Virus record (IMG/VR): IMGVR_UViG_3300036987_000202 | Coordinates: 7,253 to 71,252 of that record | DNA from: a virus | Lineage: Duplodnaviria; Caudoviricetes | Direction: 5' to 3' (one strand) | DNA: 64,000 bases | In this document: positions 1-64,000 of the stretch, piece after piece | How the letters are laid out: each line of letters begins with the position of its first letter | Position numbering within the stretch: position 1 is the stretch's first letter | Made by a program: the position numbers and the translations under genes | The notes under the pieces: generated by a model | The model's input: only the letters and a program-made list of their open reading frames with translations | Databases searched by the model: none | Told to the model about the DNA's origin: nothing

Positions 1-44
1 CCATTAGATCGCACTTAATTTACAAACATTCACCTATGCGGTTT

Positions 45-323
45 TTAATGCGATGGCACTATTTGTATTTTATAGTTGAGTTCGGCGAGAATAGGGATCA
101 GGGTGTTAATGCTCACGTTGGTGCTTTTCCCCGATCTTAAATTTTGAATTAATGTAGTCGAAACACCTGCCTTCGACGCGAGCTTTCGCACCGAGATTTT
201 GCGTTCCTCCATCGCTTCAATAAGAAGCTCGGAAAGCAAAAACTCATCGTACCGTTTCTCAAAAGCCATCCTTCGCTTGGGATCTGCCATGATCCGGTCA
301 AACGTGCTAACTCTACTGTTCAT
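45..323 (-). CDS. XRE-family HTH antitoxin (HigA-like)
   Basis: 92 aa with HTH ISVRKLASKAGVSTTLIQNLRSG, directly downstream of a RelE-like gene. Confidence 0.8.
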   Translation of the reverse strand: MNSRVSTFDRIMADPKRRMAFEKRYDEFLLSELLIEAMEERKISVRKLASKAGVSTTLIQNLRSGKSTNVSINTLIPILAELNYKIQIVPSH

Positions 324-406
324 GTCACCTGCTCCTTTTTTAAATAGGTGCCTTGTTTATATGTAAGTGAAACCTCTTGGGTTATCACTCGGCACCAACG
401 CTTAGT

Positions 407-805
407 TTAATAATACGCGCTCTTTTTAATTCTCGATAGGTAACTTGAGCGACATTCTTGAGCACGCTTTTTCTCACCCTTTGGTAATTTTCTTTTAGCC
501 TTCGCATAGGCATTGGTCACAATAACCTTTTTGCCGATAACGAAGAAACACAAAAAGCGCTCCTCATCAGCTTTAAATGCGTATATCTGATCCCCCTCAT
601 TCCGAAATTTTTCTTTGTTGCTGATCTTTCCAGCATCACCCATGCGCTTGAATAACAACAGCACTTTGTCCTGCATCACGTCATCAAGCTCCCCAAAGTA
701 TTCAAGAGGTTGACTTTCGCCTTCCTCGTTAAAATACCACTCAATCGTAAAATGCTCCCCAGCATACGCCACCACGTCCTTGCCCAGTTTACTCAACCCT
801 CGCAT
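407..805 (-). CDS. RelE/HigB-like toxin (Gp49/DUF891-like)
   Basis: 132 aa, FRNEGDQIYAFKADEERFLCFF...IVTNAYAK pattern; toxin-before-antitoxin order. Confidence 0.8.
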   Translation of the reverse strand: MRGLSKLGKDVVAYAGEHFTIEWYFNEEGESQPLEYFGELDDVMQDKVLLLFKRMGDAGKISNKEKFRNEGDQIYAFKADEERFLCFFVIGKKVIVTNAYAKAKRKLPKGEKKRAQECRSSYLSRIKKSAYY

Positions 806-839
806 CCTCCGCTAATGACATATTTATCACGACCCCAAT

Positions 840-868
840 AATGTACAACTATAATTGCACAAAGTCAA
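840..868 (-). promoter_or_regulatory. Sigma70-type promoter of the TA operon overlapped by a palindromic operator
   Basis: Minus strand TTGACT-17 nt-TACATT; TGTACAA-N6-TTGCACA dyad at 842-861 covers the spacer. Confidence 0.55.
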
Positions 869-901
869 GTCTAAGCAGTGATTTTTTTCAGGCTTCACAG
901 G

Positions 902-956
902 TGGTCAATTATTTTCAAACTTCCCAACGGTTGAGAAGTTTGAAAATAATTGACCA
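902..956. repeat. 55-bp near-perfect palindrome
   Basis: Perfect 21-bp arms TGGTCAATTATTTTCAAACTT (902-922) and AAGTTTGAAAATAATTGACCA (936-956); pairing continues to the centre (929) with one mismatch. Confidence 0.9.
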
Positions 957-966
957 TTTATTGCTC

Positions 967-1057
967 TCTACTAAACATCTACTAAATCTCTCCTAATCAT
1001 CTCCCTTGACGAAAAACGCTTCATTACCGCTCCATTAATCCTCCATTAATGCTCCAT
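967..1057. repeat. Two sets of short direct repeats with 11-bp period
   Basis: TCTACTAAA at 967 and 978, variant TCTCCTAAT at 989; CTCCATTAAT at 1030 and 1041, partial copy at 1052. Confidence 0.7.
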
Positions 1058-1247
1058 GTTGACGATAAACGCCCATCTTGTCTCCAGAAAGTACACCAGG
1101 GGCATACTCCCAGGAGAGAATACCCCCTTGGAATATAAGGGAGTCCAGCACAACAACGTGCAACACTGTTGTAGATTGTTGCCTTTTAACAGAAAAAAAG
1201 TGGTAGGGCTGTCAAGGGCTACCATATTATTGCTGTGTTTTTTACAG

Positions 1248-1276
1248 AAAAAAAAGCCGCCCCTGGGGGGAGCGGC
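1248..1276 (-). terminator. Rho-independent terminator closing the late/lysis operon
   Basis: Minus strand GC-rich stem (GCCGCTCCCCCCAGGGGCGGC) followed by a T8 run, just after the last lysis-region gene. Confidence 0.7.
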
Positions 1277-1321
1277 ATGAAATGGTGGTAATGGGTGGGT
1301 GAGTGGGTGATGTGGGTGCGT

Positions 1322-1726
1322 TTATAACGCCAATAAAACCAGCCCGATCTTGCCCAGGAGAGCCAGGATCCCGCCGGTGCCCAGACCATAGAGAAAATAC
1401 CTGGTCTTTTCCTTGGTGGTTGGCTCATCCTTATAGTGAATGACGAGCGTATTATTCACCACCTCGCATGAAGTAAGATTGCGTATCGGTCCCAGGTCGA
1501 GCGTTTCCACCAGGGATGCGCGTCGCACGGTGACCACGGCATGATCCTTGCAGACCTCGCAGCGCACCGGCAGCGACTTCTCCTCCAGGATCGCGGTATA
1601 GTCCCGGGCGTCCTTCATTACCCGGTCATACTGCGCCCTCAGCTCCGGCGGCACCCAGGATGGGGCCGCCTCACCGGGTAAGGTCGTCAATATCGCGCTT
1701 GAGGCGAGCAGCATGGCGCAGATCAT
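1322..1726 (-). CDS. Membrane-anchored protein, possible spanin component
   Basis: Probable start MICAMLL at 1726; hydrophobic N-terminus and C-terminal TM segment; overlaps the upstream small TM gene; follows holin and endolysin. Confidence 0.4.
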   Translation of the reverse strand: MICAMLLASSAILTTLPGEAAPSWVPPELRAQYDRVMKDARDYTAILEEKSLPVRCEVCKDHAVVTVRRASLVETLDLGPIRNLTSCEVVNNTLVIHYKDEPTTKEKTRYFLYGLGTGGILALLGKIGLVLLAL

Positions 1727-1895
1727 CCTCGCGCCGCGGATTCTGTATCGTTCCATTGATGGTTGAACCTCCCCTATTGTCTGTGCTGGTAATCCATGTC
1801 CATATCCCGAAAAGGGCACCCGCCACGGCCCCTATCGCCAGGACCCACCTACCGAAGGTCTTGAGGATCCGCGGGAGCAGGCTTGTTTTTGTCAT
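1671..1895 (-). CDS. Small single-TM protein, possible spanin component
   Basis: Start MTKTSLL at 1895; TM segment WVLAIGAVAGALFGIWTWI then a charged helical tail. Confidence 0.4.
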   Translation of the reverse strand: MTKTSLLPRILKTFGRWVLAIGAVAGALFGIWTWITSTDNRGGSTINGTIQNPRREDDLRHAARLKRDIDDLTR

Positions 1896-2163
1896 ACCAG
1901 GTATAAATGGTGATCCACGCAGCCACAAAGCCCAGCAGCGTGGCAATCATCGTGTCGGTCAATTCGATGTGGCGGGTTTCGACAAAGACCACGATGGCCA
2001 TAATGATCTTGGCAAAGACCGCCAGGACCACGGGGAAGAGAATCAGGGATATCCAAAAGAAGGGCGGCCTGAACTTTCCCTTGTTGTAGCAAAAGGCTTG
2101 AAACACCGCGATCAGCCTATGGCCGATGCGGGAGAGAAACGACTTGCTTGAGCGCATCGTCAC
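1849..2163 (-). CDS. Putative holin
   Basis: 104 aa, two hydrophobic helices, basic N-terminus, adjacent to the peptidase. Confidence 0.55.
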   Translation of the reverse strand: MTMRSSKSFLSRIGHRLIAVFQAFCYNKGKFRPPFFWISLILFPVVLAVFAKIIMAIVVFVETRHIELTDTMIATLLGFVAAWITIYTWYDKNKPAPADPQDLR

Positions 2164-2798
2164 GCCTCCAATGTGTTATAGAGTTTTAAGGCAATCTTTC
2201 TCATGCGGCCCCCCGAGTAGACGATTTTCTTGAAATCATCCAGGGGCATCGGCACGCTGTCGCCGTTATGGTCCTGGTACTTGGTCCGGTAATCGCCATA
2301 CGGGTCATCGATAACCAGGGCGGCGAGCTTCGCCTGGTCCACCTCCTCCGGCCCGTGGATCGCCAGGATGTTCTCCTGGGTAGTGTCAAACCCAACGACC
2401 GTGACAATGTGCCCATACACGGTGAAATCACCCCCGATCACGACCGCGGCCTGCTCCTTGACGATATGAAACATGATATCCTTGATCGAGGTGTTGTTGT
2501 CGGTAATACAGATGCGCCTCCCGGCAACCTTGTTGGCCACCCATTCCAGCATCGGGGAGACATTCCAGGGATGGCACGTCGCCCCGGGGAACCGGCGGGA
2601 GAACTCGGCCCGGGCCTCGGCACCCTCCAGGATCCCCATGAGATAGTCCTCGGCCTGGACGCCCTCGGGGGTCACCAGGCGAATCCCCGAGGCGCGGCAG
2701 GCGTTGATCACCGAGGTTACGTTACAGGACGCCCCCGGACGCTTGGCGTTATCCCGCTGGGTGGCATACTCGTTCTTTCTGCTAATGTCGTAGCGCAT
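2160..2798 (-). CDS. C39-like cysteine peptidase, putative endolysin
   Basis: Cys-His-Asp motifs SCNVTS, YGHIVTVVG, IDDPYG; position in the lysis cassette. Confidence 0.65.
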   Translation of the reverse strand: MRYDISRKNEYATQRDNAKRPGASCNVTSVINACRASGIRLVTPEGVQAEDYLMGILEGAEARAEFSRRFPGATCHPWNVSPMLEWVANKVAGRRICITDNNTSIKDIMFHIVKEQAAVVIGGDFTVYGHIVTVVGFDTTQENILAIHGPEEVDQAKLAALVIDDPYGDYRTKYQDHNGDSVPMPLDDFKKIVYSGGRMRKIALKLYNTLEA

Positions 2799-2833
2799 TG
2801 CGGCTGTCCTCCAGGTCAGATGATATCATGGTC

Positions 2834-3235
2834 TTATTTTTTAAGCCAGATGGCCAACCCCAGGGCGATGGATACCACCGACACGATCAGCGTGGCCAGC
2901 TTCATCCAGTCTGTGAGCTGTGCATCCTTCGTCTTAATGACCTCCATGTGGGGCACCACCTGGTCGGTGATAGCCCCCAGGATGGTTTTATGTTCCGAGG
3001 AGCGCTGGACGTGCTCGGCGCGAAACGTCGATTCAAGCTGGGTAAACACCGCCTTCTCGGTGACACAGTGCTTTTGCCGGATGAGGTTTGACAACTCCTT
3101 CATCTCGGCGGAAATGCACTTCATGGCGTCATCCTGCATATCAAGCTGCGAATACACCTTGGAAAGGGCCTCGACGGTCCTTTCCTGGATAGAGAGCACG
3201 CGGTCAAAATTGTCCTGCGCCTGGTCGTCACTCAT
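2834..3235 (-). CDS. Coiled-coil protein with C-terminal TM helix
   Basis: 133 aa helical protein ending LATLIVSVVSIALGLAIWLKK. Confidence 0.55.
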   Translation of the reverse strand: MSDDQAQDNFDRVLSIQERTVEALSKVYSQLDMQDDAMKCISAEMKELSNLIRQKHCVTEKAVFTQLESTFRAEHVQRSSEHKTILGAITDQVVPHMEVIKTKDAQLTDWMKLATLIVSVVSIALGLAIWLKK

Positions 3236-3584
3236 GGTAGGTGTCCAGTAGATAGTTTAGGTGCATCTCAGTGATGGCCAGCCGGTTGGTATTTGACTTT
3301 TCCATGGAATAGCCAATCAACAGCGATGCGGCGGGCAGGTGCATCCTACGGAAGATGATGATGGTAGTGTCAAGTAGCAGCCGGTAAATATTTTCACCAA
3401 TTTCAAAATAATCTGACCGCACCAGGGCGTCATGCAGGTCCGTGCGATCAGCATAGGACAGGGTGCTGGAGATAATCACCGCATCACCGCCGTTTTCCGG
3501 TGCGAACACGATCACCAGGTCGCGGGGATCGCCGTAGGCCAAATACCTGGCCATAAGGGGCATGATGTCTTTTACGGTAACCAT
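3228..3584 (-). CDS. Hypothetical protein
   Basis: 118 aa, RBS-like GAGG, overlaps the next gene. Confidence 0.55.
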   Translation of the reverse strand: MVTVKDIMPLMARYLAYGDPRDLVIVFAPENGGDAVIISSTLSYADRTDLHDALVRSDYFEIGENIYRLLLDTTIIIFRRMHLPAASLLIGYSMEKSNTNRLAITEMHLNYLLDTYHE

Positions 3585-3591
3585 AGGATCC

Positions 3592-4713
3592 TCAAAACTT
3601 GTTCACAAACGCGCTGAGTGAAAGTTGATAGGGCATTGCCCAAATGTTTCCTTCTATACGAAGGATGGTCACCCCGTTATTGGGGATGCCATAGATGAAA
3701 CCACCGGGATTCACTATTCCGCCGCACCACTTGGTATTGCCGGTCAACGTCCCATATTTCCTGGTAGCGGTCCCCGCGATGGGATCAATCACCAGTATGT
3801 CAGTAGCAGTGGAGGGAATACCGTAAATCTTTCCATCGGGGCCGAGCACGCCCCCATTCCATCCCAAACCCGATGATAGACTCGCCCCCATGGTGCTCCT
3901 GGTTGCGGTCCCGGTTGCTGGATCGATGATGAGAATATCTGGACTCAATGACGGAATACCATACATCTTACCATCAGGCCCAAGCACGCCCCCTCGCCAT
4001 TTCTGGTCGTTGGTTGCCGAGGGGAACGACGCTCCCATGGTGCTGCGGGTGGCGGTGCCCGCCACGGGGTCAATGATGAGGATATCAGAAGATTGATACG
4101 GGATACCGTAAATCTTTCCGTCAGGCCCGAGTACCCCCCCATTCCAAAGCTGTCCATATGGTCCAAGAGAGAGATCAGCCCCCATCGTGCTGGTGGTCGC
4201 GGTGCCTGCCACGGGGTCGATAATGAGGATGGTGGACGTTTCCCATGGTATCCCATATATTTTCCCGTTGGCAGCGAGTACCCCCCCCTGCCACTTCTGA
4301 TCAGTTGTTAGCGTTGCGCCCATGTTGCTGCGGGTTGCGGTGCCTGCCACGGGGTCAATAATGAGGATATCCTGGGCAGAATTTGGGATCCCATAGATTT
4401 TACCATTGGGATGGAGCACACCGCCATACCACTTATAATTGCCAGTGAGGGTTGCGCCCATCGCGCTGCGGGTGGCGGTGCCTGAGATGGGGTCGATGAT
4501 GAGAATGTCGGTGGATGTAAAAGGGATCCCGTAGATGTTCCCGTTGGGGGCAAGCACCCCTCCTTTAAACTTTTCTCCTGTCGCAAACGTGGCTCCCATT
4601 GCTGAAGTCGAGATGCGCACCACATCACCATCTGGACCAAGAAGTGCCTCAATGCGCCTGCGCCCCGCTCCGAAATATGGTTTCCAGTTTTTATTCCAGG
4701 TAAATAGAGACAT
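3592..4713 (-). CDS. 7-repeat beta-propeller protein B, putative receptor-binding module
   Basis: Seven ~45-aa repeats W-x-GGVLGPDGKIYGIP...ILIIDP; lies after the tail fibre. Confidence 0.75.
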   Translation of the reverse strand: MSLFTWNKNWKPYFGAGRRRIEALLGPDGDVVRISTSAMGATFATGEKFKGGVLAPNGNIYGIPFTSTDILIIDPISGTATRSAMGATLTGNYKWYGGVLHPNGKIYGIPNSAQDILIIDPVAGTATRSNMGATLTTDQKWQGGVLAANGKIYGIPWETSTILIIDPVAGTATTSTMGADLSLGPYGQLWNGGVLGPDGKIYGIPYQSSDILIIDPVAGTATRSTMGASFPSATNDQKWRGGVLGPDGKMYGIPSLSPDILIIDPATGTATRSTMGASLSSGLGWNGGVLGPDGKIYGIPSTATDILVIDPIAGTATRKYGTLTGNTKWCGGIVNPGGFIYGIPNNGVTILRIEGNIWAMPYQLSLSAFVNKF

Positions 4714-4725
4714 GATGGAACCTCG

Positions 4726-5847
4726 TTAATATTTATTCAGGTAGGCGCTTAATGCTAGGTGCTTTGAACACATCCATAATGATCCCTTGATCATGCCGAC
4801 CTGGGTGGACGTGCGGGGAATACAATAGATGGTCCCGTTTGGATGCAGCACACCACCTGAGTAGGGATTGGCACCATCACTATCCACTTCCGAGAGTATG
4901 CGTTCCGCGGTGTTCAAAAGAGGGTCAATCACCAGCACATCGTTGTTTGCAGATGAACCGATCATGCAGTATATCCGACCATCGGGTCCAAGCACCCCAC
5001 CCGTCCAGTTGGGGTTTGCGGTACTTACTCCATAATCAGCCAGGGATCGACGGGTGAGTGTGCCCGCGAGAGGATCTAAAATGATCACACCATTAGAGGA
5101 ATTTGGAACGCTGTATATTTTTCCATCAGGCCCGAGTACGCCGCCCTGGTTTCCCGAGAGGGTGCCCCCATACCCAAAAGTGCTTTCTGTGGCTGTGTCG
5201 GTAGTGGGATCGATCACCAGGATAGTGTTTTTACTGGCAGGCATCCCATAGATTTTACCGTCAGGCCCAAGCACGCCGCCCATCCACTTGCCAGTCCCGG
5301 TCATCGTCAGCCCCATGGTTGACCTGGCGGCGGTGCCTGCGGTGGGGTTAATAATGAGAAAGTTATTTGAATTATACGGGATGCAATATATTTTTCCGTT
5401 GGCCGCAACCACGCCCCCTGCCCATTTCAAATAATCCGAGAGGGTGGCCCCCATGTTACTCGTTGTGGCGGTGCCCGCCACGGGGTCAACAATGAGAATT
5501 ACATCGGAATAATGCGGAATGCCATATATTTTTCCGTTATGTCCGAGTACGCCCCCCCAATATGAGCTATCACCATTTATCGTCGCCCCCATCGAATTTC
5601 TGATTGCGGTATTGGTGAACGGGTCGATAATCAGCATTTGTGTATCGGTAAACGGCATACAATATATCTTATTATCGGGTCCAAGCACTCCACCGTGGTA
5701 TTTTTCGCCAGTGCCAAAACTTATTCCAAAGGCAGATTTCCGGCCACGCGGATGGTCACCATTGGGACCAAGCGCATACTCCCTTAAATAGTTACGCATC
5801 GCGTTAAAATGCGGTTTCCAGGTGCTTGTCCAGACTTCGCCCGCCAT
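4726..5847 (-). CDS. 7-repeat beta-propeller protein A, paralog of B
   Basis: Same repeat seven times, same length (373 aa), matching termini (WKPHF/WKPYF; LSAYLNKY/LSAFVNKF). Confidence 0.75.
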   Translation of the reverse strand: MAGEVWTSTWKPHFNAMRNYLREYALGPNGDHPRGRKSAFGISFGTGEKYHGGVLGPDNKIYCMPFTDTQMLIIDPFTNTAIRNSMGATINGDSSYWGGVLGHNGKIYGIPHYSDVILIVDPVAGTATTSNMGATLSDYLKWAGGVVAANGKIYCIPYNSNNFLIINPTAGTAARSTMGLTMTGTGKWMGGVLGPDGKIYGMPASKNTILVIDPTTDTATESTFGYGGTLSGNQGGVLGPDGKIYSVPNSSNGVIILDPLAGTLTRRSLADYGVSTANPNWTGGVLGPDGRIYCMIGSSANNDVLVIDPLLNTAERILSEVDSDGANPYSGGVLHPNGTIYCIPRTSTQVGMIKGSLWMCSKHLALSAYLNKY

Positions 5848-5857
5848 GGGTCACTCC

Positions 5858-7909
5858 TTATGGTAAACTCATCCAGGATATCGTCGGCAATGGGCTGCCC
5901 TTGTGCGTGCCATCGGTATTGTGATCTACGTTCAGCCAATCCGAGAGTGACCGGCCAACCTCATGTAAAAAGATTGAACGACTGTCCACATTTACGATGG
6001 GGAGCAGCGTGTTGAACTCCAGGTAGTATGTGGCAATCGTCATGCCCGAGGGAAACTTGACTCTCCCGTTCACCACGTCGATGCCGATATGGTTGTAATA
6101 CTCCCAATTCGTCCAGGTGGTGTCGTTGCTGAAATCGACCGCCATAATATCCAGACCCGAGGACCAGAATCCCGTGTCATCACCAGGGGCATGCACCGGA
6201 ACCAAGCGCGTGCCCGACTCGGTGAGAATGTTCACCACACTGGCTCCGCTGGACGATCCATAGAGGCCCGCCTGTGGCTTATACATCTCACGGAAAGCGA
6301 TGGTCGTGCCGTTACTGCCCAGGACTGGTGTGGCCCCCGAGGTGAAACCGATCACATAGGCGTGATAGTGATAGGTTTGACCCGCCACCAGGGTTGCCGT
6401 AATGTCTGCATACTTCCAGGACGCATCAGCAAAGTCAGCGATGGCGATATCAATGGACCCGAGAGAGTTATTGCCCGCGTCATGCAAGACGATCCTTAAG
6501 TGTGTGTAGCCAGATCCCTTGGTCTTTACATACAACCCGACTCGATTGTGGGTCGTGGCAAATAACAGGCCCGTTGATACCGTAAACGGGGCGCGGTCTG
6601 CTGTGTCCTCGCTCAAGGTGGTGAGCACGCTGTAATTTGATGAGGTGGTTTCCTGCTTCTGGTCCAGGCGGGATACAGGGTACTGCTGCTCCTGCTGGAA
6701 GCGCTCCAGCGAGGCACCGATGTCATTGGTCAGATTGACCGGGAACAGGCTCACCAGGCCCCGGCGGTTGGTAGCGTCACCTGTGACGGGTAAAATGCGG
6801 GCATAGGCCCCTCGGTATTTATTGAGTTTTTGTGCGGTCTTGCTGCGGGCGTCAGAGGAAAGATGGACCCATTCCACACATCCATCAGGATGATCCAGGG
6901 GGAGCGCGGTGCGGTGGTCGCTGTAGCGCGGCAGGGTGGCTACCGTGGTTGATTCGCTGGTCCAGGTGGCGCGGTCGTCGAGATCCTTGACGTTCGACGG
7001 CAAAAGCGAGGTGGCGTTCACCGGCACCGTGACCTCGGCAACCTTGAACCACTTGTTTTCCCCGAGGTACTCGAGGCGATACCCGGCATAGCCAGTGACG
7101 CCCAGGATAAGCTCCGCGGCATCGAGTTGCTCCTGGGCGGGCTGGCGCAGGTAGACCACGGAGTTTTCCCCCAGGCCGGGGGCCGTGATCTTGAGGTGGT
7201 TGGATCCGTCGTTGGACGCGAGGACGCCGATCCCCGCGACATTGATTTTGTTAATGATTTCCGCCAGGGTGGTCGTTGCAGGGACAGCGCCGCGGCAATC
7301 GATTTCCACGAACTCTCCGTCAACTCCGCAGGCCAGGGTTAAAAGATACCTGGTCGTAAAATTGAGCGGGCTTGATACGGCAACCGTCCCCGTGATGCTT
7401 CCTGCCGTTGCCGCGGTAGTGGTGGGGACGCTTCCTCCGGCGGTGCCTTTTTTCACCCGCAGCACCAGGTAGACCTCGCTGTCGCGCTTCCTGGTAACCG
7501 GGGTGACTGTTTTCTCACGGGCGTCGGCAATATAGACCAGGTTGTCGTTTTTGGTGTCCCTCCTGGATATACGCGCTTCCACGATATCGTACCGCTGCTG
7601 GGCCTCCCCCGCGTCGAAGGTAAGGGAGTAATTAGACCCCGCGTTGTAATCCAGACAGAATTTCAGGGTGTCATCCGTGAGCATCTGGACCACCGAGGCC
7701 GGTGCGGTGAAGGGCACGGTCAGGGTGGCGATGGTGCCCTTGCGCAGCCCCTCCAGGACCGCGGCATCGACCGAGGCATTTTTATATAACATGCCGCGAA
7801 TCAGGACCTCCAGGTCCCGCAGGGCCATCTCCCCTATCCGTGTCACCACAAGGTCGTGCTCCAGGCGGGCCTTGGCGGTTTGATTGACGATGCGCAGGTT
7901 CTTACCCAT
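5858..7909 (-). CDS. Tail fibre / baseplate-attached fibre protein
   Basis: 683 aa, Thr/Ala/Gly-rich, follows wedge genes; VTVPVNATSLLPSNVKD segment and C-terminal DHNTDGTH motif. Confidence 0.65.
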   Translation of the reverse strand: MGKNLRIVNQTAKARLEHDLVVTRIGEMALRDLEVLIRGMLYKNASVDAAVLEGLRKGTIATLTVPFTAPASVVQMLTDDTLKFCLDYNAGSNYSLTFDAGEAQQRYDIVEARISRRDTKNDNLVYIADAREKTVTPVTRKRDSEVYLVLRVKKGTAGGSVPTTTAATAGSITGTVAVSSPLNFTTRYLLTLACGVDGEFVEIDCRGAVPATTTLAEIINKINVAGIGVLASNDGSNHLKITAPGLGENSVVYLRQPAQEQLDAAELILGVTGYAGYRLEYLGENKWFKVAEVTVPVNATSLLPSNVKDLDDRATWTSESTTVATLPRYSDHRTALPLDHPDGCVEWVHLSSDARSKTAQKLNKYRGAYARILPVTGDATNRRGLVSLFPVNLTNDIGASLERFQQEQQYPVSRLDQKQETTSSNYSVLTTLSEDTADRAPFTVSTGLLFATTHNRVGLYVKTKGSGYTHLRIVLHDAGNNSLGSIDIAIADFADASWKYADITATLVAGQTYHYHAYVIGFTSGATPVLGSNGTTIAFREMYKPQAGLYGSSSGASVVNILTESGTRLVPVHAPGDDTGFWSSGLDIMAVDFSNDTTWTNWEYYNHIGIDVVNGRVKFPSGMTIATYYLEFNTLLPIVNVDSRSIFLHEVGRSLSDWLNVDHNTDGTHKGSPLPTISWMSLP

Positions 7910-7924
7910 GGTGCGCTCCTATCG

Positions 7925-8067
7925 AAAGAGTGATACCCACGACTTTTTCACCGGGGGCGTTGGCTTTTCTGGAAAGCTCGCCAGCGCGGGATCGTCGTGG
8001 AGCCGAACATCACGCTCGGCTTGTACACGCTTTTACTCTGCGGTGCTGTGTACATAATTGTCAATAC
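7925..8067 (-). promoter_or_regulatory. Structured non-coding leader upstream of the tail-fibre gene
   Basis: Stems at 8022-28/8048-54, 8001-08/8014-21 and 7937-43/7994-8000; preceded by GTATTGAC (8060-67). Confidence 0.45.
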
Positions 8068-8100
8068 TCCGTGTTTCACAATAGACTATTCAGTAGTCAG

Positions 8101-8757
8101 TTATGGAGTGATTTCATCCTGGGTTACAATTAATGTATAATCAACTCCCGCCACAACCAAGCGATCCAGGAGATCGAGCACCAGGGGGATGCTGGTATTG
8201 GGGGTGTTCTCCAGGAGTACGGTGATGGAATATATGCTCCCCGCCAAGGCCATGGTGACGGCAGGGAATACCCATTCATCGCGCATAACCGGTGACACCA
8301 CCTGGAACTCGGTATAGACATCTGAAAAAGATTGATCGGCGTAGGCGGAACCTTCCTGACCTTCATAAAGAAGTGGCCGGTTGGGGAACGAATACGGGAC
8401 CAAAGCATTGATGATCGCTGTGGGAGATACTTTATGACCCAGGATGATTTCCGTCACCCGGCGCTGGTAATCGGCGTCACTCTCCCCGCTCCCGCGCACG
8501 ATACCCAGGTGATCGGACACGATCATCGATAGAAACACGCCCTGGGCGGTGTCGAAAAAGAGCATCTTGATCAACGACTTGGTGAGCCTCCGGTTCCATT
8601 CCACCACCGAGGCCAGCGCCCCCATGTTGAGGTCCATCGGGGTGGAAATCACCGGGGCCGGGACGCCGGTATAATCGGCAATCAGCGACCGATATACGGG
8701 GTCGTTTTTACTGAATACCGCGGCGAGGTCCTTGTTGATCTGATCGACTATTTTCAT
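8101..8757 (-). CDS. Baseplate wedge protein (P2 gpI-like position)
   Basis: RGSGESDADYQRRV motif; directly follows the J-like gene. Confidence 0.65.
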   Translation of the reverse strand: MKIVDQINKDLAAVFSKNDPVYRSLIADYTGVPAPVISTPMDLNMGALASVVEWNRRLTKSLIKMLFFDTAQGVFLSMIVSDHLGIVRGSGESDADYQRRVTEIILGHKVSPTAIINALVPYSFPNRPLLYEGQEGSAYADQSFSDVYTEFQVVSPVMRDEWVFPAVTMALAGSIYSITVLLENTPNTSIPLVLDLLDRLVVAGVDYTLIVTQDEITP

Positions 8758-8760
8758 GGT

Positions 8761-10182
8761 CTACTCCGTGACGGTGACAATGGTAACGGTTATCAGCCCG
8801 CCCGTTCCCGATCCCGTCCTGGCGACGTAGTTGCTGCTGATGGGGATGTTCACCGAGGGACTGGTGATTGCAACATCGTAGACCGCCAGGTGCGCCTTCT
8901 TTGCCAGCATGATGATCTCTGACAGGATTACGTCCTGGCCCAGGCCCCGGGTGTTGATGTACTGCTCGATGGCGGAGCGCACCGCCAGGCTGATTTCCGT
9001 GGCATCCGAATTTTCCCCCTGCCGGTAGACGGTAATGCTCATGTTGACCGGAGACACCTGGGGCGCATCGACGTTGGTGAGTATCCCCGCGGCTCGGTAG
9101 CCCGGGTAGTTCACGATATCAAAAGGGTCGCCATCGAGGACCTTTTTAATGAGGTCCTTCATGTCATCGGAGAGCTGGCCGGTGCCGTCATCGGCCACGA
9201 TGGTATTGTAGCCGGGAACCGGATGGCGTTCCCGCACGGTGACTGATTTAATGCCGGTGATCCCGAGGACCGCGGCTTCCTGGCCCTTTTTCGTGGATCC
9301 CGCGAGGCCCTGGACATAGACCTGGAAGCGATACGCACGTTCGGCGTCGGTTTCCTCATTCTGCCCGTTGGCAAAGGCGCTGTCGTTGATGACATACTCG
9401 ATGCCCTGGAGTGCGGTATTGAGTACGCCCTTGCCATGGCGCGTATCGATGGCATGAGCGTTGATGTTTCCGATGATGCCTGGGGATATACACTGTGCTA
9501 ACAGGGGACCCGTGTGCGCTTTCCCGGCGGGAATAGACCCGTTGGCGGCGACCTGGTAGGTGATGTTATCCAGGGTGATGCTGACACCCGCCATGACGGG
9601 CTGTGACGCCAGGGCAGGCCCCAGGAGCAGATCGATGCCAAAGTTGTTCAGGTAATCCCGTTGGCCGACCATTTCCATGGTGGCATAGCGATAGAGCAGA
9701 TTGGACGCGCTACTTCCAAATTGCACCAGGGATGCCTGGTAGGACGCATGAGCGTCTATCGCCGTCACTAGCTCGGCAATCGTAGGATAGGTCGTGAAAT
9801 TAAGGGAAAGATCATCCCCTATCGCTCCCGTGACCGTGATCGTCAGGGTGGTGTCGCTGACCGAGAGCTTGGCGGAGCTTCCCAGGCCCGTGTAGCGTAC
9901 CGTACAGGTGGGGATCCGGTAAAAGCGGAGATGCCCGCTGGAAAAGCTGGCGCCTTTCTTCTTGAAATTGAATCCATCATAGAGCGCAATCGGAATACTG
10001 CGGCGTAGCGCTTCAAGGTAGTCAAAACCCGTCATGGACTCAACGCGGAATACCGCCTCCAGGATGGACCTGGTAGCCGATCCCTCGTTGAAATCGGTCA
10101 GCCCCACCTCGTCGGCTATAATCTTGTTTTTCGCCAGTTCGACGAGCTGTTCCGGCGTGTGGACTTTCAGTATTTCAGCCAT
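8761..10182 (-). CDS. Baseplate J-like wedge protein
   Basis: DFNEGSATRSILEA; G.NEETDAERAYRF...G; YRAAGI motifs. Confidence 0.85.
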   Translation of the reverse strand: MAEILKVHTPEQLVELAKNKIIADEVGLTDFNEGSATRSILEAVFRVESMTGFDYLEALRRSIPIALYDGFNFKKKGASFSSGHLRFYRIPTCTVRYTGLGSSAKLSVSDTTLTITVTGAIGDDLSLNFTTYPTIAELVTAIDAHASYQASLVQFGSSASNLLYRYATMEMVGQRDYLNNFGIDLLLGPALASQPVMAGVSITLDNITYQVAANGSIPAGKAHTGPLLAQCISPGIIGNINAHAIDTRHGKGVLNTALQGIEYVINDSAFANGQNEETDAERAYRFQVYVQGLAGSTKKGQEAAVLGITGIKSVTVRERHPVPGYNTIVADDGTGQLSDDMKDLIKKVLDGDPFDIVNYPGYRAAGILTNVDAPQVSPVNMSITVYRQGENSDATEISLAVRSAIEQYINTRGLGQDVILSEIIMLAKKAHLAVYDVAITSPSVNIPISSNYVARTGSGTGGLITVTIVTVTE

Positions 10183-12082
10183 GTGGCACCTCGATTATGC
10201 TGCCCGATGTGATTTCTCCGATCAGGTCAATGGTAATGGGCACGTCGATGCGATCCCCGCGCAGCTTGAGCTTGTCGCGGGCGAGGACCGCGGAAACCAC
10301 CCGGGGATCGCTGTGCGCCTGGTCCTCCATGTCCTCGATGAGCCGGTCAATGGATATCAGATAGGGAGCCTTGGTGGATCCCGCCAGGCCCTCGATGCCG
10401 TACCCGGGATGGAGCGGATTCAGGCCGCCCTTGGGGGTCGTGATGCGACGGGACACATTCTGCATGACACAGGGGATCCCCGCGGTTCTTTTGATGTCGC
10501 CCCTCCCGTCAACAGAAAGCCTGCCGTTGCTGGTATCAATATCGCTGCCGTAAAGACTGCGTTCGATTGAGGCGGGATCATTGGCGTGCGCCAGGGGTTC
10601 ATACACCAGGTTGTCGTTCCCGCGGGCCAGGAGTGCTGACTGTTGAATCGGGACCTTGATGGTCTGCCCCACGATATCATCAGAAAGAAAATCATCGTCA
10701 TCCAGGCTGTTTGCCGTGGCGATCCTGGTCCACTTGTGGTAATCACCGTAATACTTAATGGCAATCGACATCATGGTGTCGCCCTGCTGGACCGTGTGAT
10801 AGGTATACTGCTCACGCCGGTCGGTCACGGGGGTCCCGTAGCCCTGGTCGGTAAATTCGTCACTATCCAGGACATCGATAAAGGTCCCGCCGGAATCGGA
10901 CTGCGGGATGGAGATGGCCTGTTCGCCGTCTGCCTGGGACATATACATGGCGGCCCGCAGGCTCATCAGCTCAACGTGTAACCGGCGCAGGCCATTGTAG
11001 TAGGCCATGGTGTCCCAGGACGCATACTGGTCGATGGTCACGACGCCGTTTTGAAAATCGCCTGCGACGTTCTTGGGGATTACCAGGACCTCGATGGTCG
11101 AGAGAATGTTTTTAATGACGGTTTCGATTGCGCTATCCAGGGTGCCGATGGCCCTCCTGGTTGAGACAACCCCAGCCTGGATCTTGCTGTTTGCCTGCTG
11201 GAGCTTTGCCCGAAGCTCGGCAAGGTTGGCGTTATACACCGCCAGGGTATCGTTGCGCGGCATATCCAGGGCGTTGATATCGTTCCAGTTTCCGGTCACT
11301 GGCAAGGGGGTGGTGATATCGCGGAATCCCTCGGTGGTCGCCGTTAAAGGAATACTCTCCGAGTGGGATCCCGAGAGCCGTTTCACCGCATCATTGACCC
11401 ACTCTGCCGAGGTGAGCAGGACCTCGGGGGTGCCCAGGATCGCGTCGGCGTTTTTGGTATCCACCTGGTAGGCTTTCAGGGAAATATCATACTTCACGGT
11501 GAAGGGATCGGACTTGTCCCGGGACATCTGCAGGTTCTCGACTTTGACCTTGAAATGGTCGTCATAATCATAGTCGTGGTAGATCATCTCCACGTTATCC
11601 GCCAGGGCACCATCCTTGGATTTGATGTGTTTGCGCACGAAATCCTTGAGGGCCTGGGTCGAGGTCAATCCCGCCGAGGAAAAATCAGGGGCCTTGAGCT
11701 TTCCCCTGGGGGTGAGCGTGTAATCCCGGTGGCGGGACACCATGAATCTGAGCTTTAAAAACTCGCTGTAGCCGTCCACCAGGTCGTTCGCCCCTGCAGG
11801 CGGGCGCATGGCGATGGGGTTACGCTCGGACCCGGCAAAGTAAAAATGTGAGGATCCGCTGATATGAATATCCTTAAACTCGTTGCCGAAATCCACCAGG
11901 TAGCCGCCCCCCAGGGTGGGCATGAGCGCGGAGCGCTGCGGCTCGGACACGCTCACGGACTCCGGCGGGAGCGTGAAAAATATCTCGGTGATAGTCTTTC
12001 CGTTATGGCGAAACTCAAACGAATAGACTCCCGTGGGTACGAAGGTGCCGTAGATTGCCTTGATGATCTGTTGTACGCTCAT
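10175..12082 (-). CDS. Baseplate fusion protein: tube-initiator-like N-domain + LysM + gp25/gpW-like C-domain
   Basis: FTLPPESVSVSEPQR N-terminus; LysM YHTVQQGDTMMSIAIKYYGD; C-terminal NVSRRITTPKGG...HPGYG. Confidence 0.7.
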   Translation of the reverse strand: MSVQQIIKAIYGTFVPTGVYSFEFRHNGKTITEIFFTLPPESVSVSEPQRSALMPTLGGGYLVDFGNEFKDIHISGSSHFYFAGSERNPIAMRPPAGANDLVDGYSEFLKLRFMVSRHRDYTLTPRGKLKAPDFSSAGLTSTQALKDFVRKHIKSKDGALADNVEMIYHDYDYDDHFKVKVENLQMSRDKSDPFTVKYDISLKAYQVDTKNADAILGTPEVLLTSAEWVNDAVKRLSGSHSESIPLTATTEGFRDITTPLPVTGNWNDINALDMPRNDTLAVYNANLAELRAKLQQANSKIQAGVVSTRRAIGTLDSAIETVIKNILSTIEVLVIPKNVAGDFQNGVVTIDQYASWDTMAYYNGLRRLHVELMSLRAAMYMSQADGEQAISIPQSDSGGTFIDVLDSDEFTDQGYGTPVTDRREQYTYHTVQQGDTMMSIAIKYYGDYHKWTRIATANSLDDDDFLSDDIVGQTIKVPIQQSALLARGNDNLVYEPLAHANDPASIERSLYGSDIDTSNGRLSVDGRGDIKRTAGIPCVMQNVSRRITTPKGGLNPLHPGYGIEGLAGSTKAPYLISIDRLIEDMEDQAHSDPRVVSAVLARDKLKLRGDRIDVPITIDLIGEITSGSIIEVPHG

Positions 12083-12597
12083 GCTATCCCCGTGACAACG
12101 CCTGATCCCGCGTAGGTGCCGTGCGATCCCGCGCAGGGTGCCGCGGGCACATACCCGGTGAGCTGCGTATAGATGTCATTTGCAAAATCCGTATAGGCCA
12201 CATCCCGATCCCCAGTGAGGGCAATCGATATCGAGAGCTGTGGGGCATCGGCCATGGCCGCCGGGCTGGTCGTGTACCCGGCCTCGGTGATAGTATAGGT
12301 CCCTGCTCGTATGCCTGCCGTGATCTCATTTCCCAGGCGTGCCAGGGCGGGATCCTTGCTCTCGGCCCCCGAGGGGGTGAGCGTGATTGCCAGGGCGATG
12401 ATCTTTCCCGTCGCCGTGAGCACCTGGGTATCGTAGGGCGACACCGAATTGGTGCCGGTCCACTGGAAGGTCACCGCAGCGTTATCCTTGAGGTAGGTGG
12501 CGATGGCATTACCCAGGACCGTGAGCGCGTCCGCGGCATTGGTCTTGCCTTCAGTTGCCGCCTTCATCGCCTCTTTCAGTCCCGCGACCGTCATCAT
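12079..12597 (-). CDS. Baseplate-region hypothetical protein
   Basis: 172 aa Ala/Thr-rich, between spike and LysM gene. Confidence 0.55.
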   Translation of the reverse strand: MMTVAGLKEAMKAATEGKTNAADALTVLGNAIATYLKDNAAVTFQWTGTNSVSPYDTQVLTATGKIIALAITLTPSGAESKDPALARLGNEITAGIRAGTYTITEAGYTTSPAAMADAPQLSISIALTGDRDVAYTDFANDIYTQLTGYVPAAPCAGSHGTYAGSGVVTGIA

Positions 12598-12606
12598 GGT
12601 AGCTGC

Positions 12607-13392
12607 TTATCCTTTCAGTTGGAGTATGCCTGCGGTCGGCCCGCCGTGGGGGGTGCCGGTAAACAGGCACGCCGCCAGGCAGTTGGGGATCCATTTCGCG
12701 CTGTCGCCGGATGCGGTTTTGAGCTGGATCCCCGTGGTGGCAATCGTGATGGTATTGCCCACTAGGTCCGATATCTCAACGCCGGTGGCCCCACCGGATA
12801 TCTTGATTTTACCCAGGGTGAGCACATCAACCCCCACCCTGGCATTGACGCGGAACGTCGTGGGGCACTCAACCTCGATGGCCCCAGGAAGCGGGAGCGT
12901 GCCCCGCAGGGCGATGAATGATCCCGTGTGATGGCCCAGGATCACATCGGTCGGTCCCACGGCTTTCGAGGTCATGGGCAGGTAATACGCCGCCTCCAGA
13001 ACCGGGTTGTGGCTGGCATTATAGGGGTACTTCTGAACCACCACGGGGTTGTGCGCGTTGCCGTCAACAAACCCGACGAGGACCTGCTGGCCCGGCATGG
13101 GGGCCTCAAAGAGGCCATGGATCCCGCCGGTGGGTGAAGGAACGCCCGTCTCGCTGACCACGACATTCGGTCCCGGCCAGGCGACCGAGGTGAGAATCCC
13201 GCCGCGTATGAGCTGGGCGGATACCTTATGCTGGCGGAAGAACGGCTCCGCCTGGGGAATCAGGACCTCCGCCAGGGAAAGCTGCGTCACCCGGGAGTAC
13301 GGCTGATTCCGGTTGCGCTCAATCGACCGCAGGTTGCTGTCGTTCCCGCGGTTGAAAAACTCCTTACGCCATTGTCCTTCAAAATATTTCAT
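12607..13392 (-). CDS. Central spike protein (gpV/gp5-like)
   Basis: OB-fold-like PMPGQQVLVGFVDG, beta-rich C-terminus ending CLAACLFTGTPH. Confidence 0.7.
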   Translation of the reverse strand: MKYFEGQWRKEFFNRGNDSNLRSIERNRNQPYSRVTQLSLAEVLIPQAEPFFRQHKVSAQLIRGGILTSVAWPGPNVVVSETGVPSPTGGIHGLFEAPMPGQQVLVGFVDGNAHNPVVVQKYPYNASHNPVLEAAYYLPMTSKAVGPTDVILGHHTGSFIALRGTLPLPGAIEVECPTTFRVNARVGVDVLTLGKIKISGGATGVEISDLVGNTITIATTGIQLKTASGDSAKWIPNCLAACLFTGTPHGGPTAGILQLKG

Positions 13393-13395
13393 TGG

Positions 13396-15180
13396 TTACA
13401 CTATGGGCACGATATTGGGCATCGCGCTGAGTACCTCATCCACCAGGTTGAATCCTGGAGGGAATATTTCCCAATCCATGAGGAGCCGCGCCATGGCGCT
13501 GGCGCTCATCGGTAGCGGCACCCCACGAATGAGGCTGAACGTGGTCGTATCAGCTTGGCCGATCTGATAGTTGTCGGTCAGGTTATCTATGTAGTACAGC
13601 CCTATGTCCCGATTATTGTCAACCCTCGACCCCGATACACTTGGCATATACAGCAGGCACATGCCGGGCCGTGCGTAGGGGATCGCCCTGGTGGTGATGG
13701 ACCCCTCGTTGAATTTGCCGCCGTTGCGAAACCATACGTTCAGGAGCGTGCTCAGTGCGGGAATATTGAGCGGCATCCCGGCATAGTTGCTCATGCGCTC
13801 GATGGTTTCATAGAGTGCCCCGCCCCACTTCATCGAGGTGGCCGCGATGTTTGCATGAAGCTCCCGGGCACCATAGGAACGCACGCCGCCTGAAAAGAGC
13901 GGCACCGCGGGACCCCGGGCGACCGAGGGACGGTTTCTGATGCCTCCCGCCCCTCCCCCGCCGGTGGCATTTTTCCCGCCGTACTCGACGTGAAACACGG
14001 TGTACTGCCCGCTGTCATTTTGTCCGAGATCCTTGGAAATCACATCGTCATCGGTGATGATCACGAAATCGCCCGCCAGGATCAAGTCCAGGATCCCCAT
14101 GGTGAACATATAGAGATTCACCCATGGGGTGATGCCGGTCCAGGGGATATCATAGGGCGAGGTGCGGGCCACGATGTAGTTGAACCCCGGGAGCATGGCC
14201 GCCAGGGACAGGCCCGGGACAATCACCGGGCTGATGCCGCTCATCACACTACCAATGGATGCGGCACCTGTCGATGTCGGGACGGATCGCCCGACGCAGA
14301 TGGTCCTGCCGCCTGATTCGGTGAACAGTTCCATGAACGGCTCGGGACAGAGACTCTTGATATAATCCCAAAACGATGATCCACCGGAAAGCTGAAACAT
14401 GGTGGTGTCCGTGACGAGCTGGGACACCAGGGACGTGGTAGAGATCGCCCCCAGGGGCGGCGGAAGCGCAACCATACGGAAGGCCAGCGGCAGACCATCG
14501 GAGAGTCGCATGTATGAGGGAAAGCAGTTGCCGTAGGTCATGGTGGACGCATGGAACGCCGAGGCGAACGAGTTGAGCGTCATCCAGAGCGGGGTCCCGA
14601 TCTGCGTGCTGCCCGCCGTTAAAAAGCGCGACACGTCGTTGAATAAGTTCTGGTATTCTCCATACCAAATGGTATTGAGCGAGGCGAGGTTTTGCGAGTA
14701 AAGGCTCCCCAGCTCGTCGATTTCCACGGAATAGGTGATGCTCCCCACCTGGCTTTTACGCCTGCAGGAACGCACATAGCCGGTCATCACATGGTAGCCA
14801 TCTCGCCAGAGCTGGCACAGCGTCATGGGCTTGAACAGGTCGCGGAGATCAGGCCCCACGGATTTCCAGAGGGCCTCCAGGGGCTTTGAGAGCATGATGC
14901 CGAGGCCCTGGATGGCCCGGTTATCACCCGCCAGGGTCACCTGGACGGCCCCACCCGCATTGGACCGACTCTTGGCCCAGGTGCAGGACTGGATGATGCC
15001 CCCGAGGTCCTGAGACACCAGCTCCAGGGGGATGAAGGGCGTGGCGAACGGGGCCACGACAAGTTTCACTTTGGGACTTTTTTTCTTGATGTTGCTGCGG
15101 TTTCGGTATTCCTGTATCGCCTCGTATCCGGCATTATACAGGATCTTTTTGTCGCCGCTTAATATGCTATCGCGTGCCAT
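13396..15180 (-). CDS. Baseplate hub protein (gp27/gpD-like)
   Basis: 594 aa after the tape measure; IPYARPGMCLLY...YYIDNLT...TTFSLIRG hub-like end. Confidence 0.65.
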   Translation of the reverse strand: MARDSILSGDKKILYNAGYEAIQEYRNRSNIKKKSPKVKLVVAPFATPFIPLELVSQDLGGIIQSCTWAKSRSNAGGAVQVTLAGDNRAIQGLGIMLSKPLEALWKSVGPDLRDLFKPMTLCQLWRDGYHVMTGYVRSCRRKSQVGSITYSVEIDELGSLYSQNLASLNTIWYGEYQNLFNDVSRFLTAGSTQIGTPLWMTLNSFASAFHASTMTYGNCFPSYMRLSDGLPLAFRMVALPPPLGAISTTSLVSQLVTDTTMFQLSGGSSFWDYIKSLCPEPFMELFTESGGRTICVGRSVPTSTGAASIGSVMSGISPVIVPGLSLAAMLPGFNYIVARTSPYDIPWTGITPWVNLYMFTMGILDLILAGDFVIITDDDVISKDLGQNDSGQYTVFHVEYGGKNATGGGGAGGIRNRPSVARGPAVPLFSGGVRSYGARELHANIAATSMKWGGALYETIERMSNYAGMPLNIPALSTLLNVWFRNGGKFNEGSITTRAIPYARPGMCLLYMPSVSGSRVDNNRDIGLYYIDNLTDNYQIGQADTTTFSLIRGVPLPMSASAMARLLMDWEIFPPGFNLVDEVLSAMPNIVPIV

Positions 15181-16760
15181 TATGGGTTACCACCTGTTTG
15201 TCCCGTGAGAAACCTAATAATATCGAGGGCACCCATATTGGATGTATCCATGGTTTGTAAGCGCTGTAATTTTTGCGTGAGGTTATCCACCCCGTTTGCC
15301 ATACTGGTAAAGACCGTATTCAATCCATCAAGACCCCTGGCAACAGGGCCGGAAGCAGAATCGGCTATACGCATCAGCGAAAGCTCAAAACGCTCCACCA
15401 TGCCCGCGGCTTTTTCCGCGGGTCCGCCGGAACGAAGCAGCATTGACGTGTGTCTATTTTCCAGCCCCCTGGCCCTGAAAGCCGCGGAATTACCTGGTGC
15501 TTGGAAGTCTCCCCCGGGTGCCGTCAATGAGGGCGTGTAGCCTTCGACGGATGCACGGGCGCGGTTGAACATCATCTGCTGCTTGATGGGATCGGACTCA
15601 ATTCCCATGACCGAGAGCTGCCGCGAGAAGGTGGACAATCCCTGGTTCCCCAGTGTGCGGTACAGATCCTCACCGTATGCGTTGCGTGCCGCCGCGGGAT
15701 TCTGTGCCATGTAATACCGGGTCAGGTACTCCGTTTCCTCGGGTGCAAGGGTACGGTTGAGCATATCCCCGGTGAGGACTCCGGCCTGCATGAGGGAATT
15801 GCGCACATCACTGTGACCCCTGCCCGATACCGCGGATTCGACAATACCCCGCCCGGCCTCAAACATGCGCCACTGAGATACTCCGCTGTACTGACCGTTG
15901 GCGACCTGATTCTGCAGGCCCATCTGCTGCTGGGAGAGGGCAATCCCGGCCCTTATTGATCCATTGGGGGCCAACCGTGTTGCCAGGCTCACCTCAGTGG
16001 CGATTTCCGTAGCCAGATCAGACGCATTAACGCCGCGGGTGACGGCATCCTCGAGGGACGTGCTGATCCCCTGCATAAGGAGCGGCAGCTCGGTCTGGAT
16101 CCCTCCCCTGCTGGCAGTATTGAGGATCTGGCCGAATTGCCTGGCCCCACCCCGGGGATTGAGTGCCTCCATGAGGCCCACGGTATGACCGACGCCCGAG
16201 GCATCGAGGCCGAAACGCTTGGCGTAGGACTCGGCCATTTCCCAGCCCTGTGTGCCCCCAGGCCCTCCCGCGGAGTAGCTTCCCGACGCCATCCGGCGGG
16301 CCTTGGAAAACTCCGCGGTCTGTGCAACCGAAAAATACGTCGATGAGGTGCCCCCGCGGAAACCGCCGACACCCGCGGTCCCGATCTGTTGGGCCGCGGT
16401 ATTGATATAGGCACGGCCCATGTTGAGGATCTGATGGGTGACAAACGCCGCGACGCCCAGGGCGGCACCCAGGAAAGGTATCGCAGCTCCTACCCCTCCC
16501 AGGGTTTGCGATGATCCTCCACTGGCTCCGCCGCCACTAGGACCACCACGCTTTTCACGCATCGCCCTGGTCAGCTCCCGCAGCTCCCGCACCATGTCCT
16601 TTTCAAGCTGGACACGGACCCGATCCTGATGGGTTCCCGCGGTGCCGCCGGTGGTGGATACCTGGCCCTGGCTGAGTGTCTTTGCCTGCTCAACCTGGCG
16701 CTTGAGGTCCTTCATGCGCGAGGCGTCGGCGCTGACTGATATTTCAAACTTGTTTGCCAT
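15180..16760 (-). CDS. Tape measure protein (short)
   Basis: 526 aa helical Ala/Gly-rich with a hydrophobic patch; follows the chaperone genes. Confidence 0.7.
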   Translation of the reverse strand: MANKFEISVSADASRMKDLKRQVEQAKTLSQGQVSTTGGTAGTHQDRVRVQLEKDMVRELRELTRAMREKRGGPSGGGASGGSSQTLGGVGAAIPFLGAALGVAAFVTHQILNMGRAYINTAAQQIGTAGVGGFRGGTSSTYFSVAQTAEFSKARRMASGSYSAGGPGGTQGWEMAESYAKRFGLDASGVGHTVGLMEALNPRGGARQFGQILNTASRGGIQTELPLLMQGISTSLEDAVTRGVNASDLATEIATEVSLATRLAPNGSIRAGIALSQQQMGLQNQVANGQYSGVSQWRMFEAGRGIVESAVSGRGHSDVRNSLMQAGVLTGDMLNRTLAPEETEYLTRYYMAQNPAAARNAYGEDLYRTLGNQGLSTFSRQLSVMGIESDPIKQQMMFNRARASVEGYTPSLTAPGGDFQAPGNSAAFRARGLENRHTSMLLRSGGPAEKAAGMVERFELSLMRIADSASGPVARGLDGLNTVFTSMANGVDNLTQKLQRLQTMDTSNMGALDIIRFLTGQTGGNP

Positions 16761-17269
16761 TAATCTTTTATCTCGGGCTTATTAAACACCAGTGATGCAC
16801 CGTCTACGGGAATGGGGGATTTCGTAAAGAGCTGATCGGCCATCGCACGATAGCGGTCAAGTGCCTGCTGTTTCACGGCTTCCGTCTCTGATTTTTCCTT
16901 GGCAATCCCAAAGCGTTCATCGAGTTCCTTGAGGGCAGCCGCCCTCTTTGATTCGCCTATTTCCTTTTTATACTCTGCCAGCGACAATCCCTTGAACTGC
17001 GCCGTAAGCTCCAGCACGTCATCCGGTTGCCCCAGGTCTTTGGTGAAGTCGCGGGCTTGAATCTCGTCCCGCTCCTCACCGTACCACAAGGATTTTTGAA
17101 ACGACTCAATGCTGGGAGTGCTGGCAACCAGGTTGATCAGAAAATACTTTTGCTCGTCTACCAGGTTGTCAAACTCGCACCCCGTTGGAAACCGCTGAAA
17201 ATGCCGTAGAAAAAACCCATCAAGCAGGTACTTGCTTTTCCTCGCTTCTTTTATTAAGTTTATTTTTTT
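16760..17269 (-). CDS. Second tail-chaperone frame (lambda T-like), probably reached by frameshift
   Basis: Frame is open for 169 codons from the A9 run (KKINLIKEARKSKYLLDGFFLRHF...), well upstream of the TTG used by the ORF track. Confidence 0.6.
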   Translation of the reverse strand, partial: KKINLIKEARKSKYLLDGFFLRHFQRFPTGCEFDNLVDEQKYFLINLVASTPSIESFQKSLWYGEERDEIQARDFTKDLGQPDDVLELTAQFKGLSLAEYKKEIGESKRAAALKELDERFGIAKEKSETEAVKQQALDRYRAMADQLFTKSPIPVDGASLVFNKPEIKD

Positions 17270-17606
17270 TTAACTTCTCGGCAAACTCGTTTGACCAGGT
17301 GACGATCCCCTCATACAGGCTGTCCAGCACCGACTCGTCGGGGCAGAGGTCCGCGTTTTTCCACCACTCGGGGGATTCGACAACCGCCTGGTCTATCGTG
17401 GCTGCCCGCTCCATGATGTAGCGGTCCTGTGAGCTGTACGAATTGGCGGGAAGGCCATTCTGGTCCATGGCCACCCGCCGGGCGATTGCCTTGCGATCCA
17501 CGGGGAAAAGGGCCTTGATATTGAACATATCCTTGCCCAGCTCGATGATTTTCTGCCGGTCCTCGTCTAGGAACAGCATGTTGCGTACTTCAAATTTTTC
17601 ACCCAT
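17220..17606 (-). CDS. Tail assembly chaperone (lambda G-like)
   Basis: 128 aa between tube and tape measure; A9 run near its 3' end. Confidence 0.7.
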   Translation of the reverse strand: MGEKFEVRNMLFLDEDRQKIIELGKDMFNIKALFPVDRKAIARRVAMDQNGLPANSYSSQDRYIMERAATIDQAVVESPEWWKNADLCPDESVLDSLYEGIVTWSNEFAEKLKKNKLNKRSEEKQVPA

Positions 17607-17626
17607 TACCCATTACCTCCAGTTGT

Positions 17627-18085
17627 TTATGATGTATGTAGCCCCGGCAGGACGCGCATCACCCGCCATTGGGTGCTCTTGGTATTCAGTCCCCGCGAGG
17701 GGAACTGTACGTCCTCACTGCCGAGCTTCACGCCCAAGAGCGTTGCCAGGACCTCAAGGGTGTGCAGGTCGAGCATGGCAAAGTCGAACATGCCTGCCGA
17801 GTTGATATTGCACGACCCATCCGGCTGCCAGCCCGGGGTTGCCAGGGCACCTTCGATGTTGGAACCGCGCAGCAAGAATGTTTCAACCGTGGCGCGGGCG
17901 GTGTAGCCCATGCTCTTGAAATAACGGTCACCATGAAATCCGAGGGTCCTGATGCCTTCCAGTTCGAAATCCTGGTTGTAGTTGACGCTTGCGGCAAAAG
18001 AGACAATCCGGCCATCCTGCACCATGATTGAATCGATACCGGCACCAACGGGTCCCTCGGGGTTAATAGCTCTGCCTTTGAACAT
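17627..18085 (-). CDS. Tail tube protein
   Basis: 152 aa, beta-rich, immediately after the sheath. Confidence 0.75.
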   Translation of the reverse strand: MFKGRAINPEGPVGAGIDSIMVQDGRIVSFAASVNYNQDFELEGIRTLGFHGDRYFKSMGYTARATVETFLLRGSNIEGALATPGWQPDGSCNINSAGMFDFAMLDLHTLEVLATLLGVKLGSEDVQFPSRGLNTKSTQWRVMRVLPGLHTS

Positions 18086-18097
18086 GATACTCCCTCC

Positions 18098-19864
18098 TTA
18101 TCGACTGCCTGTGATGATGAACGTCTGTTTGATGAACATGAAATGCAGCGGCGCGGGCACGATCCCCGTGAAAGCAAAGTTGAACCTGTCGCCGTGCAGC
18201 GAAAACTCGACATCGGAAAACGCTGCCGCTCCCGTATTGGGATCCTTGGTGAGCAGCCCATCATCGACATACCCGGGCAGAAGGTTGGTGATGGCGTAAT
18301 TCTGGATTGAGCTGATCACCAGGCTGTTCGGCGCTTTCTTGAGCTTGGCGATCATCGCCAACAGCTTTGCCTGGGAATCCAGGGTGATGAAGTCGCAGGT
18401 GCGCAGCATCGACGGCAGGTTAAGAATGAGGTTGGCCGCCTGGTAGGTGCTGACGTTGTGGGTGACCGTAAAGCCGCGGTCGTTGCGCTCGATGAGCGAT
18501 CCACCGGCGTCGATGATGTCCTTTTTGTCCTCCCTTTCCAGCTCCTCGCCCAGGGCCAGCACATTCACGTTTTTAAAGGTGACCGACGTGGTGATGTGGT
18601 TGGCAAACCGGATGCCCGCGCCCAGGGCCGCCCCGTAAAAGGGGTCGAAAAGACGTTTCTGGCTGCTGTTGGCAAGGTCATAGCGGTAAATCGGGGTGTT
18701 CCAGTATTCCAGCCTGGCCGACCCCAGCACCTTCATCTCCGCGATCCGCGCCGCCTTGGTTTTTCCCGAGGTTGCGCCTGCGCCTGCGCTCCGGTTGGCT
18801 TTGTTTTCGATACTGGACATCTCCTGGATGTGGGTGGCCACCATCGCGTGAATGGTGGGATCCCCCGAGGCAACCAGGATGTGATTGATGTTCATGCGCT
18901 TGAGGAACGCCAGGGCCTCGCTCCAGTTGGTTGAGGTCGTGGTGCCGTCGCTTCCGCCGGCGAAAAAGATGAAATTCGCATCGTTTCCCAGGGCTTCCCG
19001 GGCGGCTCCGGTGTGAAGCGCCGCGATGATTTCCCCCTGACTCTCGGTGTTGAAAAACTGGATGACGGCCTCGACATCTGCCCGGCAGTTATACGCCGTC
19101 GCCTTGATCGCCTGGGTGGTGACTGCATCCAGGGTGCTGGATGCCGCATCGGAACGGCCCAGGAGCACGCAGGTATACCCCGCCTGCTCGTTGATATACG
19201 CGACGAGCTGCCCGATGGTGGAGAAATCCGCAAAGGTCAGCGCGAGGTTCTCACTCCCGGGACCGCCGGTGATCGTGGTGGAAAGCTGGGTGCCGTTGAT
19301 GGTGAGCGTGGCGGCAGTTCCCGCACCCGTGTACTGGATGGAGAAATACGCCATGCCGACGTTATCCTTCTCGGCAACGAGCTTTCCCCTGAACTTTATG
19401 GTGATCTTTTTCCCGGCCACCGTGCCCGCCACGATGCTCCTGGTGAGCTGGTTGGTCTGTGCCCCATACCGCCTGGCTTTCAGGTCGATGATGTCCGCTA
19501 AAGCGGCGACGTTTTTCACGGCGCTGGTTGCACGGACCATGGGGTTGACCGCGCACACGAAGCACTTGCTGGGCACGGAAAGCTCCTCATCCCTGGTGGG
19601 GGTGAGGTAAAACTCCGTCATGTAGTAGGCCGGGCCGCCCACCAGTAAGTCCAGCGCCTTGGGAACGCTGGTAACCGGGTTGAGCTTCTCGATCTCCTCA
19701 TCGACGGTGGCATTGTAGGGGATCCCGCCCTTGGCTTCCCCGATGACGACCACGTTGGCGCTGGCGGCACGCACGGCACCCAAGGACGCCGGATAGTCCG
19801 AATCCGAATAAATGCCGGGAATATTGGTAGTGATGCCTTCAAACTCCTGAGATGCGATTCCCAT
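18098..19864 (-). CDS. Contractile tail sheath protein
   Basis: 588 aa; NIPGIY, IGEAKGG, FFAGGSDG and sheath-like C-terminal domain. Confidence 0.9.
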   Translation of the reverse strand: MGIASQEFEGITTNIPGIYSDSDYPASLGAVRAASANVVVIGEAKGGIPYNATVDEEIEKLNPVTSVPKALDLLVGGPAYYMTEFYLTPTRDEELSVPSKCFVCAVNPMVRATSAVKNVAALADIIDLKARRYGAQTNQLTRSIVAGTVAGKKITIKFRGKLVAEKDNVGMAYFSIQYTGAGTAATLTINGTQLSTTITGGPGSENLALTFADFSTIGQLVAYINEQAGYTCVLLGRSDAASSTLDAVTTQAIKATAYNCRADVEAVIQFFNTESQGEIIAALHTGAAREALGNDANFIFFAGGSDGTTTSTNWSEALAFLKRMNINHILVASGDPTIHAMVATHIQEMSSIENKANRSAGAGATSGKTKAARIAEMKVLGSARLEYWNTPIYRYDLANSSQKRLFDPFYGAALGAGIRFANHITTSVTFKNVNVLALGEELEREDKKDIIDAGGSLIERNDRGFTVTHNVSTYQAANLILNLPSMLRTCDFITLDSQAKLLAMIAKLKKAPNSLVISSIQNYAITNLLPGYVDDGLLTKDPNTGAAAFSDVEFSLHGDRFNFAFTGIVPAPLHFMFIKQTFIITGSR

Positions 19865-19876
19865 ATCTGTCTCCTT

Positions 19877-20104
19877 TTAAGAAATTTTCTTTTCTGTGTA
19901 CGCCACAAAAAGCTGTTCCCAGGTATCGACTCCCAGGCGTGCGCCCCGTTTCCCTTCACCGGCAACCCAGGCGATGAACCCCGCGGCGATGTAGCGGTTG
20001 AATGTTCGTACCGTCTTTGAGTTTGCCAGGTATTCTCCCAGCGTGATCACGGGTGCTTCGACCACGGTGGGCGCTTTTTCAACAATGGTGTTCTGTTTCA
20101 TCAT
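19877..20104 (-). CDS. Small hypothetical protein
   Basis: 75 aa in operon. Confidence 0.5.
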   Translation of the reverse strand: MMKQNTIVEKAPTVVEAPVITLGEYLANSKTVRTFNRYIAAGFIAWVAGEGKRGARLGVDTWEQLFVAYTEKKIS

Positions 20105-20106
20105 TA

Positions 20107-20922
20107 TTATGATTCCTCTTCGGGATAAATGATCACCCGGTCATTGGTTCCAACCGCCTGGAACCCCCCACGCAGAGCGCTCTGCGGGAGAGCGGTGAAC
20201 TCGCCATGAACGTCAAGTTCTACCGGCAGCTCGGCACAATCATAGACCGTATAATTGAATAGCTTGTTCAGAAATCGCAGGTTGGTTTCCTGGCCTAACA
20301 GCACTTTGCCAAAATTGGGATTGACCAGGCCCTTGGCGGTGTTGATGGAAATGTCGGTTAGCCCCGCACCGATCATCTTTGAGCGAAGATCGTAGAGGAT
20401 GGACCGCATGAGCGTGCCGATGATCTGGCGCTCCTGGGCGGTGTGGGTCCAAAGCGACACATATATCGACTCGCGCTGAAAGAACTGGTGGACCTCCACC
20501 AGGAGCTTGCCGCTCGGCTGATGTGCCAGGGCGGTTTCAATGGCGCGTATCTGCGCGTCGGTAATCAGACCTTCCTTGTAGCGCTCCTTCATGGAGTGAT
20601 AGCTGGCTTTCATTGTGGCGATCCACGCCGCGTCGATCAATTCATAGGCGCGTAATCCCTGGCCCACGGTGGTTGCTTCCTCGGTTTCGTCGCTGTCAAT
20701 CACCGAAATGGCGGGTACCAGGCCACTGAAATTCGGCGCCCCCCCTACCAGGACCGACATCATGAGCTGCACGATTGGGTGCTCTCCCGTGACGTTGATG
20801 GCTTTCACCACGCCCCCGGTCAGGCCCGGCAGGTCGCGCTTGGCCAGTTCCTCGCTGATGAGGTCGATAAACCAGTCTGGCGACAGGATGCAATAATCGG
20901 TATATTTGGTTATTTCGTTCAT
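20107..20922 (-). CDS. Tail completion/terminator-like protein
   Basis: 271 aa upstream of the sheath; PAISVIDSDE; assignment mainly by synteny. Confidence 0.45.
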   Translation of the reverse strand: MNEITKYTDYCILSPDWFIDLISEELAKRDLPGLTGGVVKAINVTGEHPIVQLMMSVLVGGAPNFSGLVPAISVIDSDETEEATTVGQGLRAYELIDAAWIATMKASYHSMKERYKEGLITDAQIRAIETALAHQPSGKLLVEVHQFFQRESIYVSLWTHTAQERQIIGTLMRSILYDLRSKMIGAGLTDISINTAKGLVNPNFGKVLLGQETNLRFLNKLFNYTVYDCAELPVELDVHGEFTALPQSALRGGFQAVGTNDRVIIYPEEES

Positions 20923-21659
20923 GCGTGACCCTTCATGTCTGCGACCAGGGACCGGAGATAATTGTCCAGGGCCGCGGAGACCATCTGCTGCACCTGGGTG
21001 AGCACCTTCTCAAAGACCGGGGTGGGCCGCACGCCCGGGTGTTGCCACCCCTGGGATTTTTCGGTCACCATGCGGAAGGTGAAAAACTGCCCGTGGCCCC
21101 CGGCCTCATTGTCATAGCGTTTCAGCCCCGCCATGTGGCCGTAATCCTTACCCCTGAGTGGGACGCCCGACTTAACGAGCGCATACACGTCCTTGGGCAT
21201 GACCCCTGCAAAACCACTGGCGGGCTTTTGGTTCTTCTTTGGGGTGCGATACCGAAACGGCACGATGATATAGCGGATCCCCTTGGTGGTGGTCTTGACG
21301 CGCTTGCTGTTGAGCAGGCCCTCCTTGATGGAAAAGCTCCTCATGCCTTCCTCGACCATGTTGACGAACATGATGGCGGGCCGCTGGGAGCGCTCATCAA
21401 CCTGCTCCTCATCGACATAGACACGGGCCTCCTGGCCCCCCGTCGAAGGATCCACCCTGATGGCGTTGGCGTACTTATCGCCCCAGGGCGAGGCGGCAAT
21501 CGCCTCTCCGCGCCAGAATTGGGCCGCCATATCCGCGATGGTGTTGGCCAGGCCGCTTGCCTGATTTTCCAGGTTTTTTCCCAGGAGCGCGAGGAGCCGC
21601 ATTACCGCGGTCCCGGTGTCTCCGGCGAACACGTCAAACATATTGTCCTCAATTCCCAT
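20919..21659 (-). CDS. Neck/tail-completion protein
   Basis: Probable start MGIEDN at 21659 overlapping the upstream stop; FRMVTEKSQGWQHPG motif. Confidence 0.5.
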   Translation of the reverse strand: MGIEDNMFDVFAGDTGTAVMRLLALLGKNLENQASGLANTIADMAAQFWRGEAIAASPWGDKYANAIRVDPSTGGQEARVYVDEEQVDERSQRPAIMFVNMVEEGMRSFSIKEGLLNSKRVKTTTKGIRYIIVPFRYRTPKKNQKPASGFAGVMPKDVYALVKSGVPLRGKDYGHMAGLKRYDNEAGGHGQFFTFRMVTEKSQGWQHPGVRPTPVFEKVLTQVQQMVSAALDNYLRSLVADMKGHA

Positions 21660-22842
21660 TGAAAAACCCCGTGTTGACGACGGCATTATCCTGGTGCCGG
21701 GTCTTGGCCCACAGCTTCGCGTTGATGAACTGCGGAAACTGTTTGTTCTCAAGGTTGTTGGGCTGCGGGTTATCGATAAATACCACATAGGTCGGGTGAT
21801 ACCCGTACCTGACGACGATCTTCTCACCCGGCTGGGGCTGGCTGCCGGTCCAGGATAGATCGCGGAAATTGCGGAGATGGAAGTCCTTGCCGCGGTAATA
21901 CCTGGTGCCGCGGGCGTCGAAAATGCACTCATCCACCTGGGAAATATCAAACTCAAAGAGCTTGTCGATCCCGGTGGCGGAATGGGTCAGGATCTCGCTG
22001 CGATAGATGGTAGGCGTTAAAAAGGTAATGAGATCCCCCTCGCCCACTTCAAACCACGGCTCAATCGCTATACGGCAATTCCCCTGGGGGATGTCCGAGG
22101 TCCATTTTTCCTCTTTCCCCTGGCGCGATTCGACATCATTGGGGATGACCTTGGCCACGGGCACATAATAGAGGTCCGCGACCACCTTCCCCGGGGTGGG
22201 CGCAGGTTCATCGTCCCCCAGGTAGATATAATTCTTGGTATGGGTAAAGGAGCGAAACTCATGGCCCCGTGCCTCATCATAAACTCTGATTACATGGGCG
22301 ATGTCGCCATGCACGCCCTGGAAGTTGCTGGAGCGATACCCGTCATCATACTTGGTGCCCAGGACCTCCAGGGTCTTGGTGGCGGCGTCAACCACGGGGC
22401 GCTCATCGTTTAAGCGCTCCCAGCGGTCGAAAATATAGCTCACTCGCATCTTTTCATACGGACGAGGTGCCGGGTCGCCGGAGATCGTGATGCTGGTGGG
22501 GGTAAAGCCCTCTATCGCATACCGGGTAATACCCCCCTGCTCCTCCGGCAAGAGGCGGTCAACGGTGAGCGGTTCCATGACGGGAATCCTGAACGGGTAC
22601 ACCACGCGGCCATCGGCGGAGATGTCGCTGTCCTCGTCTGCCTGGAACAGGCGGCGCTGGAAGTCATAGATCAGCCCGTCGCCGTGACAGAGCGTACAGA
22701 ACATGTCAGGGGATCCATTGGGCATGACGCAGGGGCACTTGCGGGATCGCACGATCCTCGCCAGGACCCCGTGGCGCTGGATTAATCCGATAAAGGTATC
22801 CGGCCTTCCCTCGATGGGGAACGCCGGGCTTTGCCGCCCCAT
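21649..22842 (-). CDS. Head-closure/neck protein
   Basis: Probable start MGRQSP at 22842; CPC...C..C.GDG zinc motif. Confidence 0.5.
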   Translation of the reverse strand: MGRQSPAFPIEGRPDTFIGLIQRHGVLARIVRSRKCPCVMPNGSPDMFCTLCHGDGLIYDFQRRLFQADEDSDISADGRVVYPFRIPVMEPLTVDRLLPEEQGGITRYAIEGFTPTSITISGDPAPRPYEKMRVSYIFDRWERLNDERPVVDAATKTLEVLGTKYDDGYRSSNFQGVHGDIAHVIRVYDEARGHEFRSFTHTKNYIYLGDDEPAPTPGKVVADLYYVPVAKVIPNDVESRQGKEEKWTSDIPQGNCRIAIEPWFEVGEGDLITFLTPTIYRSEILTHSATGIDKLFEFDISQVDECIFDARGTRYYRGKDFHLRNFRDLSWTGSQPQPGEKIVVRYGYHPTYVVFIDNPQPNNLENKQFPQFINAKLWAKTRHQDNAVVNTGFFNGN

Positions 22843-22846
22843 GTGC

Positions 22847-23353
22847 CTATCTGTGGCCATGAGCCTCCCCGAAAATGCTCTTGAGTTGCGCATCGCCGTA
22901 ATAACTTTTGAGGGCTTCCTCGCCCCCGGCGATGTCTGCCGCTTCCTTGCGGCTGGGTGTAAATACTCCCTCGATGTCAGGCCCCAGCATGTCCTTGTAC
23001 TGCTGCATCATGCCAGCGATGGCATCCAGGGCTTGCGGGGGCAGGTTTGATTGCTGGTATTTCTCCAGGGAATCTGACAAAAATAAAATCAGGTTTGCTT
23101 TTTGCGCCTGGATGAGTGCCTGGTAAAATGTGTGAGCATCATGCGCCATGGCCTGCGGCGCGAAGGTCCCTTTCTCGACCCCCTGCTGCACCATCAGGAT
23201 GATGGCGGCAGGGCTGTAAAAACGCTCAGTCCCCTTTTTCCAGTAAAAGAAAATGCCCTCGGGGAGCTGTTCCTTGCGGGCCTCCTCGATGGATTCCGCC
23301 TGGCAGTAGAGGATTTTTTCGCCGTTGAGTTCTCCGATTTCCTGTTCTATCAT
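22847..23353 (-). CDS. Hypothetical head/neck-region protein
   Basis: Start MIEQEIGE at 23353 with GGAGG RBS. Confidence 0.55.
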   Translation of the reverse strand: MIEQEIGELNGEKILYCQAESIEEARKEQLPEGIFFYWKKGTERFYSPAAIILMVQQGVEKGTFAPQAMAHDAHTFYQALIQAQKANLILFLSDSLEKYQQSNLPPQALDAIAGMMQQYKDMLGPDIEGVFTPSRKEAADIAGGEEALKSYYGDAQLKSIFGEAHGHR

Positions 23354-23369
23354 CACCCGCCTCCTGCCG

Positions 23370-24263
23370 TTACAGCACGCCGAATGGGTTGCGCTGGTAG
23401 CGTTTGGCGTTGTGCCCCCACCAGGTTTTAATCCATTTCTGCCATTCAATAATACGCGCCCCGTACATCGCATTTGTCGCGGACATTGTGGTCGTGAATG
23501 ATTCCGAGATACTGTTCAGTGATGCGCTCTGGCTGGCGACTGCGGCGCTGCGGCCATCACCGTAGTCCGACATGAGCATGATGCCCGCGAGCTTCCTGGT
23601 CAGCTCCCGCACGTCTGTCGGGATTGCGCTGGCATTGGGCCAGCCGGTACGATAGTCGAGGAGCAGGGCCTCGGGGAAGTTCTCAAGGGGATAGCGTATC
23701 TTCTGGAGTGACTGCGATATGAACGGCAGGCCGATCATCGTAGTGCCGATCTGCGGGAAGAACTGTACCCGGGCTTCCAGGCCCGCCATTTCACGTCGCC
23801 AGGGATAGATGTCGATGAGTTTGCTTTGCACGGGATCCACCAGCTTGGCCAGCAGAACCTCCTGGAGGGGGCGGCGGCGGAGCTTCGTGAACATATAGTA
23901 GTTTGCCAGGGTGGTTTTATAGGGATATCCAGGCTCCCGCACCTGGTTGCGCTCCCCGGGATCGATGTCGGTACGGGGTATCCTGGCCCCCGTGGTAGTG
24001 TCGATTGGGTCATTGTGGCGCACGATCCTGGGATAGAGGTCGATCTGGAGATCAGCCTCGACAATGCCGACGGCATGATCGATATAATATTGCAGGTTGT
24101 CGTCCGTGTAGGTTTGTGCGGCATCAGAGGCGACGAGCTTGACCCCGAACATGACGATATAGCGCAGTTCATCGGGCGTGACGAGTTTCCCCCAGCCCGG
24201 GGCGTAATGATCGCTGGTTAGATCGGGGTTGTTAAAGCCAAATCCAATTCTCATTTCGGCCAT
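23370..24263 (-). CDS. Head-tail adaptor/neck protein
   Basis: 297 aa; DYRTGW...IPTDVREL and SLNSISESF...AMYGARI adaptor-like motifs. Confidence 0.6.
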   Translation of the reverse strand: MAEMRIGFGFNNPDLTSDHYAPGWGKLVTPDELRYIVMFGVKLVASDAAQTYTDDNLQYYIDHAVGIVEADLQIDLYPRIVRHNDPIDTTTGARIPRTDIDPGERNQVREPGYPYKTTLANYYMFTKLRRRPLQEVLLAKLVDPVQSKLIDIYPWRREMAGLEARVQFFPQIGTTMIGLPFISQSLQKIRYPLENFPEALLLDYRTGWPNASAIPTDVRELTRKLAGIMLMSDYGDGRSAAVASQSASLNSISESFTTTMSATNAMYGARIIEWQKWIKTWWGHNAKRYQRNPFGVL

Positions 24264-24319
24264 GATACCACCATGGAAATGAAAGGACAGGGCGGAATTA
24301 CCCTGCCCTTTCTGTGTTT

Positions 24320-24682
24320 TTACTCAAAAAGCAGGTACTTGATCTTGATGGGCTGGGTCGCCGCGGTTTCCACGGTGATACTCGAGAGCTGTCCGAATAA
24401 CACCAGGGCCGAGCTTACTTTTATCCCCGCCGTGTTCGCGTCGTTTTTCACGGTGATGACCCCCCCCTCGACGGCGATTAAAAACCCCTTCGCCGTGGAC
24501 ACGCCACCTGCATGGAGCGATACAACGCTGTCGGCAACCGACAGCATACGCTCCTGGTAGATGTGTTCCTGGACGTTAGAGATTGCGCCAAAGAGAGTGG
24601 AAAGGTCAAACGAGAGGAAATTCTGATTGTTGACCTCGTTCACCAGGTTAATCTGGCCCGTGATGAGTGCCTTGAGAGCCAT
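24320..24682 (-). CDS. Small virion structural protein (hypothetical)
   Basis: 120 aa beta-rich, after the capsid gene. Confidence 0.5.
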   Translation of the reverse strand: MALKALITGQINLVNEVNNQNFLSFDLSTLFGAISNVQEHIYQERMLSVADSVVSLHAGGVSTAKGFLIAVEGGVITVKNDANTAGIKVSSALVLFGQLSSITVETAATQPIKIKYLLFE

Positions 24683-24700
24683 GGTAAATCCTCCGGTTGA

Positions 24701-25036
24701 TTAAATCCCAAATCCCTGGGGAGACACGACAAGATAGAATCCCTTGGCGATCTGGATTGAGCCGACGAGCTTGACACCGCCGTTGAGCCTCATCGGTGCA
24801 CCCCACAGGTGCAGCGGGGTACTGACGCCCGCGGCAACCGGGTTGTTGTTGCAGTCGTTGATGGTAAAGGCGGCACCGGCCTGGACGTGCTCCAGGAATA
24901 CCACGATGTCATCACCGACAAAGAGCGGGTCAGTGCCTTTCAGCACAAACTGATTGTTGATCCTGGCGAGTGCGATCTCGTTGGGATCAAGGTGCGTGAC
25001 GACGTTCGCCCTTGGTAATCCGTTTATCAATGCCAT
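24701..25036 (-). CDS. Small virion structural protein (hypothetical)
   Basis: 111 aa with RBS GGGG. Confidence 0.5.
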   Translation of the reverse strand: MALINGLPRANVVTHLDPNEIALARINNQFVLKGTDPLFVGDDIVVFLEHVQAGAAFTINDCNNNPVAAGVSTPLHLWGAPMRLNGGVKLVGSIQIAKGFYLVVSPQGFGI

Positions 25037-25048
25037 CTGGTTACCCCG

Positions 25049-25339
25049 TTACGATGTGATTATTTCCCACTTCGCCGCCCGGGTGACGAACACCTGGCCC
25101 GTGCTGGGATTAATGCCCAGGCTACCGGTTCCCGCAGATGAAACGGCCCCATCAACGGTTCCCGCCGGTAGGAGTTTGATGACGATAGGAACATTCGAAC
25201 CGTCTTTCCCCAGCGTGAGCAGGCCACCATCGGAATCCGTGGCGACAATTGACTCAAGCGCGTGGATCCTGTCGCCCAAAACGGCTTTCTTGGCGGCGGG
25301 GTTCATGGTGTTGAGTTGTTTTCGTGATATATCATCCAT
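25049..25339 (-). CDS. Possible capsid decoration protein
   Basis: 96 aa directly after the major capsid gene with AAGGAG RBS. Confidence 0.45.
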   Translation of the reverse strand: MDDISRKQLNTMNPAAKKAVLGDRIHALESIVATDSDGGLLTLGKDGSNVPIVIKLLPAGTVDGAVSSAGTGSLGINPSTGQVFVTRAAKWEIITS

Positions 25340-25408
25340 GATGATCTCCTTTTCAATAAAGTAGTAATAGCGGGGCCGGGAGTGGCCCCGCCATCACATA
25401 CCCGTACC

Positions 25409-26896
25409 CTATATACTCAGGTACTTGTTTGCCGACTGTACGCCGATGGGCACGTTCTCAAACATGACGAATCTGAGAGGTGCATAATACAGCGGGGTCG
25501 CGTACAGATTGATCGTTCCCCACCTGTAAGGCCCGATGGCCGCATACTCCAGGGCGTGCATCGGCGCAAGCCGCTTGAGCATGAAGGTCCTCATGTCGCC
25601 TATCGAGGTGAGGTCCAGGAGAAACATCTTTGACGTGCCCGGGATCGTGAGGTTTCTGTCCGCGAACACCGTGGTCGGGCTGCCGGAATCCTTGATCCTG
25701 CCGATCAGGTAAAACTTGCCGTTCCCGGCAACCAGCTCGGAGTAAATCTCGTAATACGTTGACGGATAGGCGTCGCCACCCGCCTTGGTGATCGTGATGT
25801 TGTTTGCGCCACCGGCTGCGACTGCACCACCGGCTGCACCGGACGCGCAGGCGTTGGAAAGACCAAACCTGTTGCCCGCGGCCACGCGGTAGTTGTAGAT
25901 CACGCCCGAGGGCCTGACGCCGGTTGCGGAGAACTTGGAGCCGGATACGCCTGTCGCCGCCGCCACCGCGATGGTGGGAGCCGTGGGAGCGTTCACGCTC
26001 GTTTTCCCCTCGATGAGGGTCCTGGGGTTGGACGGATCGGGGGTCATGGGAACGCCGCGGGAATCGTACTCGCCCGCGAGGAAAATGTCCACCTTAGGTA
26101 CGATAGTACCGAACGAGGTGTGAATCTTCTTCGTGCCGTAACCGACCGAAAGGCCGCCATTGTTGTCCAGGGACCCCTGCAAGAAGCGCTGTGCGGGTTC
26201 CATGATGGTGTCCAGGGTGGACTGAGCACCGGGCGAGAGGTAGAGGCCGCAGCCGTCCACCACGCCGAAATTGGCGGTGATCAGCTCGGCAGCCTGGCGG
26301 AAATCCGCCTGCGTGGGAGCGATGCCGCGAAGGTCAACAACGTGATCCACGGACCCGTTGCCCTTGATGACTTTTTCGAAGCCGTCAATCGACTCCGCTG
26401 CGAACTCGCTGTCGCCCGAATAGAGCGCACGGTTCATGTTCCTGAGACAGCGCATGGACGCGGCCTGCTTCGACGCCGCTTCCGCGGGGGTGATGGTTTC
26501 GACCATGCCCGCCACCGAGCTGAATTTCCACATCTGGCGCTGGAATTTCATCTTGGCGAAATCCCGTGCGTACTGCGGATCGCTCTCGATGGGATTTTCC
26601 ATCTGCTGTACCCAGCCGCTTGAATCCTGGCCGTGGCCGAACATGACGGAATACTCCTCCAGGGTCGATTTTGCCGCGCCCTTGGGTATGTCCTTCCAGA
26701 GCGTGAGGTGCTTGTCCGACGCGGTGAGCATTACCAGGGTGCTTTCAAGCGACTGCGGCTGGAGAGCGCCCAGGCCCTTGAGGTTGGCAACGTCCGTGAT
26801 GCCTTCCTGGGCCGAAAGAGCCTTGAGAAGCGACTGCACATCTTCCATGGATGCGCTGCCGAAACCTTCCCATGCTTCATTGTGATTGATGTCCAT
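25409..26896 (-). CDS. Major capsid protein (SPO1/Twort-like)
   Basis: 495 aa; ALQPQSLESTL..LT...HL..WKDI.K..AKSTLEEY resembles Herelleviridae-type capsid N-terminus. Confidence 0.85.
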   Translation of the reverse strand: MDINHNEAWEGFGSASMEDVQSLLKALSAQEGITDVANLKGLGALQPQSLESTLVMLTASDKHLTLWKDIPKGAAKSTLEEYSVMFGHGQDSSGWVQQMENPIESDPQYARDFAKMKFQRQMWKFSSVAGMVETITPAEAASKQAASMRCLRNMNRALYSGDSEFAAESIDGFEKVIKGNGSVDHVVDLRGIAPTQADFRQAAELITANFGVVDGCGLYLSPGAQSTLDTIMEPAQRFLQGSLDNNGGLSVGYGTKKIHTSFGTIVPKVDIFLAGEYDSRGVPMTPDPSNPRTLIEGKTSVNAPTAPTIAVAAATGVSGSKFSATGVRPSGVIYNYRVAAGNRFGLSNACASGAAGGAVAAGGANNITITKAGGDAYPSTYYEIYSELVAGNGKFYLIGRIKDSGSPTTVFADRNLTIPGTSKMFLLDLTSIGDMRTFMLKRLAPMHALEYAAIGPYRWGTINLYATPLYYAPLRFVMFENVPIGVQSANKYLSI

Positions 26897-26925
26897 TATA
26901 GTGGATCCTCCTTATTGATATCTGC

Positions 26926-27597
26926 TTAAACGATCAGGGCGTCGATGGACGCGAGGATCGAGGGCGAGAGCCTGCTGAGATTGCCACCACACAGGTCGAG
27001 CTGGGTGATGATCGAGGTGGCGTTCTCGTTGCCCTCCATGGACGCCTTGAGGACCATCCTCTTGATCTCCTTGTAATTCATGCCCTTGGCCTTGACCAGG
27101 GGCATCCCCCTCTCGGGAAGCTGCTGTGGGTCAAAGGTTTCACTCCTGCGGGGCATCGGCTCCTTGCCGATCGCGTCCAGGGTGTCCATGGCCTTGACCA
27201 GGACTCCGCCGCTGGCCTTGATGAGGTCCTCGTTGTACTCCATGCGGCCCTCGATTCCGGCGATCCTCTCGTTGAGTTCGCCCATCTTCTCGACGAGGCC
27301 GTTACCCATGTCGATGAGGGCCTTGATGAACTGCGTTCCCTCAACCAGGGTGGCGTCTGCTTCGTCGATTCCCTCAATCTCGTCGGCAGCCTTGACGAAG
27401 GCTTTTGCCATGAGGCCCAGGTCCTCGGCATACTTCTTGGCCTCGTCCTTGTTTTCCTTCATGTACCGTTTGAGGTATTTTTTCATGTACGACTCGTCGT
27501 ACTCGTCCTTCCCTTCTTCGGCCCGCTCGTCGTCCTCGGGTTCTTCGGAATCGGAAGCCTTGAGTAGGGCGTTCAGGATTTCGATTTCATCTTTCAT
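26926..27597 (-). CDS. Capsid scaffold protein
   Basis: 223 aa acidic, helical, between protease and capsid; eight KA motifs. Confidence 0.7.
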   Translation of the reverse strand: MKDEIEILNALLKASDSEEPEDDERAEEGKDEYDESYMKKYLKRYMKENKDEAKKYAEDLGLMAKAFVKAADEIEGIDEADATLVEGTQFIKALIDMGNGLVEKMGELNERIAGIEGRMEYNEDLIKASGGVLVKAMDTLDAIGKEPMPRRSETFDPQQLPERGMPLVKAKGMNYKEIKRMVLKASMEGNENATSIITQLDLCGGNLSRLSPSILASIDALIV

Positions 27598-27607
27598 CCT
27601 GGTCCTC

Positions 27608-28480
27608 CTAAATTTGATTTATGAGCGCCCGAATGTGATCCCGAAAGGTGTCCATGAATCGGGAGATGGTTCGCTCGTTGATGCCTTTGGTGGTGAGATA
27701 TGCGATGACGCCCTGGCGCGAGGGCGATATGGAGCCGTCGATAATGCCCATCATTACCATGTCTTTCAGCCCATCGAACGACTGGCCCTTCGTGGCCCCT
27801 TCCAGGCTTTGCGTGCGCAGGGCATCAAATCCCCCCAGGGCGGCGCTGTCGGTGCCGTAGCCCGCGGTGAGTGCCTTACGGAGATGGTCCTCGTTGTTGA
27901 TGAGGCGATAGTCATGGGAGAATGAGGAGAGGTCGGAAAATTCGATCATGAGGTCGTTGCTGGCTTTTGCCATGCTCACCCGGCTTCCGCCGGACACGAC
28001 ATAGGGCAGCGCGGCGACGGCGATATGATTCCAGTCGATTGCGCTGATCTGGTCCTTCGCCTTGTTGATGGACTGGTCAAAAACCCGCTGTGCCTTGGTG
28101 ATGTTCCCGCCCACGGATGCCCCGAACACATCTTGACCGGCTTCCAGATGGGGTTGGATGGATTTACTGACGATGGGGTGCGCCTTGGTGAGGTTCCCGT
28201 ACACGACCGGCAGACCGGACTCCCACTGGAAGCCCGTGGGCTTGCCGATGATCGCCTGTGCCCGGGCCTCGGGGGTTTTCCCCAGCACTGATTGGTGGTG
28301 CCAGTCGATGATCCCCTCATCGAGGAACTTCTCCACGGTTGCCTTGCTGAACGCCTGGGGCAGGATCTCCTGGTTTTCCCGGTCCAGCTCCAGGCGGTTG
28401 GCAATCATGCGAATGGGAAGCACCAGGTCGTTTTCGCCTTGGGCCTTCTGTAACATCCAGTTCCCTATGTAAACTCTCAT
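27608..28480 (-). CDS. Prohead protease
   Basis: DRENQEI...IDWHH...IIGKP...GASVGG...WNHIAV motifs of phage maturation proteases. Confidence 0.8.
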   Translation of the reverse strand: MRVYIGNWMLQKAQGENDLVLPIRMIANRLELDRENQEILPQAFSKATVEKFLDEGIIDWHHQSVLGKTPEARAQAIIGKPTGFQWESGLPVVYGNLTKAHPIVSKSIQPHLEAGQDVFGASVGGNITKAQRVFDQSINKAKDQISAIDWNHIAVAALPYVVSGGSRVSMAKASNDLMIEFSDLSSFSHDYRLINNEDHLRKALTAGYGTDSAALGGFDALRTQSLEGATKGQSFDGLKDMVMMGIIDGSISPSRQGVIAYLTTKGINERTISRFMDTFRDHIRALINQI

Positions 28481-28491
28481 GGTCCCCCGTA

Positions 28492-28535
28492 AAACAAAAG
28501 AGCCACCATACTGTTAAAAAACAGCATGGTGGCTC
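28492..28535 (-). terminator. Terminator-like hairpin just upstream of the protease start
   Basis: Minus strand GAGCCACCATGCTGTT...AACAGTATGGTGGCTC then TTTTGTTTT. Confidence 0.6.
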
Positions 28536-28557
28536 ATAAAGTCGGCCTTCTTATGTA

Positions 28558-28722
28558 CTCGCGTTTGGCGTGCGCCTACTTGCGAGAGATGGTCACTGGT
28601 GCCGTCGGTCGGTTTAATTCCCGTGTACGTTCCCGGCGGCACCAGCGTGAGGTTATGGAATGTCAGACATTCTCACTACTGAGAATACAGTCATGTGGGT
28701 GCGCGTCATTTATAGTCAATAC
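28558..28722 (-). promoter_or_regulatory. Structured non-coding leader upstream of the head-assembly genes
   Basis: 13-bp stem 28596-608/28633-45, nested stem 28558-86, dyad GAATGTC-A-GACATTC 28658-72, GTATTGAC 28715-22. Confidence 0.45.
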
Positions 28723-28740
28723 CCGAAGATGAAAAAAAAT

Positions 28741-28986
28741 TCAATTCTCCAGGGTTACGCGGGTTTTTTTTCGATTTGCGTTCACCATGTTAAAAGACCC
28801 GCATTGTTTGCATTTGGTAATCAGGGCCTTCTGCGAGGTGTCGAATATGGTGACCCCCTTGACCAGAAGGCTGTTGCCCCCCTCCAGGGCGATGATAAAA
28901 CCGCAGCTTTTACACCGCACCTGGTTGGTTACCTGGCGCAACCTGGCGTTGCCATCGTCAATCGAATAGTCATGTGAATTGTCCAT
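28741..28986 (-). CDS. Zinc-ribbon protein, Mu Com-like
   Basis: VRCKSCG...TKCKQCGSFN; 81 aa. Confidence 0.55.
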   Translation of the reverse strand: MDNSHDYSIDDGNARLRQVTNQVRCKSCGFIIALEGGNSLLVKGVTIFDTSQKALITKCKQCGSFNMVNANRKKTRVTLEN

Positions 28987-29008
28987 TGAATCGTCCTGAT
29001 GAGTGTCG

Positions 29009-29611
29009 TTAAAAAAGCATACCCTGGCCCTTGGCGTTCTTGAGGGCCTTTTTCTTCTCGGCCTTGGATTCGCCCAGGCGCTTGCCAGCCTTCTGCTCCC
29101 TCTTTTGGTTCTCGTTGATCTGCTTCATGTTCCCTTGCTGCTCCTGCATCCCGCCCTGGACCTCCTCGGATCCCCAGCGCCCGGCGTACAGCTCCCCCAG
29201 GGTGCTCATGAAGTTCTTGAGGGCATCCTTGACCGCCTGGCGCTTGCTGGTTTTCTTGGCGTCCTTGGCGGCATCCAGTTCTTTTTGAGCCTGCTTCACG
29301 GCGTCCTCTTTGCGCCTGATCTCGGTATCGTGATCGTTGCCCGGCTTGGGTTTCTTCCCCTGCCCGCCATCTTCCGCGGGGATCTTTCGCTTTTTGTCGG
29401 GCGTACCGGTAGCGGCGGGTTTCTTGGCCTTCGCCTCGGGCATGATTCCCTTTTTCCTGGGAGCGCTCTGATCAGTTCCGGTGCGCACCCATTTGGTCTG
29501 TTTCCGGCCATTTTTATCCGTGATCTGCTTCTGGACCAGCCCCGCCCGTCCCGGGCCTGCCTTGAGTATCATGGTGCCGTCCTCGGTGAGCACTATCCTT
29601 GCTTTCAGCAT
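29009..29611 (-). CDS. Lys-rich putative internal head protein
   Basis: Start MLKARIV at 29611; carries the shared KAGPGR...KQITDKNGRKQTKWVR motif. Confidence 0.6.
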   Translation of the reverse strand: MLKARIVLTEDGTMILKAGPGRAGLVQKQITDKNGRKQTKWVRTGTDQSAPRKKGIMPEAKAKKPAATGTPDKKRKIPAEDGGQGKKPKPGNDHDTEIRRKEDAVKQAQKELDAAKDAKKTSKRQAVKDALKNFMSTLGELYAGRWGSEEVQGGMQEQQGNMKQINENQKREQKAGKRLGESKAEKKKALKNAKGQGMLF

Positions 29612-29645
29612 ATTTTTTTCCCCTGACTTATACATTGATGACTTG

Positions 29646-32600
29646 TTATATCTCGATTCCGTGAATATCGACCGCCTTACGGAGATCCAGGCGATCCAGC
29701 AGATCCAGGGCCTTGTTGAACATATCAAACTTTTTCAGTGCCTCAACCAGCCCATCCATGGCCTTATTGATCCTTTCCCGTTCTTCCCCCAGGGGGTAGG
29801 CGCTGGTTACCCCGCGATCCCCCTCCAGGATATTTGCCTGCTTCGACCATGTGGCAGCCGCTTCCTTGCTCACGCCGGACACCAGGTAGGTGTTTTTCAT
29901 CTTCTTCTCGGCCAGCTTATCGTAGACATAGGACTCAAATGACCTGGCAAAAAGCTCATGAGGACGCTGCCAGTAATCCCCCATCTTTTCCGCGGTGGCC
30001 AGGAAATTGGATTTACCCTCGGCAACGGCAGGGGAAACGCTCGGCATCGAGAGCGTGATCTTATCTCCCTGCTTGAAAATCCCGTGCTTGAAACCCATCG
30101 ACACATAGTATTTGATGTCCCGGCGCATGGATGAGATGGCCCGCTGTTGTGCCTTGGTCCAATAGTGTGCCCCGCTATAAGTGTTCGCAAAAGATTCATT
30201 ACGCTGGCGTTGAGCATCCCCTTTTTCGGTGACATACTTTTGCAAGAACTCGGTGAACTTGTCCTTGCTGAGAGTGGGGTAGTCTGGACCGTTATCGAAC
30301 ACCTTTATTTCATTGTCTCCCAGGATACCATCAATCTCATGTTCATCTATACTGCTGAGAGGTTGCGTAAAGTACGCATACATCCGTCGCTTGCTGTCGG
30401 GATGAGCGAGCTTTTCATGGCCAAACAACTCTTTAAGAAAAGCAGGGTTTTTCAATGGATACTTGTCATCGGGGTATTTCGCCATCACCTCATTAAACAC
30501 GCTCTCCAGGGTTTCCTTGGGAAGCTGGGGGTTCTCTCCATGGAGATAGGTCATCAGCTTTACATCGCTGGTGGTATGACCATGATAGCGCACCCGCGGG
30601 TCCGTCATAGTCATGGTGGTGGATCCTGAAAAATTCCCCTTGTGAATAGCCTGCCTGACCTCCCACAGTGCCGCCTTGATGTCATCCGGCATTTGGCCTC
30701 CAGAAAACCCGAGGTCAGAGGTAAACGATAACGAGCCACCAGACCCCCCCATGGATAACATCCCCATGATATTATCGAGGGCATGGCCCCATTCGTGGGC
30801 CAGGGAGCCGCCGCCTGCGGCCTTGGTGAGATTGATTACCTTCCTGCCTGGCTCGTAGTGTGCTTTCGCCTTCCCCTTGCCCCGGGCACCAAACGCCAGG
30901 GAGAGCCGACCATTGAGGCTCACCATCTTCCTGTCGATCCCCAGGATATGAGAAAGGTCAGCCAGGGCCTCCCCTGCCCGCTGGGTATGGGTCCGGCTCG
31001 ATTCCAAGTCCATCCAGTTGCCATACTCAACTCCCCGCAGGCCGTAATCTCCCATCAGGGTTTTACTGTCGTAATCCTTATCCGCGACCTGGCTTTCCCG
31101 CTCCACCTTGTCGGGGACATCGCGCTCCCACTTCATTGTCTCCTGACGCTTTTTATTGCGCTGCTGCTTCTCGCCCTCTGATTCTTCCAGCCCGGCCCAC
31201 TTCCAACTATCGTTGGCCCTGGACATCTTGAACAGGCGATTGGCCGCATCATATTGTAAGAGTTTTGCGAACGGCGCTCCGAGGGACTTGTAGAGCTTCT
31301 GGATGCTATACGGATCCTCCTCCTGGCGCTTCCTGGCCTCCTTTTCCATGGTGTTCATCTGGTTCCAGAGCATCATGTCCTCTTTTTCCAGCTCTTTCAA
31401 CCGTGGATCATTCTCACGCTCCCGCGAGGTCATGCTATGCAGCCCGCGGGACAACTCCACACGGCGTACATGAACCTCCTTTCTCTTTTGCTGGAGCCAG
31501 GCATGGTGTTCCTGCTCCTCGGCGGTATAGACAACCCCCCTGTATTCATCAAGCATCTGCTCGATGCCGCTGCGTAAATCTTCTCTGGTTTTCCAGGTCA
31601 TCACCGCTTTCAAGACACGCTCGATGCCCATGATATACCTTTTCCTGGACTCGGGGTTGTCATCAGGCTTGGCCTGGATCGCGGAAACATACCGCCAGGC
31701 GGCATACGCGGTGCCCGGTTCGGCTCCGGCGTTTTTTAGGGCGGTCGCCACGGCCTTGCGGTTGCCGCATTGACGCTCCCGGGTCACCAGCAGCCCGGCC
31801 TCCTCGCTCTCCTCCAGGTTTTCAATATCCGTCAGGGTAACCGACTTGGTGGCATCGTCTTTATACAGCTTCACCAGGGCGGCAAGGTCCTTCCTGGCAC
31901 CCCCGATCTTCTGGCCCACGTCAACGTAGCGGTCCTTCTCGGTCTGCCGCTTGGTCGCCGCGGTTTCACGCTTCGCGGGCTTTTTCCTCTCTCCCGCGGG
32001 TTTCTTTTTCTTCTCTCCGGCAAGCAGGTCCTTGAGTGCTGCCGTGGGGTCCACGGATTCCTGTTCATCCAGGGGCCACAGGCTTTCACTCTCTATGGCA
32101 TTATCGAACGCGGACTCCTTCATGCTGCCGCTGCCCTTCCCGTCCAGGTCCTTATACTTCACCCATCCGTCTTTGATTTCCGTGATGATGATGTTGGTTT
32201 TCACCGGCACGGTCTTTTCCCCGTCGAACATGGTGGTGTCAAACGAGTATTTCTTGCCCACCAGGGTGGACTTGTCATCGTTGGGTTTGTCCTGGAAGAT
32301 ACCCTGGTCCCGGTTGAATGAAAACTCCCGATACGACACAGACTCCTGCTGCCCGGTCTGCTTGCTGACAAAGACCACCCTCTGCTCCTCGGCATCGTTC
32401 CCCGGGGTCAGGTCGGTGACGGTGATGTCATGGACAAAATCTCTCTCGCCATGCCCCATGTGTTCCTTGTAGATGTACGTTTTACCAACAAAGGATTCAC
32501 GGCGGGCCTTCCAGCCCTCCTCCGTGTTCGTATCCTTGAACTTGAATACTGCGCTTTCTTTTCCTCCGTACAGCTCATGCAGGAGCTTCATCACGTCCTT

Positions 32601-33035
32601 GTTCCAGGTCTTTTTCTCCCCGCCCTGGTATCCGCCCCCGGTCTTACCTCCCCCCGTACCCTTGCCGCCCTGGGATCCGCCGCCCCCGGTCTTTCCCCCG
32701 CCGGTAAACGACCTATCCCAAAACGCCTTGCGCTTGAAATACTCGGCAACGTGCTCACCCCAGGCTTCCGCGGAGATGTGGTACTTCTCCTTGACCTGGT
32801 GCTCCCTGTAGAGCGCGGCAATCTTGGCGGCAACCTCCCGCTTGGCCTTCAGTCCGAAAAACTCCAGGATCACGTCGATCACCGTGCGCTGTGGCCCCTG
32901 GTCGTTCTTTTTCCATACCGTCTGGCGCACCCCCTTTTTGTTGGTGATGACCTCGGCGTGGAGCTTGGCGATATCCTTCCTGCCCGGCTGGGCCTTGAGG
33001 AGATCGTCGTCAAAGAGGGATGGTTGGTGCATCAT
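29646..33035 (-). CDS. Large polyvalent protein with zincin-like HEWGH and LPD1-like C-domain
   Basis: 1129 aa; GQKIGGARKD; GSLAHEWGHALD; YWQRPHELFARSFESYV. Confidence 0.7.
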   Translation of the reverse strand: MMHQPSLFDDDLLKAQPGRKDIAKLHAEVITNKKGVRQTVWKKNDQGPQRTVIDVILEFFGLKAKREVAAKIAALYREHQVKEKYHISAEAWGEHVAEYFKRKAFWDRSFTGGGKTGGGGSQGGKGTGGGKTGGGYQGGEKKTWNKDVMKLLHELYGGKESAVFKFKDTNTEEGWKARRESFVGKTYIYKEHMGHGERDFVHDITVTDLTPGNDAEEQRVVFVSKQTGQQESVSYREFSFNRDQGIFQDKPNDDKSTLVGKKYSFDTTMFDGEKTVPVKTNIIITEIKDGWVKYKDLDGKGSGSMKESAFDNAIESESLWPLDEQESVDPTAALKDLLAGEKKKKPAGERKKPAKRETAATKRQTEKDRYVDVGQKIGGARKDLAALVKLYKDDATKSVTLTDIENLEESEEAGLLVTRERQCGNRKAVATALKNAGAEPGTAYAAWRYVSAIQAKPDDNPESRKRYIMGIERVLKAVMTWKTREDLRSGIEQMLDEYRGVVYTAEEQEHHAWLQQKRKEVHVRRVELSRGLHSMTSRERENDPRLKELEKEDMMLWNQMNTMEKEARKRQEEDPYSIQKLYKSLGAPFAKLLQYDAANRLFKMSRANDSWKWAGLEESEGEKQQRNKKRQETMKWERDVPDKVERESQVADKDYDSKTLMGDYGLRGVEYGNWMDLESSRTHTQRAGEALADLSHILGIDRKMVSLNGRLSLAFGARGKGKAKAHYEPGRKVINLTKAAGGGSLAHEWGHALDNIMGMLSMGGSGGSLSFTSDLGFSGGQMPDDIKAALWEVRQAIHKGNFSGSTTMTMTDPRVRYHGHTTSDVKLMTYLHGENPQLPKETLESVFNEVMAKYPDDKYPLKNPAFLKELFGHEKLAHPDSKRRMYAYFTQPLSSIDEHEIDGILGDNEIKVFDNGPDYPTLSKDKFTEFLQKYVTEKGDAQRQRNESFANTYSGAHYWTKAQQRAISSMRRDIKYYVSMGFKHGIFKQGDKITLSMPSVSPAVAEGKSNFLATAEKMGDYWQRPHELFARSFESYVYDKLAEKKMKNTYLVSGVSKEAAATWSKQANILEGDRGVTSAYPLGEERERINKAMDGLVEALKKFDMFNKALDLLDRLDLRKAVDIHGIEI

Positions 33036-33037
33036 GA

Positions 33038-35458
33038 TTATATCCTTATGCCAAAAAATTCAAGTGGCTTGGAATACAGGGCCTTTAGGAGATCGAGCGG
33101 GCTTCCCCCCGCTTTGAGCACCTCGTTAAAGTGATTGAGCCGGGTCTTGGCCTGGATGGGCATGATCACGCCCACCACCTTACCGTCATTCACTGCGGCC
33201 AATGGACTCATTGTTGCCGCGTTCCCCTTCTGTGCCCGGAATGTGGCATTGGGGTAATGCGACCGGATCGCGGCGATATACTTGGAATCGACCATGATGT
33301 TGGTGCCCTTCCCTTCGCCGTCTTTGACCCGCAGCACCGCGGGCTTCGGAGCTTCGCCGGGAACACTTGGATCATGGAACTCCCCCGCTCCTGTATTCCG
33401 TTTTATCCCGGCAACGACCTCGGCGTCAGCGTACTCGCTGTTCACTTTCTTGATGTCGGGGATGACCTGTTTCCAGTTGGGGTACTCCTTTTCGATCTCA
33501 TGCTGTTCATCGGGCTTGAGCTTTTTCCTGTTGGCCTCATAGTATTTCTTCATTTTCGCCGGATCATCCATGAGGAGAAACTTGGCATCCGTGAACACCC
33601 CGGCCTCCTCGCCCGCCTTGGATACATAGAAATGCTTCTTGAGATCGTTGGTGCTCATGTGGAACACCTTTTTGTGGTCCGGCTGGAGATGCTGCATGAC
33701 GGTGGACTCATTCCCGTGGATCGCCACACCCTGCCCCCCGACTTTATAGGGCTTCCCCTGCTCCTGGGGCACCGGGTCGTGTTTCAGGTGATCGGCGTAC
33801 TGCTGGGCGAAGGCCCTGATTTTATCCGCAGGAGCGACATCTGCGTTACCTGCCAGGGGGTGTTTGTGCTCCTTGAGAACCTTATCTATCTTGGGATCAT
33901 TGAAATCCTTGAATACTTTGTCGGCTTCCTTGGCGCGGCCCGTGGCGTAGAGCCGTACCGCCTTTTTGAAAAGATTGGTCATCTTCGTTCCAGATACACC
34001 CTTTTCATCCTTTAACTCAAAAATCCTCGACGGGGACTTGTAGGATTCCTCGCTCCACATCTTTTCGTTGTCTACCCCGAGAGGATCAAAGTCCGAGGCG
34101 TCCATCCCCTCGGGGTAGGATTTTCTCTTATCCACTGGAGGTGCAGTATCCTCTGCTGTGGCGGGCTGCTCCGGGGCCTTCTCCGCAGCGGGGGTAGATT
34201 TTTCACCCGCTGTTTCTGCATCCCTCTCACGCTGGAGATCCCCGATGAACGTGTGAAACGCCTGGTAATCCTTGCCACTCAGTTTTTCCGCGTTCTTTTT
34301 GATGTAGTCGTGGATTTCCTGGTCTGATTTATTAAACCATGTTTCCCATCCGTTTTTGGTGGCGACTGCCTGGAGTTCCTTGGAATACTTCTCCGAGTCT
34401 TCGCCACCCTTCTCACTGGATGCGTGGCGTTGCAGGTCTGCCCCGGTGTCCACCAGTGACACGATGTCGTCTTTCCCCATACTTTTATCAGATAACGCGA
34501 GTTGTGCAACCCGGTAGACTGCACCCATGAAATTGAGCCGTTGCATTGTGTCCTCGCCCTTTTTCTTCGCTTCGGCCATTTTAACCTGTTGCGCTACCAG
34601 GTCAGCGTTACGCTCAAGGGTTTTCATTCCCAACTTCATGGCTGTTTTGACATGCGCATGAATCTGATCGTCGGTCAGACTATTGGGTTGATTTATATTT
34701 CCAAAATCGTCTTTCTTCCCCGCGGCAGCAACCGCGGCCTTGGCCTTATCCTTGTCTTTCAGGGCCGCCCAATCGCCCATAGCGACGGAGTGCTCCCCTT
34801 CCTGGACGTTACCGAGCTTATCCTTGTACTCCCAGGTATTGTTGCGCCCCTGGGATGACTCATGGGCTGCCACCACTGCCTCATGGGGGGTGATACCCTG
34901 GTATTCCCGCTTTTCACCCGTGGAGAGATTATGGACAGTGATCGATTTCTTTGCCTGGTCTTTTCCCGCGGGCTTGCCGTTGCCGTACAACCCGTGCAGG
35001 ACCTTCATAACATTAGGATTCCAGTTCTTCTTTTCCCGAGACTTTTCCTCCCCTCCCCCGCCGGTTTTCTTCTCGCCTTCCTTTCCCGGCTCTTTCTTCT
35101 TCCCACTTTCCAGCTTGGTGCCGGTAAACTTGGCGTCCCAGCGGGCCTTGTGCTTGAAATATTCAGTGAAGTGGTTGGCAAACTCCGCCGCGGAGAGTCC
35201 GTGCTCCTTCTGGATTCCATGCTCATCATAGACTTTCTTTATGTGGCTGGTTACCTCATGGTGGCTCTTGAAACCGAAAAACTCCATGATGGTGTCCAGG
35301 ATGGAATTCTTTTTCGGCTCCTCCCCGTTCTTCTTATACACGATGGTCCTCACCCCTTTCTTGTTGGTGATGACCTCCCGCCGGAGCTTGGTGATATCCT
35401 TTTTCCCCAGGGGGCCAGCCTTGAGGAGTGATTTCAGGGTGGTGATATCATAGGTCAT
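33038..35458 (-). CDS. Large protein with shared N-domain and beta-clamp-like C-terminus
   Basis: 806 aa; YPNWKQVIP...VDSKYI...GVIMPI pattern at the C-terminus. Confidence 0.55.
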   Translation of the reverse strand: MTYDITTLKSLLKAGPLGKKDITKLRREVITNKKGVRTIVYKKNGEEPKKNSILDTIMEFFGFKSHHEVTSHIKKVYDEHGIQKEHGLSAAEFANHFTEYFKHKARWDAKFTGTKLESGKKKEPGKEGEKKTGGGGEEKSREKKNWNPNVMKVLHGLYGNGKPAGKDQAKKSITVHNLSTGEKREYQGITPHEAVVAAHESSQGRNNTWEYKDKLGNVQEGEHSVAMGDWAALKDKDKAKAAVAAAGKKDDFGNINQPNSLTDDQIHAHVKTAMKLGMKTLERNADLVAQQVKMAEAKKKGEDTMQRLNFMGAVYRVAQLALSDKSMGKDDIVSLVDTGADLQRHASSEKGGEDSEKYSKELQAVATKNGWETWFNKSDQEIHDYIKKNAEKLSGKDYQAFHTFIGDLQRERDAETAGEKSTPAAEKAPEQPATAEDTAPPVDKRKSYPEGMDASDFDPLGVDNEKMWSEESYKSPSRIFELKDEKGVSGTKMTNLFKKAVRLYATGRAKEADKVFKDFNDPKIDKVLKEHKHPLAGNADVAPADKIRAFAQQYADHLKHDPVPQEQGKPYKVGGQGVAIHGNESTVMQHLQPDHKKVFHMSTNDLKKHFYVSKAGEEAGVFTDAKFLLMDDPAKMKKYYEANRKKLKPDEQHEIEKEYPNWKQVIPDIKKVNSEYADAEVVAGIKRNTGAGEFHDPSVPGEAPKPAVLRVKDGEGKGTNIMVDSKYIAAIRSHYPNATFRAQKGNAATMSPLAAVNDGKVVGVIMPIQAKTRLNHFNEVLKAGGSPLDLLKALYSKPLEFFGIRI

Positions 35459-35462
35459 GTCA

Positions 35463-38400
35463 TTACCTCACTATTTTGTAGAGCCGTCCGTTGGCCCTTA
35501 TGTATTTCGACTCATCCCTGGTGGGGATGCGTTTTATCTCTGCCTTGATGAGCTTGTCGCCCACCTGGAGAATAAAGGCTTTCTCGATCTGCTTGTATTT
35601 CAGGCTGGCCAGGATAGACTCGGCCTCCTTTTTGATCGTTTCGTGGACCGGGGGCACCTCTTTCTGGCTGGCTTGTATCTGCTTGCGGGCCTCCTCGACA
35701 TACCTGGGCCTGTCCTCATGGATCTTCTTTGCCTGCACGTCCAGGGCCGCGACATCCCGCTCCAGGCGCTCGACCTCATGGGGTATGGTCTTGAGGGAAA
35801 TGTTCCCCAGGGATTGCAGCTTGGCCTCGATCTTCTCAATCTTGGCCTTTTCCTTTTTCAGCTCATACTCAGCCCACTTTAACTTTTCCTTGTAGTGGCT
35901 GACATTCCCCTCGGCGCTCTGGACCTCGTACTCCACGCGCTCATAGGAATAATCCCGCTCTCCCTTCGCGGGCTTTGTCATGGTGGCGAGCTTGGCTTTG
36001 GCCGCCTCCAGGCCCTCCTTGGCGTTGGCGACACTTTTCTCAATATACGGGATGGTTTCCCCGGTGATCTCCTTGATCTCCTGGGCGGCGCTGGCGTGAT
36101 CATCCTTGTGTTTGTTCAGGACATCGATCTGGATGCGCAGCTCGCGCTTCTCGTTGTCAATCTTCTCCACTTCCAGGTCTATGGCGAACTTCGCCCGTTT
36201 CTCGGGATCCTTGATCAGGCTGAATTTCAGGTCCTCGGCACTGATGGCCTCGACGTTCAGGCTGTCGCCCTTATACTTCCAGACCTCGCCAAAGCGCTTG
36301 GACTTCTCATCATGCTTTTGATACATGGCCGAATCGACGCTATCAACGATCTGCGGGTAGACGATATGGACGTTCTCTTGGAGATTGCCCTGCCGCCATA
36401 CACGCCCCTCGACCTGGTGGCGCTCGGACGGATTCCAGCCCAGGAGCAGATTATACATGACCGCGCTGTTGCCGTTGAGGTTGACCCCCTCCTGGATGGA
36501 CTCGGTGCCCAGGACAATCTTGATCTTGCCGTCGGGGTTGTTGAAATCCTCCATGATCTTTTCGCGTTTATCCAGGCTCACATCAGCCGAAATAATGGAG
36601 ATGGCATCCTTGGGGATCCCCGCCTTGACCAGGTAGTCAATATACTCAGGGAAATGGTTCTTGCCGGTGGGCATGTAGAGGACCTGGCCCACGTCGGGCC
36701 GCTTGCTGTATATCTCACGGACACAGCCGAACGAGAAATTGAGCTTGGGTGAATCTGAAATCGGATCGCCGGAGAAATCGACGTTTTCATGGAACTTGGG
36801 ATCGCGCTTCACCAGGTCCATCGATACCGTGGACTGCCGCATGTTGTTGATGGCAACCAGGGCCGCACCGGGGTTGTCTTTTGAAACGCTGGCAAACCGG
36901 AGCTGTTCCGCATCGATGAGCTGCTTTTGAGCTGCCGACTGAGGAAGCTCGACAATGTGGATTGTTTTATTGGGCCGCACCACCCCGGCCTCCTCGCCGT
37001 CCACCTTATCGATATACTCCCTGATGAGGTTTTGCAGGGCTGGAAGGTTCTTAAACTCCTTCATCACGCTTTTTTTCTCGATGGTGCCCTTGGTGGTTAC
37101 GGACCATTCGGACTTGAGGAGTGCGAAATGGGCCAGAAATTCGTGCATGTTGTAGATGCCCAGGTCCTTGAGTTTCTGCCGGGCCACCAGGGAGAGCACG
37201 TTGTATATTTCAATGGGTGAGTTGGTAAATGGGGTCGCGGTCAGGGCAAACACGTTCCTGCCGTTGTTTTGGGACTGGATGTACTGCGTAATCCCGAACA
37301 TTTTGGCGGCCCGGTTGGATGTGCCACCCTGGAGATCGTTAAATTCGTTGACCCCTTTCTTGTCGTCGCCCTTTTCAGTTTTCTGCGTCGGGGTCTTGGC
37401 GCGGCCAAACACGTTTTTGAAATTATGCGCCTCATCGATGGTGATGTGGTCAAATCCAAGGTTTTCCATGAAAAACGCCTCGGACCTCACACCGGACGCC
37501 TTGCCCAAAATCTCCTTGATGCGCTCGGTCTGGAGCTGCTGCTCCCGCTTGGATTCCTTGCTCTGGTCCTCATCGGCAACCTTCTGTGAATCCATCATGT
37601 CGGCCAGGAGCGTGCCCTCGATGGTTTCATCGGTAAAGGTGATATTCTCAAGCCCCTCGTAGGACATCACGTTGAGGGCACCCTCGGGAATATCGATGGT
37701 GCCGTCGGCGTTTTTGAATTTCTTGGTATAGGCATCGCCCATATTGCCCAGCTCGTTGATTTTAATGTCGGGCACCAGGTCGCGTATTTCCTTGAGCCAG
37801 TTTTTATACGTCGCCTTGGGAACCACCACCATCGGCTTTTTACATCTGCCGCTCTGGAGCTGCTGCACGGTGGCCATGATCCCCGTGAGGGTCTTGCCCA
37901 CACCCACGTCATAGGCAAGCAGGCCGTTCCCCTTGGTGTTCAGGAAGGCAACCCCCTTGAGCTGGATATCCTTGACGCTGAGTTCCTTTCCTTTGAAACT
38001 CTTGCTCAACCCATCCACGAACACGGGGATCTTCGTGTAATCGGGGGACACGTTGGAATTGAACGTATAGTTGTAATGGTCCTCCAGCTTCTTCTGTTCC
38101 TCGGATTCCAAGCCGGTTTCGATGAACCGCTTGAACAACCGCTCGGCGGCCTCCCGGCGTTTTTCCCGCTTGAGTGCCGCCTCCGCCTTGTTCTTATCCT
38201 GCTGATCTTCCTTGGCTTTCCCGCTTAAATACGAGCTGACCTTGTTGGCCCGCACCTGGTCGCCCTTGATGTAGTCCACGATATCGGTCCAGGAAATGAC
38301 CCCGGGGATGTCATGCTGGGTGACGTTGCCGTTGAAATTCTGATAGTTGGTATTTCCGCGGGACACCCCGCACCACTCCCAAAACTTGTTGATCAGGGTG

Positions 38401-40556
38401 GCGTTTCCCTCATCGGAGAATGAGAACTTCTGTGCAAACTCCGAAATGGGGGAGATGGTAATATTTTTCGTTGTTTTCTTCTCGGGCAGTACCGACTCCA
38501 GGAGCGCTTTCTGGCGCTTGTAGGTGCCTGCGGGAATATTTTCCCGGTCCTTTTCAAGCTGATCCAGGCGTTCGTAGATGTTGCCCGATGCGTAGAGGCT
38601 GGCGTGATACACCTGACCGTCCATCATGCAGAACTGGTCGCTGGTCTGGAATTTCTTCGCTGCCTCGGGGGAGAGCTTCGCCATGTCTATATGGCCGTAG
38701 ATGTCGGTGGCGGCAAACACCTCGACCTCATGGGCTTCCATGCGGCGGTTGTACTTCTGGTTAAACTCCTCAAGGGAGTGAACTTCTTTTGTCCCGGCCT
38801 GGGGTTCATCCGTGCCGCCGCCCCCGCCTGTCTTTGCCTTGGGTTCCTTTTTAAAGAGCTTCTCTGCGTTCTTGTTGCCTTCCAGGGCAATGGAGATCGC
38901 CTCTTTCTGCTGCTCACTCAAGGGCTTGTTTCCCGCCGGTGCCGCGTCCACCTTCGTCAGGTCAATGCCCGCCATGACCTCATCGAAGGTCTTGCCCGCG
39001 GGCAGGCCCACATACTTCTCAGGCCCCCACTTCCCGGTCCTGGTGGTTTCCTCGCCCAGAACGTGCTCGGGGTGCTTGGCAAAGTAGCCGTCGGCGTAGA
39101 AGTCGTTGACATCTCCCTTTTCCTTTCGGATAATCAGGATGTCGGTGCCGATCCCGGTAGTGCCGAATGTGCCGTTGGGCAGGCGGTACGCCTCAACGAG
39201 CTTCCCCTTGGCGGCGAGCTTCTGCTTGACCTCGCTGTTGCTGTAATTGCGCATGAAGCCGGACGGCACGATAAAGGCCATGACCCCGCCGTCTTTCAGG
39301 GTATCCAGTCCGCGGTCCATGAAATACTCCTCGTACCGCTTGTGGTCCTTCCCCTCCCCGCGGCCTTTCCAGATGCCGGTGTACTCGCCGTAGGGTGGAT
39401 TCCCGATCACCAGGTCATATTTCTTCCCGGCGTACTGCTTCTGGATTGCCCCGTTCTTGGTAAAGAGTTCCTGGAAGGCCCCTTTCTTCACGGTGGCGTC
39501 GGGATTGAGTATCTTGGCGATCCTGGCGGATACGTCGTCGATCTCCACCATGTCGATCTTCATGTCCTGCCGGTCGGAGAGAAAACCGAAACGCCCGGTG
39601 CCCGCGCTCGGCTCCAGGACATCGAGGGATCTCTTTTCGCCCAGCCATTTGGATGCCAAGCCCCATATTTTCTGAATGACGGTTTTCGGGGTGTAAAACT
39701 CGTAGAGTGTGCCGTGGGTGGTGGCGTCGTCCTCACCGAGGCCCCCCGCTCCCTCGTACTGCCGGAGCAGGGCCTTGTCCTCCTCGGTCATCTGGTCGTC
39801 GGTCTTATTTTTCAGCAGCTCCAGGCATTGCTCACGGATCTGCTTTATTCGTGACTTGGTGAGGCGAACATCGCTTGCAGGTCGCTCTCCAGGAACGCCG
39901 CTTGGGAGTACAGATTCGCCTCCGTGACCTCCTGGTTGCTTTTCCGGCACATCTCCACCAGGGTGTTTATCAGCCTTTCCTCGCTGTACCGCCGGGTGAG
40001 CTGCGGGAAGTTCTCCGCGTCCAGTTGCAGGCTTATCTTGTCCATGCGACTCCTCCTTTTTCATGGCTCCATAGCTTCCATGGAGCCACTTCATTACAGT
40101 TAAATTAAACTTACTTTCCCCCGCGGTTTCAACCCCTTTTCCCCCGCCGCCGGTCTTTTTTCCCCCTCCACCCTGGGATCTGCCGGAGCTTCCCCCGGTG
40201 GGCTTGGACCTGGAAAAGAAAGCATCCCATTTTACCTTATTGTGAAAATATTCCAGGAAATGCGCGGCGAAAGTCTTGCCATCGACACCAGCATCGGGAT
40301 GGTCCTTGGAAAACGCTATGTGATCGTATGAAATATGGTCCTCGACCTGCTTGCGGGTTTTCACCTTGAAAATACCCATCAGGGACTCCCATAGGCCCGC
40401 GGCCTTTGGAAGAATTCGGACCCACTTGGTCTGCCTGCGGCCCTTGCTGTCGATGATCTGCTTGCGCGTAAGCTTCGACGTGTCGATCTTGGTCGGCCCC
40501 TGGGACTGTGCCTTGGTGAGATCGTCTTTTTTCTTTAACAGGTCTTTAAGATTCAT
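35463..40556 (-). CDS. DarB-like N6-adenine methyltransferase + SNF2-type helicase
   Basis: 1697 aa; EFYTP, VLEPSAGTG, GNPPY; LAYDVGVGKT, IDEAHNFKN, QVEGRVWRQGN. Confidence 0.85.
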   Translation of the reverse strand: MNLKDLLKKKDDLTKAQSQGPTKIDTSKLTRKQIIDSKGRRQTKWVRILPKAAGLWESLMGIFKVKTRKQVEDHISYDHIAFSKDHPDAGVDGKTFAAHFLEYFHNKVKWDAFFSRSKPTGGSSGRSQGGGGKKTGGGGKGVETAGESKFNLTVMKWLHGSYGAMKKEESHGQDKPATGRGELPAAHPAVQRGKADKHPGGDVPEKQPGGHGGESVLPSGVPGERPASDVRLTKSRIKQIREQCLELLKNKTDDQMTEEDKALLRQYEGAGGLGEDDATTHGTLYEFYTPKTVIQKIWGLASKWLGEKRSLDVLEPSAGTGRFGFLSDRQDMKIDMVEIDDVSARIAKILNPDATVKKGAFQELFTKNGAIQKQYAGKKYDLVIGNPPYGEYTGIWKGRGEGKDHKRYEEYFMDRGLDTLKDGGVMAFIVPSGFMRNYSNSEVKQKLAAKGKLVEAYRLPNGTFGTTGIGTDILIIRKEKGDVNDFYADGYFAKHPEHVLGEETTRTGKWGPEKYVGLPAGKTFDEVMAGIDLTKVDAAPAGNKPLSEQQKEAISIALEGNKNAEKLFKKEPKAKTGGGGGTDEPQAGTKEVHSLEEFNQKYNRRMEAHEVEVFAATDIYGHIDMAKLSPEAAKKFQTSDQFCMMDGQVYHASLYASGNIYERLDQLEKDRENIPAGTYKRQKALLESVLPEKKTTKNITISPISEFAQKFSFSDEGNATLINKFWEWCGVSRGNTNYQNFNGNVTQHDIPGVISWTDIVDYIKGDQVRANKVSSYLSGKAKEDQQDKNKAEAALKREKRREAAERLFKRFIETGLESEEQKKLEDHYNYTFNSNVSPDYTKIPVFVDGLSKSFKGKELSVKDIQLKGVAFLNTKGNGLLAYDVGVGKTLTGIMATVQQLQSGRCKKPMVVVPKATYKNWLKEIRDLVPDIKINELGNMGDAYTKKFKNADGTIDIPEGALNVMSYEGLENITFTDETIEGTLLADMMDSQKVADEDQSKESKREQQLQTERIKEILGKASGVRSEAFFMENLGFDHITIDEAHNFKNVFGRAKTPTQKTEKGDDKKGVNEFNDLQGGTSNRAAKMFGITQYIQSQNNGRNVFALTATPFTNSPIEIYNVLSLVARQKLKDLGIYNMHEFLAHFALLKSEWSVTTKGTIEKKSVMKEFKNLPALQNLIREYIDKVDGEEAGVVRPNKTIHIVELPQSAAQKQLIDAEQLRFASVSKDNPGAALVAINNMRQSTVSMDLVKRDPKFHENVDFSGDPISDSPKLNFSFGCVREIYSKRPDVGQVLYMPTGKNHFPEYIDYLVKAGIPKDAISIISADVSLDKREKIMEDFNNPDGKIKIVLGTESIQEGVNLNGNSAVMYNLLLGWNPSERHQVEGRVWRQGNLQENVHIVYPQIVDSVDSAMYQKHDEKSKRFGEVWKYKGDSLNVEAISAEDLKFSLIKDPEKRAKFAIDLEVEKIDNEKRELRIQIDVLNKHKDDHASAAQEIKEITGETIPYIEKSVANAKEGLEAAKAKLATMTKPAKGERDYSYERVEYEVQSAEGNVSHYKEKLKWAEYELKKEKAKIEKIEAKLQSLGNISLKTIPHEVERLERDVAALDVQAKKIHEDRPRYVEEARKQIQASQKEVPPVHETIKKEAESILASLKYKQIEKAFILQVGDKLIKAEIKRIPTRDESKYIRANGRLYKIVR
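39845..40045 (-). CDS. Candidate overprinted 66-aa gene nested in the DarB-like linker
   Basis: AAGGAGG six nt before ATG; amphipathic helical sequence in a different frame from the host ORF. Confidence 0.35.
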   Translation of the reverse strand: MDKISLQLDAENFPQLTRRYSEERLINTLVEMCRKSNQEVTEANLYSQAAFLESDLQAMFASPSHE

Positions 40557-40572
40557 GGTTTCCTCGGTGGTG

Positions 40573-42918
40573 TTATGCAGCTCTGGTGGTATCGCCGGAA
40601 CGTATCCAGGCGGTGAATTGCGCGACGCTCATGGGTTTAATTGATTTAAACCCCTTCCATTTAATCACCCGGGCCGCCTTCCCCAGTATCTCCTTTATAA
40701 CGCCCTTGGCCCTGGGACGAGTGGTGACGACCGGCTTCATGGTCCTGGTGTCGATACCGTGGGCGAGGTTCTCAGGGCCTTGTGGAGCCAGGCGTTCCGT
40801 CCTGACGCTGCGCTGGTCATCCAGGATGACATCGACAAAATAATTCTTCGCCATCCCCTTCTTGATGGCCTTCCCGTGTTTCTCCATATCCAGGCCTACG
40901 GCAAAAAGGCTCTGCGTGCCCATATCCAGGGCGAACTGCCGTGCGTATTTCAATCCCCTGGTGCCCGTGCCAAGGAAATATTCCCTCGGCACCTGGGCGA
41001 TTGCCCGCACCTTGTTTGCCACCCCAATGAAGGTGACATAGCTCTCCTGGTGGAGCGCATAGGCTTTCACCAGCTCGATCAGGTCAAAGGGACTGTGAAC
41101 GGTTTTCCCCAGCGCATCATGGGGTATCGAAGGGGTCAGGTAGCGGTCCGCCTCATCCTTGCCGGTGATTTCATGTTCTTTACTCAATATGACATTGCTT
41201 TTTTGGCGTATCTCACAGTATTTATTGTGGTTGATGATGACGTGTCCCTGGAAGCCAGGCACCTCGGTGTGGTAGTAGGCGGTGGTTTTCAAGTCATCCT
41301 TCGACGGCTTCACCTCTCCCGAAGGGTGGTTGTGGACAAAATACCACTTGGATGCCCCGCACGATTTCATGGTTTCCTTCATGAACTGCACGGTGCTGGT
41401 CATATTGCCGGGATCAACGAGGGTTGTCGCGGTCCCCGGGAGTCTGCACGACACCCCGGTATGGCCCACGATGGTATTCTGGTCATTGACGAAAAACACG
41501 CGCAGGGTTTCATACTGCGGGTTGCGGTACACCTGGGACAGATACGCCAGGTCGTTGGTGGACTTGACCGTCTGCCCCATCAGGGAGAGCCTGCCCTTTG
41601 TCTGCCATTCCTTTTTGTAGGCCATATTGATGCCGACACCCACCTCACGCGGCACCCGGTTTTCCAGGTAGTCGTCTTTCTTATCCTCACGGACATAGAC
41701 GGTTTGGGGATGGCCCTTGATGTTAATGATCTGCTTTTTATGGAGCCGGGCGAGGTCTTTGCGCCCGGGGATCGCCTTGGAAAGCGGCTGGTAGTATTGA
41801 TAGATTGCTTTTGCCAATGGGGTATTAACCAGGCCCCCCTCGACCGGCAGGACGGCCCCGGCGAGGATCCCCGCGGTCACCTTGACGAACTGCACGGCCC
41901 CCAGGGTTTTGAGGATTTCATGGTCCACCACGGCGGCGGGAAAAGCAGGGGTCCCGGGGTTTACCTTCACAGGAAACCTGGCCTTGATCATTCGGTTCGG
42001 CAGCCGGTAGCGTTTCCCATCCTCCATGGCGTCCACGAACGCCCGCAGGAGTGGTGCTGCCTTCTCCCAGGTTCTTCGCTGGGCTGCCTGCTCCTGGAGC
42101 CTGGAGATAATGCCGGTGATGATACGCATGCCCGCAGGATCCATCTGCTCCAGGAGCGTCAGATATCCGCGGTGCATCACCTGGCCCTTGGCGTACCACA
42201 TGTAGATCGTGGCGAAATATTCCTGGTCGGTTTTCCAGTGGGCCTCGGTCATGAACAGGGGCGAAATGGTATCCTTGGTGAGGGTAGCGTGGTGGTCTTT
42301 AATGGCATTGCGCTCGTCATTGGTGAGCCGATTGGACCAGAAGATGTGCCCGAGTTCGTGGAAAAACTCACTCACCGGGTCAGAGGGGTCATATATCACG
42401 ATTTCCGGCCCCACGGTCATGGACCGGATGACGTTTTTAATCTCATGCTGGGTGGGCTTGCGAAACGCCAGGATAACCGGGTGATTCGGCAGCCAGAAAC
42501 TCCCCAGGCGCAGGGGGCGTAGTACCCGCACGGCGGCATCCTGCGCTTCCCGGCACTCGGCGGGCCAGTTGTCCCGCTCCGGCGTGAAGATCACCAGGTC
42601 CTTCTCCTGGGATGCTCCCTTGATCTCCCCCTGGACCAGGACCGCCCGCCCCGACCAGGACTGCACCAGCTCCTCATCGGGCACTTCGCGCACCTGGCCC
42701 CGGGAGTCGGTGAGAATCATAGAATTGGGGTTTTCACCGATCACCAAGGCAGTCGCGTTTTTTTGCCCATAGTCAATAATAACGGGCTGCCCGTCCTGAA
42801 TCGCTTTTCGCAATTCCCGAATCGAATAGTGCCCGTAGGCAATCCGGTGATCCTTGAGCGCGTGCTGGATGTGATCGATACCTTGGCCGAGGCAGCGAAC
42901 GAGGGGTTTTAAATCCAT
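40573..42918 (-). CDS. Polyvalent protein: degenerate C39-like + zincin metallopeptidase + JAB/RadC-like domain
   Basis: 781 aa; FFHELGHIF (HExxH); YETLRVFFVN...VHNHPSGEVKPSKDD. Confidence 0.75.
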   Translation of the reverse strand: MDLKPLVRCLGQGIDHIQHALKDHRIAYGHYSIRELRKAIQDGQPVIIDYGQKNATALVIGENPNSMILTDSRGQVREVPDEELVQSWSGRAVLVQGEIKGASQEKDLVIFTPERDNWPAECREAQDAAVRVLRPLRLGSFWLPNHPVILAFRKPTQHEIKNVIRSMTVGPEIVIYDPSDPVSEFFHELGHIFWSNRLTNDERNAIKDHHATLTKDTISPLFMTEAHWKTDQEYFATIYMWYAKGQVMHRGYLTLLEQMDPAGMRIITGIISRLQEQAAQRRTWEKAAPLLRAFVDAMEDGKRYRLPNRMIKARFPVKVNPGTPAFPAAVVDHEILKTLGAVQFVKVTAGILAGAVLPVEGGLVNTPLAKAIYQYYQPLSKAIPGRKDLARLHKKQIINIKGHPQTVYVREDKKDDYLENRVPREVGVGINMAYKKEWQTKGRLSLMGQTVKSTNDLAYLSQVYRNPQYETLRVFFVNDQNTIVGHTGVSCRLPGTATTLVDPGNMTSTVQFMKETMKSCGASKWYFVHNHPSGEVKPSKDDLKTTAYYHTEVPGFQGHVIINHNKYCEIRQKSNVILSKEHEITGKDEADRYLTPSIPHDALGKTVHSPFDLIELVKAYALHQESYVTFIGVANKVRAIAQVPREYFLGTGTRGLKYARQFALDMGTQSLFAVGLDMEKHGKAIKKGMAKNYFVDVILDDQRSVRTERLAPQGPENLAHGIDTRTMKPVVTTRPRAKGVIKEILGKAARVIKWKGFKSIKPMSVAQFTAWIRSGDTTRAA

Positions 42919-43008
42919 GGAAAAATCAAACCACCAATATGATTTATCATACTGGTGGTATCATGGTGGCATACTGCGATTAAAAGTCAAGTAGGCATGT
43001 GGGTTTTT

Positions 43009-43260
43009 TCAGATAACCGAGTCAACCTCATGGATGATGGTGTATCCTTTCTTCTCTGCCTCATCGACCAGCTTCATGCCGCGTTCCTGGGCTACGGCAA
43101 ACCCTTCCTGGATGCTCACGGGTTCAGTCACATAGTTCTTACCCGTGGTGGGGCGTGTGTGCTCCAGGTAGGCCATTCCGTTCTCATAGCCCCGCATATG
43201 AACCTTTATTTTCTGCCCTTCAAAGTTTTGCAGTAGGATGGTGTGCTCTCTCTTGACCAT
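43009..43260 (-). CDS. Hypothetical protein
   Basis: Start MVKREH at 43260 with GGAGG RBS; TTGACA-17-TACTTT upstream (43282-43310). Confidence 0.55.
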   Translation of the reverse strand: MVKREHTILLQNFEGQKIKVHMRGYENGMAYLEHTRPTTGKNYVTEPVSIQEGFAVAQERGMKLVDEAEKKGYTIIHEVDSVI

Positions 43261-43342
43261 GGCGTCCTCCTCTATGGTCTTAAAGTATATTAAAGGTTTG
43301 CATGTGTCAACCGTTATTGATAAAAAAAGAGGATCCCGGGGA

Positions 43343-43573
43343 TTATCTGGCTTTAAACCGCCGGTCGTGGACCATGCCGTCATCCAGGTACTTAATAAAG
43401 CGCTCGGCGTCTTGGCGGCGTATGAGATAGAAATCATCGACGCGGCTGGCTTTCAGGGTGCCGTTTTTGATGGCCTTGAAAATGCGCTGCCGGGTAAGCG
43501 AGGTCATCTCACCCACCTGCCGCACCGACAGGTAATTGGGCAGCTCCTTTATGCTGGGATTGGTTATTTTCAT
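43343..43573 (-). CDS. Excisionase-like winged-HTH DNA-binding protein
   Basis: YLSVRQVGEMTSLTRQRIFKAIKNGTLKASRVDDFYLI; start MKITN at 43573. Confidence 0.7.
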   Translation of the reverse strand: MKITNPSIKELPNYLSVRQVGEMTSLTRQRIFKAIKNGTLKASRVDDFYLIRRQDAERFIKYLDDGMVHDRRFKAR

Positions 43574-43605
43574 ACGATAATTCTTCTCCCCTATCGCGTC
43601 ATGTG

Positions 43606-45105
43606 TCAACCATTATCCCCAAACAAGCTCTCGTAGTCCTTTTGGTTGGTGGCCACCGGGATCGGCAGGCTCCGGTCCCCCCGCCAGCGCTCCAGGGCCT
43701 CGGTAAACTCCTCGGGCTTTACCCCTATATAGGTCCGTCCCTGGGATGTCGCCAGGGGGCGGCCCTGGTCATCGGTGCCCTGGGCGGCGCTCTCCAGGTC
43801 CTCACGATAATACTCCGATGGTTTCCGGTAAACCCCGCGGCGCTCGTCATCCTCGATGCGCTCCCACCGGGCCTCGTTGCGTGCCTGGGTGTCGGCCATC
43901 TGCTGCTTGAACTCCTCGGGGATGTACTGCTCAAAATCCTTGACCCTTTTATAGCGGATCGCATGGGTTTTCTGGTCATACTCCTGGGCGTCGGGGTGTA
44001 TCCTTACCATGGTGGCGGTATTCCAGGGGTGCGCCGGGGTGCAGACCCGCCACTGTGCCTGGCGATACCCCACGTTGTTCTTTCCCTGCCAAATAGCAAT
44101 ATCCGTATGGGGATCCTCGATACCGCGGCTGGAAAGGCTGTCATCGGCCTCGTTCCCCACCTGGTCCAGGGGGATATGCCGCACCAGGGTGCCCTGATGG
44201 GTACGGCACCAGGGGCAGGTCCCGCGGCTGAACACATAGTAGATGGCCAGCTCCGGCGCGTTCATGCTCTGCCGGGCCTTGTCCTCGTTGGCGGCCATTT
44301 TTCCGGCTTCGTGAATGTATGCCAATTCCGTTACCGCCACCCGCTTCCAGTTGCGCAGGAGTGCCTGGGCGGTGTATTTCTTCATCTCGGGCACTTCATC
44401 CTTCATCCAGTAGAGGTCGCTGGCAAGCTGCTCGGGTGTTTTCCCCAGGCGATGCGCGTTGACAACCTGCTGTCGGATCGCTTCGCGGACCTCATCGTTG
44501 ACCCGCTGGACATACTGTGCGGCGTGATCATGCCCATAGACCATGGCCCGCTGGATGTCCCGATTGATGTGCAGACGCTCCTCGGCGGACCGGATGGAAT
44601 CGGGGATATACCCGGCGAAGGCATCCTGCTCCACCTGCTCCAGGGAGTGCTTCCCGTACTCGCTGACCTGTTTTTGCTGGGCCTCGGCTTCCCGGGCGGC
44701 CATGGCCAGGAGCACTCCCTTGACGGCCATCTCCTCGTTGAGGCCCTCGAGGTGGGGCCGCAGGTAGTCGAGGACCTGGCGTTCAAACTCCCGCCACTGG
44801 TCGCCCGTGAGTGGCTTTCCCTTGCGGTAGAGGTTCAAGCCGCGTACCTGGAAGGGGTGTATGCTGCGATCCCGGCCCACCATGCCCTTGAGCTTGTGGG
44901 CGATTTCCTTCATGCCGTCCAGGAATCCCTTGGTCAGGCGTTTCGGCGGTCTGGACGCCAGGCGGTCTGGATCCTGGACGCCGATATTCCGGCTCACGCC
45001 ATGACATATCTCCAGGACGAGCTGGGACACATAATAGGTGACCTCATCGGAGAGGTCAGAGAGATACTTGAGGTCGGATTCCTCGGGGGTGATAAAGACA
45101 TCCAT
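43606..45105 (-). CDS. Head morphogenesis protein (SPP1 gp7/Mu F-like)
   Basis: RNWKRVAVTEL, CPWC, PAHPWNTA motifs; start MDVFIT at 45105 with RBS. Confidence 0.75.
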   Translation of the reverse strand: MDVFITPEESDLKYLSDLSDEVTYYVSQLVLEICHGVSRNIGVQDPDRLASRPPKRLTKGFLDGMKEIAHKLKGMVGRDRSIHPFQVRGLNLYRKGKPLTGDQWREFERQVLDYLRPHLEGLNEEMAVKGVLLAMAAREAEAQQKQVSEYGKHSLEQVEQDAFAGYIPDSIRSAEERLHINRDIQRAMVYGHDHAAQYVQRVNDEVREAIRQQVVNAHRLGKTPEQLASDLYWMKDEVPEMKKYTAQALLRNWKRVAVTELAYIHEAGKMAANEDKARQSMNAPELAIYYVFSRGTCPWCRTHQGTLVRHIPLDQVGNEADDSLSSRGIEDPHTDIAIWQGKNNVGYRQAQWRVCTPAHPWNTATMVRIHPDAQEYDQKTHAIRYKRVKDFEQYIPEEFKQQMADTQARNEARWERIEDDERRGVYRKPSEYYREDLESAAQGTDDQGRPLATSQGRTYIGVKPEEFTEALERWRGDRSLPIPVATNQKDYESLFGDNG

Positions 45106-45141
45106 GGGTTTTCCCTTCCAATAATTGTTCTGTTTTTTAGG

Positions 45142-45170
45142 AATATATTGGGAAGAGTATTTATTGTCAA
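45142..45170 (-). promoter_or_regulatory. Sigma70-type promoter for the head-morphogenesis gene
   Basis: TTGACA-17 nt-TATATT on the minus strand. Confidence 0.6.
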
Positions 45171-45271
45171 GTGCCGCCACTCACCCGATCTACCATTGAA
45201 TTGTGCTTGATTTTTCTTTTATGAACTTCTATCAAAGATCAGTTATTATATACTTAAATGGGTGGTTCCGA

Positions 45272-48200
45272 ATGTCATTTGCCAAGATACTTGAAAAGTA
45301 CCGCAAATTATCTTTCTCCGAGAGAGACAAGGGTGATCGCTTTGAAAGACTCATGCAGGCATATCTCCAGACAGACCTGAAATATGCATATCTATTTAAT
45401 AAAGTATGGTTATGGAGCGAGTTCCCCAGCAGAGATGATCTTGGGGGAACCGATATCGGCATAGATTTAGTCGCACAGACAACCGAAGGTCATTATTGGG
45501 CAATTCAATGTAAATGCTTCCAGGAAACCACTTATATAGACAAACCAGCCGTTGACACATTCCTTTCAACCTCAAGCAAAGAGTTTAGGGATGACGCCGG
45601 AAAAAAAACACGTTTTTCTCACCGCCTCTGGATATCAACGACAAACAAATGGGGAAGCAATGCGACAGAGGCTATCACAAACCAGCATCCCCCCGTTACC
45701 AGGCTCAATTTGTATGACTTACAGGAATCCGCGGTAGATTGGGAAAAACTCGATAAGGGTATTACCGGGGATAAGTCACGGATCGCTAAAAAGACCATCA
45801 AGCCCCATCAAAAAGAAGCCGTCGATAAAACACGCGAGTATTTTAAAAATGCAGACCGCGGGAAACTAATAATGGCCTGCGGCACCGGGAAAACATTTAC
45901 CGCATTGAGAATTGCCGAAAACGAGACAGGCGGGAAAGGGTTTATCCTGTTTTTGGTACCCTCGATAGCCCTGATGGGTCAAATGTTACGAGAGTGGACC
46001 GCGGATGCAATCGAGCCAATTCATGCTATTTGCATTTGTTCCGATCCCGCCGTTTCCAGGAAGAAATCGAAGGTCGAAGATACTGACAGCTTCAGCGTTG
46101 TTGATTTGGCCCTCCCCGCCTCTACCGATGTCAAATCCATAGTATCTCAGCTTACTAAAGCGAAATCATCCGGCATGACCGTCGTATTTTCAACCTATCA
46201 GTCGATAGATGTTATTGCACAGGCACAGAAAGAACTCCTCAAGGGGAATAAACCCTTGGGAGAGTTTGATCTGATAATCTGTGATGAGGCCCATAGAACT
46301 ACTGGCGTATCCCTTACCAGTGAGGATTCATCTGCTTTTATAAAGGTCCACGACAATAAGTATTTAAGGGGGAAGAAGCGTATTTACATGACGGCAACCC
46401 CTCGCCTGTATAGCGATGATGCCAAAAGCAAAGCGGCCCAGGCAGAGGCCATTTTATGCTCCATGGATGATGAATCCCTCTACGGTCAGGAAATATACCG
46501 GATCGGGTTCGGTGAATCCGTTGAAAGGGACTTGTTGACCGACTACAAGGTCCTTATTCTCACCCTGAACGACAGGGATGTGCCCCCGGCAATCCAGAAA
46601 ATGATATCCGATAAAAACAGCGAAATCGATACCGATGATGCCTCCAAACTTATCGGCTGTATAAATGCCCTTTCAAAACAAATACTCGGGGATGAGGGAG
46701 TCATTAAAGAAAACGATCCCGAGCCGATGAAACGAGCGGTTGCGTTTTGTCCAAAGATCGTAGTTTCCAAGAAAATAACAGCCACATTCAATACTGCCAC
46801 CAGCGCGTACATTGATTCCTTACCGCCGGATAAGAAAGAAAAGATGGTTTCTGTTTCATCCAAGCACATCGATGGAACCATGAACGCCCCCGAAAGGGAT
46901 GAACTGCTTGGCTGGCTCAAAGAAGAACAGGACGATGAGTGTCGCATTTTAACCAATGTTCGCTGTCTCAGCGAGGGTGTTGACGTGCCCTCTCTCGATG
47001 CGGTGATGTTCCTCTCTGCAAGAAACTCCCAGGTCGATGTCGTGCAATCTGTTGGCCGGGTCATGCGGAAATCCCCAGGAAAGAAGTACGGCTACATCAT
47101 TATTCCCGTGCTCATCCCCTCTCATATTGCACCCGACAAGGCCCTGGACGATAACGAACGCTATAAGGTAGTCTGGACCGTCCTTAACGCTCTCCGTGCC
47201 CACGATGACCGTTTTAACGCCACGGTAAACAAGATTGAACTGAATAAAAAGCGGCCCGATCAGATATTGGTAGGTCGTACCGAATATTCCTATGATGATA
47301 ATGGCAATCCGGTATCCAACAATGTCGATAATCTCAAGTCCGATTACGGCTCTGCAATCAGCAACCAGCTTTATTTGCAATTTGAGCAGCTCCAGGGGGT
47401 CGTTTTTGCCCGCATGGTGCAGAAAGTGGGTGACCGCCGCTATTGGGAGCAATGGGCAAAAAGCGTTGCGGATATAGCGGATAAACAACTGGATCGCATT
47501 GATCGTCTGATTAAAACAGACGGAAGCCATAAAAAGGCTTTTGAAAATTTCTTGCTGGGCCTCCAAAAGAATATCAATCCCAGCATAACCCATAATGAAG
47601 CAGTTGAAATGCTCTCCCAGCATATCATCACAAAGCCGGTGTTTGAGGCACTATTTGACGGGTATTCTTTCGTCAAAAGCAATGCGATATCCGTATCCAT
47701 GCAAACCATGCTTGACCTCCTGGAAGCCCAGGCAGTCGAAAAAGATACTTTTATCCTCGATAAGTTTTATGATTCCGTCCGAAAACGGGCATCCGGTATT
47801 GATAATGCCGAGGGAAAGCAGCGGATCATCATAGAACTGTACGACAAGTTTTTTAAGGCTGCGTTTCCCAAAATGGTGGAGCGGCTGGGAATCGTCTATA
47901 CTCCCGTCGAGGTAGTTGATTTCATTATTCACTCGGTCAATGATGTGCTCCAAAAGGAGTTTGGACGCACTATCTCCGATGAAAACATCCATATCCTCGA
48001 CCCCTTTACTGGTACGGGAACCTTCATCACCAGGCTATTACAGAGCGGCTTGATCGACAAAAAGGACTTTAAACGAAAGTATCACAAAGAAATCCACGCC
48101 AATGAGATCGTCCTCCTGGCCTATTATATCGCCGCGGTTAATATCGAAAGTGCATATCACGATCTCCTGGGGGACGGCAAGGAATACCAGAGCTTCGACG

Positions 48201-50134
48201 GTATTTGTCTTACTGACACCTTCCAGCTTGGGGAGACACCCGACAGCGAAAAGCTCTTTTCAGAGATGTTTCCGCAGAACTCCGAGCGGGTTGCGGCTCA
48301 AAAGAAAGCCCCTATCCGGGTTATTATTGGGAATCCTCCTTACTCTGTAGGGCAAAAGTCGGCTAATGATAATGCTCAAAACCAGAGCTACCTGAGACTT
48401 GAACAGAGGATTGCCGACACATACGCCAAGGAGACAGATGCTACCAATAAAAACTCTCTCTACGATACCTACATCAAAGCCTTTCGTTGGGCATCAGATC
48501 GGCTTGAAAAGCAAAACGGTGGTATTATCTGCTTTGTATCAAATGGCTCATGGATCGATGGTAATGCCCAGGATGGTTTTCGTAAATGTATCGAGAGGGA
48601 ATTTTCAGCAGTTTATGTTTTCAACACAAGGGGTAATGCCAGAACACAGGGGGAATTGAGAAGAAAGGAGGCCGGTAATGTTTTTGGTGGTGGTTCACGA
48701 ACTCCGATTTCAATTACTCTGTTAGTAAAAAATCCAAAAGCCAAGACTGATAAAGCCACCATCAATTACTATGATATAGGCGATTATTTAAACCGTGAAG
48801 AAAAGCTCGACATATTAAGGAAGCACCATTCCATCTCAAATCCGGGAATAAACTGGAGTACCATCGTCCCCAATGAGCACGGGGATTGGATAAGCATGAG
48901 AAATGATGCGTTTGAATTCTTTATTCCGCTTGAACCAGAAAAAAAGTATGAATTACATCCTTCTTGTTTTTTCATACTTAACTCAAGGGGAAATGAGTCA
49001 ACAAGGGACTCATGGGTTTATAATTCATCAAAAAATGTACTGCTCCATAATATGAAATCAATGATTGAATATTATAATCAACAAGTGGATACTTTTTCAA
49101 TAGCACGGCATAAGAATCCAAACATAACTACAGACCAAATTATTAGTACCGACAGTACAAAAATCAGTTGGTCGAGCAGTTTGATTTCACATTTAGAAAA
49201 GTGTAACCATGCAAAGTTTGAAAAAAATAAAATCGATTATAGCATTTATCGCCCTTTTTATAAACAATTTTTATACCGTGGAGAAAAGATTATTCACCGG
49301 CGTGGTCAACATGACTCAATTTATCCAAATTCGTCTATTAACAACCTATCAATCTGCGTTTCAGGGGTCGGTGTCACTAACGATTTTTCAGCTATTGTTA
49401 CCGATACCCTTCCAGATTTAGAATTGATTGGAAAATCACAATGCTTCCCCCTCTATTATTACGAGGAGCGCTCCGACCACAATCCCTCTCTTTTTGATGC
49501 GGAAACCGAAGGAAAATTCATCAGGTATGATGGCGTGACCGACTTTATCCTGGATCGTGCAAAGAAACAGTACGGCAAGAACGTCACCAAGGAAGATATC
49601 TTCTACTACGTCTACGGCTTCCTCCATAGCCCGGAATACAGGATCACCTTTGCAAATGACCTGAAAAAGATGCTCCCCAGGCTCCCCCTGGTCGATGATC
49701 CCAAGGATTTCTGGAAATTCAGTAAAGCCGGTCGGGAGCTTGCCGACCTCCATATCAACTACGAGAGGGTCAAACCCTACCCCGGTGTTAAAGTGACCGG
49801 CGATGATGGTAAATCCTATCTCGTCGAGAAAATACGCTTTCCGGCCAAGGATAAAAAGGACACCATCCTCTATAATAGCCGAATCACGGTGTCAGACATA
49901 CCCGATAAAGCCTATGAATACGTCGTCAATGGCAGGAGCGCAATCGAATGGATCATGGAGCGTTACCAGGTCAAGGTTGACAAGGACAGCGGCATCAAAA
50001 ATGACCCGAACGATTGGGCCAAGGAAGTAAGCAATCCGCGGTATATCCTTGATCTGCTGTTAAGCATAATCACTGTCAGCGTCAAGACGGTGGAAATTGT
50101 GAGCGGGCTGCCGAAGTTGAAATTTGATTCTTAA
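45272..50134 (+). CDS. Type ISP restriction-modification enzyme (LlaGI/LlaBIII-like)
   Basis: Mrr-like DIGIDLV...IQCK; helicase MACGTGKT, DEAH, SEGVDVP; MTase LDPFTGTG, GNPPY; C-terminal TRD; probable start MSFAK at 45272. Confidence 0.92.
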   Translation: MSFAKILEKYRKLSFSERDKGDRFERLMQAYLQTDLKYAYLFNKVWLWSEFPSRDDLGGTDIGIDLVAQTTEGHYWAIQCKCFQETTYIDKPAVDTFLSTSSKEFRDDAGKKTRFSHRLWISTTNKWGSNATEAITNQHPPVTRLNLYDLQESAVDWEKLDKGITGDKSRIAKKTIKPHQKEAVDKTREYFKNADRGKLIMACGTGKTFTALRIAENETGGKGFILFLVPSIALMGQMLREWTADAIEPIHAICICSDPAVSRKKSKVEDTDSFSVVDLALPASTDVKSIVSQLTKAKSSGMTVVFSTYQSIDVIAQAQKELLKGNKPLGEFDLIICDEAHRTTGVSLTSEDSSAFIKVHDNKYLRGKKRIYMTATPRLYSDDAKSKAAQAEAILCSMDDESLYGQEIYRIGFGESVERDLLTDYKVLILTLNDRDVPPAIQKMISDKNSEIDTDDASKLIGCINALSKQILGDEGVIKENDPEPMKRAVAFCPKIVVSKKITATFNTATSAYIDSLPPDKKEKMVSVSSKHIDGTMNAPERDELLGWLKEEQDDECRILTNVRCLSEGVDVPSLDAVMFLSARNSQVDVVQSVGRVMRKSPGKKYGYIIIPVLIPSHIAPDKALDDNERYKVVWTVLNALRAHDDRFNATVNKIELNKKRPDQILVGRTEYSYDDNGNPVSNNVDNLKSDYGSAISNQLYLQFEQLQGVVFARMVQKVGDRRYWEQWAKSVADIADKQLDRIDRLIKTDGSHKKAFENFLLGLQKNINPSITHNEAVEMLSQHIITKPVFEALFDGYSFVKSNAISVSMQTMLDLLEAQAVEKDTFILDKFYDSVRKRASGIDNAEGKQRIIIELYDKFFKAAFPKMVERLGIVYTPVEVVDFIIHSVNDVLQKEFGRTISDENIHILDPFTGTGTFITRLLQSGLIDKKDFKRKYHKEIHANEIVLLAYYIAAVNIESAYHDLLGDGKEYQSFDGICLTDTFQLGETPDSEKLFSEMFPQNSERVAAQKKAPIRVIIGNPPYSVGQKSANDNAQNQSYLRLEQRIADTYAKETDATNKNSLYDTYIKAFRWASDRLEKQNGGIICFVSNGSWIDGNAQDGFRKCIEREFSAVYVFNTRGNARTQGELRRKEAGNVFGGGSRTPISITLLVKNPKAKTDKATINYYDIGDYLNREEKLDILRKHHSISNPGINWSTIVPNEHGDWISMRNDAFEFFIPLEPEKKYELHPSCFFILNSRGNESTRDSWVYNSSKNVLLHNMKSMIEYYNQQVDTFSIARHKNPNITTDQIISTDSTKISWSSSLISHLEKCNHAKFEKNKIDYSIYRPFYKQFLYRGEKIIHRRGQHDSIYPNSSINNLSICVSGVGVTNDFSAIVTDTLPDLELIGKSQCFPLYYYEERSDHNPSLFDAETEGKFIRYDGVTDFILDRAKKQYGKNVTKEDIFYYVYGFLHSPEYRITFANDLKKMLPRLPLVDDPKDFWKFSKAGRELADLHINYERVKPYPGVKVTGDDGKSYLVEKIRFPAKDKKDTILYNSRITVSDIPDKAYEYVVNGRSAIEWIMERYQVKVDKDSGIKNDPNDWAKEVSNPRYILDLLLSIITVSVKTVEIVSGLPKLKFDS

Positions 50135-50218
50135 ACGATAATCCAATGTCAAAGATAATCCAAGATTTAGCTATATTATTTATCGCTTATTTCTCCCAGA
50201 ATTAATGCGAAGTTATTA

Positions 50219-50254
50219 CGGGTATGTTTAGTTATATGCCATTGCCCCGCCCCT
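50219..50254 (+). other. Left recombination site of the cassette array (attI-like or half site)
   Basis: CGGGTATGTTTA-GTTATATGCC; 50231-53 is the reverse complement (1 mismatch) of the end of cassette 1 (51890-912). Confidence 0.6.
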
Positions 50255-50321
50255 TGTGGGAATGAAATATTTTTGCAAAATAACCGGCATCCGTGCCGGA
50301 TGTAATAGAAGAAATAGATAA

Positions 50322-51239
50322 ATGAATTATATAATAATATCAAACTATTATCCAGAACATGACTATGATATTAGTGATGGTCAATTATTAAGAGTGGTAA
50401 AAAACCCTTATAATATTGATAATTATAAAAATGGCAAGCTAACTCCATTAAATGGTCAAATCTGGAATTATTTAATAACAATATCAGATTCCTTTGATGA
50501 TTTAAGAGATTTGATCTTTTTCCATACCTTTATAACAAATAATAGTCAAACTTATCATTATGCAGAAAATTCAAATAAGCTATCATTTGAAGATGAAGAA
50601 CTTGAATTTGTTAAAGATAGGAGTTTAATTATTGATGGAGGTCTTATACATATTGTTGATTTTAATAAATTTCCACTTTTAATGAATTGTAATCAAATTC
50701 TAGAAGAACATAAAATTTTTAAATTTATAGATTATGGTAAAAGTTTTAAAAAGTTTCTCGAATTAAAGAATGTAAAATTAAATGGAATGTCTTCAAAGTA
50801 TAATTTATATGATTTGATATGTTTATATGTTTTTGCAAAAAATTTTGAAATAACCCATAGATTATATAGAAATTCAAATATACCACTTTCATTTTATATA
50901 ACTATATTAGAAGCATTAATTGGTGAGCCTGCAAGCTGTAATTCTCCATTGCATTGTAATGAATGTGAAACAAATATTTCTCGTCATTATAAAATTACAT
51001 TAGAGAAACATTTTACTCAATATTTTAATCAATTTAAAAAGATTAGAAAGATTAGACATTCAACCTTTCATGGTGGCAGTTCTTTTGATTCTATGAAATA
51101 TTTATCAGATTTGCTTAATAGTAATTCAAATTGGGATAATGATAAAAAATATCTTCTTTACCAACATAACCGTGAAGAAATTGAATGTGTTATACGAATA
51201 TTATTAACTAGCGAATTATATAATTATTGCCAGAATTAA
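50322..51239 (+). CDS. HEPN-domain protein (ApeA-like), candidate RNase
   Basis: YITILEALIG...C..C insertion...IRKIRHSTFHGG (R-x4-H). Confidence 0.65.
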   Translation: MNYIIISNYYPEHDYDISDGQLLRVVKNPYNIDNYKNGKLTPLNGQIWNYLITISDSFDDLRDLIFFHTFITNNSQTYHYAENSNKLSFEDEELEFVKDRSLIIDGGLIHIVDFNKFPLLMNCNQILEEHKIFKFIDYGKSFKKFLELKNVKLNGMSSKYNLYDLICLYVFAKNFEITHRLYRNSNIPLSFYITILEALIGEPASCNSPLHCNECETNISRHYKITLEKHFTQYFNQFKKIRKIRHSTFHGGSSFDSMKYLSDLLNSNSNWDNDKKYLLYQHNREEIECVIRILLTSELYNYCQN

Positions 51240-51322
51240 TAATATAATATTATTTATATATGCTATCCAAGCTCAATATCGTATTTGTTTAAATTAATTT
51301 ACACTCAACAAAGAGGAATTGT

Positions 51323-51790
51323 ATGAATAAAATAATAATAATTGTTGGTCTACCTGGCTCAGGAAAAACAACCTTTTTAAATTCCGAATTCGGAAATCAT
51401 GATAATCTCATAATCTTTGATGATTACAAAGCTAGTGCAGTTCTTAATTGCTCAGATTTTACTTACAGTAAGAATTACCCAGAATTAATAAATCAAATTT
51501 GTAGCGCAGAAAAGGACATCGTCATTTCCGATATTTCATTTTGCAATTTTGAATCCTTCATTCAAAGTAAAGAAATTATTGAATGGTGGATTGAACAATC
51601 AAATAATAATTATATTATAAGGATTATAATTTTCGAGAATGATCCGGAAAAATGTATTGAAAACGTAAAGAAAGACACCAAAAAGAGAAACGTTGATGAT
51701 AGAATTAATAAAATTAAAGAATTTAGCCCGAACTTTTTTCCTAAAAAATATATAATTGATGGTGAAATACAATCGATAGGCGGCATTTAA
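51323..51790 (+). CDS. Small P-loop NTPase/kinase
   Basis: IIIVGLPGSGKTT Walker A; IFDD. Confidence 0.75.
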   Translation: MNKIIIIVGLPGSGKTTFLNSEFGNHDNLIIFDDYKASAVLNCSDFTYSKNYPELINQICSAEKDIVISDISFCNFESFIQSKEIIEWWIEQSNNNYIIRIIIFENDPEKCIENVKKDTKKRNVDDRINKIKEFSPNFFPKKYIIDGEIQSIGGI

Positions 51791-51903
51791 TTTGGAATCA
51801 AACTTAAGCATATGAAATGATTATTCAATTTATATAAATCAATGTAAATATTTCAAGCTCAACATCCTGTTTCGCTTGAAAACTTAACGGGGGCGGGGCA
51901 ACG

Positions 51904-52003
51904 GCATATAACAAAGCATATAAGCTGCGCTCCCTGCGGTCGCTTGGCCTTCGGCACATTGCGGCAAAAGGCCGCCGCAACGTCTTATATGCTTGAAACG
52001 TTA
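51904..52003 (+). repeat. attC-like site of cassette 1, interrupted by the intron in its R' core
   Basis: GCATATAAC-AAA-GCATATAAG...CTTATATGC-TTGAAAC-GTTA; removing the intron restores GTTAGGC (GTTRRRY). Confidence 0.8.
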
Positions 52004-52668
52004 GTGCGCCAAGCACAGCTTGGCGCCTCTAGCGGGGTGAAAGTCCCCGTCGGGTAAGGGCTAGCCACCCACCCGTACCGAGTGTTGCGTGATAGCCGGT
52101 AACGGTGACACGAAGCGTACACAGGGTACCATATAGGCCGCAGGGGAGACCGCACTCCCTGAAGCACATTGAGCCCCGTAATAATGGGCCTCGTTAAAAC
52201 GGGGAATACGCGGACGGCGATGTTTTTAACGTACCAGAAGCCAACATGGCGGTAGACGATATGGCAAGACTACCGTTGGTCCGTCGGGGTCAGAGAACGC
52301 GGCATGTATGGAGAGAGGCGTCAGGAACTTGGGAGACCCTGCTCGCTCCTGTGAAAGCAGGTAGGTCTATCCAATCGAAACAGAGGACGACTGATGGCGG
52401 GTGGGGAGTCGGATCAGCCCATACTACTCCGAGGACGGGAAAGCCGGCCACATGGGGAAGGGGCTGACGGAAATACGTAGTCCACAAAGGAAACCTGTAC
52501 CGGACATGCAGGACTGGATACTACAGAAAAACCTCACTGAGGAGAATAGCAAAGTCCTTCGATTTAGAAGGATTGCGGAAGCGAGTATTCTCGAAGAGCC
52601 CGGTGCGGTAATTCCGCACGCCGGGATCTGTGCGGGGGCCGCCGGGCAACCGGCGGTTCTACCGTGAC
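52004..52668 (+). ncRNA. Group II intron ribozyme without a functional RT ORF (665 nt)
   Basis: 5' GTGCG; domain V GAGCCCGGTGCGGTAATTCCGCACGCCGGGATC (52596-628) with AGC triad and AC bulge; domain VI with bulged A; 3' ...GTGAC. Confidence 0.9.
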
Positions 52669-52781
52669 GGCGCCATGTTTTTGTAACTATTTTCAGTTTT
52701 TGACATCTAAATAAATTGTTAATTGACAAAATTATTATCTAATCAATAATTCAGTCATTCTCCAACATACATGGGCATATA

Positions 52782-53528
52782 ATGAAAATTGTACAAATTC
52801 ATGCTGCGATAAATTTTAAAATTGAACCCGATATATTATTATCTGTTGGAAACAATATTAAAAAACTTCAAAAAGAAGTTAAAGTAAATGTTCAAATACT
52901 GAATGTACCTAAAGCTTCCCCACCAGAGACACCTAGAATTGTTATCTTTTCTCCAAATGCGATTATTAATATTTGCTTAAGCAGATATGATATTATTGTT
53001 AAAATTCCAAAACAGATAGAAGATAATATTGATTCTTCTTTAGATTATGCAAAAAATGTAATTACAAAATTTATTCCTTTTTTAATTCATGAGAATTTCC
53101 AATATTTATGGACAGGTATTGTTATAAATTCAGAAAAAGCTTTCGATATTAAAAATAGTAAATCGATTGAACTTATGACTCCATTTTATGATAAGCTAAT
53201 AAATATTGATCGGAACAATATGAAATTATCTTCTTTTCAGTTACAATTTGGTTTTGAGGAAAATAATTTATATAAAAACTATACCATTTCTGGATATGAT
53301 AAAATTAATATAGCGATTCCAGGTAATATTATTGGAGAAAGTTCAATCACTATTGATTTGCAGAAAGCGAAAATTTCTGAGTCTGGTTTACAAGTTATTG
53401 TAGATGTTAACAATAGAACAAATATTAATGTCTTAGGCATCGATCAAGATTTTATTAATCTTTTACATGAAGTAAGTAATACATATAAATTATTACCTAA
53501 TACTCTCAACATTGAAGGATTAATATGA
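52782..53528 (+). CDS. Cassette-2 protein 1 (TIGR04255-like, tentative)
   Basis: 248 aa; PPETPRIV and VIVDVNN features recalled for this family; first of three coupled genes. Confidence 0.45.
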   Translation: MKIVQIHAAINFKIEPDILLSVGNNIKKLQKEVKVNVQILNVPKASPPETPRIVIFSPNAIINICLSRYDIIVKIPKQIEDNIDSSLDYAKNVITKFIPFLIHENFQYLWTGIVINSEKAFDIKNSKSIELMTPFYDKLINIDRNNMKLSSFQLQFGFEENNLYKNYTISGYDKINIAIPGNIIGESSITIDLQKAKISESGLQVIVDVNNRTNINVLGIDQDFINLLHEVSNTYKLLPNTLNIEGLI

Positions 53529-53899
53529 AACAATCTTATGCGACTAAAATACCAACTACTGCACCTCAGACTCCAATTTTTGATTTTTCAAGTTTTGAAA
53601 GATTTCAAGAATCAAAAACAAATGATGATGTTTCAAATGAAATAATTAATATTATTCTTAATAACGATAAATTTGAAGCTTATGTTAAGGATATGATCGA
53701 AGGTATTATATTTAACCAGTGGACAAAGCGAATGACATCTGTTACTGCAATATCAGATGATCCTTTTGATGCTATTTACATTGCAGATTTAAAACCTGAT
53801 TTCATCCATAAAAAGTATATTGAAACCCTTAAATATCATGCTTTAAATATAATTGATAAATCACACGAATTAATCATTGATGATGGCTGGGATGATTAA
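53525..53899 (+). CDS. Cassette-2 protein 2, acidic hypothetical
   Basis: 124 aa, overlaps the upstream stop, acidic C-terminus IIDDGWDD. Confidence 0.6.
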   Translation: MKQSYATKIPTTAPQTPIFDFSSFERFQESKTNDDVSNEIINIILNNDKFEAYVKDMIEGIIFNQWTKRMTSVTAISDDPFDAIYIADLKPDFIHKKYIETLKYHALNIIDKSHELIIDDGWDD

Positions 53900-54439
53900 A
53901 TGTATTTAGATAATTCAAAATTTGAAAAAGACATTTTAAGACAGGGTGACATTATAAAAAATGTCCTACTATTAGGTGCTATTAATTTAAACGGGATACA
54001 ATACAATATTGACCAACAGGGGAATAAGAAAGGGTGGACAGTATCACAACAACCTAAATTTTCTGAAGCAATTGTACTTTCTCACTCTTGTGAAATTGAT
54101 ACTAGTAATAGAATAAAATTAACAAGTATTATTCTTGCTCCTTTAAGGGATATCAATAAAGCAACCGCTAAAACCACAATAGATGAATTAAAAAGTAGTA
54201 ATATTATTAATTCAGATACTAAATTTAGTTTCTTAAAATACTTTTATATAGAGCCTAATTCATTTTTAACATATCCCGATGGTGCTATCATTGATTTTTC
54301 TAAATGTTTCAGTGTAAAAAAAGAATCATACAATAACCTTTTAACAAATAAAATTCTCTCCCTAACAAATGAAGCAGCTGATTGTATGGCTCTTAAATTT
54401 GGGTTATACTTTTATCGTAACACCCTTCACGTCGCATAA
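53900..54439 (+). CDS. Cassette-2 protein 3, possible toxin-like protein
   Basis: LRQGDII...IVLSHSCEID...IIDFSK motifs; starts right after the upstream stop. Confidence 0.5.
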   Translation: MYLDNSKFEKDILRQGDIIKNVLLLGAINLNGIQYNIDQQGNKKGWTVSQQPKFSEAIVLSHSCEIDTSNRIKLTSIILAPLRDINKATAKTTIDELKSSNIINSDTKFSFLKYFYIEPNSFLTYPDGAIIDFSKCFSVKKESYNNLLTNKILSLTNEAADCMALKFGLYFYRNTLHVA

Positions 54440-54444
54440 TAATA

Positions 54445-54510
54445 CAAAAACACGGCGCCCAACTAAGCATACCCGCTTCGTCGCTGCACTCCTCGGCCTT
54501 CGGAAAATCG
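54445..54510 (+). repeat. Truncated attC-like site of cassette 2 (5' half only)
   Basis: AAAAACACGGCGCCCAAC is complementary to the restored cassette start GTTA/GGCGCCATGTTTTT; CTCGGCCTTCGG matches attC1; 3' arm missing. Confidence 0.65.
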
Positions 54511-54728
54511 CCCAGGACTGCATCAGTCCATTATCCAGAATGGTATAATGGTGTTTTGCCATGTCCTAGGGGCGTGGCCGGGCGCAGGGGTCCAGGTCAA
54601 ACTCTCCTAAGACTGCCAGGATATCCGGTAGGGTCAGCCACTCATCCTTTCCCATGCGTTGTGATTGATTGATGCCCGCACATGCCGCGGCCAGGTAGTG
54701 CGTCGATATTGAATAGCAGGCTATTCAT
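54510..54728 (-). pseudogene. Phage Dam-like N6-adenine methyltransferase remnant
   Basis: GHQSQRMGKDEWLT.PDIL..LGEFDLDPCA...RP*...HYTILDNGLMQSW; 4-nt duplication frameshift, internal TAG, truncated before NPPY. Confidence 0.75.
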
Positions 54729-54850
54729 GGTACGAGGATATCATCCTCTTCGATCTCCTCTATTTGTTCGTCAAATTCTCCGTTGGCAAAATTGCGCAGC
54801 GCTTCATTCTTTTCTTCATGGCTTTGCGTATTCGCTGAATGAGTGCCACA

Positions 54851-55333
54851 TCAATCCCCTCTCCGCGTCCGTTTCCGTTGTTCCACCAGGTACTCCGGCA
54901 TAATGCCCAGCTCCCCCAGGACCATCAGCATTGTGCGATCCCGCTTGTATTTCACGGGAATAAACTCATACAGTGGGTCATCCAGCGGGATACTGTCCGG
55001 CAGGAAGTCTATGGTCGCTAGAATAGTATCTTTACGAAACACCGGGCAGGTGCAGAGGGCAGGCTCCAGGCGGTTCACCAGGTCCTGCAGGACCCCCTTG
55101 GCAATCGCCCACCTGTCGCCTGCCACCATACCCACCTGATACCACATGACCTCCCCGCGGTCGATCATGAACTGGAGCAGGTGCTCCCGGCGCATCCGGT
55201 GATCACAAAGGTACACGGGGATCCGGCGACACCCCAGGGTCATCCTTCGATAGGTGTACATGGCGCACTCGCGTGGCGTTGATGAGTGGGGGTATTCATT
55301 CATCAGTGAGTGGCAGAGTTTTCCGTCAATCAT
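54851..55333 (-). CDS. Hypothetical protein, possibly with a premature stop
   Basis: 160 aa; the same frame stays open 41 more codons after the TGA. Confidence 0.5.
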   Translation of the reverse strand: MIDGKLCHSLMNEYPHSSTPRECAMYTYRRMTLGCRRIPVYLCDHRMRREHLLQFMIDRGEVMWYQVGMVAGDRWAIAKGVLQDLVNRLEPALCTCPVFRKDTILATIDFLPDSIPLDDPLYEFIPVKYKRDRTMLMVLGELGIMPEYLVEQRKRTRRGD

Positions 55334-55365
55334 AACCCCTTATTCTCTCCACTTTCCCCGCCCTG

Positions 55366-55473
55366 TCAATCACTTCCCAAATGCCTGTGTTTCAGGCCGC
55401 GGATGTAGGCACCGCCTATCCAGATCCCCAGGATCGCCAGGAAAAACCGCCCTATAACCTCCAGTCCATTCAT
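55366..55473 (-). CDS. 35-aa membrane peptide
   Basis: MNGLEVIGRFFLAILGIWIGGAYIRGLKHRHLGSD; ATGA overlap with the upstream peptide. Confidence 0.4.
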   Translation of the reverse strand: MNGLEVIGRFFLAILGIWIGGAYIRGLKHRHLGSD

Positions 55474-55562
55474 GCCAGTGGCCCCCCTCCTTCGCGTGAT
55501 ATGATCACCACCAGGAGCGCGACCAGGATTACCGCACACATGATCTGTGCCGGGATGTCCAT
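55470..55562 (-). CDS. 30-aa membrane peptide
   Basis: MDIPAQIMCAVILVALLVVIISREGGGPLA. Confidence 0.4.
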   Translation of the reverse strand: MDIPAQIMCAVILVALLVVIISREGGGPLA

Positions 55563-55566
55563 TGGG

Positions 55567-55995
55567 TTATCCTTTTATCTTCTCCAGGACGGGCTGCGGG
55601 GTGGCGTCCTCGGCCTCATCCTCGTCCTGCTGATCGTTACCCTCATCAACCGGTTGCTGCGTCCGTGCTTCCCGGGCCTTGCGTATCTCCTGGTCGAAGA
55701 TGTCAAACTGATCCTGGAGCCTCTTTTTGTCGTCAAGGTTGATCCTATCGAATGAGGAGTACACCGCGAACTCAGTCAGCCCCAGGACCCCGTATGCCGC
55801 CCTGATGCCCGCAGCGATATCGCGGTTTTCCCCGCCCGCCAGGTGCTCACACAGATAGGACCTGTTGCCGATGATCCCCTGTAAGAAAATCTCGCCTTGG
55901 CGCTCGGTCACCCACAGCGTCGTGCCGCCGGGGGCCAGGTAATACGATAACAGAAAGTCGTCTTTTCGTAGCTTTTCCACGTTCATCCTCTCCAC
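55567..55995 (-). CDS. Hypothetical protein
   Basis: 142 aa, acidic C-terminus, in operon. Confidence 0.55.
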   Translation of the reverse strand: MERMNVEKLRKDDFLLSYYLAPGGTTLWVTERQGEIFLQGIIGNRSYLCEHLAGGENRDIAAGIRAAYGVLGLTEFAVYSSFDRINLDDKKRLQDQFDIFDQEIRKAREARTQQPVDEGNDQQDEDEAEDATPQPVLEKIKG

Positions 55996-56065
55996 TTATA
56001 ATTTCCCGCAGATCGCCGCGGGGTACTGCCGTGGCCCAGGGCCTCTCCCAAGGCCCCGGGCCACC

Positions 56066-56359
56066 CTACCCTTCCACCTGTTGTTCAGGGGTCTTATTCT
56101 TGGTATCCACGCCCCCTTTTATGTACTGCGCCGCCGTGCTGTCGCTGGGTATGAGTGCATACACGGAGAGCATGACAGTTGTTACGCCGTTGATTGACAC
56201 CCTGGTCATCCCCAGGGCGTTCCACCGCCCGCCCGCGGCATCAATCTCAAAGAGCACCGTCACCAGGGGCAGCACACCCACCGCGGTGGTGGCATACCAG
56301 GCCCCGTCGGGGTGACGATACGCTTCCAGGATCCCGATGATCGCCTTAACAGTATCCAC
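56066..56359 (-). CDS. Hypothetical protein
   Basis: 97 aa, coupled to the upstream gene. Confidence 0.5.
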   Translation of the reverse strand: MDTVKAIIGILEAYRHPDGAWYATTAVGVLPLVTVLFEIDAAGGRWNALGMTRVSINGVTTVMLSVYALIPSDSTAAQYIKGGVDTKNKTPEQQVEG

Positions 56360-56636
56360 ACAGAGCCTCCCTCAATTCCATCCGTTGCCCCTCGCTCAAT
56401 CCCTCCAGGAACCGCTCCCAATTCCCCACGGACAACCTGACCGCCTTGGATACCATCAGCACATCGCTGGCAAAGCGGGTTTTCCGGTTCCAGGTGGACA
56501 GGGTGGCATACATCTGATCCATTTCAGTCGCTGGGACAAAGGGGTTGACTGAGCATATCAGGAGCCGGGTGTCACCGGCCTCGATACGCTCAAAGGTGCA
56601 GCCCGAGCGCAGGATAAATTCCATCGCCTCGGTCAA
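56346..56636 (-). CDS. Hypothetical protein
   Basis: 96 aa, overlaps the portal stop. Confidence 0.5.
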   Translation of the reverse strand: MTEAMEFILRSGCTFERIEAGDTRLLICSVNPFVPATEMDQMYATLSTWNRKTRFASDVLMVSKAVRLSVGNWERFLEGLSEGQRMELREALCGYC

Positions 56637-58321
56637 TGGATTATCGTCCTCGCTTTAATAAAGCGGAGAGCCTTCTGCATGGTGGCGTCCACATCATCCA
56701 TGGCCTCGTCAACGATGGAATCCATATCGTCTCCCTCCTCCTGGCCCGCAGCACTTGCGTCCTCGCCCTCGCTCGGGAAGCCGCCCATCTCATCGCCGCC
56801 TTCACCAGGCGCACCGCCCTCCTCGGACTGCTGCTGCATCTGCATATTCTGGACATGCTGATAATAGATGGAATTGAGCACGACCTCGCCCTTTTTATCC
56901 GGCAAGGGCGGCATGTCCGCCTCGGCGCGAATCTCATCTATAGTCATGTAGGATTCGACACGATCCTTGCGCTGCTTGATCTCGTTGTCCCGGTCCCGGG
57001 GATTGAGGCCCGTGTACTCAAAGACATACTTATCCTTCCATCGGGTCCTCTTGAGAATCTTATTCCAGACGTTCGCGTGCGCTCCCAAAAGATCGATCAG
57101 CCCGCGGTCCTTGGAGAACTTCATGCGGGAATCCTGGTTTTCATTGAGCACGTTGGTTGATGAGGAGAATTTCAGGCCCGCCTCCATAAGGTCGAAGCCA
57201 AACACGGAACCGATGAGGCTTGCGGTGAACTCCAGGTACTTCTGGTACTCCATTTCCCGGGCACTCTTATTCATATCGAGCACCTGGACATCGCTGTTAA
57301 ATAACGGGATGCGGAATGCCGCCTTGGTGCCGTTGAAATTAGCCATCCACTCCTCTTGCATGGCCGAGAGCTGTTCCGTGGAAAAACCCCCTTGCTTGAA
57401 CGCCAGGGCTATTTTAGGGAGGGACCCGAAACTAAAATTATCCTGGTTGTATGCCATGGCATAGAGAAACGCCGTAATCACGGACATGGCCTGCTCCAGG
57501 GGAGAGTAGCCGAATCCCCGGTGGCGCACGTCCACCCGTCGCTGCATGAAATCGTACACAAGGTCCTGCCGCTTGAACCCCGCGGTCAGCCGCCCCGCGA
57601 TCTCCTGGACAAAGCGGATCTCTTTCACGTCCTCGGGCACCAGGTCCAGGCGGGCCGCCAGGATTTTCATGTCCGGGTCATCGTTGGACAGATACGCCCG
57701 CGGGTCGAAATCGGTGCGCTTGCCCTTATACCCTGTGGGGTAGACCCGTTTGATGGTCGCCCCGTCCAGCATCCAGAAATCCACCAGCTCGCCCTTGCGG
57801 TCGGTGCGCAGCTCCACGGCCACCTTATCGATGGTCAGGTACTCCCGGGCCATCTGAATGTTCACGTCATGGAATGAATCCTCGCGCTCCTCCCAGTCCT
57901 CAAAATCGGTACGCCCGCAGTTGGTAAACCAGTCGGTAATCTCCTGCATTTCCTTTTTGTCAGCCTTGGTGGGGGTGTATTCGGGGTCCTTGGTCCTGAT
58001 CCTCCAGCCCGGCAGGTCATCGCTCTCCTGGGGCGAGGTAAAGGCCCTGAGCTGGCGGCACCTGGTATTGATGATCAGCGACACGATGGGGTTTTTGTGC
58101 TCGATCTGGCGAAGGATGCGGTCCTCGATGAAAAACATCCCTTCCTTGATTCCGCGGTCGCTATACAGCGAGTACTGGTCCTCCAGGAGTCCCCGGGTGG
58201 GGTGGATCACCCCGGGGGTTTTCATGGGGTCCTGGGCCTTGGCAAGCAGGCCGATACTTTGTTGCAACGCCTCCTGTGAAATATCGGGGAACGTCGTGGT
58301 CACACTGGCAAGCTCGTTCAT
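56633..58321 (-). CDS. Portal protein
   Basis: LDGATI, GFGYSPLEQA, YMTIDEIRAE motifs; probable start MNELAS at 58321. Confidence 0.9.
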   Translation of the reverse strand: MNELASVTTTFPDISQEALQQSIGLLAKAQDPMKTPGVIHPTRGLLEDQYSLYSDRGIKEGMFFIEDRILRQIEHKNPIVSLIINTRCRQLRAFTSPQESDDLPGWRIRTKDPEYTPTKADKKEMQEITDWFTNCGRTDFEDWEEREDSFHDVNIQMAREYLTIDKVAVELRTDRKGELVDFWMLDGATIKRVYPTGYKGKRTDFDPRAYLSNDDPDMKILAARLDLVPEDVKEIRFVQEIAGRLTAGFKRQDLVYDFMQRRVDVRHRGFGYSPLEQAMSVITAFLYAMAYNQDNFSFGSLPKIALAFKQGGFSTEQLSAMQEEWMANFNGTKAAFRIPLFNSDVQVLDMNKSAREMEYQKYLEFTASLIGSVFGFDLMEAGLKFSSSTNVLNENQDSRMKFSKDRGLIDLLGAHANVWNKILKRTRWKDKYVFEYTGLNPRDRDNEIKQRKDRVESYMTIDEIRAEADMPPLPDKKGEVVLNSIYYQHVQNMQMQQQSEEGGAPGEGGDEMGGFPSEGEDASAAGQEEGDDMDSIVDEAMDDVDATMQKALRFIKARTIIH

Positions 58322-58326
58322 CGTTA

Positions 58327-58740
58327 CTACCTCTGTCCTCGGGGTTTCCACCGTCTGCGTGCAGACCTGTTTCGCTCCCGCTCACACTCCCGGCAATAGG
58401 TGCGCAATATATATTTGGTGCGCGTGTAATCCAGCTTCCAACCAAACGCATACGAGGGCAGCTCCAGGTTACAATCACAGCACCGCTTTGTTTCCTGGTT
58501 CTCCCTCGGCAGGTCGGCATAATGCCCGTTACTGACCGTCTTAAAGACCTCGCTCTTTTCCTGGGCCTCCTTTGCTTGCCGTGCCAACTCCATATCCCGG
58601 TAGCTTTTGGCAATCAGGCGGTGCATCACCTCGCTGGCCGGGGGTGGGGCAATTTCCTTGAATCCGCTGACCATCAGTTCTCTCCTCGCTGCCGCCGGGA
58701 AATCACCCCGATGGGTTTGGTGGGGAATAGTATCTCGCAC
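58327..58740 (-). CDS. Cys-rich zinc-binding hypothetical protein
   Basis: KRCCDCN...YCRECERE; between terminase and portal. Confidence 0.5.
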   Translation of the reverse strand: MRDTIPHQTHRGDFPAAARRELMVSGFKEIAPPPASEVMHRLIAKSYRDMELARQAKEAQEKSEVFKTVSNGHYADLPRENQETKRCCDCNLELPSYAFGWKLDYTRTKYILRTYCRECERERNRSARRRWKPRGQR

Positions 58741-60101
58741 AGCCCGGCGAGGCTGTCCGGCGCATCGTCATGGTCGGCCAGCTCGTAGTAATCGAGGACC
58801 TGGCCCATGTAAGTTTCGGTGATCCCTACGGAAAACCGCAGGGAGCTCCAGTTTTTCAGCACCGCGTCGGTGATGCGCAGGAACTTGTTTTTCACCGTCC
58901 GTTTCTCGTTGACCCACAGGTTGCGGCGGCGCAGCTCGTATGCTACAGCTCCCTCATCTTTGTTGATTTCCACATAGAGGGCGCTCACGTTATGCTGCTT
59001 ACACAGGGCCTCGATGCGGTCATAGCTTTTGTCGATGGTGGACCGCCACAGGTATCCCGCCAGGATAAAGACCAGCTCCCCGGCCTTGGCCCCTATGGTC
59101 AGGGCGCAGAAATCGCTCGTTTCTCCCTCGCTGTACGCGGGGTCCAGGTAGGCGATAATATTGGAAATCGCTGCGGGCGGCTCGTCATAGGTAGGCTCGG
59201 GGAATAGCAGGTTTTCGGTGTTTTTGGGCCTCTGTTGATACTGAGCGGCCCACACCCGCGGCCCCACCTCATCGCGCAGCTCGGCCAGGGCTTTCTCATC
59301 GTACTCCGTGGGCCACAGGGCCACCCCGTCATCACGCCCCAGGGGGTCCCCTTTCCCGGGGGTCGCCGCGGCCAGGGCGGGCAGTTCCAGTATTTCCCAG
59401 CGGCCATGATCCCGGTCGCGCTCCATGATCCTGGCAGCCAGGTCGTTTTCATTCCAGCGGTGCATACAGATCGCCACCGCCCCGCCCTTGTGGAGCCGGG
59501 TGATAAACCCCCGATACCACTCCCATAGGTGCTCCAGGCGCGTCTTGGATCTCGCTTCTTCCCAATCCTTAATCGGGTCATCAATGATGCCGAAATCCGC
59601 CCCGCGCCCGTAGATCGGTCCCCCCACCCCGCAGGCAATCACGGTCCCGCCCTCGGTTGTGGAGTAGCGCTTGGCAGCCCGTGCCTGGTCGCTCAACTCA
59701 GTGGTGAACAGTTCTTTGTATTCGCTTGATTGCATTAGGTTGATTTGATACCTTGAAAAATCCTCTGCCAGGTCTGCCCCGTAACTGGCCAGAATCATGC
59801 TGGCCCTGGGGTTGCGCCCCAGGATCCAGGGCGGGAAAAGGCGTGAGACACAGTAGCTTTTCCCATGGCGCGGCGGCATTGAGATAAAGAGCCGTTTGAT
59901 CTCGCCGCGGTGAAACGCCTCCAGGCGCTCGGTAATAAGCTGCACATGGGGCGCATTAGCGAACTTCGCCAGGTACAGCGGATCACAGTGCATCCCAAAC
60001 AAGTGGAGCTTTTCCCTGCATCCAGAGCGGATAATCTCATCATGGTGTTCCCTGACATAGTGCTCAGATATCTCGCCTGTCGGTATTGATTGCATTTCCA
60101 C
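58674..60101 (-). CDS. terL: Terminase large subunit
   Basis: ISMPPRHGKS Walker A, IIDDPIKD Walker B, nuclease YLDPA and HDDAPDSL. Confidence 0.95.
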   Translation of the reverse strand: MEMQSIPTGEISEHYVREHHDEIIRSGCREKLHLFGMHCDPLYLAKFANAPHVQLITERLEAFHRGEIKRLFISMPPRHGKSYCVSRLFPPWILGRNPRASMILASYGADLAEDFSRYQINLMQSSEYKELFTTELSDQARAAKRYSTTEGGTVIACGVGGPIYGRGADFGIIDDPIKDWEEARSKTRLEHLWEWYRGFITRLHKGGAVAICMHRWNENDLAARIMERDRDHGRWEILELPALAAATPGKGDPLGRDDGVALWPTEYDEKALAELRDEVGPRVWAAQYQQRPKNTENLLFPEPTYDEPPAAISNIIAYLDPAYSEGETSDFCALTIGAKAGELVFILAGYLWRSTIDKSYDRIEALCKQHNVSALYVEINKDEGAVAYELRRRNLWVNEKRTVKNKFLRITDAVLKNWSSLRFSVGITETYMGQVLDYYELADHDDAPDSLAGLCEILFPTKPIGVISRRQRGEN

Positions 60102-60573
60102 GGTGTTTTATCAGCTCTGCCGCTATTTCGTTGATTAAATGCTGGGGGAGCATCATCTCTACGGTCCTTTCGACCAGTTTGATCTTGCCTTCCCCCTCAT
60201 CAGGCACGCCATTTTTTGCAATCGCCTGGTCGCCGTAGGTCTTGGGCCAGCGTACTTTCAATGACCAGGCTTTTGCCGTCCAGCTCGGGTCCCGGGAAAT
60301 CTCGTTCAAGAGCTTTTCCTGCACCTTTAATCCCGCCTCCTGGACATCCTCCAAAAATTCCAAAAATTCCCTATTCTCCTCACCGCCTTCCTTCGCCCGT
60401 AGCAGCCAGTTATAATACGTTGACTCGGAAATCCCCGCATACTCACAGCAGGCATGGATCGGCAGCTTACGATGATACGCATGGAGAAACCGCTCCTTGG
60501 ACCCCTGGGTCAGCTTCGCTTTGCGCCCCCTGGGTGACTTTTTTCCCTTGGCCTTCACGACAGCACGGCTCAT
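60064..60573 (-). CDS. terS: Terminase small subunit
   Basis: HTH ACCEYAGISESTYYNWL; WTAKAW...RWPKTYG; overlaps terL. Confidence 0.8.
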   Translation of the reverse strand: MSRAVVKAKGKKSPRGRKAKLTQGSKERFLHAYHRKLPIHACCEYAGISESTYYNWLLRAKEGGEENREFLEFLEDVQEAGLKVQEKLLNEISRDPSWTAKAWSLKVRWPKTYGDQAIAKNGVPDEGEGKIKLVERTVEMMLPQHLINEIAAELIKHRGNAINTDRRDI

Positions 60574-60794
60574 GCACTTCTCCTCCGCTTACTTTTCTTC
60601 TCCAGGTCCACCAGGACCATCCGTACCACCTCGCCCTTGTCGTTGGTGACAAACTCCGCGAAGCCCTGCCGTACATATCCCAGGACCCGCTTCTGCATAG
60701 CCTTGGGGCTGATGCCCAGGCGTTGTGCAGCCTTTTGGACCCGCGCCTGGTGCTCCTGGGAATAGCGTACCCGTACTGTTCGTTTCATCGCCAT
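60570..60794 (-). CDS. Small DNA-binding-like protein
   Basis: MAMKRTVRVRYS...AAQRLGISP, ribbon-helix-helix-like. Confidence 0.4.
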   Translation of the reverse strand: MAMKRTVRVRYSQEHQARVQKAAQRLGISPKAMQKRVLGYVRQGFAEFVTNDKGEVVRMVLVDLEKKSKRRRSA

Positions 60795-60798
60795 CGCC

Positions 60799-60993
60799 TT
60801 ATCCCTGTTTGTACCGCCCCCGCAGCGCAGGGCGCTTTTTCTGCTTTCCGCACCGTTCGCATACCAACGTCCCGACGCCTCCCCACCACTCATGGCCGGA
60901 GATCTTGGCATCGTACCTGGCCCGGTAATACCACCCCAGGATCCAGCACCAGGGGCGCTTCCACGCATCCAGGTTAACCTTGGGCAGTTTCAT
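60799..60993 (-). CDS. Small hypothetical protein
   Basis: 64 aa with CERCG. Confidence 0.4.
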   Translation of the reverse strand: MKLPKVNLDAWKRPWCWILGWYYRARYDAKISGHEWWGGVGTLVCERCGKQKKRPALRGRYKQG

Positions 60994-61309
60994 GGACCTG
61001 CTCCTGGGCGGGATTGGGCTGCACCACGTCGTCTGGTTCCGTACCCGCGGTGGGTGGCTCCGGCGTGTCGGCAGGTTTCTTCTTCCCCTTCCCTGCCTTG
61101 TCCCGGTAGGGGTTGGGCGTGGATACCGGCATCATCTCACCACCGTCCATTTCCATGGTAATCACGTCCTCGCACTTCTCGGGGTGCATGATTGCCAGGG
61201 CGTTCCATATCCGGCAAAGCTGGACGAATCCCTGGTTTTTAAGGCTTATCGCATAGGACACCATGGGCCACAGTCTCGTCTGTTCCTCGAAAAACTCCTT
61301 GAATTGCAT
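60974..61309 (-). CDS. Hypothetical protein
   Basis: Start MQFKEFF at 61309 overlapping the upstream stop. Confidence 0.5.
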   Translation of the reverse strand: MQFKEFFEEQTRLWPMVSYAISLKNQGFVQLCRIWNALAIMHPEKCEDVITMEMDGGEMMPVSTPNPYRDKAGKGKKKPADTPEPPTAGTEPDDVVQPNPAQEQVHETAQG

Positions 61310-61653
61310 TAATGCACACCTCCGATCTGCCTGGAATATTTGAAATAGAAGTCCATGGCGGGTGCAGGCACAAGACTCACCTTGCGCGGTTCGTAGGCAT
61401 CCATCATGGGGATCAGCTTTTTGCTTCTGCACAGCGTAATCAACTCCCGTCCCGTCACGGGCAAGACATGGGGGTTTTTCTGCGGGGGCAGATTGGCAAG
61501 CATTTCATACTTAAACCTATGCTCCATCGCCTGAATCCGTTGATACTCCTCCAGGTCCTCCTTCGACAGCTTCCGCTGATCATCGGAGAAGTAGACCATG
61601 TAAAACTCGTCCAGGTCGATGTATTTGCCAAATACCAACTCCCTTGCCATCAC
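61309..61653 (-). CDS. Hypothetical protein
   Basis: 114 aa with GGGGAG RBS. Confidence 0.55.
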   Translation of the reverse strand: MMARELVFGKYIDLDEFYMVYFSDDQRKLSKEDLEEYQRIQAMEHRFKYEMLANLPPQKNPHVLPVTGRELITLCRSKKLIPMMDAYEPRKVSLVPAPAMDFYFKYSRQIGGVH

Positions 61654-61726
61654 TCCCCCTATACCAGCCCCCGCCGGATAGTAAACTCCGTCCGTCGTAT
61701 GATGACGGCTACTTTCGTCACCTCAC

Positions 61727-62185
61727 TCATTTACGTCCTCCCGCCAAATACCCTGATATTTTTCCGTCTTTTGAATCGAACCGCTTGGATACCCACCCCG
61801 CCCTGTGTTTCAGCGCCTCAAAGAACTGGAGAAGCTGGGTGGTGGTGGCATGAATCCGCTGCACCCCCTCGGCAATATCGAACGTCACGGAATCTACGTC
61901 AGCCGCCATGTCACGGTAGTAGTGGTATGCTGCACGGTTGCTTTTAATGGTCCCCTGGAGCTTCGCAATCTCCCCGTCATGCTTATCCTGGAGATCCCGC
62001 ATCTCTCCCTTCCAGTATGCGTCCCGCTCCTCGATGAGCGTGCGGTGCTCATTCATCAGCTTTACCCGGTCCCGCTGGTGGATCGCCACCAGGGAACGCT
62101 CATGGGCCAGGAGCTTTCGATATCCCCGTTTACGCTCCCGGGTGCGAATTGCCATGATCAGCGACAGCAGCTTGGGCATTTTCAT
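61727..62185 (-). CDS. Coiled-coil hypothetical protein
   Basis: 152 aa heptad-like. Confidence 0.55.
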   Translation of the reverse strand: MKMPKLLSLIMAIRTRERKRGYRKLLAHERSLVAIHQRDRVKLMNEHRTLIEERDAYWKGEMRDLQDKHDGEIAKLQGTIKSNRAAYHYYRDMAADVDSVTFDIAEGVQRIHATTTQLLQFFEALKHRAGWVSKRFDSKDGKISGYLAGGRK

Positions 62186-62540
62186 CAGGGGTCCTCTTGG
62201 ATGGATGGCTCTGCGGCACGCGGCAGCCGTTAAATCCTTCCTGCTGTAAGAGTGCTTTCGACAGGTCCACCCCGCAGATCATCGATACCAGGGCCAGGCG
62301 GGTGAGGATCATCGTCATGTGGGTTGACACGACCGCAAAAAGCTCACGGTCCCCGGCGAGAGAGTCAGACAGTGCCATATCCCCGGGGCGCTGCATGATG
62401 ATCTCCGTCAGGGCCTCCAGGTGGTGCTGCATCACGCGCACATGGTTTTTTGACGTGTGATAGACCTTCCACATCCGTTTTTCACGGGCCTGGAGCGACC
62501 ACCTTGTTATCTGCCCTATGGTTACCGAGTCGTCTACCAT
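62130..62540 (-). CDS. Helical hypothetical protein
   Basis: ORF in operon; exact start uncertain. Confidence 0.45.
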   Translation of the reverse strand: MVDDSVTIGQITRWSLQAREKRMWKVYHTSKNHVRVMQHHLEALTEIIMQRPGDMALSDSLAGDRELFAVVSTHMTMILTRLALVSMICGVDLSKALLQQEGFNGCRVPQSHPSKRTPDENAQAAVADHGNSHPGA

Positions 62541-62662
62541 CAGTCTTTTTCCGTTCCTGGAACTTCTTCATCACCTCCAGCACGTCGGTTTCACAGATGT
62601 GCTCCCGTCCGTCCTGGCTGGTGTATTTATCGCGCATGAACTTTCTCACGCCGCGGGGTATC

Positions 62663-62827
62663 CTATCGCGGCACTTTAAAGCCGCTGTGCTTCATGGCCT
62701 TTTTATACCGTTTCCACTCAAGGCGGTAAAACGGGGATGAACTCAGCCGGTCCTGCCCCCTGGCCCCGTTATCGGCCAGGAGCACATCGAGGGCCGCTCT
62801 CAGCTTCTTGGTCCTGCGTCCGCACAT
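62663..62827 (-). CDS. Small hypothetical protein
   Basis: Start MCGRR at 62827 after a GGAGG-like RBS. Confidence 0.4.
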   Translation of the reverse strand: MCGRRTKKLRAALDVLLADNGARGQDRLSSSPFYRLEWKRYKKAMKHSGFKVPR

Positions 62828-62831
62828 GCCC

Positions 62832-63074
62832 CTACCTCCGTCCTCTGCGCCCGTAGCGGGCGATGTTGTCCTGGTCCACGACCTCCTGGTGCCCTCCCCC
62901 CATCTCCAGCACGTCCAGGCGCAGCTCATGGAATACCCGCTGCTGATCGATGAGGCTTTGCCTGGCCAGGCCGATCACCACGGCAACCGCCAGGAGTACC
63001 ACCAGGTTCACCGCCACCAGTCCCGCCATCCAGGGAACGCGGGGTCGTCCAATCAGCACCTTTAACCCTGGCAT
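62832..63074 (-). CDS. Small single-TM protein
   Basis: Start MPGLK at 63074; TM segment LVAVNLVVLLAVAVVIGLA. Confidence 0.5.
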   Translation of the reverse strand: MPGLKVLIGRPRVPWMAGLVAVNLVVLLAVAVVIGLARQSLIDQQRVFHELRLDVLEMGGGHQEVVDQDNIARYGRRGRR

Positions 63075-63394
63075 ATCCGCGCCTCCCTGGAGCGCTTGGC
63101 CTGGGCGTCCTTGGACCGCGGCGCGATCCCGCGGGTCCGGCAAAACTCGATCTCGCCCGGGGTGCCCGAAAGCACCGGCAGCCCGTGGGCCTGGCCCGCG
63201 TGACTGCCATTACATGCTTCGCAGGCGTGTTTGATGTTGTCCTGGTGATCCAGCCAGTTCACGCCGTCGAAGCGATTCCTGGCCCCGTAAAGCCTGCGGT
63301 TGACCTGGGTATTGGGGAATACATGGTGCCGCTGGGTCGCCGGTCGCTTCCCACAGCACTCACACATCCTGATTATCCTGGGGCGCTGGTTCAT
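63062..63394 (-). CDS. HNH endonuclease-like protein
   Basis: CECCG...QRHHVFP...NIKHACEACN..H; near the terminase genes. Confidence 0.7.
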   Translation of the reverse strand: MNQRPRIIRMCECCGKRPATQRHHVFPNTQVNRRLYGARNRFDGVNWLDHQDNIKHACEACNGSHAGQAHGLPVLSGTPGEIEFCRTRGIAPRSKDAQAKRSREARICQG

Positions 63395-63397
63395 GGG

Positions 63398-63637
63398 TTA
63401 CGCGGTGATTTTCTGCCGGGATTGCCATTCATGCCGCGCCACCACCATATCCCTGAGTCTCCTTGTCAGGCGGCTGCGCTTTTCCTGGATGAACGCATAC
63501 TCTTTCTCGATATCGATACCCGACAGCTCATCCCGGCATATGGGGAGCGGTTCTAATTGGAATTGTTTTCCTGTGTGTCGGTCCCGCGGATATATGATCC
63601 GCTTGTTGTACCCGTTGAATGGGAAACGATGACTCAT
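63398..63637 (-). CDS. Small hypothetical protein
   Basis: 79 aa, ATGA-coupled. Confidence 0.5.
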   Translation of the reverse strand: MSHRFPFNGYNKRIIYPRDRHTGKQFQLEPLPICRDELSGIDIEKEYAFIQEKRSRLTRRLRDMVVARHEWQSRQKITA

Positions 63638-63891
63638 TGCAGGTTCCTGGCGGCGCTGCGGGTCATGCCGGTAAACGCGGCGCTTGCGCGGGAGACATTA
63701 CGTACCAGCCGCCGGTTGACGTGGGCACGGTAAAGTCCCTTCATCCAGGCCATGAGCAGCAGGAGAAGAGGGAACAACAGCAGGCACAGTATGGCGTTCA
63801 CGATCAGATCAATAATGAGCTGAGACATGGGCATCCTCCCTTGTTGTAGCGACCCTCGGGTCAAAATGACCCATGGGTGCGTCGTTCTCAC
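63634..63891 (-). CDS. Small membrane protein
   Basis: Hydrophobic stretch LIIDLIVNAILCLLLFPLLLLLM; start may be downstream of the track start. Confidence 0.5.
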   Translation of the reverse strand: MRTTHPWVILTRGSLQQGRMPMSQLIIDLIVNAILCLLLFPLLLLLMAWMKGLYRAHVNRRLVRNVSRASAAFTGMTRSAARNLQ

Positions 63892-64000
63892 TGACGACCT
63901 GGCGGTACTCCTCGTACTGCCCGCTATCCAGGGACAGCCCGAACTCGGCCAGGTACTCCATGCAGTTGTTGATGAACGTGATCATCTCATCCTTGGTAAA

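What the first reader, a model, noticed from the sequence alone, without database searches (positions are those of the whole stretch)
29009..42918. Five clustered proteins share a leader motif, three share a ~150-aa N-domain: candidate packaging and ejection system for polyvalent cargo
Seen: KA-x-PG(R/K)K...L...(V/Q)I(T/I)(N/D)-x-KG...(Q/T)-x-(W/Y)-x-(K/R) occurs at the N-termini of the 200-, 1129-, 806- and 1697-aa proteins and internally in the 781-aa protein, just before its JAB domain. The three largest continue with a shared helical block (I.EFFG.K...EV...I...EYF..K..WD..F), a Gly/Lys linker and (W/F)N..VMK.LH..YG, then diverge into unrelated effectors. All sit inside the head module. Known: P1 packages DarA/DarB/Ddr proteins and T4 uses a capsid-targeting sequence. 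Inference: a modular address tag loads diverse anti-host enzymes into the capsid for injection. I do not recognise this domain as a named family.
Basis: partly seen in the sequence, partly recalled or inferred. Interest (0 to 1): 0.88.

Follow-up and report, generated by a model that had tools for sequence, protein, structure and literature searches.

The report
Shared cut-and-load tag on phage cargo
Five neighbouring genes in the head-gene block of an uncultured phage carry the same label: a probable head-protease cutting site, then a small basic hairpin, and in three of them a helical domain. The same label separates the enzyme units of large 'polyvalent' phage proteins elsewhere, so it most likely marks capsid cargo to be loaded, trimmed and injected, though loading is not shown.

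Summary
A profile built from the three large proteins alone finds the leader in the 781-aa and 200-aa proteins (E 1e-8 and 7e-6) and nowhere else in the 71-kb viral contig. Likeness among the five proteins is confined to this module.

The genes lie between a MuF-like gene and a gp21-fold prohead protease, scaffold and SPO1-like capsid gene. They are the unfused parts of a 'polyvalent protein': DarB-like methylase-helicase, zincin+LPD1, zincin+RadC/JAB, and two unknowns.

The module has no hit in Pfam or NCBIfam and no fold relative. It occurs in about 158 protein clusters, nearly all polyvalent proteins. In a close relative (capsid 66% identical) the 781-aa protein is fused to three more enzyme units, each preceded by the leader.

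The leader starts with a hydrophobic-x-K-A site. That site is strongly enriched in scaffold and protease, and in the capsid protein it sits where the deposited mature phi812 capsid chain starts.

Best reading (0.55): a cut-and-load label for capsid cargo. Which part is the address is open, and neither packaging nor injection is shown. This scan has reached similar readings on other phage DNA. It is a new variant of a known kind.

The parts
29009..29611 (-). 200-aa protein: short N-terminus, K-A site plus basic hairpin (29483-29569), then a Lys/Glu-rich low-complexity tail. Probable basic internal head protein.
   Evidence: (E 7.2e-6). The ortholog in the relative G002 is 380 aa (DUF6582 + zinc ribbon + internal leader + the same kind of tail).
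29646..33035 (-). 1129-aa protein: tag module (residues 1-157, 32565-33035; leader 32907-33002), then a zincin-like HExxH region and a C-terminal LPD1 domain. It ends in K-A sites and a short conserved tail.
   Evidence: (LPD1, E 3e-22).
33038..35458 (-). 806-aa protein: tag module (residues 1-164, 34967-35458; leader 35330-35428), then about 640 aa with no family match. It ends in a K-A site and the same conserved tail.
   Evidence: (AlphaFold model of residues 1-175).
35463..40556 (-). 1697-aa DarB-like protein: tag module (residues 1-165, 40062-40556; leader 40416-40520), LPD36-like four-helix region, N6-adenine methylase, SNF2 helicase, and a C-terminal K-A site plus hairpin-like tail.
   Evidence: (DarB-like phrog_10089, E 4e-80).
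40573..42918 (-). 781-aa protein: N-terminal domain with an HELGH zincin motif (42346-42360), internal K-A sites plus leader hairpin (41689-41784), then a RadC-like JAB domain (41272-41547).
   Evidence: E 1.1e-8; 38% identical to the first 718 aa of the 1919-aa fused protein of relative G002.
43606..45180 (-). MuF-like head protein (524 aa) just upstream of the array. The longer + strand ORF 43603-45210 is a shadow ORF.
   Evidence: (aligns at E 5e-11 to a MuF-InPase protein across its Pfam Phage_Mu_F region, including the CxxC motif).
27608..28480 (-). Prohead protease (290 aa), T4 gp21/herpesvirus assemblin fold. It carries 7 hydrophobic-x-K-A sites against 0.4 expected.
   Evidence: Foldseek hit to 5JBL, E 7.6e-5, probability 1.00, TM 0.61 by target.
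26926..27597 (-). Scaffolding protein (223 aa): N-terminal helix ending in a K-A site, an acidic tract, a conserved Tyr/Met/Lys helix, and 8 K-A sites against 0.5 expected.
25409..26896 (-). Major capsid protein (SPO1-like HK97 fold). The probable maturation cut is between K25 and A26 (26819-26824).
56633..60101 (-). Portal (56633-58351) and large terminase (58674-60101), which bound the head module on the far side.

Best explanation
The five genes are the unfused units of a phage polyvalent-protein set, that is, enzymes carried inside the capsid and delivered with the DNA. Each unit starts with one portable module. The module is a short amphipathic helix ending in hydrophobic-x-K|A, then a Lys-rich two-stranded hairpin. 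In the three largest proteins there follow a four- to five-helix bundle, a disordered Gly/Lys loop and a capping helix. Proposed mechanism: late in infection the tagged proteins join the assembling procapsid together with scaffold and protease. The gp21-fold prohead protease cuts after the Lys, as it does in capsid protein, scaffold and itself. This removes the pre-helix, trims the C-terminal tails and, in fused relatives, separates the enzyme units. The hairpin (with or without the bundle) then forms the N-terminus of each mature cargo protein. The cargo leaves with the DNA and acts against host defences. Shown: the module, its spread, its position at unit boundaries, the head-module context, the protease fold and the site enrichment. 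Inferred: cutting at K|A, presence in the procapsid, which sub-part is the address, and ejection.
For: The module is shared and otherwise unique in the contig. The profile search finds 158 clusters at E<=1e-3. Pfam on 34 of them gives LPD1 in 13, the DarB-type dyad in 7-9, and InPase, ART-PolyVal, PBECR3 and RadC in 1-2 each. Gene order is terminase, portal, MuF-like, the array, protease, scaffold, capsid, and relatives keep it. In relative G002 (capsid 66% identical) the 781-aa ortholog is a 1919-aa fusion whose RadC, ART-PolyVal, InPase and PBECR3 units are each preceded by K-A plus hairpin. In the 154 proteins held after the profile search there are 168 leaders: 120 N-terminal, 48 internal, and 23 proteins with two or three. 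K-A or K-S lies beside 150 of 168 leaders, against a mean of 47 for random windows. The 290-aa protein has the gp21 fold. K-A sites number 8 vs 0.5 expected in scaffold and 7 vs 0.4 in protease. The capsid site is conserved in six related phages. It aligns with V-V-K24|S25 of the phi812 capsid protein, and the 439-aa deposited chain 9ROW_B starts at S25. P1 DarB has a proven 30-residue targeting signal at the same place, upstream of LPD36 (PMC9024508).
Against: There are no virion proteomics, no cleavage data and no binding partner. If the cut is K|A, the hairpin and N-domain stay on the mature protein, unlike the T4 signal, which is removed. The address could therefore be the pre-helix instead, or the tag could serve another purpose. 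A tag on every unit of a fused protein is more than loading alone needs. The K-A count beside leaders is partly circular, because the leader profile includes those columns. Enrichment of K-A inside the five cargo proteins is modest (26 observed vs about 13 expected). That 9ROW_B represents the mature chain is inferred from its deposited sequence alone.
Confidence: 0.55

Rival explanations
1. Punctuation only. The module is a cutting site plus spacer that lets a protease separate and trim enzyme units. That protease could be the prohead protease or the zincins carried by the 781-aa and 1129-aa proteins, as Iyer et al. proposed for polyvalent proteins. Loading into the head depends on something else, such as the MuF-like protein, the portal or co-assembly with scaffold.
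For: Leaders stand between units in fused relatives. K-A sites also flank C-terminal tails. Two zincin motifs lie in the array. A MuF-like gene sits directly upstream.
Against: Capsid and scaffold K-A sites have no hairpin, so cutting does not need it. Yet the hairpin is the best conserved part. The roughly 110-aa helical domain is far more than a spacer. Separate genes that need no separation still keep the full module.
Confidence: 0.2
2. Anchor rather than address. The basic hairpin and the bundle stay on the mature enzymes and bind the packaged or incoming phage DNA, or a host factor such as the sliding clamp. This would keep the enzymes on the genome they protect.
For: With a K|A cut the hairpin becomes the mature N-terminus. 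It is very Lys/Arg-rich. The 200-aa protein is a hairpin plus a histone-like basic tail. P1 DarA-Hdf contact DNA inside the head (abstract of PMC12810830). Every unit of a fused protein keeps its own copy.
Against: No DNA-binding or clamp-binding fold or family was detected. The aromatic segment that resembles a clamp peptide lies in a confidently modelled helix of the bundle and does not look like a free linear motif. Nothing was tested directly.
Confidence: 0.15
3. Not virion cargo. These would be late cytoplasmic enzymes that share a paralogous N-domain through duplication, and their place among the head genes reflects only co-regulation.
For: There is no direct evidence for presence in virions. 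The N-domains within this phage are paralogous.
Against: The same module sits on unrelated enzymes in many phages, always beside portal, MuF or capsid genes. The enzyme set matches proteins known to be packaged in P1. The K-A sites shared with capsid, scaffold and protease would be unexplained.
Confidence: 0.07

Closest known systems
Polyvalent proteins of phages and conjugative elements (Iyer, Burroughs, Anand, de Souza, Aravind 2017, PMC5512222)
   Same: The domain repertoire is the same: the DarB methylase-helicase dyad with LPD36, LPD1, zincin peptidases, RadC/JAB and, in relatives, ART-PolyVal, InPase and PBECR3. The link to head genes and the predicted delivery with the DNA also match.
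   Different: Here the units are mostly separate genes, each headed by a module that the paper's main text does not describe and for which Pfam gives no hit. The paper proposes processing by the proteins' own zincins. The evidence here points to the prohead protease. The paper's supplementary domain list (LPD1-40) could not be read.
T4 capsid-targeting sequence on internal proteins IPI-III and Alt, removed by prohead protease gp21 (as reviewed in PMC9024508 and PMC9026906)
   Same: A short N-terminal signal is shared by several unrelated cargo proteins and ends at the consensus site of a gp21-fold protease, a site also used in capsid and scaffold proteins.
   Different: There is no sequence likeness. 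The site is hydrophobic-x-K|A, not L/I-x-E. Beyond the cut lie a conserved hairpin and a helical domain, which T4 lacks. Sufficiency for loading has not been tested.
P1 DarB capsid-targeting signal (Gonzales et al. 2022, PMC9024508)
   Same: It sits at the N-terminus of a DarB-type methylase-helicase, directly upstream of LPD36. The first 30 residues of DarB suffice to load a reporter.
   Different: P1 DarB lacks this module, and the P1 Dar proteins show no shared tag according to that paper. Here five proteins share one.
MuF-fused effectors (MuF as the N-terminal head module with variable C-terminal enzymes; cited in PMC5512222)
   Same: The logic is a constant N-terminal head-associated module with variable enzymes behind it, in the same genomic place after the portal gene.
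   Different: The N-domain is not MuF (no Pfam hit), and a separate MuF-like gene lies upstream. The module here also occurs repeatedly inside single proteins.
Ejection proteins of giant phages such as SPN3US, cut by the prohead protease (abstracts of PMC10052503 and PMC7411985)
   Same: Many packaged, ejected head proteins are matured by the prohead protease at a consensus site.
   Different: These are a different phage lineage and different proteins, and I found no sequence relation. The papers were seen as abstracts only.

Membership tests
Polyvalent proteins (Iyer et al. 2017) | Domains of the polyvalent repertoire with disparate activities combined in one polypeptide | tested here: met
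   Methylase + SNF2 helicase (1697 aa), zincin motif + RadC/JAB (781 aa), zincin-like + LPD1 (1129 aa). The relative's 1919-aa fusion adds ART-PolyVal, InPase and PBECR3.
Polyvalent proteins (Iyer et al. 2017) | Linked to phage packaging or late genes | tested here: met
   The genes lie between the MuF-like/portal/terminase genes and the protease/scaffold/capsid genes.
Polyvalent proteins (Iyer et al. 2017) | Delivered into the host with the DNA | not testable with these tools
   This needs virion proteomics and infection assays.
T4-type capsid-targeting sequence | Short N-terminal signal ending at the prohead-protease consensus shared with capsid and scaffold proteins | tested here: inconclusive
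   The K-A site precedes every leader, is enriched in scaffold and protease, and is homologous to the start of the mature phi812 capsid chain. No cleavage data exist for this phage.
T4-type capsid-targeting sequence | Sufficient to load a foreign protein | not testable with these tools
   This needs a reporter fusion in a cultured relative.
P1 DarB targeting signal | Sequence likeness to the first 30 residues of P1 DarB | tested here: not met
   A profile search of P1 DarB, DarA, DdrA, DdrB, Hdf and Ulx gave nothing meaningful.
P1 DarB targeting signal | Position at the N-terminus of a DarB-type protein, upstream of LPD36 | tested here: met
MuF (PF04233) head-targeting domain | Match of the shared N-domain to the MuF profile | tested here: not met
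   Pfam gives no hit on the N-domains at E<=0.01. MuF-like sequence is in a separate upstream gene.
Any named family for the shared N-domain | Hit in Pfam, NCBIfam, PDB sequences or folds, or ESM Atlas | tested here: not met
   (best Z 4.1). The precomputed Pfam lists of 116 homologs name only downstream domains. The PHROG hits of the five proteins cover only downstream regions.
gp21/assemblin-fold prohead protease (the 290-aa protein) | Fold match to T4 gp21 | tested here: met
   Foldseek hit to 5JBL, E 7.6e-5, probability 1.00; herpesvirus proteases come next. The model's pLDDT is only 63, with a core of 78-90.
gp21/assemblin-fold prohead protease (the 290-aa protein) | Catalytic His/Ser residues in place | not tested
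   Invariant His and Ser columns exist in the alignment of five orthologs but were not superposed on gp21.

The most novel reading that the evidence does not exclude
Hydrophobic-x-K|A followed by the basic hairpin is a general, portable cut-and-load code of phages with SPO1-like capsids and gp21-fold proteases. The head protease, not the cargo's own zincins, cuts polyvalent proteins into units inside the procapsid. A tag of roughly 45 residues would then suffice to load any protein into such capsids for delivery.
Probability: 0.3. Interest if true: 0.8.

Novelty: new variant of a known kind. Interest (0 to 1): 0.62.

Why it matters
How phages choose which enzymes to pack into the head, and how giant polyvalent proteins are cut into working units, is known for only a few model phages (T4, P1). 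A conserved tag shared by five cargo proteins here and by about 150 protein clusters elsewhere gives a concrete, testable signal. The tag is tied to a predicted protease site, and it is present in one cultured phage, Leptospira phage LE1. It would help annotate injected anti-defence enzymes in metagenomic phages. It offers an alternative to the self-processing model for polyvalent proteins. If sufficient for loading, it would be a handle for packing chosen proteins into phage capsids.

Tried and rejected
Complex prediction of scaffold with the N-domain gave no verdict and is not used either way.

Fold searches with the N-domain model found no relative: Foldseek against PDB and BFVD and VIA wide (best Z 4.1). 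A weak or missing match does not show that the fold is new.

The ESM Atlas gave no usable hit and NCBIfam gave nothing. The word-based homolog search with a single N-domain found only the query itself; the alignment was needed.

The P1 Dar proteins lack the module.

tblastn of the N-domain against 50,697 cultured phage records found only Leptospira phage LE1. The LE1 genome paper is not held. The LE3/LE4 virion proteomics paper concerns unrelated phages.

Literature searches for the protease specificity of SPO1-like phages found nothing usable. The PDB chain lengths were used instead.

A PDB search with the first 50 capsid residues gave only spurious TALE-repeat matches.

I considered LPD36 as the identity of the N-domain and rejected it. 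LPD36 is the four-helix GxG-motif domain directly before the methylase, downstream of the module. PF28555, listed for the DarB-like homologs, is absent from the LPD1-type proteins that also carry the N-domain, so it is not this domain either.
Full report
WHAT IS THERE. The window is part of a 71-kb IMG/VR viral contig, estimated 79% complete. Five consecutive minus-strand genes occupy 29009-42918. They encode proteins of 200, 1129, 806, 1697 and 781 aa. All five align over a leader of about 30 residues. The three largest also align over a helical block, a Gly/Lys-rich loop and a short conserved helix. All-against-all BLASTP finds likeness only in this module:
- 1129 vs 806: 47% over 154 aa, E 2e-31.
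- 806 vs 1697: 36% over 150 aa, E 2e-12.
- 1129 vs 781: 54% over 35 aa at residues 379-413, E 6e-6.
- 200-aa protein vs 1697: 65% over 20 aa.

A profile built from the three N-domains alone finds the two leader-only copies in a six-frame search of the whole contig, at E 1.1e-8 and 7.2e-6, and nothing else.

CONTEXT. On the same strand, from high to low coordinates, lie:
- large terminase (58674-60101) and portal (56633-58351);
- a low-GC island on the other strand that holds a Type ISP restriction-modification enzyme;
- a MuF-like gene (43606-45180). It aligns at E 5e-11 to a MuF-InPase protein across that protein's Pfam MuF region;
- a 142-aa gene, then the five genes;
- a 290-aa protein whose AlphaFold model matches T4 prohead protease gp21 (5JBL, E 7.6e-5, probability 1.00), with herpesvirus proteases next;
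- a scaffold-like protein, then an SPO1-like major capsid protein;
- sheath and baseplate genes further on.

The array therefore sits where MuF-linked injected proteins usually sit.

WHAT THE CARGO IS.
- The 1697-aa protein is DarB-like: N6-adenine methylase plus SNF2 helicase, with a DarB-like PHROG at E 4e-80. Between the tag and the methylase lies the four-helix GxG-motif region that Iyer et al. call LPD36.
- The 1129-aa protein ends in LPD1 and has an HExxH region.
- The 781-aa protein has an HELGH zincin motif, then the leader, then a RadC-like JAB domain.
- The 806-aa and 200-aa proteins match no family. The 200-aa protein is a leader plus a Lys/Glu-rich tail.

These are parts of the polyvalent-protein repertoire (PMC5512222).

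THE MODULE ELSEWHERE. A HMMER search of 1.84 billion representative proteins with the N-domain profile gives 158 clusters at E<=1e-3 and 39 at E<=1e-10. Most hits are proteins of 700-2400 aa. Pfam on 34 of them gives LPD1 (13), SNF2/Helicase_C/Eco57I (7-9), and InPase, ART-PolyVal, PBECR3 and RadC in 1-2 each. None of them shows a hit on the module itself. A second search finds 116 more proteins. Where a source gives a name it is 'hypothetical protein', and the precomputed Pfam lists name only downstream domains.

Sub-profiles run on the 154 proteins held after that search find 168 leaders. Of these, 120 are N-terminal and 48 internal, 118 are followed by the helical block, and 23 proteins carry two or three. 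The hairpin comes in at least three interchangeable sequence variants. The ortholog of the 806-aa protein in the close relative carries a different variant on the same helical block.

STRUCTURE. AlphaFold on residues 1-175 of the 806-aa protein, with 35 aligned sequences, gives pLDDT 77. The model has:
- a helix at 5-13, ending at the K-A site;
- a hairpin at 25-31/37-43 (pLDDT 83-93);
- a helical bundle at 53-112 (pLDDT 84-96);
- a disordered loop;
- a helix at 148-159.

Foldseek against PDB and BFVD, and VIA against 48,161 chains, give no relative; the best Z is 4.1.

THE RELATIVE THAT EXPLAINS THE LAYOUT. Contig G002 has a capsid protein 66% identical to this one and the same gene order. 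Its counterpart of the 781-aa protein is 1919 aa. The first 718 residues are 38% identical. They are followed by a zincin-like/ART-PolyVal unit, an InPase unit and a PBECR3 unit. Each unit is preceded by K-A plus hairpin, at about residues 372-405, 751-781, 1203-1232 and 1739-1774. The leader therefore marks the start of enzyme units, whether they are fused or encoded separately.

A more distant group of phages shows terminase, portal, MuF-InPase, a tagged DarB-like protein, a PBECR3/DdrB-ParB protein with a third hairpin variant, and a leader-tagged protein of about 417 aa.

THE PROTEASE SITE.
- Every leader begins with hydrophobic-x-K-A.
- Against composition-matched shuffles, this four-residue pattern occurs 8 times in the scaffold (0.5 expected) and 7 times in the protease (0.4 expected). 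It occurs 26 times in the five cargo proteins (about 13 expected), concentrated at their ends.
- The capsid protein has the site at residues 23-26. The same position is K-A in five related phages and K-S in LE1.
- It aligns with V-V-K24-S25 of the Staphylococcus phage phi812 capsid protein (5LII, 463 aa). The 439-aa chain 9ROW_B is the same sequence starting at S25.
- I take this as indirect evidence that the mature capsid protein of this family starts right after the Lys, so the cut is K|A.
- K-A or K-S lies beside 150 of 168 leaders, against a mean of 47 for random windows. The leader profile includes those columns, so this count is partly circular.
- The C-termini of the 1129- and 806-aa proteins and their orthologs end in K-A plus a short conserved tail. 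DarB-like and LPD1-type homologs end in K-A plus a hairpin-like tail of about 20 residues.

MOST LIKELY MECHANISM (confidence 0.55). The tagged proteins enter the procapsid with scaffold and protease. The protease cuts after the Lys. This removes the short pre-helix and the C-terminal tails, and in fused relatives it separates the units. The cargo then leaves with the DNA.

The principle is established for T4 and for P1 DarB, whose first 30 residues load a reporter (PMC9024508). P1 DarB lacks this module, but its signal occupies the same place. What remains open is which sub-part is the address. With a K|A cut, the hairpin and bundle stay on the mature protein, and every unit of a fusion keeps its own copy. 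Both facts fit an anchor role (DNA, capsid wall or a host factor) as well as a loading role.

RIVALS. Punctuation only (0.2). Anchor acting after cutting (0.15). Late cytoplasmic enzymes that are not packaged (0.07).

NOVELTY. The concept is known. This tag family, its link to the head protease and its role as punctuation of polyvalent proteins are not in Pfam or NCBIfam, nor in the main text of Iyer et al. 2017. That paper's supplementary domain list could not be read. Earlier agents of this scan reached similar readings on other phage contigs. Those notes are unchecked and are not used as evidence. Among the 50,697 cultured phage records searched by tblastn, only Leptospira phage LE1 gp26 matched the module, which makes bench tests possible.

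Noticed in passing
window 45203-54439 (+ strand): A low-GC island (29-47% GC against about 57% around it) lies on the opposite strand, inside the head module between the MuF-like gene and the portal-proximal genes. It starts with a complete Type ISP restriction-modification enzyme (Mrr-like nuclease, helicase, coupler, methylase, specificity domain). So a phage with a DarB-like anti-restriction enzyme also carries its own restriction enzyme.
   Followed up: partly
window 27608-28480 (-), residues about 199-225: The C-terminal part of the prohead protease copies the N-arm of the capsid protein just after its K-A site. A profile of five protease orthologs hits SPO1 capsid protein Gp6.1 (9VEL_C, residues 19-61). 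The segment also resembles the capsid N-arm of the more distant phage group. It may be how the protease docks into the shell.
   Followed up: partly
window 26926-27597 (-): The scaffold has a conserved acidic tract followed by a strongly conserved Tyr/Met/Lys-rich helix in all five orthologs aligned. Facing Lys-rich cargo hairpins, this is a candidate docking surface. The one complex prediction gave no verdict.
   Followed up: partly
window 29646-29690 and 33038-33085 (-); L027 orthologs: The 1129- and 806-aa proteins and their orthologs end in K-A, then 5-9 residues, then a conserved hydrophobic-Glu/Asp-aromatic-Gly-Ile tail. This tail resembles the first helix of the N-domain's helical block. 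Its meaning is unknown.
   Followed up: no
window 43603-45210 (+) vs 43606-45180 (-): The longest ORF here is a + strand shadow ORF with an antisense-like composition. The real gene is the minus-strand MuF-like gene. Its ortholog in G002 (62% identical) carries an extra insertion with a weak, below-cutoff NT5C-like (5'-nucleotidase) match.
   Followed up: partly
L022 (Leptospira phage LE1), gp25 N-terminus: LE1 gp25, annotated as a tail protein, begins with a sequence resembling the capsid N-arm just after its K-S site. In LE1 the tagged proteins lie downstream of the capsid gene rather than upstream.
   Followed up: no
window 28490-28986: A small zinc-ribbon gene lies between the 200-aa gene and the protease gene. 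It is conserved in G002 as a 74-aa C4 protein. Its role is unknown.
   Followed up: no

Follow-up and report, generated by a model that had tools for sequence, protein, structure and literature searches.

We find that this phage contig probably carries an integron-type cassette array without an integrase (a CALIN-like array). Within the window, meaning the whole 64,000-nt stretch of DNA analysed, there are two AT-rich cassettes (50231-51912 and 52001-54463, the latter split by an intron), and each is followed by a GC-rich hairpin, which is complete after the first cassette and truncated after the second. The opposite end of the 71-kb viral contig holds a third cassette built alike. The sequence-only reading had proposed an integrase-less integron-type array inside a phage, and this is borne out by cognate cassette ends, a cargo family known from cassettes, introns of a lineage that inserts at attC cores, and the lack of an integrase on the contig. 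The features of the locus, from left to right, are:

45203-50134, plus strand: intact gene for a Type ISP restriction-modification enzyme, the left neighbour, in the same low-GC accessory island
50219-50230, plus strand: 12-nt remnant CGGGTATGTTTA at the left end of the array, read directly from the sequence
50231-51912, plus strand: cassette 1, with start arm 50231-50253 (GTTATATGCC...) and end arm 51890-51912 (...GGCATATAAC)
50322-51239 and 51323-51790, plus strand: cassette 1 ORFs of 305 aa and 155 aa (P-loop kinase-like)
51913-52003, plus strand: hairpin 1, a complete site core, from folds and alignment with hairpin 3
52004-52668, plus strand: group II intron lacking an ORF, placed directly after GTTA and in the same sense as the cassette genes (RF02005, RF00029)
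52669-54463, continuing from the TTA at 52001-52003, plus strand: cassette 2, with start arm 52669-52687 and end arm 54443-54463 (...GGCGCCCAAC)
52782-53528, 53525-53899 and 53900-54439, plus strand: cassette 2 ORFs of 248, 124 and 179 aa
54464 to about 54511, plus strand: hairpin 2, truncated, 5' half only, from alignments and sequence
54512-54724, minus strand: phage methyltransferase remnant, clipped by the island junction, with an internal TAG

The array sits in the phage head module, where the sequence-only reading had placed it, between the portal gene (PF04860; 56633-58351) and a head-region gene. In a related phage, the same slot holds unrelated accessory genes. The cargo, rightly described before as very AT-rich and multigenic, has a GC content of 0.26-0.30 versus 0.57 for the phage, and comprises two ORFs in cassette 1 and three in cassette 2; the latter also has a promoter-like site at 52723-52750 (TTGACA-16-AATAAT, 11 of 12 positions matching). 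On the right, the methyltransferase remnant matches the PHROG 111 DNA methyltransferase over profile positions 53-111 of 345 (E = 3.6e-10). To the left, the product of the Type ISP gene (GC 0.42-0.47) contains the Pfam domains Type_ISP_C, ISP_coupler, Mrr_cat_2, ResIII and N6_Mtase, and matches PADLOC REase_MTase_IIG over residues 24-1641 of 1646. We considered this gene as a possible 'cassette 0' and rejected it, as the sequence from its stop codon to cassette 1 aligns only loosely to a hairpin and no GTTA-type border lies upstream. The 12-nt remnant at the left end resembles the 3' half of the 11-bp box of truncated hairpin 2 and is complementary to its CATACCCG. It may be a piece of a hairpin, a reading to which we give low weight since it aligns only loosely to the full hairpins. 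No match to the integron integrase (TIGR02249) or tyrosine recombinase (PF00589) profiles was found in the 71-kb contig, which is 79% complete, and none of the hallmarks of a complete integron (intI, attI or Pc) lies beside the array.

Both cassettes have the complementary ends that had been noted from the letters. The first inverted-repeat pair joins 50223-50253 to 51890-51920 (31 nt, 90%), and the second joins 52669-52685 to 54443-54459 (17 nt, 94%). The second pair starts from GTTA only when the group II intron is removed, which restores GTTA/GGCGCC (here and below, a slash within a motif marks the break), the complement of the GGCGCCCAAC ending at 54463. Arms pair at 22 of 23 positions in cassette 1 and at 19 of 23 in cassette 2, where pairing is contiguous over positions 5-21 apart from a conserved A.C. 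In all three cassettes, the pairing of the ends spans the cargo rather than the hairpin, and 21 bp of end-to-end pairing are retained despite differing sequences. Two or more Watson-Crick pair types occur at 14 of the 23 positions across the three cassettes, and an A.C mismatch stands at position 11 in every one. We scanned the 64-kb window, L002 and 30 shuffled windows for GTTA...TAAC pairs with at least 15 of 17 complementary flanking bases. Cassette 1 alone was recovered in the window and cassette 3 in L002, with no pair in the 30 shuffled windows; cassette 2 went uncounted because it ends in CAAC. The end pairing is not due to chance. Note that cassette 3 is flanked by a hairpin at its 3' end alone, which fixes the polarity of the cassettes.

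The cassette borders also have the integron-type cores RYYYAAC (R'') and GTTRRRY (R'), and each cassette bears cognate halves at its ends, with the crossover point at G/TT. The cores read GCCTAAC and GTTAGGC in cassette 3, GCCCAAC and GTTAGGC in cassette 2, and ATATAAC and GTTATAT in cassette 1, which is one base off the consensus on each side. Inverted repeats of 21-23 nt at both cargo ends of each cassette might alternatively be the termini of non-autonomous transposons that landed beside a hairpin repeat by chance, an explanation we consider extremely improbable. The three repeat pairs differ beyond GTTA, with cassettes 2 and 3 sharing only ~10 nt, so that one transposase could not recognise them all. 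Furthermore, all three cassettes abut a hairpin at exactly the same base, no target-site duplication was seen, and the contig encodes no transposase.

An integron-type array is also consistent with the sites themselves, of which the contig has two complete and one half. Hairpin 1 has a perfect 11-bp box (AAGCATATAAG with CTTATATGCTT), a GC-rich variable top and a 1 x 5 asymmetric loop, with its GTTA core at 52000-52003. The remnant of hairpin 2 can be aligned to the full hairpins over their first half and is a near match to the 5' half of hairpin 3. Thus, the one full and one truncated hairpin reported earlier for the window are both present. When reconstructed, the cognate sites have folding energies of -41 to -51 kcal/mol (z -9 to -11), and the hybrid site as present in the array retains the inner hairpin only. 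As in integrons, the crossover would fall at G/TTA on the hairpin's 3' side, and would thereby leave each hairpin in the array between non-cognate arms.

The first supposition that these sites are attC in the strict sense is not supported. We built a covariance model (R1) from 12 canonical sites, and this model detected canonical sites in nine other loci from several phyla at 15-75 bits. The model, which is home-made and biased towards Terriglobia, gave hairpin 3 a score of 11.7 bits (E = 0.06) and did not detect hairpin 1. In the IntegronFinder scheme, a CALIN is recognised by at least two model-detected attC sites with no intI nearby; here there is no intI, and of the two complete sites and one half site only one reaches a marginal score with the home-made model. 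The folded geometry is likewise not canonical. In canonical sites, the ends are complementary over 8-10 nt, the unpaired spacer measures 2-4 x 3-5, and the 5' arm carries two bulged bases. Here, the unpaired bases next to the core are on the 3' arm, no base bulges from the 11-bp box, and the stem reaches 21 bp past the core. This stem and the lack of intI, attI and Pc set the array apart from sedentary chromosomal cassettes such as those of a Terriglobia array (G001:C37) and of the Vibrio VCR type, which it resembles in its RYYYAAC and GTTRRRY cores, its G/TT crossover on the 3' side of the hairpin, the cognate halves at its cassette ends, the similarity of hairpins within the array, and one shared cargo family. 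The exact hairpin pattern had no match in viral contigs, its signature pattern none in five intron-host genomes or 401 sampled Nitrospirota genomes, and motif searches across all fetched loci found no further copy. With the hairpin family unmatched elsewhere, no array with such sites beside a recombinase is known. The suggestion that the repeats are of Leptospira type is also unsupported, as no collection searched yielded a relative of the hairpin.

The shared cargo family is that of the 305-aa protein of cassette 1, and it is through this family that the cargo can be recognised as cassette-type. One metagenome scan found its homologues (58-64% identity) as single-gene cassettes between ordinary attC sites at three loci (L091, L092 and L095), and one of these attC sites, at 2644-2706 of L095, scores 29 bits with the home-made model; contexts were examined for the 305-aa family only. 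The use of another, canonical type of site for this family elsewhere could point to a distinct integron-like system here, in which another recombinase (for example a small Xer-like tyrosine recombinase) replaces the classical IntI and requires the long, cassette-specific outer stem. The unmet attC geometry, the 21-bp arms in all three cassettes and the conserved A.C one helical turn from the crossover would fit such a system. We nevertheless regard it as unlikely, because the contig encodes no tyrosine-type recombinase, the cores are the classical GTTRRRY and RYYYAAC, introns of the same lineage occur at canonical attC sites in IntI-bearing genomes, and no second locus with such sites was found.

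The introns also support the integron-type reading. The ORF-less intron matches Rfam RF02005 (153 bits, 52040-52299) and RF00029 (domains V/VI, 32 bits, ending at 52668), and is 79% identical to a second copy with a reverse transcriptase ORF at positions 1-1318 of the contig. Both introns lie directly after a hairpin at GTTA, in sense orientation to the cassette ORFs (CGTTA/G). We found the junction of GTTA with the intron 5' end at 84 bacterial loci, in most cases immediately downstream of a canonical attC site, and IntI scored above the TIGR02249 cut-off in all five host genomes tested. In one genome (G001), the introns sit in a textbook array beside intI with the same GTTA/GGCGT junction. 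The two phage introns are members of a lineage whose insertion point, in bacteria with an integrase, follows GTTA in the attC core. The intron protein of this lineage is less than 45% identical to any plasmid-borne intron protein (best 44%). Circular closure of the contig at intron B was considered and rejected, as the other contig end carries neither a maturase domain nor domain V/VI. Naming a host was likewise rejected as too weakly grounded: the closest introns, from Nitrospinota and Nitrospirota, are ~70% identical, and the only named relative of the portal comes from a Nitrospiraceae MAG (53%).

As small bacterial group II ribozymes with an attC-type hairpin for an upstream stem-loop and an insertion point in the core region, these introns resemble the group IIC-attC introns of the S.ma.I2 type (Leon, Quiroga, Centron and Roy 2010, PMC3001079), of which ORF-less and truncated copies are common in arrays (PMC3001079). 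They differ in strand: the published lineage enters the bottom strand at TTGT/T, antisense to the cassette genes (PMC3001079, PMC7923331), whereas the introns here enter the top strand, at GTTA/, and run in sense with the genes, as they also do at eight of eight bacterial loci where the strands of site and intron could be compared. Leon and Roy have proposed that group IIC introns which target hairpins link genes with recombination sites (PMC7923331), and on this model the cassettes could have been formed by introns, with the arms as by-products and not recombinase substrates. In both complete hairpins an intron occupies the same position and lies in sense, as splicing from a cargo transcript would require; the GC-rich site abuts the AT-rich cargo abruptly; and the occurrence of the 305-aa gene with another site type elsewhere would also suit the model. 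It does not, however, predict 21-nt cognate inverted arms, the distal site of cassette 2 is intron-free, and introns of this lineage lie mostly at ordinary attC sites inside mature arrays. Formation by introns is thus very unlikely in our view, and the introns look like secondary colonists of an integron-type array.

Because the right junction cuts both the last hairpin and the phage methylase gene, the array must have come in by illegitimate recombination. Nothing points to capture by an integrase, and the acquisition was not site-specific. Of the earlier proposal that a phage captures integron cassettes, the presence of cassettes in a phage stands, and site-specific capture does not. The following history would account for these observations. 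A temperate, probably plasmid-like phage is likely to have acquired integron-type cassettes from a bacterial cassette array, each consisting of AT-rich cargo with a GC-rich folded recombination site of ~130 nt behind it. In a circular cassette, the 21-23 nt at the two ends would pair and lengthen the hairpin. A host-encoded integron-type tyrosine recombinase, absent from the contig, would then excise and insert cassettes via the folded single strand, with the bottom strand presumably favoured, as a G.T pair there replaces the A.C mismatch at position 11. The two-cassette array would have entered the slot by illegitimate recombination, cutting the last hairpin and the methylase gene, and may now be a fixed, integrase-less fragment in an accessory-gene slot. 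Group II introns targeting the hairpin plus GTTA would later have colonised two sites; one is probably autonomous, and the ORF-less one may rely on the other's reverse transcriptase.

CALINs and integron fragments have been reported in phages (Qi, Rajabal, Ghaly, Tetu and Gillings 2023, PMC9892861), where attC models served to detect the sites, and five of six proved able to recombine with IntI1 (PMC9892861). Like those, the present array is co-oriented and lacks intI, includes multi-ORF cassettes and carries accessory genes. Acquisition of the published arrays, too, is attributed to illegitimate or off-target recombination (PMC9892861). The sites of the present array differ from the published ones: they fail the canonical attC model and carry group II introns, their 11-bp box is perfect, the unpaired bases sit on the opposite arm, and an outer stem specific to each cassette spans 21 bp. 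Phage-borne cassette arrays are therefore already known, as is the route that they offer for integron cassettes between bacteria, and the unusual site shape is the only new part. This shape, with its clean covariation evidence, is structurally distinct from canonical attC, and standard integron finders may miss such arrays. One gene family with two site types is relevant to how cassettes arise, a question still unsolved, and an abundant intron lineage inserts on the sense strand at the attC core, versus antisense in the described lineage. As functionally distinct features, the site shape, dual packaging and intron strand are unproven. We can offer only as a long shot that long-stem sites form a separate branch of integron-like gene capture, in which the recombinase reads a hairpin of ~130 nt and cuts it 21 bp in from the base, at a distance of one helical turn from a conserved mismatch that marks the strand. 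The arms would then be footprints of cassette-making around foreign AT-rich genes, possibly coupled to sense-strand introns at the crossover.

The cargo had been taken for defence genes, which is unproven: no cargo protein matches a PADLOC, Pfam or NCBIfam defence family. The 305-aa, 248-aa, 124-aa and 310-aa proteins fall in no Pfam, NCBIfam, PADLOC or PHROG family, an atlas search with the cargo proteins returned hypothetical clusters only, and viral-contig scans contained nothing of the 305-aa and 248-aa families. A HEPN identity for the 305-aa protein was unconfirmed, its predicted structure being mediocre (pLDDT 68) and without a Foldseek match. Weak matches to AAA_33 and the PHROG 505 polynucleotide kinase suggest that the 155-aa protein is kinase-like, and the sole match of the 179-aa protein is PHROG 4575, a family without assigned function. 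The family of the 248-aa protein comprises 147 representative clusters, and the predicted structure of this protein is good (pLDDT 94) but has only a weak TBP-like resemblance (TM ~0.3).

Two AT-rich cassettes with complementary ends lie inside the head module of the phage, one followed by a complete hairpin and the other by a truncated one, as the sequence-only reading had proposed; the second pair of ends requires removal of an intron. A third cassette of the same design stands at the left end of the viral contig, which is linear, 71,252 bp long and 79% complete according to CheckV; the window takes in its positions 7253-71252. The features are as follows (window positions unless the contig is named).

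50231-51912: cassette 1, starting GTTATATGCC... and ending ...GGCATATAAC
3' of cassette 1, with a terminal GTTA at 52000-52003: hairpin 1, complete, GC-rich
52004-52668 (665 nt): ORF-less group II intron directly after the GTTA (RF02005, 153 bits), domains V/VI ending at 52668
54464 to about 54511: hairpin 2, 5' half only, 3' of cassette 2
54512-54724, minus strand: phage DNA methyltransferase remnant (PHROG 111, profile positions 53-111 of 345, N-terminal third only), with an internal TAG stop
56633-58351: portal gene (PF04860), bounding the low-GC island on one side together with two small genes
Other side of the island: head-region gene, 524 aa
Left part of the island: intact Type ISP restriction-modification enzyme
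Contig 1-1318: intron B, with a reverse-transcriptase ORF, cut by the contig end
Contig 1322-1409, opposite strand: hairpin 3, complete, preceding intron B
Contig 1410-2468, opposite strand: cassette 3, AT-rich, with a 310-aa ORF, preceding hairpin 3
Contig 4898-5599 and 7659-8057 (L097 2599-3300 and 5360-5758), minus strand: ParA-type partition ATPase (AAA_31/CbiA) and Gp49/HigB-like toxin gene, adjoining cassette 3

The cargo has a GC content of 0.26-0.30 against about 57% for the phage, so it is as AT-rich as had been claimed; the low-GC island spans about 45200-54500. Its proposed place in the head module also holds, with the PF04860 portal gene on one side and the 524-aa gene on the other. 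Neither an integron integrase nor a tyrosine recombinase was found on the contig, in agreement with the description of the array as integrase-less. After removal of the intron, cassette 2 starts with GTTA followed by GGCGCC... and ends ...GGCGCCCAAC at 54463; it has its own, near-consensus promoter. Searching the rest of the contig with this intron returned a second copy (intron B, 79% identity) at the left end.

In all three cassettes, at least the first 21 nt pair with at least the last 21 nt (22/23, 19/23 and 21/23 positions). The arm sequences differ among cassettes, with two or more different Watson-Crick pairs at 14 of the 23 positions, and position 11 places A opposite C in every case, a mismatch on the top strand that is a G.T pair on the bottom strand. 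No further end pairs of this type were found elsewhere in the window or in 30 shuffled windows. The arms that pair as cognates are those at the two ends of the cargo, not those on either side of the hairpin; this is the signature of circles inserted through site-specific crossover in the shared GTTA. Because cassette 3 has a hairpin at its 3' end only, the crossover is placed 3' of the hairpin, as in integrons. When circular-form sites are rebuilt as end arm, hairpin, G, and then TTA plus start arm, their folding energies are -41 to -51 kcal/mol (z of -9 to -11), and the bottom strand matches or exceeds the top in stability. In the hybrid site present in the array, only the inner hairpin is retained (-23).

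The bacterial attC sites examined share a constant geometry: TAAC, an unpaired spacer of 2-4 by 3-5 nt and 5-6 bp of stem, then a bulged 5'-arm base, in most cases G, a further 4-6 bp, another bulge on the 5' arm and a variable top. In the phage sites, by contrast, a stem of 21 bp lies outside the core, where end complementarity in the bacterial sites extends over 8-10 nt, and the loop of 1 by 4-5 nt has its extra bases on the 3' arm. A perfect 11-bp box follows the loop, in which hairpins 1 and 3 differ by compensatory changes; beyond it, the region CGCT-G-GCGCTCC resembles the canonical L-box stem. Our home-made covariance model, built from 12 canonical attC sites, gave 15-75 bits for sites in nine other loci and 11.7 bits for hairpin 3 (E of 0.06 in 2.8 kb), and did not detect hairpin 1. 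Since the model is home-made, these low scores mean that the phage sites are not canonical, and no more; recombination by IntI is not thereby denied.

The 305-aa protein of cassette 1 is without a Pfam family and has only 13 homologues. Those on three metagenome contigs (L091, L092 and L095; 58-64% identity, 27-30% GC) are single-gene cassettes that begin with GTTATGT, finish with ACATAAC and lie between short, ordinary attC sites, one of which was recognised by our home-made attC model. Given these single-gene cassettes between attC sites, the family is a genuine cassette gene; the phage copy differs in being packaged with a second gene and another site type. Each of the two cassette 1 ORFs is followed by a copy of a 19-nt direct repeat (CAAGCTCAA.ATC.T.TTT; 51268-51286 and 51854-51872), the second copy lying within a small AT-rich hairpin at 51844-51888. 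Cassette 1 may have arisen by fusion of two older single-gene cassettes, in agreement with the single-gene cassettes of its homologues.

The junction of GTTA with the intron 5' end occurs at 84 loci of environmental bacteria, including Terriglobia, Desulfobacterota, Chromatiaceae, Thiosymbion, Nitrospinota, NC10 and Chloroflexota, and on no other contig among the viral contigs searched. The sequence upstream is usually a recognisable attC, and IntI scored above the curated cut-off in all five host genomes tested. In a Terriglobia genome (G001), the array that harbours the introns is of textbook form: introns and cassette ORFs share one strand, and intI lies upstream; the intron 3' junction there restores GTTA followed by GGCGT, complementary to the cassette far end. 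The strand-specific home-made model placed attC on the intron strand in 8/8 loci where both were scorable. Published IIC-attC introns insert into the bottom strand at TTGT/T, antisense (PMC3001079; PMC7923331), with sense insertions reported as isolated cases only (PMC7923331), whereas the phage and bacterial lineage described here lies in the cassette-sense orientation. ORF-less copies, of about 700-800 nt, are common in the bacterial arrays and make up many of those in the lineage. Insertion after GTTA in the R' core of attC is widespread across many phyla (loci L006-L089, and positions 12969 and 16342 of L090, the array-bearing contig G001:C37). On this contig (L090 6726-7736 and 10260-18500), intI and the cassette ORFs are co-oriented, and two more recombinase-like ORFs, an apparent insertion, stand between intI and the array. 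Once inserted, the intron presents a 5' end (GTGCGCC) that mimics the exon it has displaced (GGCGCC), both at 52000-52014 and at the contig left end (L002 1322-1308, minus strand). The post-insertion core reads GTTAG(T)GCGCC and could still pair with an end arm of the cassette 2/3 type, with one bulged T.

A 2023 publication (PMC9892861) described attC clusters without an integrase in both temperate and virulent phages, their sites being recombined by IntI1, and the basic claim of phage-borne integrase-less cassettes is therefore not new. The novelty lies in how the sites are built, with covariation as support, in one gene family that has been repackaged with two types of site, and in an intron lineage that inserts on the sense strand.

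Hairpin 2 is broken at about 54511 and joined to the reverse strand of the methyltransferase remnant. As hairpin and methylase are both cut at this junction, illegitimate recombination accompanied by a deletion either brought the array in or trimmed it. The 12-nt stretch ahead of cassette 1 resembles the 3' half that is missing from the hairpin 2 box, a possible match of very few bases. The methylase remnant is cut by the island junction, and the intact Type ISP gene lies at the opposite side of the island.

The suggestion that the cargo serves defence found no support beyond context: no cargo protein matches PADLOC. The 155-aa cassette 1 protein is small and P-loop kinase-like, with weak matches, and the 248-aa cassette 2 protein comes from an uncharacterised, widespread family, with only a weak predicted resemblance to a TBP-like fold. 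A HEPN identity for the 305-aa protein was not confirmed.

The ParA-type ATPase and the Gp49/HigB-like gene are consistent with a plasmid-like prophage; together with the absence of an integrase from the contig, they suggest that the phage may be kept as a plasmid. In a distantly related phage (L096), the same slot, between homologues of the flanking genes, is occupied by genes for an RNA ligase, an RlaP-type nucleotidyltransferase and a radical SAM protein. The island site is thus a variable accessory-gene slot within the head gene block. The accessory set in the relative (L096 7205-10019, from IMGVR_UViG_3300018080_000191) is RNA-repair-like.

Follow-up and report, generated by a model that had tools for sequence, protein, structure and literature searches.

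A sense-strand group II intron with class E/F traits at the conserved attC 3′ end in a phage cassette array

Introduction

In textbooks and reviews, bacterial group II introns are credited with three modes of targeting and, to our knowledge, the targeting of attC sites is linked only to class C introns in the bottom strand. The group IIC-attC introns, one of the closest described systems, enter the bottom strand of attC at TTGT/T in the R″ box (a slash marks the junction here and below; PMC3001079, PMC7923331). Introns outside class C that share the orientation of the cassettes have been described from hypersaline cassette arrays, where UHB.I2 (CL1/IIB1) lies just downstream of an attC, and the 5′-truncated class E introns H.ha.F1/F2 lie in cassette orientation in a Halorhodospira array without an integrase (Sonbol & Siam 2021, PMC7923331). 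An unusual IIC intron in an Enterobacter cloacae integron is also reported to be in cassette orientation.

Introns of classes E and F carry a five-base domain V loop in place of the tetraloop, and their ribozymes measure 450-700 nt without the ORF and are otherwise IIB-like; they possess a full EBS1, whereas that of IIC introns is shortened (PMC3753933). Clusters of attC sites without an integrase (CALINs) have been recorded in phage genomes in a survey that mentions no group II introns (PMC9892861). Here, we analyse a group II intron that lies within an attC-type site of a phage cassette array, in the orientation of the cassette genes.

Results

The cassette array of the phage contig

The stretch of DNA analysed (the window) is 64,000 nucleotides long and comprises bases 7253-71252 of a 71,252-bp IMG/VR virus record, which is 79% complete by CheckV and has no end repeats. 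The phage backbone, with its portal gene, has about 57% G+C in the window and is interrupted by an island of low G+C at about 45.0-54.5 kb (Table 1). Besides a restriction-modification enzyme, this island carries two very AT-rich multi-gene units, each with complementary ends: 50223-50253 versus 51890-51920 in unit 1 (inverted repeat I1) and 52669-52685 versus 54443-54459 in unit 2 (inverted repeat I25). The two units, hereafter cassettes 1 and 2, are separated by a G+C-rich hairpin followed by the group II intron. All five ORFs of both cassettes are on the plus strand, as is the intron. Together with the DNA fold, this agrees with the first-pass annotation, which had placed the intron in co-orientation with the cassette ORFs and just 3′ of the hairpin.

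Table 1. Features of the cassette array and its surroundings, in window coordinates
Feature	Position	Strand	Evidence
Type ISP restriction-modification enzyme, 1643 aa, within the low-G+C island	45203-50134		Pfam and PADLOC searches
Array left edge: remnant L′ arm, then one base, then GTTATAT	50220-50237	+	Sequence, inverted repeat I1, comparison
Cassette 1 genes: 305-aa protein without family match and 155-aa P-loop protein	50322-51790	+	ORF list; Pfam, PADLOC
Cassette 1 attC-type site as far as the split R′ box	51906-52003	+	Sequence, DNA fold of both strands, loop motif
Cassette 1 attC, R″	51906-51912	+	
Cassette 1 attC, L″	51914-51924	+	
Cassette 1 attC, L′	51984-51994	+	
Cassette 1 attC, 5-nt spacer	51995-51999	+	
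Cassette 1 attC, GTTA	52000-52003	+	
ORF-less group II intron, 665 nt, IIB-like with class E/F traits	52004-52668	+	Rfam matches; contig copy; locus L325
EBS1 (UAACGU) in a domain I hairpin loop	52227-52232	+	Rfam alignment (loop 52222-52233)
Domain V: AGC triad, 2-nt bulge, five-base terminal loop	52595-52629	+	RNA fold (z = -4.5); RF00029 alignment
Domain VI: bulged A (52661) eight bases before the 3′ splice site	52632-52665	+	RNA fold; RF00029 alignment
3′ exon start; R′ box completed by GGC; complementary to the far end of cassette 2 (54443-54459)	52669-52685	+	Inverted repeat I25
Cassette 2 genes: three ORFs that abut (248, 124 and 179 aa), without family match	52782-54439	+	ORF list; Pfam, PADLOC
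Cassette 2 attC, truncated: R″ 54457-54463, L″ 54465-54474 and half of the loop; L′ and R′ missing	54457-54503	+	
Portal gene	56633-58351	minus	Pfam search

The ends are complementary in all three cassettes of the phage. At the left edge of the array the remnant L′ arm matches, in 9 of 10 bases, the L′ that is expected from the L″ of cassette 2, and the remnant L′-R′ (50220-50237) is part of a further site of the same attC family; the G/TT boundary of cassette 1 lies at 50231/50232. Metagenome contigs run beyond the point that matches 54503, where the attC of cassette 2 is cut off, with the remaining half of the family consensus. A single-cassette locus at the left end of the contig has its hairpin 3′ of the AT-rich body, and its other edge consists of GTTAGGC only, with no hairpin. 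Both complete attC sites of the contig hold introns. An integron integrase was not found on the 71-kb contig (79% complete).

The integrase crossover takes place between the G and the TT of R′. The intron lies 3 nt downstream of this point, the GTT triplet is unchanged, and R″ and R′ of cassette 1 pair over 4 bp with or without the intron. Since the crossover is upstream of the insertion, the intron would, if recombination took place at this site, travel as the first element of cassette 2. The suggestion that the intron locks cassette 2 in place therefore found no support; cassette 2 is immobile for other reasons, because its own attC is truncated at about 54503 and there is no integrase on the contig.

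Boundaries and ribozyme parts of the intron

The 5′ junction reads ...GAAACGTTA/GTGCG at 52003/52004 and the 3′ junction ...CCGTGAC/GGCGCC at 52668/52669, and these boundaries are unambiguous, as the 5′ exon ends in A and the intron in C. The R′ box is split as GTTA/GGC, and removal in silico gives GTTAGGC. With the intron removed, R′ is followed by a stretch that pairs with 54439-54459 (19 of 25 ungapped matches, and 18 in the first 20), in line with the earlier claim that removal restores the complementarity with the far end of cassette 2. The junctions, the Rfam matches and the restored GTTAGGC together bear out that a group II intron sits in an attC-type R′ core.

The full Rfam model group-II-D1D4-6 matches 52040-52299 with 153 bits. 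Domains V-VI (RF00029) were matched at 52594-52668 under relaxed thresholds, with 32 bits (E=2.5e-4) and thus under the gathering score of 40. The general hallmarks of group II introns are present: GUGYG...AY ends (GUGCG at 52004, AC at 52667-52668), the catalytic triad in domain V and a bulged A in domain VI. Domain V of a full-length relative (L010) folds to the same shape as that of the window copy.

There is no RT ORF in the window intron; a degenerate trace of about the first ten codons is followed directly by the last ~118 nt, and the window copy is an internal-deletion derivative. It retains the beginning of domain IV, where a maturase binding site would be expected, and shares its last 45 nt (the domain VI region) without any difference with an independent metagenome locus (L325).

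A second copy is found outside the window, at 772-1318 of the contig on the minus strand, and is 79% identical over intron nucleotides 1-547. Preceded by a hairpin of the same kind, it is inserted at ...GACGTTA/ and continues into an RT ORF that matches RVT_1 and is cut by the contig end after 265 residues. With only 79% identity between them, the ORF-less copy is not a recent derivative of the full-length one.

In public runs from coal, groundwater and aquifer, searched as metagenome and metatranscriptome contigs, neither a precise intron-less junction nor ligated exons were found. A contig from an RNA library matches 52259-52409 without differences, but this is no evidence of transcription. 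Joints from 51981 to 52632 and from 52672 to 54456 also occur in public contigs, where they represent other family members or short contig ends.

Probable target recognition by EBS1

The EBS1 sequence UAACGU is fully complementary to the six bases that end the 5′ exon, ACGUUA (51998-52003). Covariation of EBS1 and IBS1 was read from an alignment of 25 related introns. Both phage copies combine EBS1 UAACGU with a 5′ exon end ACGUUA, and a gammaproteobacterial clade combines UAACGCC with GGCGUUA; the other combinations are CAACGCC with GGCGUUG in L012, UGAAUU with AAUUCA in L005 and UUUAGU with ACUAAA in L004. Judged from this covariation, targeting appears to be ordinary base-pair guidance through 6-7 bp of EBS1-IBS1.

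For EBS2-IBS2, neither phage copy yielded a convincing pairing; this interaction is dispensable for splicing of class E/F introns in vitro (PMC3753933). For EBS3 the best candidate column, at intron position 288 (window 52291), fits the first base of the 3′ exon in 16 of 19 sequences, compensatory cases included, and is regarded as tentative.

Relatives in chromosomal integrons

The partial RT of the full-length phage copy retrieved 79 genomic loci. About 30 of these, with 52-55% amino acid identity, are inserted at ...GGCGTTA/GTGCG behind attC-looking sequence in gammaproteobacterial chromosomal integrons of Psychromonas, Shewanella, Psychrobium, Motilimonas, Nitrincola and others. Tabulating the sites thus placed these ~30 relatives at one and the same position and not at unrelated sites. 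The targets of the relatives L004, L005 and L042 are not attC sequences and correspond to the EBS1 of the respective intron. A DNA search with the intron in plasmid and phage collections gave just short matches to conserved pieces in uninformative context, and the search of viral contigs with the IEP returned a single distant relative, whose site is not an attC.

The orientation of the introns can be anchored on integrase genes in these chromosomes. In Psychrobium an intact intI (464 bits, above the NCBIfam cut-off) at 1,647,943-1,648,890 on the minus strand lies directly upstream of, and divergent from, the introns, and two plus-strand intron copies are found 2.4 and 9.5 kb into its array. 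Two degraded intI loci on the plus strand of the same chromosome are each accompanied by minus-strand intron copies that face away, so that three independent intI anchors are available and the introns face away from intI. At L010, intI is followed by cassettes on the strand of the intron, each of which ends in TAAC-AAG...GGC-GTTA; some of these sites are empty and one holds the intron.

An alignment of 19 of the relatives' sites folds into the canonical attC shape, with compensatory changes in 13 of 18 pairs. On the gene-sense strand the bulged bases are carried by the 5′ arm, which corresponds to the bottom-strand 3′ arm and agrees with the attC sites of textbooks. When these 19 gammaproteobacterial sites were used to train a covariance model, it detected 61 sites in the loci of the relatives, 42 of them outside the training set, and every one of the 61 was on the strand of the intron. 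Insertion in the sense strand at R′ is firmly established for the lineage as a whole. The check on attC polarity accordingly left the sense-strand reading of the first-pass annotation in place, together with its statement that the orientation is opposite to that of the described IIC-attC introns, which use the bottom strand at TTGT/T in R″ (PMC3001079, PMC7923331).

The attC family of the phage

The hairpin lies directly 5′ of the insertion point. Boxes of the attC type, R″ (RYYYAAC) and R′ (GTTRRRY; GTTAGGC without the intron), enclose an imperfect palindrome with L″ and L′ arms; the three phage sites have ATATAAC, GCCTAAC and GCCCAAC as R″, and the L stems are 10-11 bp long. Canonical sites have unpaired spacers of similar length on the two arms and extrahelical bases in the bottom-strand L box. 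The phage geometry departs from this in that the R-L spacer is 1 nt versus 4-5 nt (ending in AC) and the L stem is perfect, without bulged bases. Under the gammaproteobacterial attC model the phage hairpins score 7.4 bits (cassette 1 site) and 3.6 bits on the strand of the intron and about 0 on the other, which is not significant; since the model is narrow, these poor scores do not exclude an attC of another type.

Related hairpins were collected by a metagenome scan with the loop motif, and the phage hairpins proved to be members of a widespread environmental attC family. The phage-type sites form arrays in metagenomes, with up to five sites per contig at distances of 0.7-1.8 kb. The asymmetry of the spacers (1 nt versus 4 nt) is kept across the family, the complementarity of the R boxes between cassette start and cassette end reaches at least 10 bp, and all 36 of 36 empty sites end in ACGTT(A/G). 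In 25 loci of the family, about 90% of the ORFs of at least 80 aa have the same orientation as the site, and their stop codon is typically found a few bases before it. The L325 contig opens with the 3′ end of the intron, which is followed by a typical family cassette start, and represents a third occupied site.

No intI was found on the 25 short metagenome contigs of this family. Without such an anchor, the polarity of the phage attC family rests on gene orientation and cassette anatomy; the anatomy of the single-cassette locus described above fits the standard polarity and is not predicted by the reverse one. Two loop motifs scanned in viral contigs hit coding sequences or unrelated hairpins, and no related arrays.

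The cassette arrays in which this family occurs led us to reject an interpretation of the hairpin as a terminator or a REP element. Empty family sites also carry the extra bases before GTTA, and an origin of these bases from the intron was rejected for this reason.

Discussion

Class of the intron

The window intron is IIB-like with traits of classes E and F. The first-pass annotation had implied class IIC as the frame of comparison, and this does not hold: a ribozyme of ~547 nt before the ORF site and 665 nt in total, an EBS1-IBS1 pairing of 6 bp in the phage copies (6-7 bp in the lineage) and a five-base domain V loop led us to reject a class C identity. With respect to class E, the window intron has the five-base loop, which class F shares, and an IIB-like ribozyme of 665 nt. 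The protein of the full-length relative L010 (429 aa) consists of RVT_1 and GIIM only and has no endonuclease domain. Relatives of the intron occur, among others, in genomes of Pseudoalteromonas and Syntrophomonadales, and a loose link to class E is drawn from this occurrence since Ps.tu.I1 and Sy.wo.I1 are class E introns. From the loop, the size of the ribozyme, the protein domains and the overlap in hosts, we assign the intron tentatively to class E, with class F as the alternative.

How the intron reached its site, and what it does there

We regard it as highly probable that the window copy is a deletion derivative of a retrohoming IIB-like intron of the E/F type that homes to the conserved 3′ end of attC in the top strand. 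The intron RNA would recognise its target mainly through EBS1, with UAACGU pairing to ACGTTA at the junction of the L′-side spacer and the first four bases of R′, and reverse splicing would follow GTTA, 3 nt downstream of the G/TT crossover. Lying in the sense strand, the intron would be transcribed together with the cassettes and could in principle be spliced out, whereby GTTAGGC would be restored. The ORF-less copy, with its apparently intact ribozyme, would need a maturase in trans, and the full-length copy in the other attC of the phage is the obvious candidate source and may complement the deleted copy.

The most substantial rival to this homing explanation agrees with it on the origin and differs on present activity only. 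According to it, the ORF-less copy is an inert relic of past homing that neither splices nor moves and constitutes a 665-nt spacer or a polar block between cassettes. The absence of the IEP, of which only ~10 degenerate codons are left, speaks for such a relic, as do the identity of 79% to the full-length copy, by which it is not a recent derivative, and the fact that an intron-less or spliced junction was not seen in the metagenome and metatranscriptome contigs. Ribozymes of class IIE, moreover, splice only hydrolytically in vitro and may need the protein in vivo (PMC3753933). Against these points stand landmarks that are all intact, namely the full Rfam D1-D4, domain V, the bulged A of domain VI, an EBS1 matching the exon and the GUGCG...AC ends; the last 45 nt are unchanged in the independent locus L325, and the beginning of domain IV, with the region for a maturase binding site, is kept. 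We hold an inert relic to be unlikely, though deserving of serious consideration. Splicing from read-through transcripts is plausible because of the sense orientation and the intact landmarks of the ribozyme. The window copy has no maturase of its own, however, and its full-length partner is cut by the contig end, so that present-day splicing and mobility are only presumed.

The remaining rivals concern the strand and the mode of targeting. If the polarity of the phage sites were reversed, the ORF-sense strand would be the one that folds and recombines, and the intron would lie in the functional bottom strand like a IIC-attC intron, with the genes inverted. Such a reversal might be read from the extra 4-5 bases by the R box on the ORF-sense 3′ arm, which is the arm with extrahelical bases in a canonical bottom strand, and from the lack of an intI anchor for this family. 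It is nevertheless improbable in view of the 25 family loci, in which the site is at the 3′ end of ORFs that are ~90% co-oriented, and of the single-cassette locus with its hairpin 3′ of the body and none at the other edge. A 5-nt bulge beyond the L stem is found on the opposite arm, ~20 nt from the end of R″, where canonical sites have an extrahelical base; the lineage is unambiguously in the top strand in relatives with intI anchors, and the intron is not a IIC intron anyway. Guidance by structure, with the upstream DNA hairpin as the main determinant as for IIC introns and the sequence match secondary, would account for the position of every attC-associated copy just 3′ of a hairpin and for the failure to find a clear EBS2-IBS2 pairing, and a role of this kind for IIB introns at attC has been speculated on (PMC7923331). 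The EBS1-IBS1 pairing of 6-7 bp covaries, however, including single compensatory changes, and the close relatives L004, L005 and L042 occupy non-attC sequences that match their own EBS1, whereas IIC introns have a shortened EBS1 (PMC3753933). Predominantly structural targeting is accordingly very improbable in our opinion.

A wider scenario can be outlined only tentatively, and we consider it possible rather than likely. Sublineages of the class E type may each have tuned their EBS1 to the L′-R′ junction of a different attC family (ACGTTA here, GGCGTTA in marine gammaproteobacteria) and may ride cassettes as spliceable sense-strand passengers. A full-length copy would supply the maturase/RT, and the phage would spread cassettes and introns without an integrase.

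Implications

The case points to a second route to attC, in which an IIB-like lineage retrohomes under the guidance of EBS1 to the conserved R′ end in the transcribed strand. Sense-strand introns that can be removed from cassette transcripts would be far less disruptive than IIC-attC introns. Introns homing to attC may also supply portable homology between arrays. The matched pairs of EBS1 and attC family predict that a retargeted EBS1 would lead to a change of attC family, and the phage setting shows that cassettes move together with their introns beyond the chromosomes that bear an integrase.

Comparison with known systems

The group IIC-attC introns (S.ma.I2 type; Quiroga 2008; Leon & Roy 2009-2010; PMC3001079) resemble the present lineage in that they are group II introns with proteins lacking an endonuclease domain and enter attC next to its conserved core (GTT or AAC), just 3′ of a hairpin on the strand entered. 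They belong to class C and have a small ribozyme of about 400 nt with a short EBS1 and no EBS2, whereas in the IIB-like window intron the domain V loop has five bases and the pairing to ACGTTA spans 6 nt. The IIC-attC introns are antisense to the cassettes and hence not spliceable from cassette transcripts; the window intron, in contrast, is inserted in the sense strand after GTTA of R′ and sits between the hairpin and the next cassette. The Enterobacter cloacae intron differs from the window intron in that it is of class C, and it was reported as a single oddity.

The papers on IIE/IIF ribozymes (Toro 2002; Simon 2008; Nagy et al. 2013, PMC3753933) describe molecules that are alike in the five-base domain V loop, the 450-700 nt size, the IIB-like architecture and a long EBS1 on which the choice of the splice site depends, but they describe no homing to attC. 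Phage CALINs (PMC9892861) are, like the present array, attC cassette arrays in phage without intI, and differ in that the complete attC sites of the window phage are occupied by introns.

A close likeness is also seen in UHB.I2 and H.ha.F1/F2, which have the same orientation as the cassettes, lie downstream of attC or attC-like hairpins and encode proteins without an endonuclease domain. These are single occurrences for which no lineage-wide homing site has been proposed, and in H.ha.F1/F2 the 5′ truncation hides the insertion point and any EBS-IBS match. Relative to them, the window case adds both intron ends, the EBS1 match, covariation, dozens of relatives and a phage carrier. The proposal of a different attC-targeting mode, made in the first-pass annotation, holds in so far as the mode is distinct from that of IIC introns and appears guided by EBS1; its newness does not, since introns in the same orientation at attC are already in print. 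What is new here is the phage carrier, a second attC family with an invariant ACGTTA that matches the phage EBS1, the occupation of both complete attC sites and the presence of a full-length and an ORF-less copy in one genome. Same-orientation introns outside class C at attC were hinted at before (Sonbol & Siam 2021), and the phage intron is a further and well-resolved instance of them.

Surroundings of the cassettes in the phage

The two-cassette array of the phage window ends on both sides in a partial attC site (see table for all coordinates). The left site is reduced to an L'-R' remnant, and the right site retains no more than R''-L'' and one half of the loop; the L' of the left remnant is identical in 9/10 bases to the L' that the right-hand site would be expected to have. 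Directly 5' of the array lies a complete gene for a Type ISP restriction-modification enzyme of 1643 aa, comprising Mrr-like nuclease, helicase, coupler, methylase and specificity domains, with a G+C content of 44-47% that differs from both the phage backbone and the cassettes.

A second, single AT-rich cassette is found elsewhere in the phage, in the left end of its contig. The product is a 310-aa protein with no family match, and the complete attC is occupied by a full-length intron. At its left edge this cassette has GTTAGGC and no hairpin, the pattern that insertion at a secondary GTT site would be expected to leave.

attC sites and introns in metagenomes, and a loop motif in other viruses

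A large environmental attC family is represented at metagenome loci L226-L340 (e.g. L252, L246, L273 and L312). Its members have a near-invariant loop motif, an asymmetric R/L spacer (1-nt vs 4-nt) and R-box complementarity of at least 10 bp between cassette start and end, and no integrase was found on their retrieved contigs. The 18-nt loop motif of the window attC is also present in hairpin loops of several other viral contigs (L214, L216, L217, L219 and L221), where the hairpins look unrelated.

Among contigs from coal and groundwater metagenomes, the attC arms and intron domains V-VI reach a summed depth up to ~25x that of the cassette bodies, which suggests that both repeat families are multi-copy in the communities sampled. 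One 151-nt contig from an aquifer RNA library is identical to part of the window.

Integrases and a further attC-associated element in relatives

Three integron integrase genes lie on the Psychrobium chromosome G001; one is intact and two are degraded, with ~1 kb splitting one of them. An array with copies of the same intron follows each gene.

Coordinates of features in the phage and in related loci
Feature	Sequence	Position	Strand
Type ISP gene	window	45203-50134	+
Left partial attC	window	50220-50237	
Right partial attC	window	54457-54503	
18-nt loop motif	window	51926-51943	
Raised depth	window	51804-51970, 52472-52638, 54309-54642	
Match to RNA-library contig	window	52259-52409	
Second cassette	phage contig (L343, 1-9000)	1480-2470	-
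Integron integrase genes	G001	1647943-1648890, 2974900-2976835, 3242431-3242841	
~230-nt element	L010	7960-8215, 8480-8740	
~230-nt element	L009	820-1080, 1335-1590	

Several attC sites of Psychrobium and Psychromonas harbour, within the R' box, a non-coding element of ~230 nt with 12-nt terminal inverted repeats, flanked by CGTTG...CGTTA. Introns are located at its edges in L012, L013, L029 and L033, and the junction between element and attC is the exact insertion point of some intron copies. The element resembles a MITE that likewise targets the attC core.
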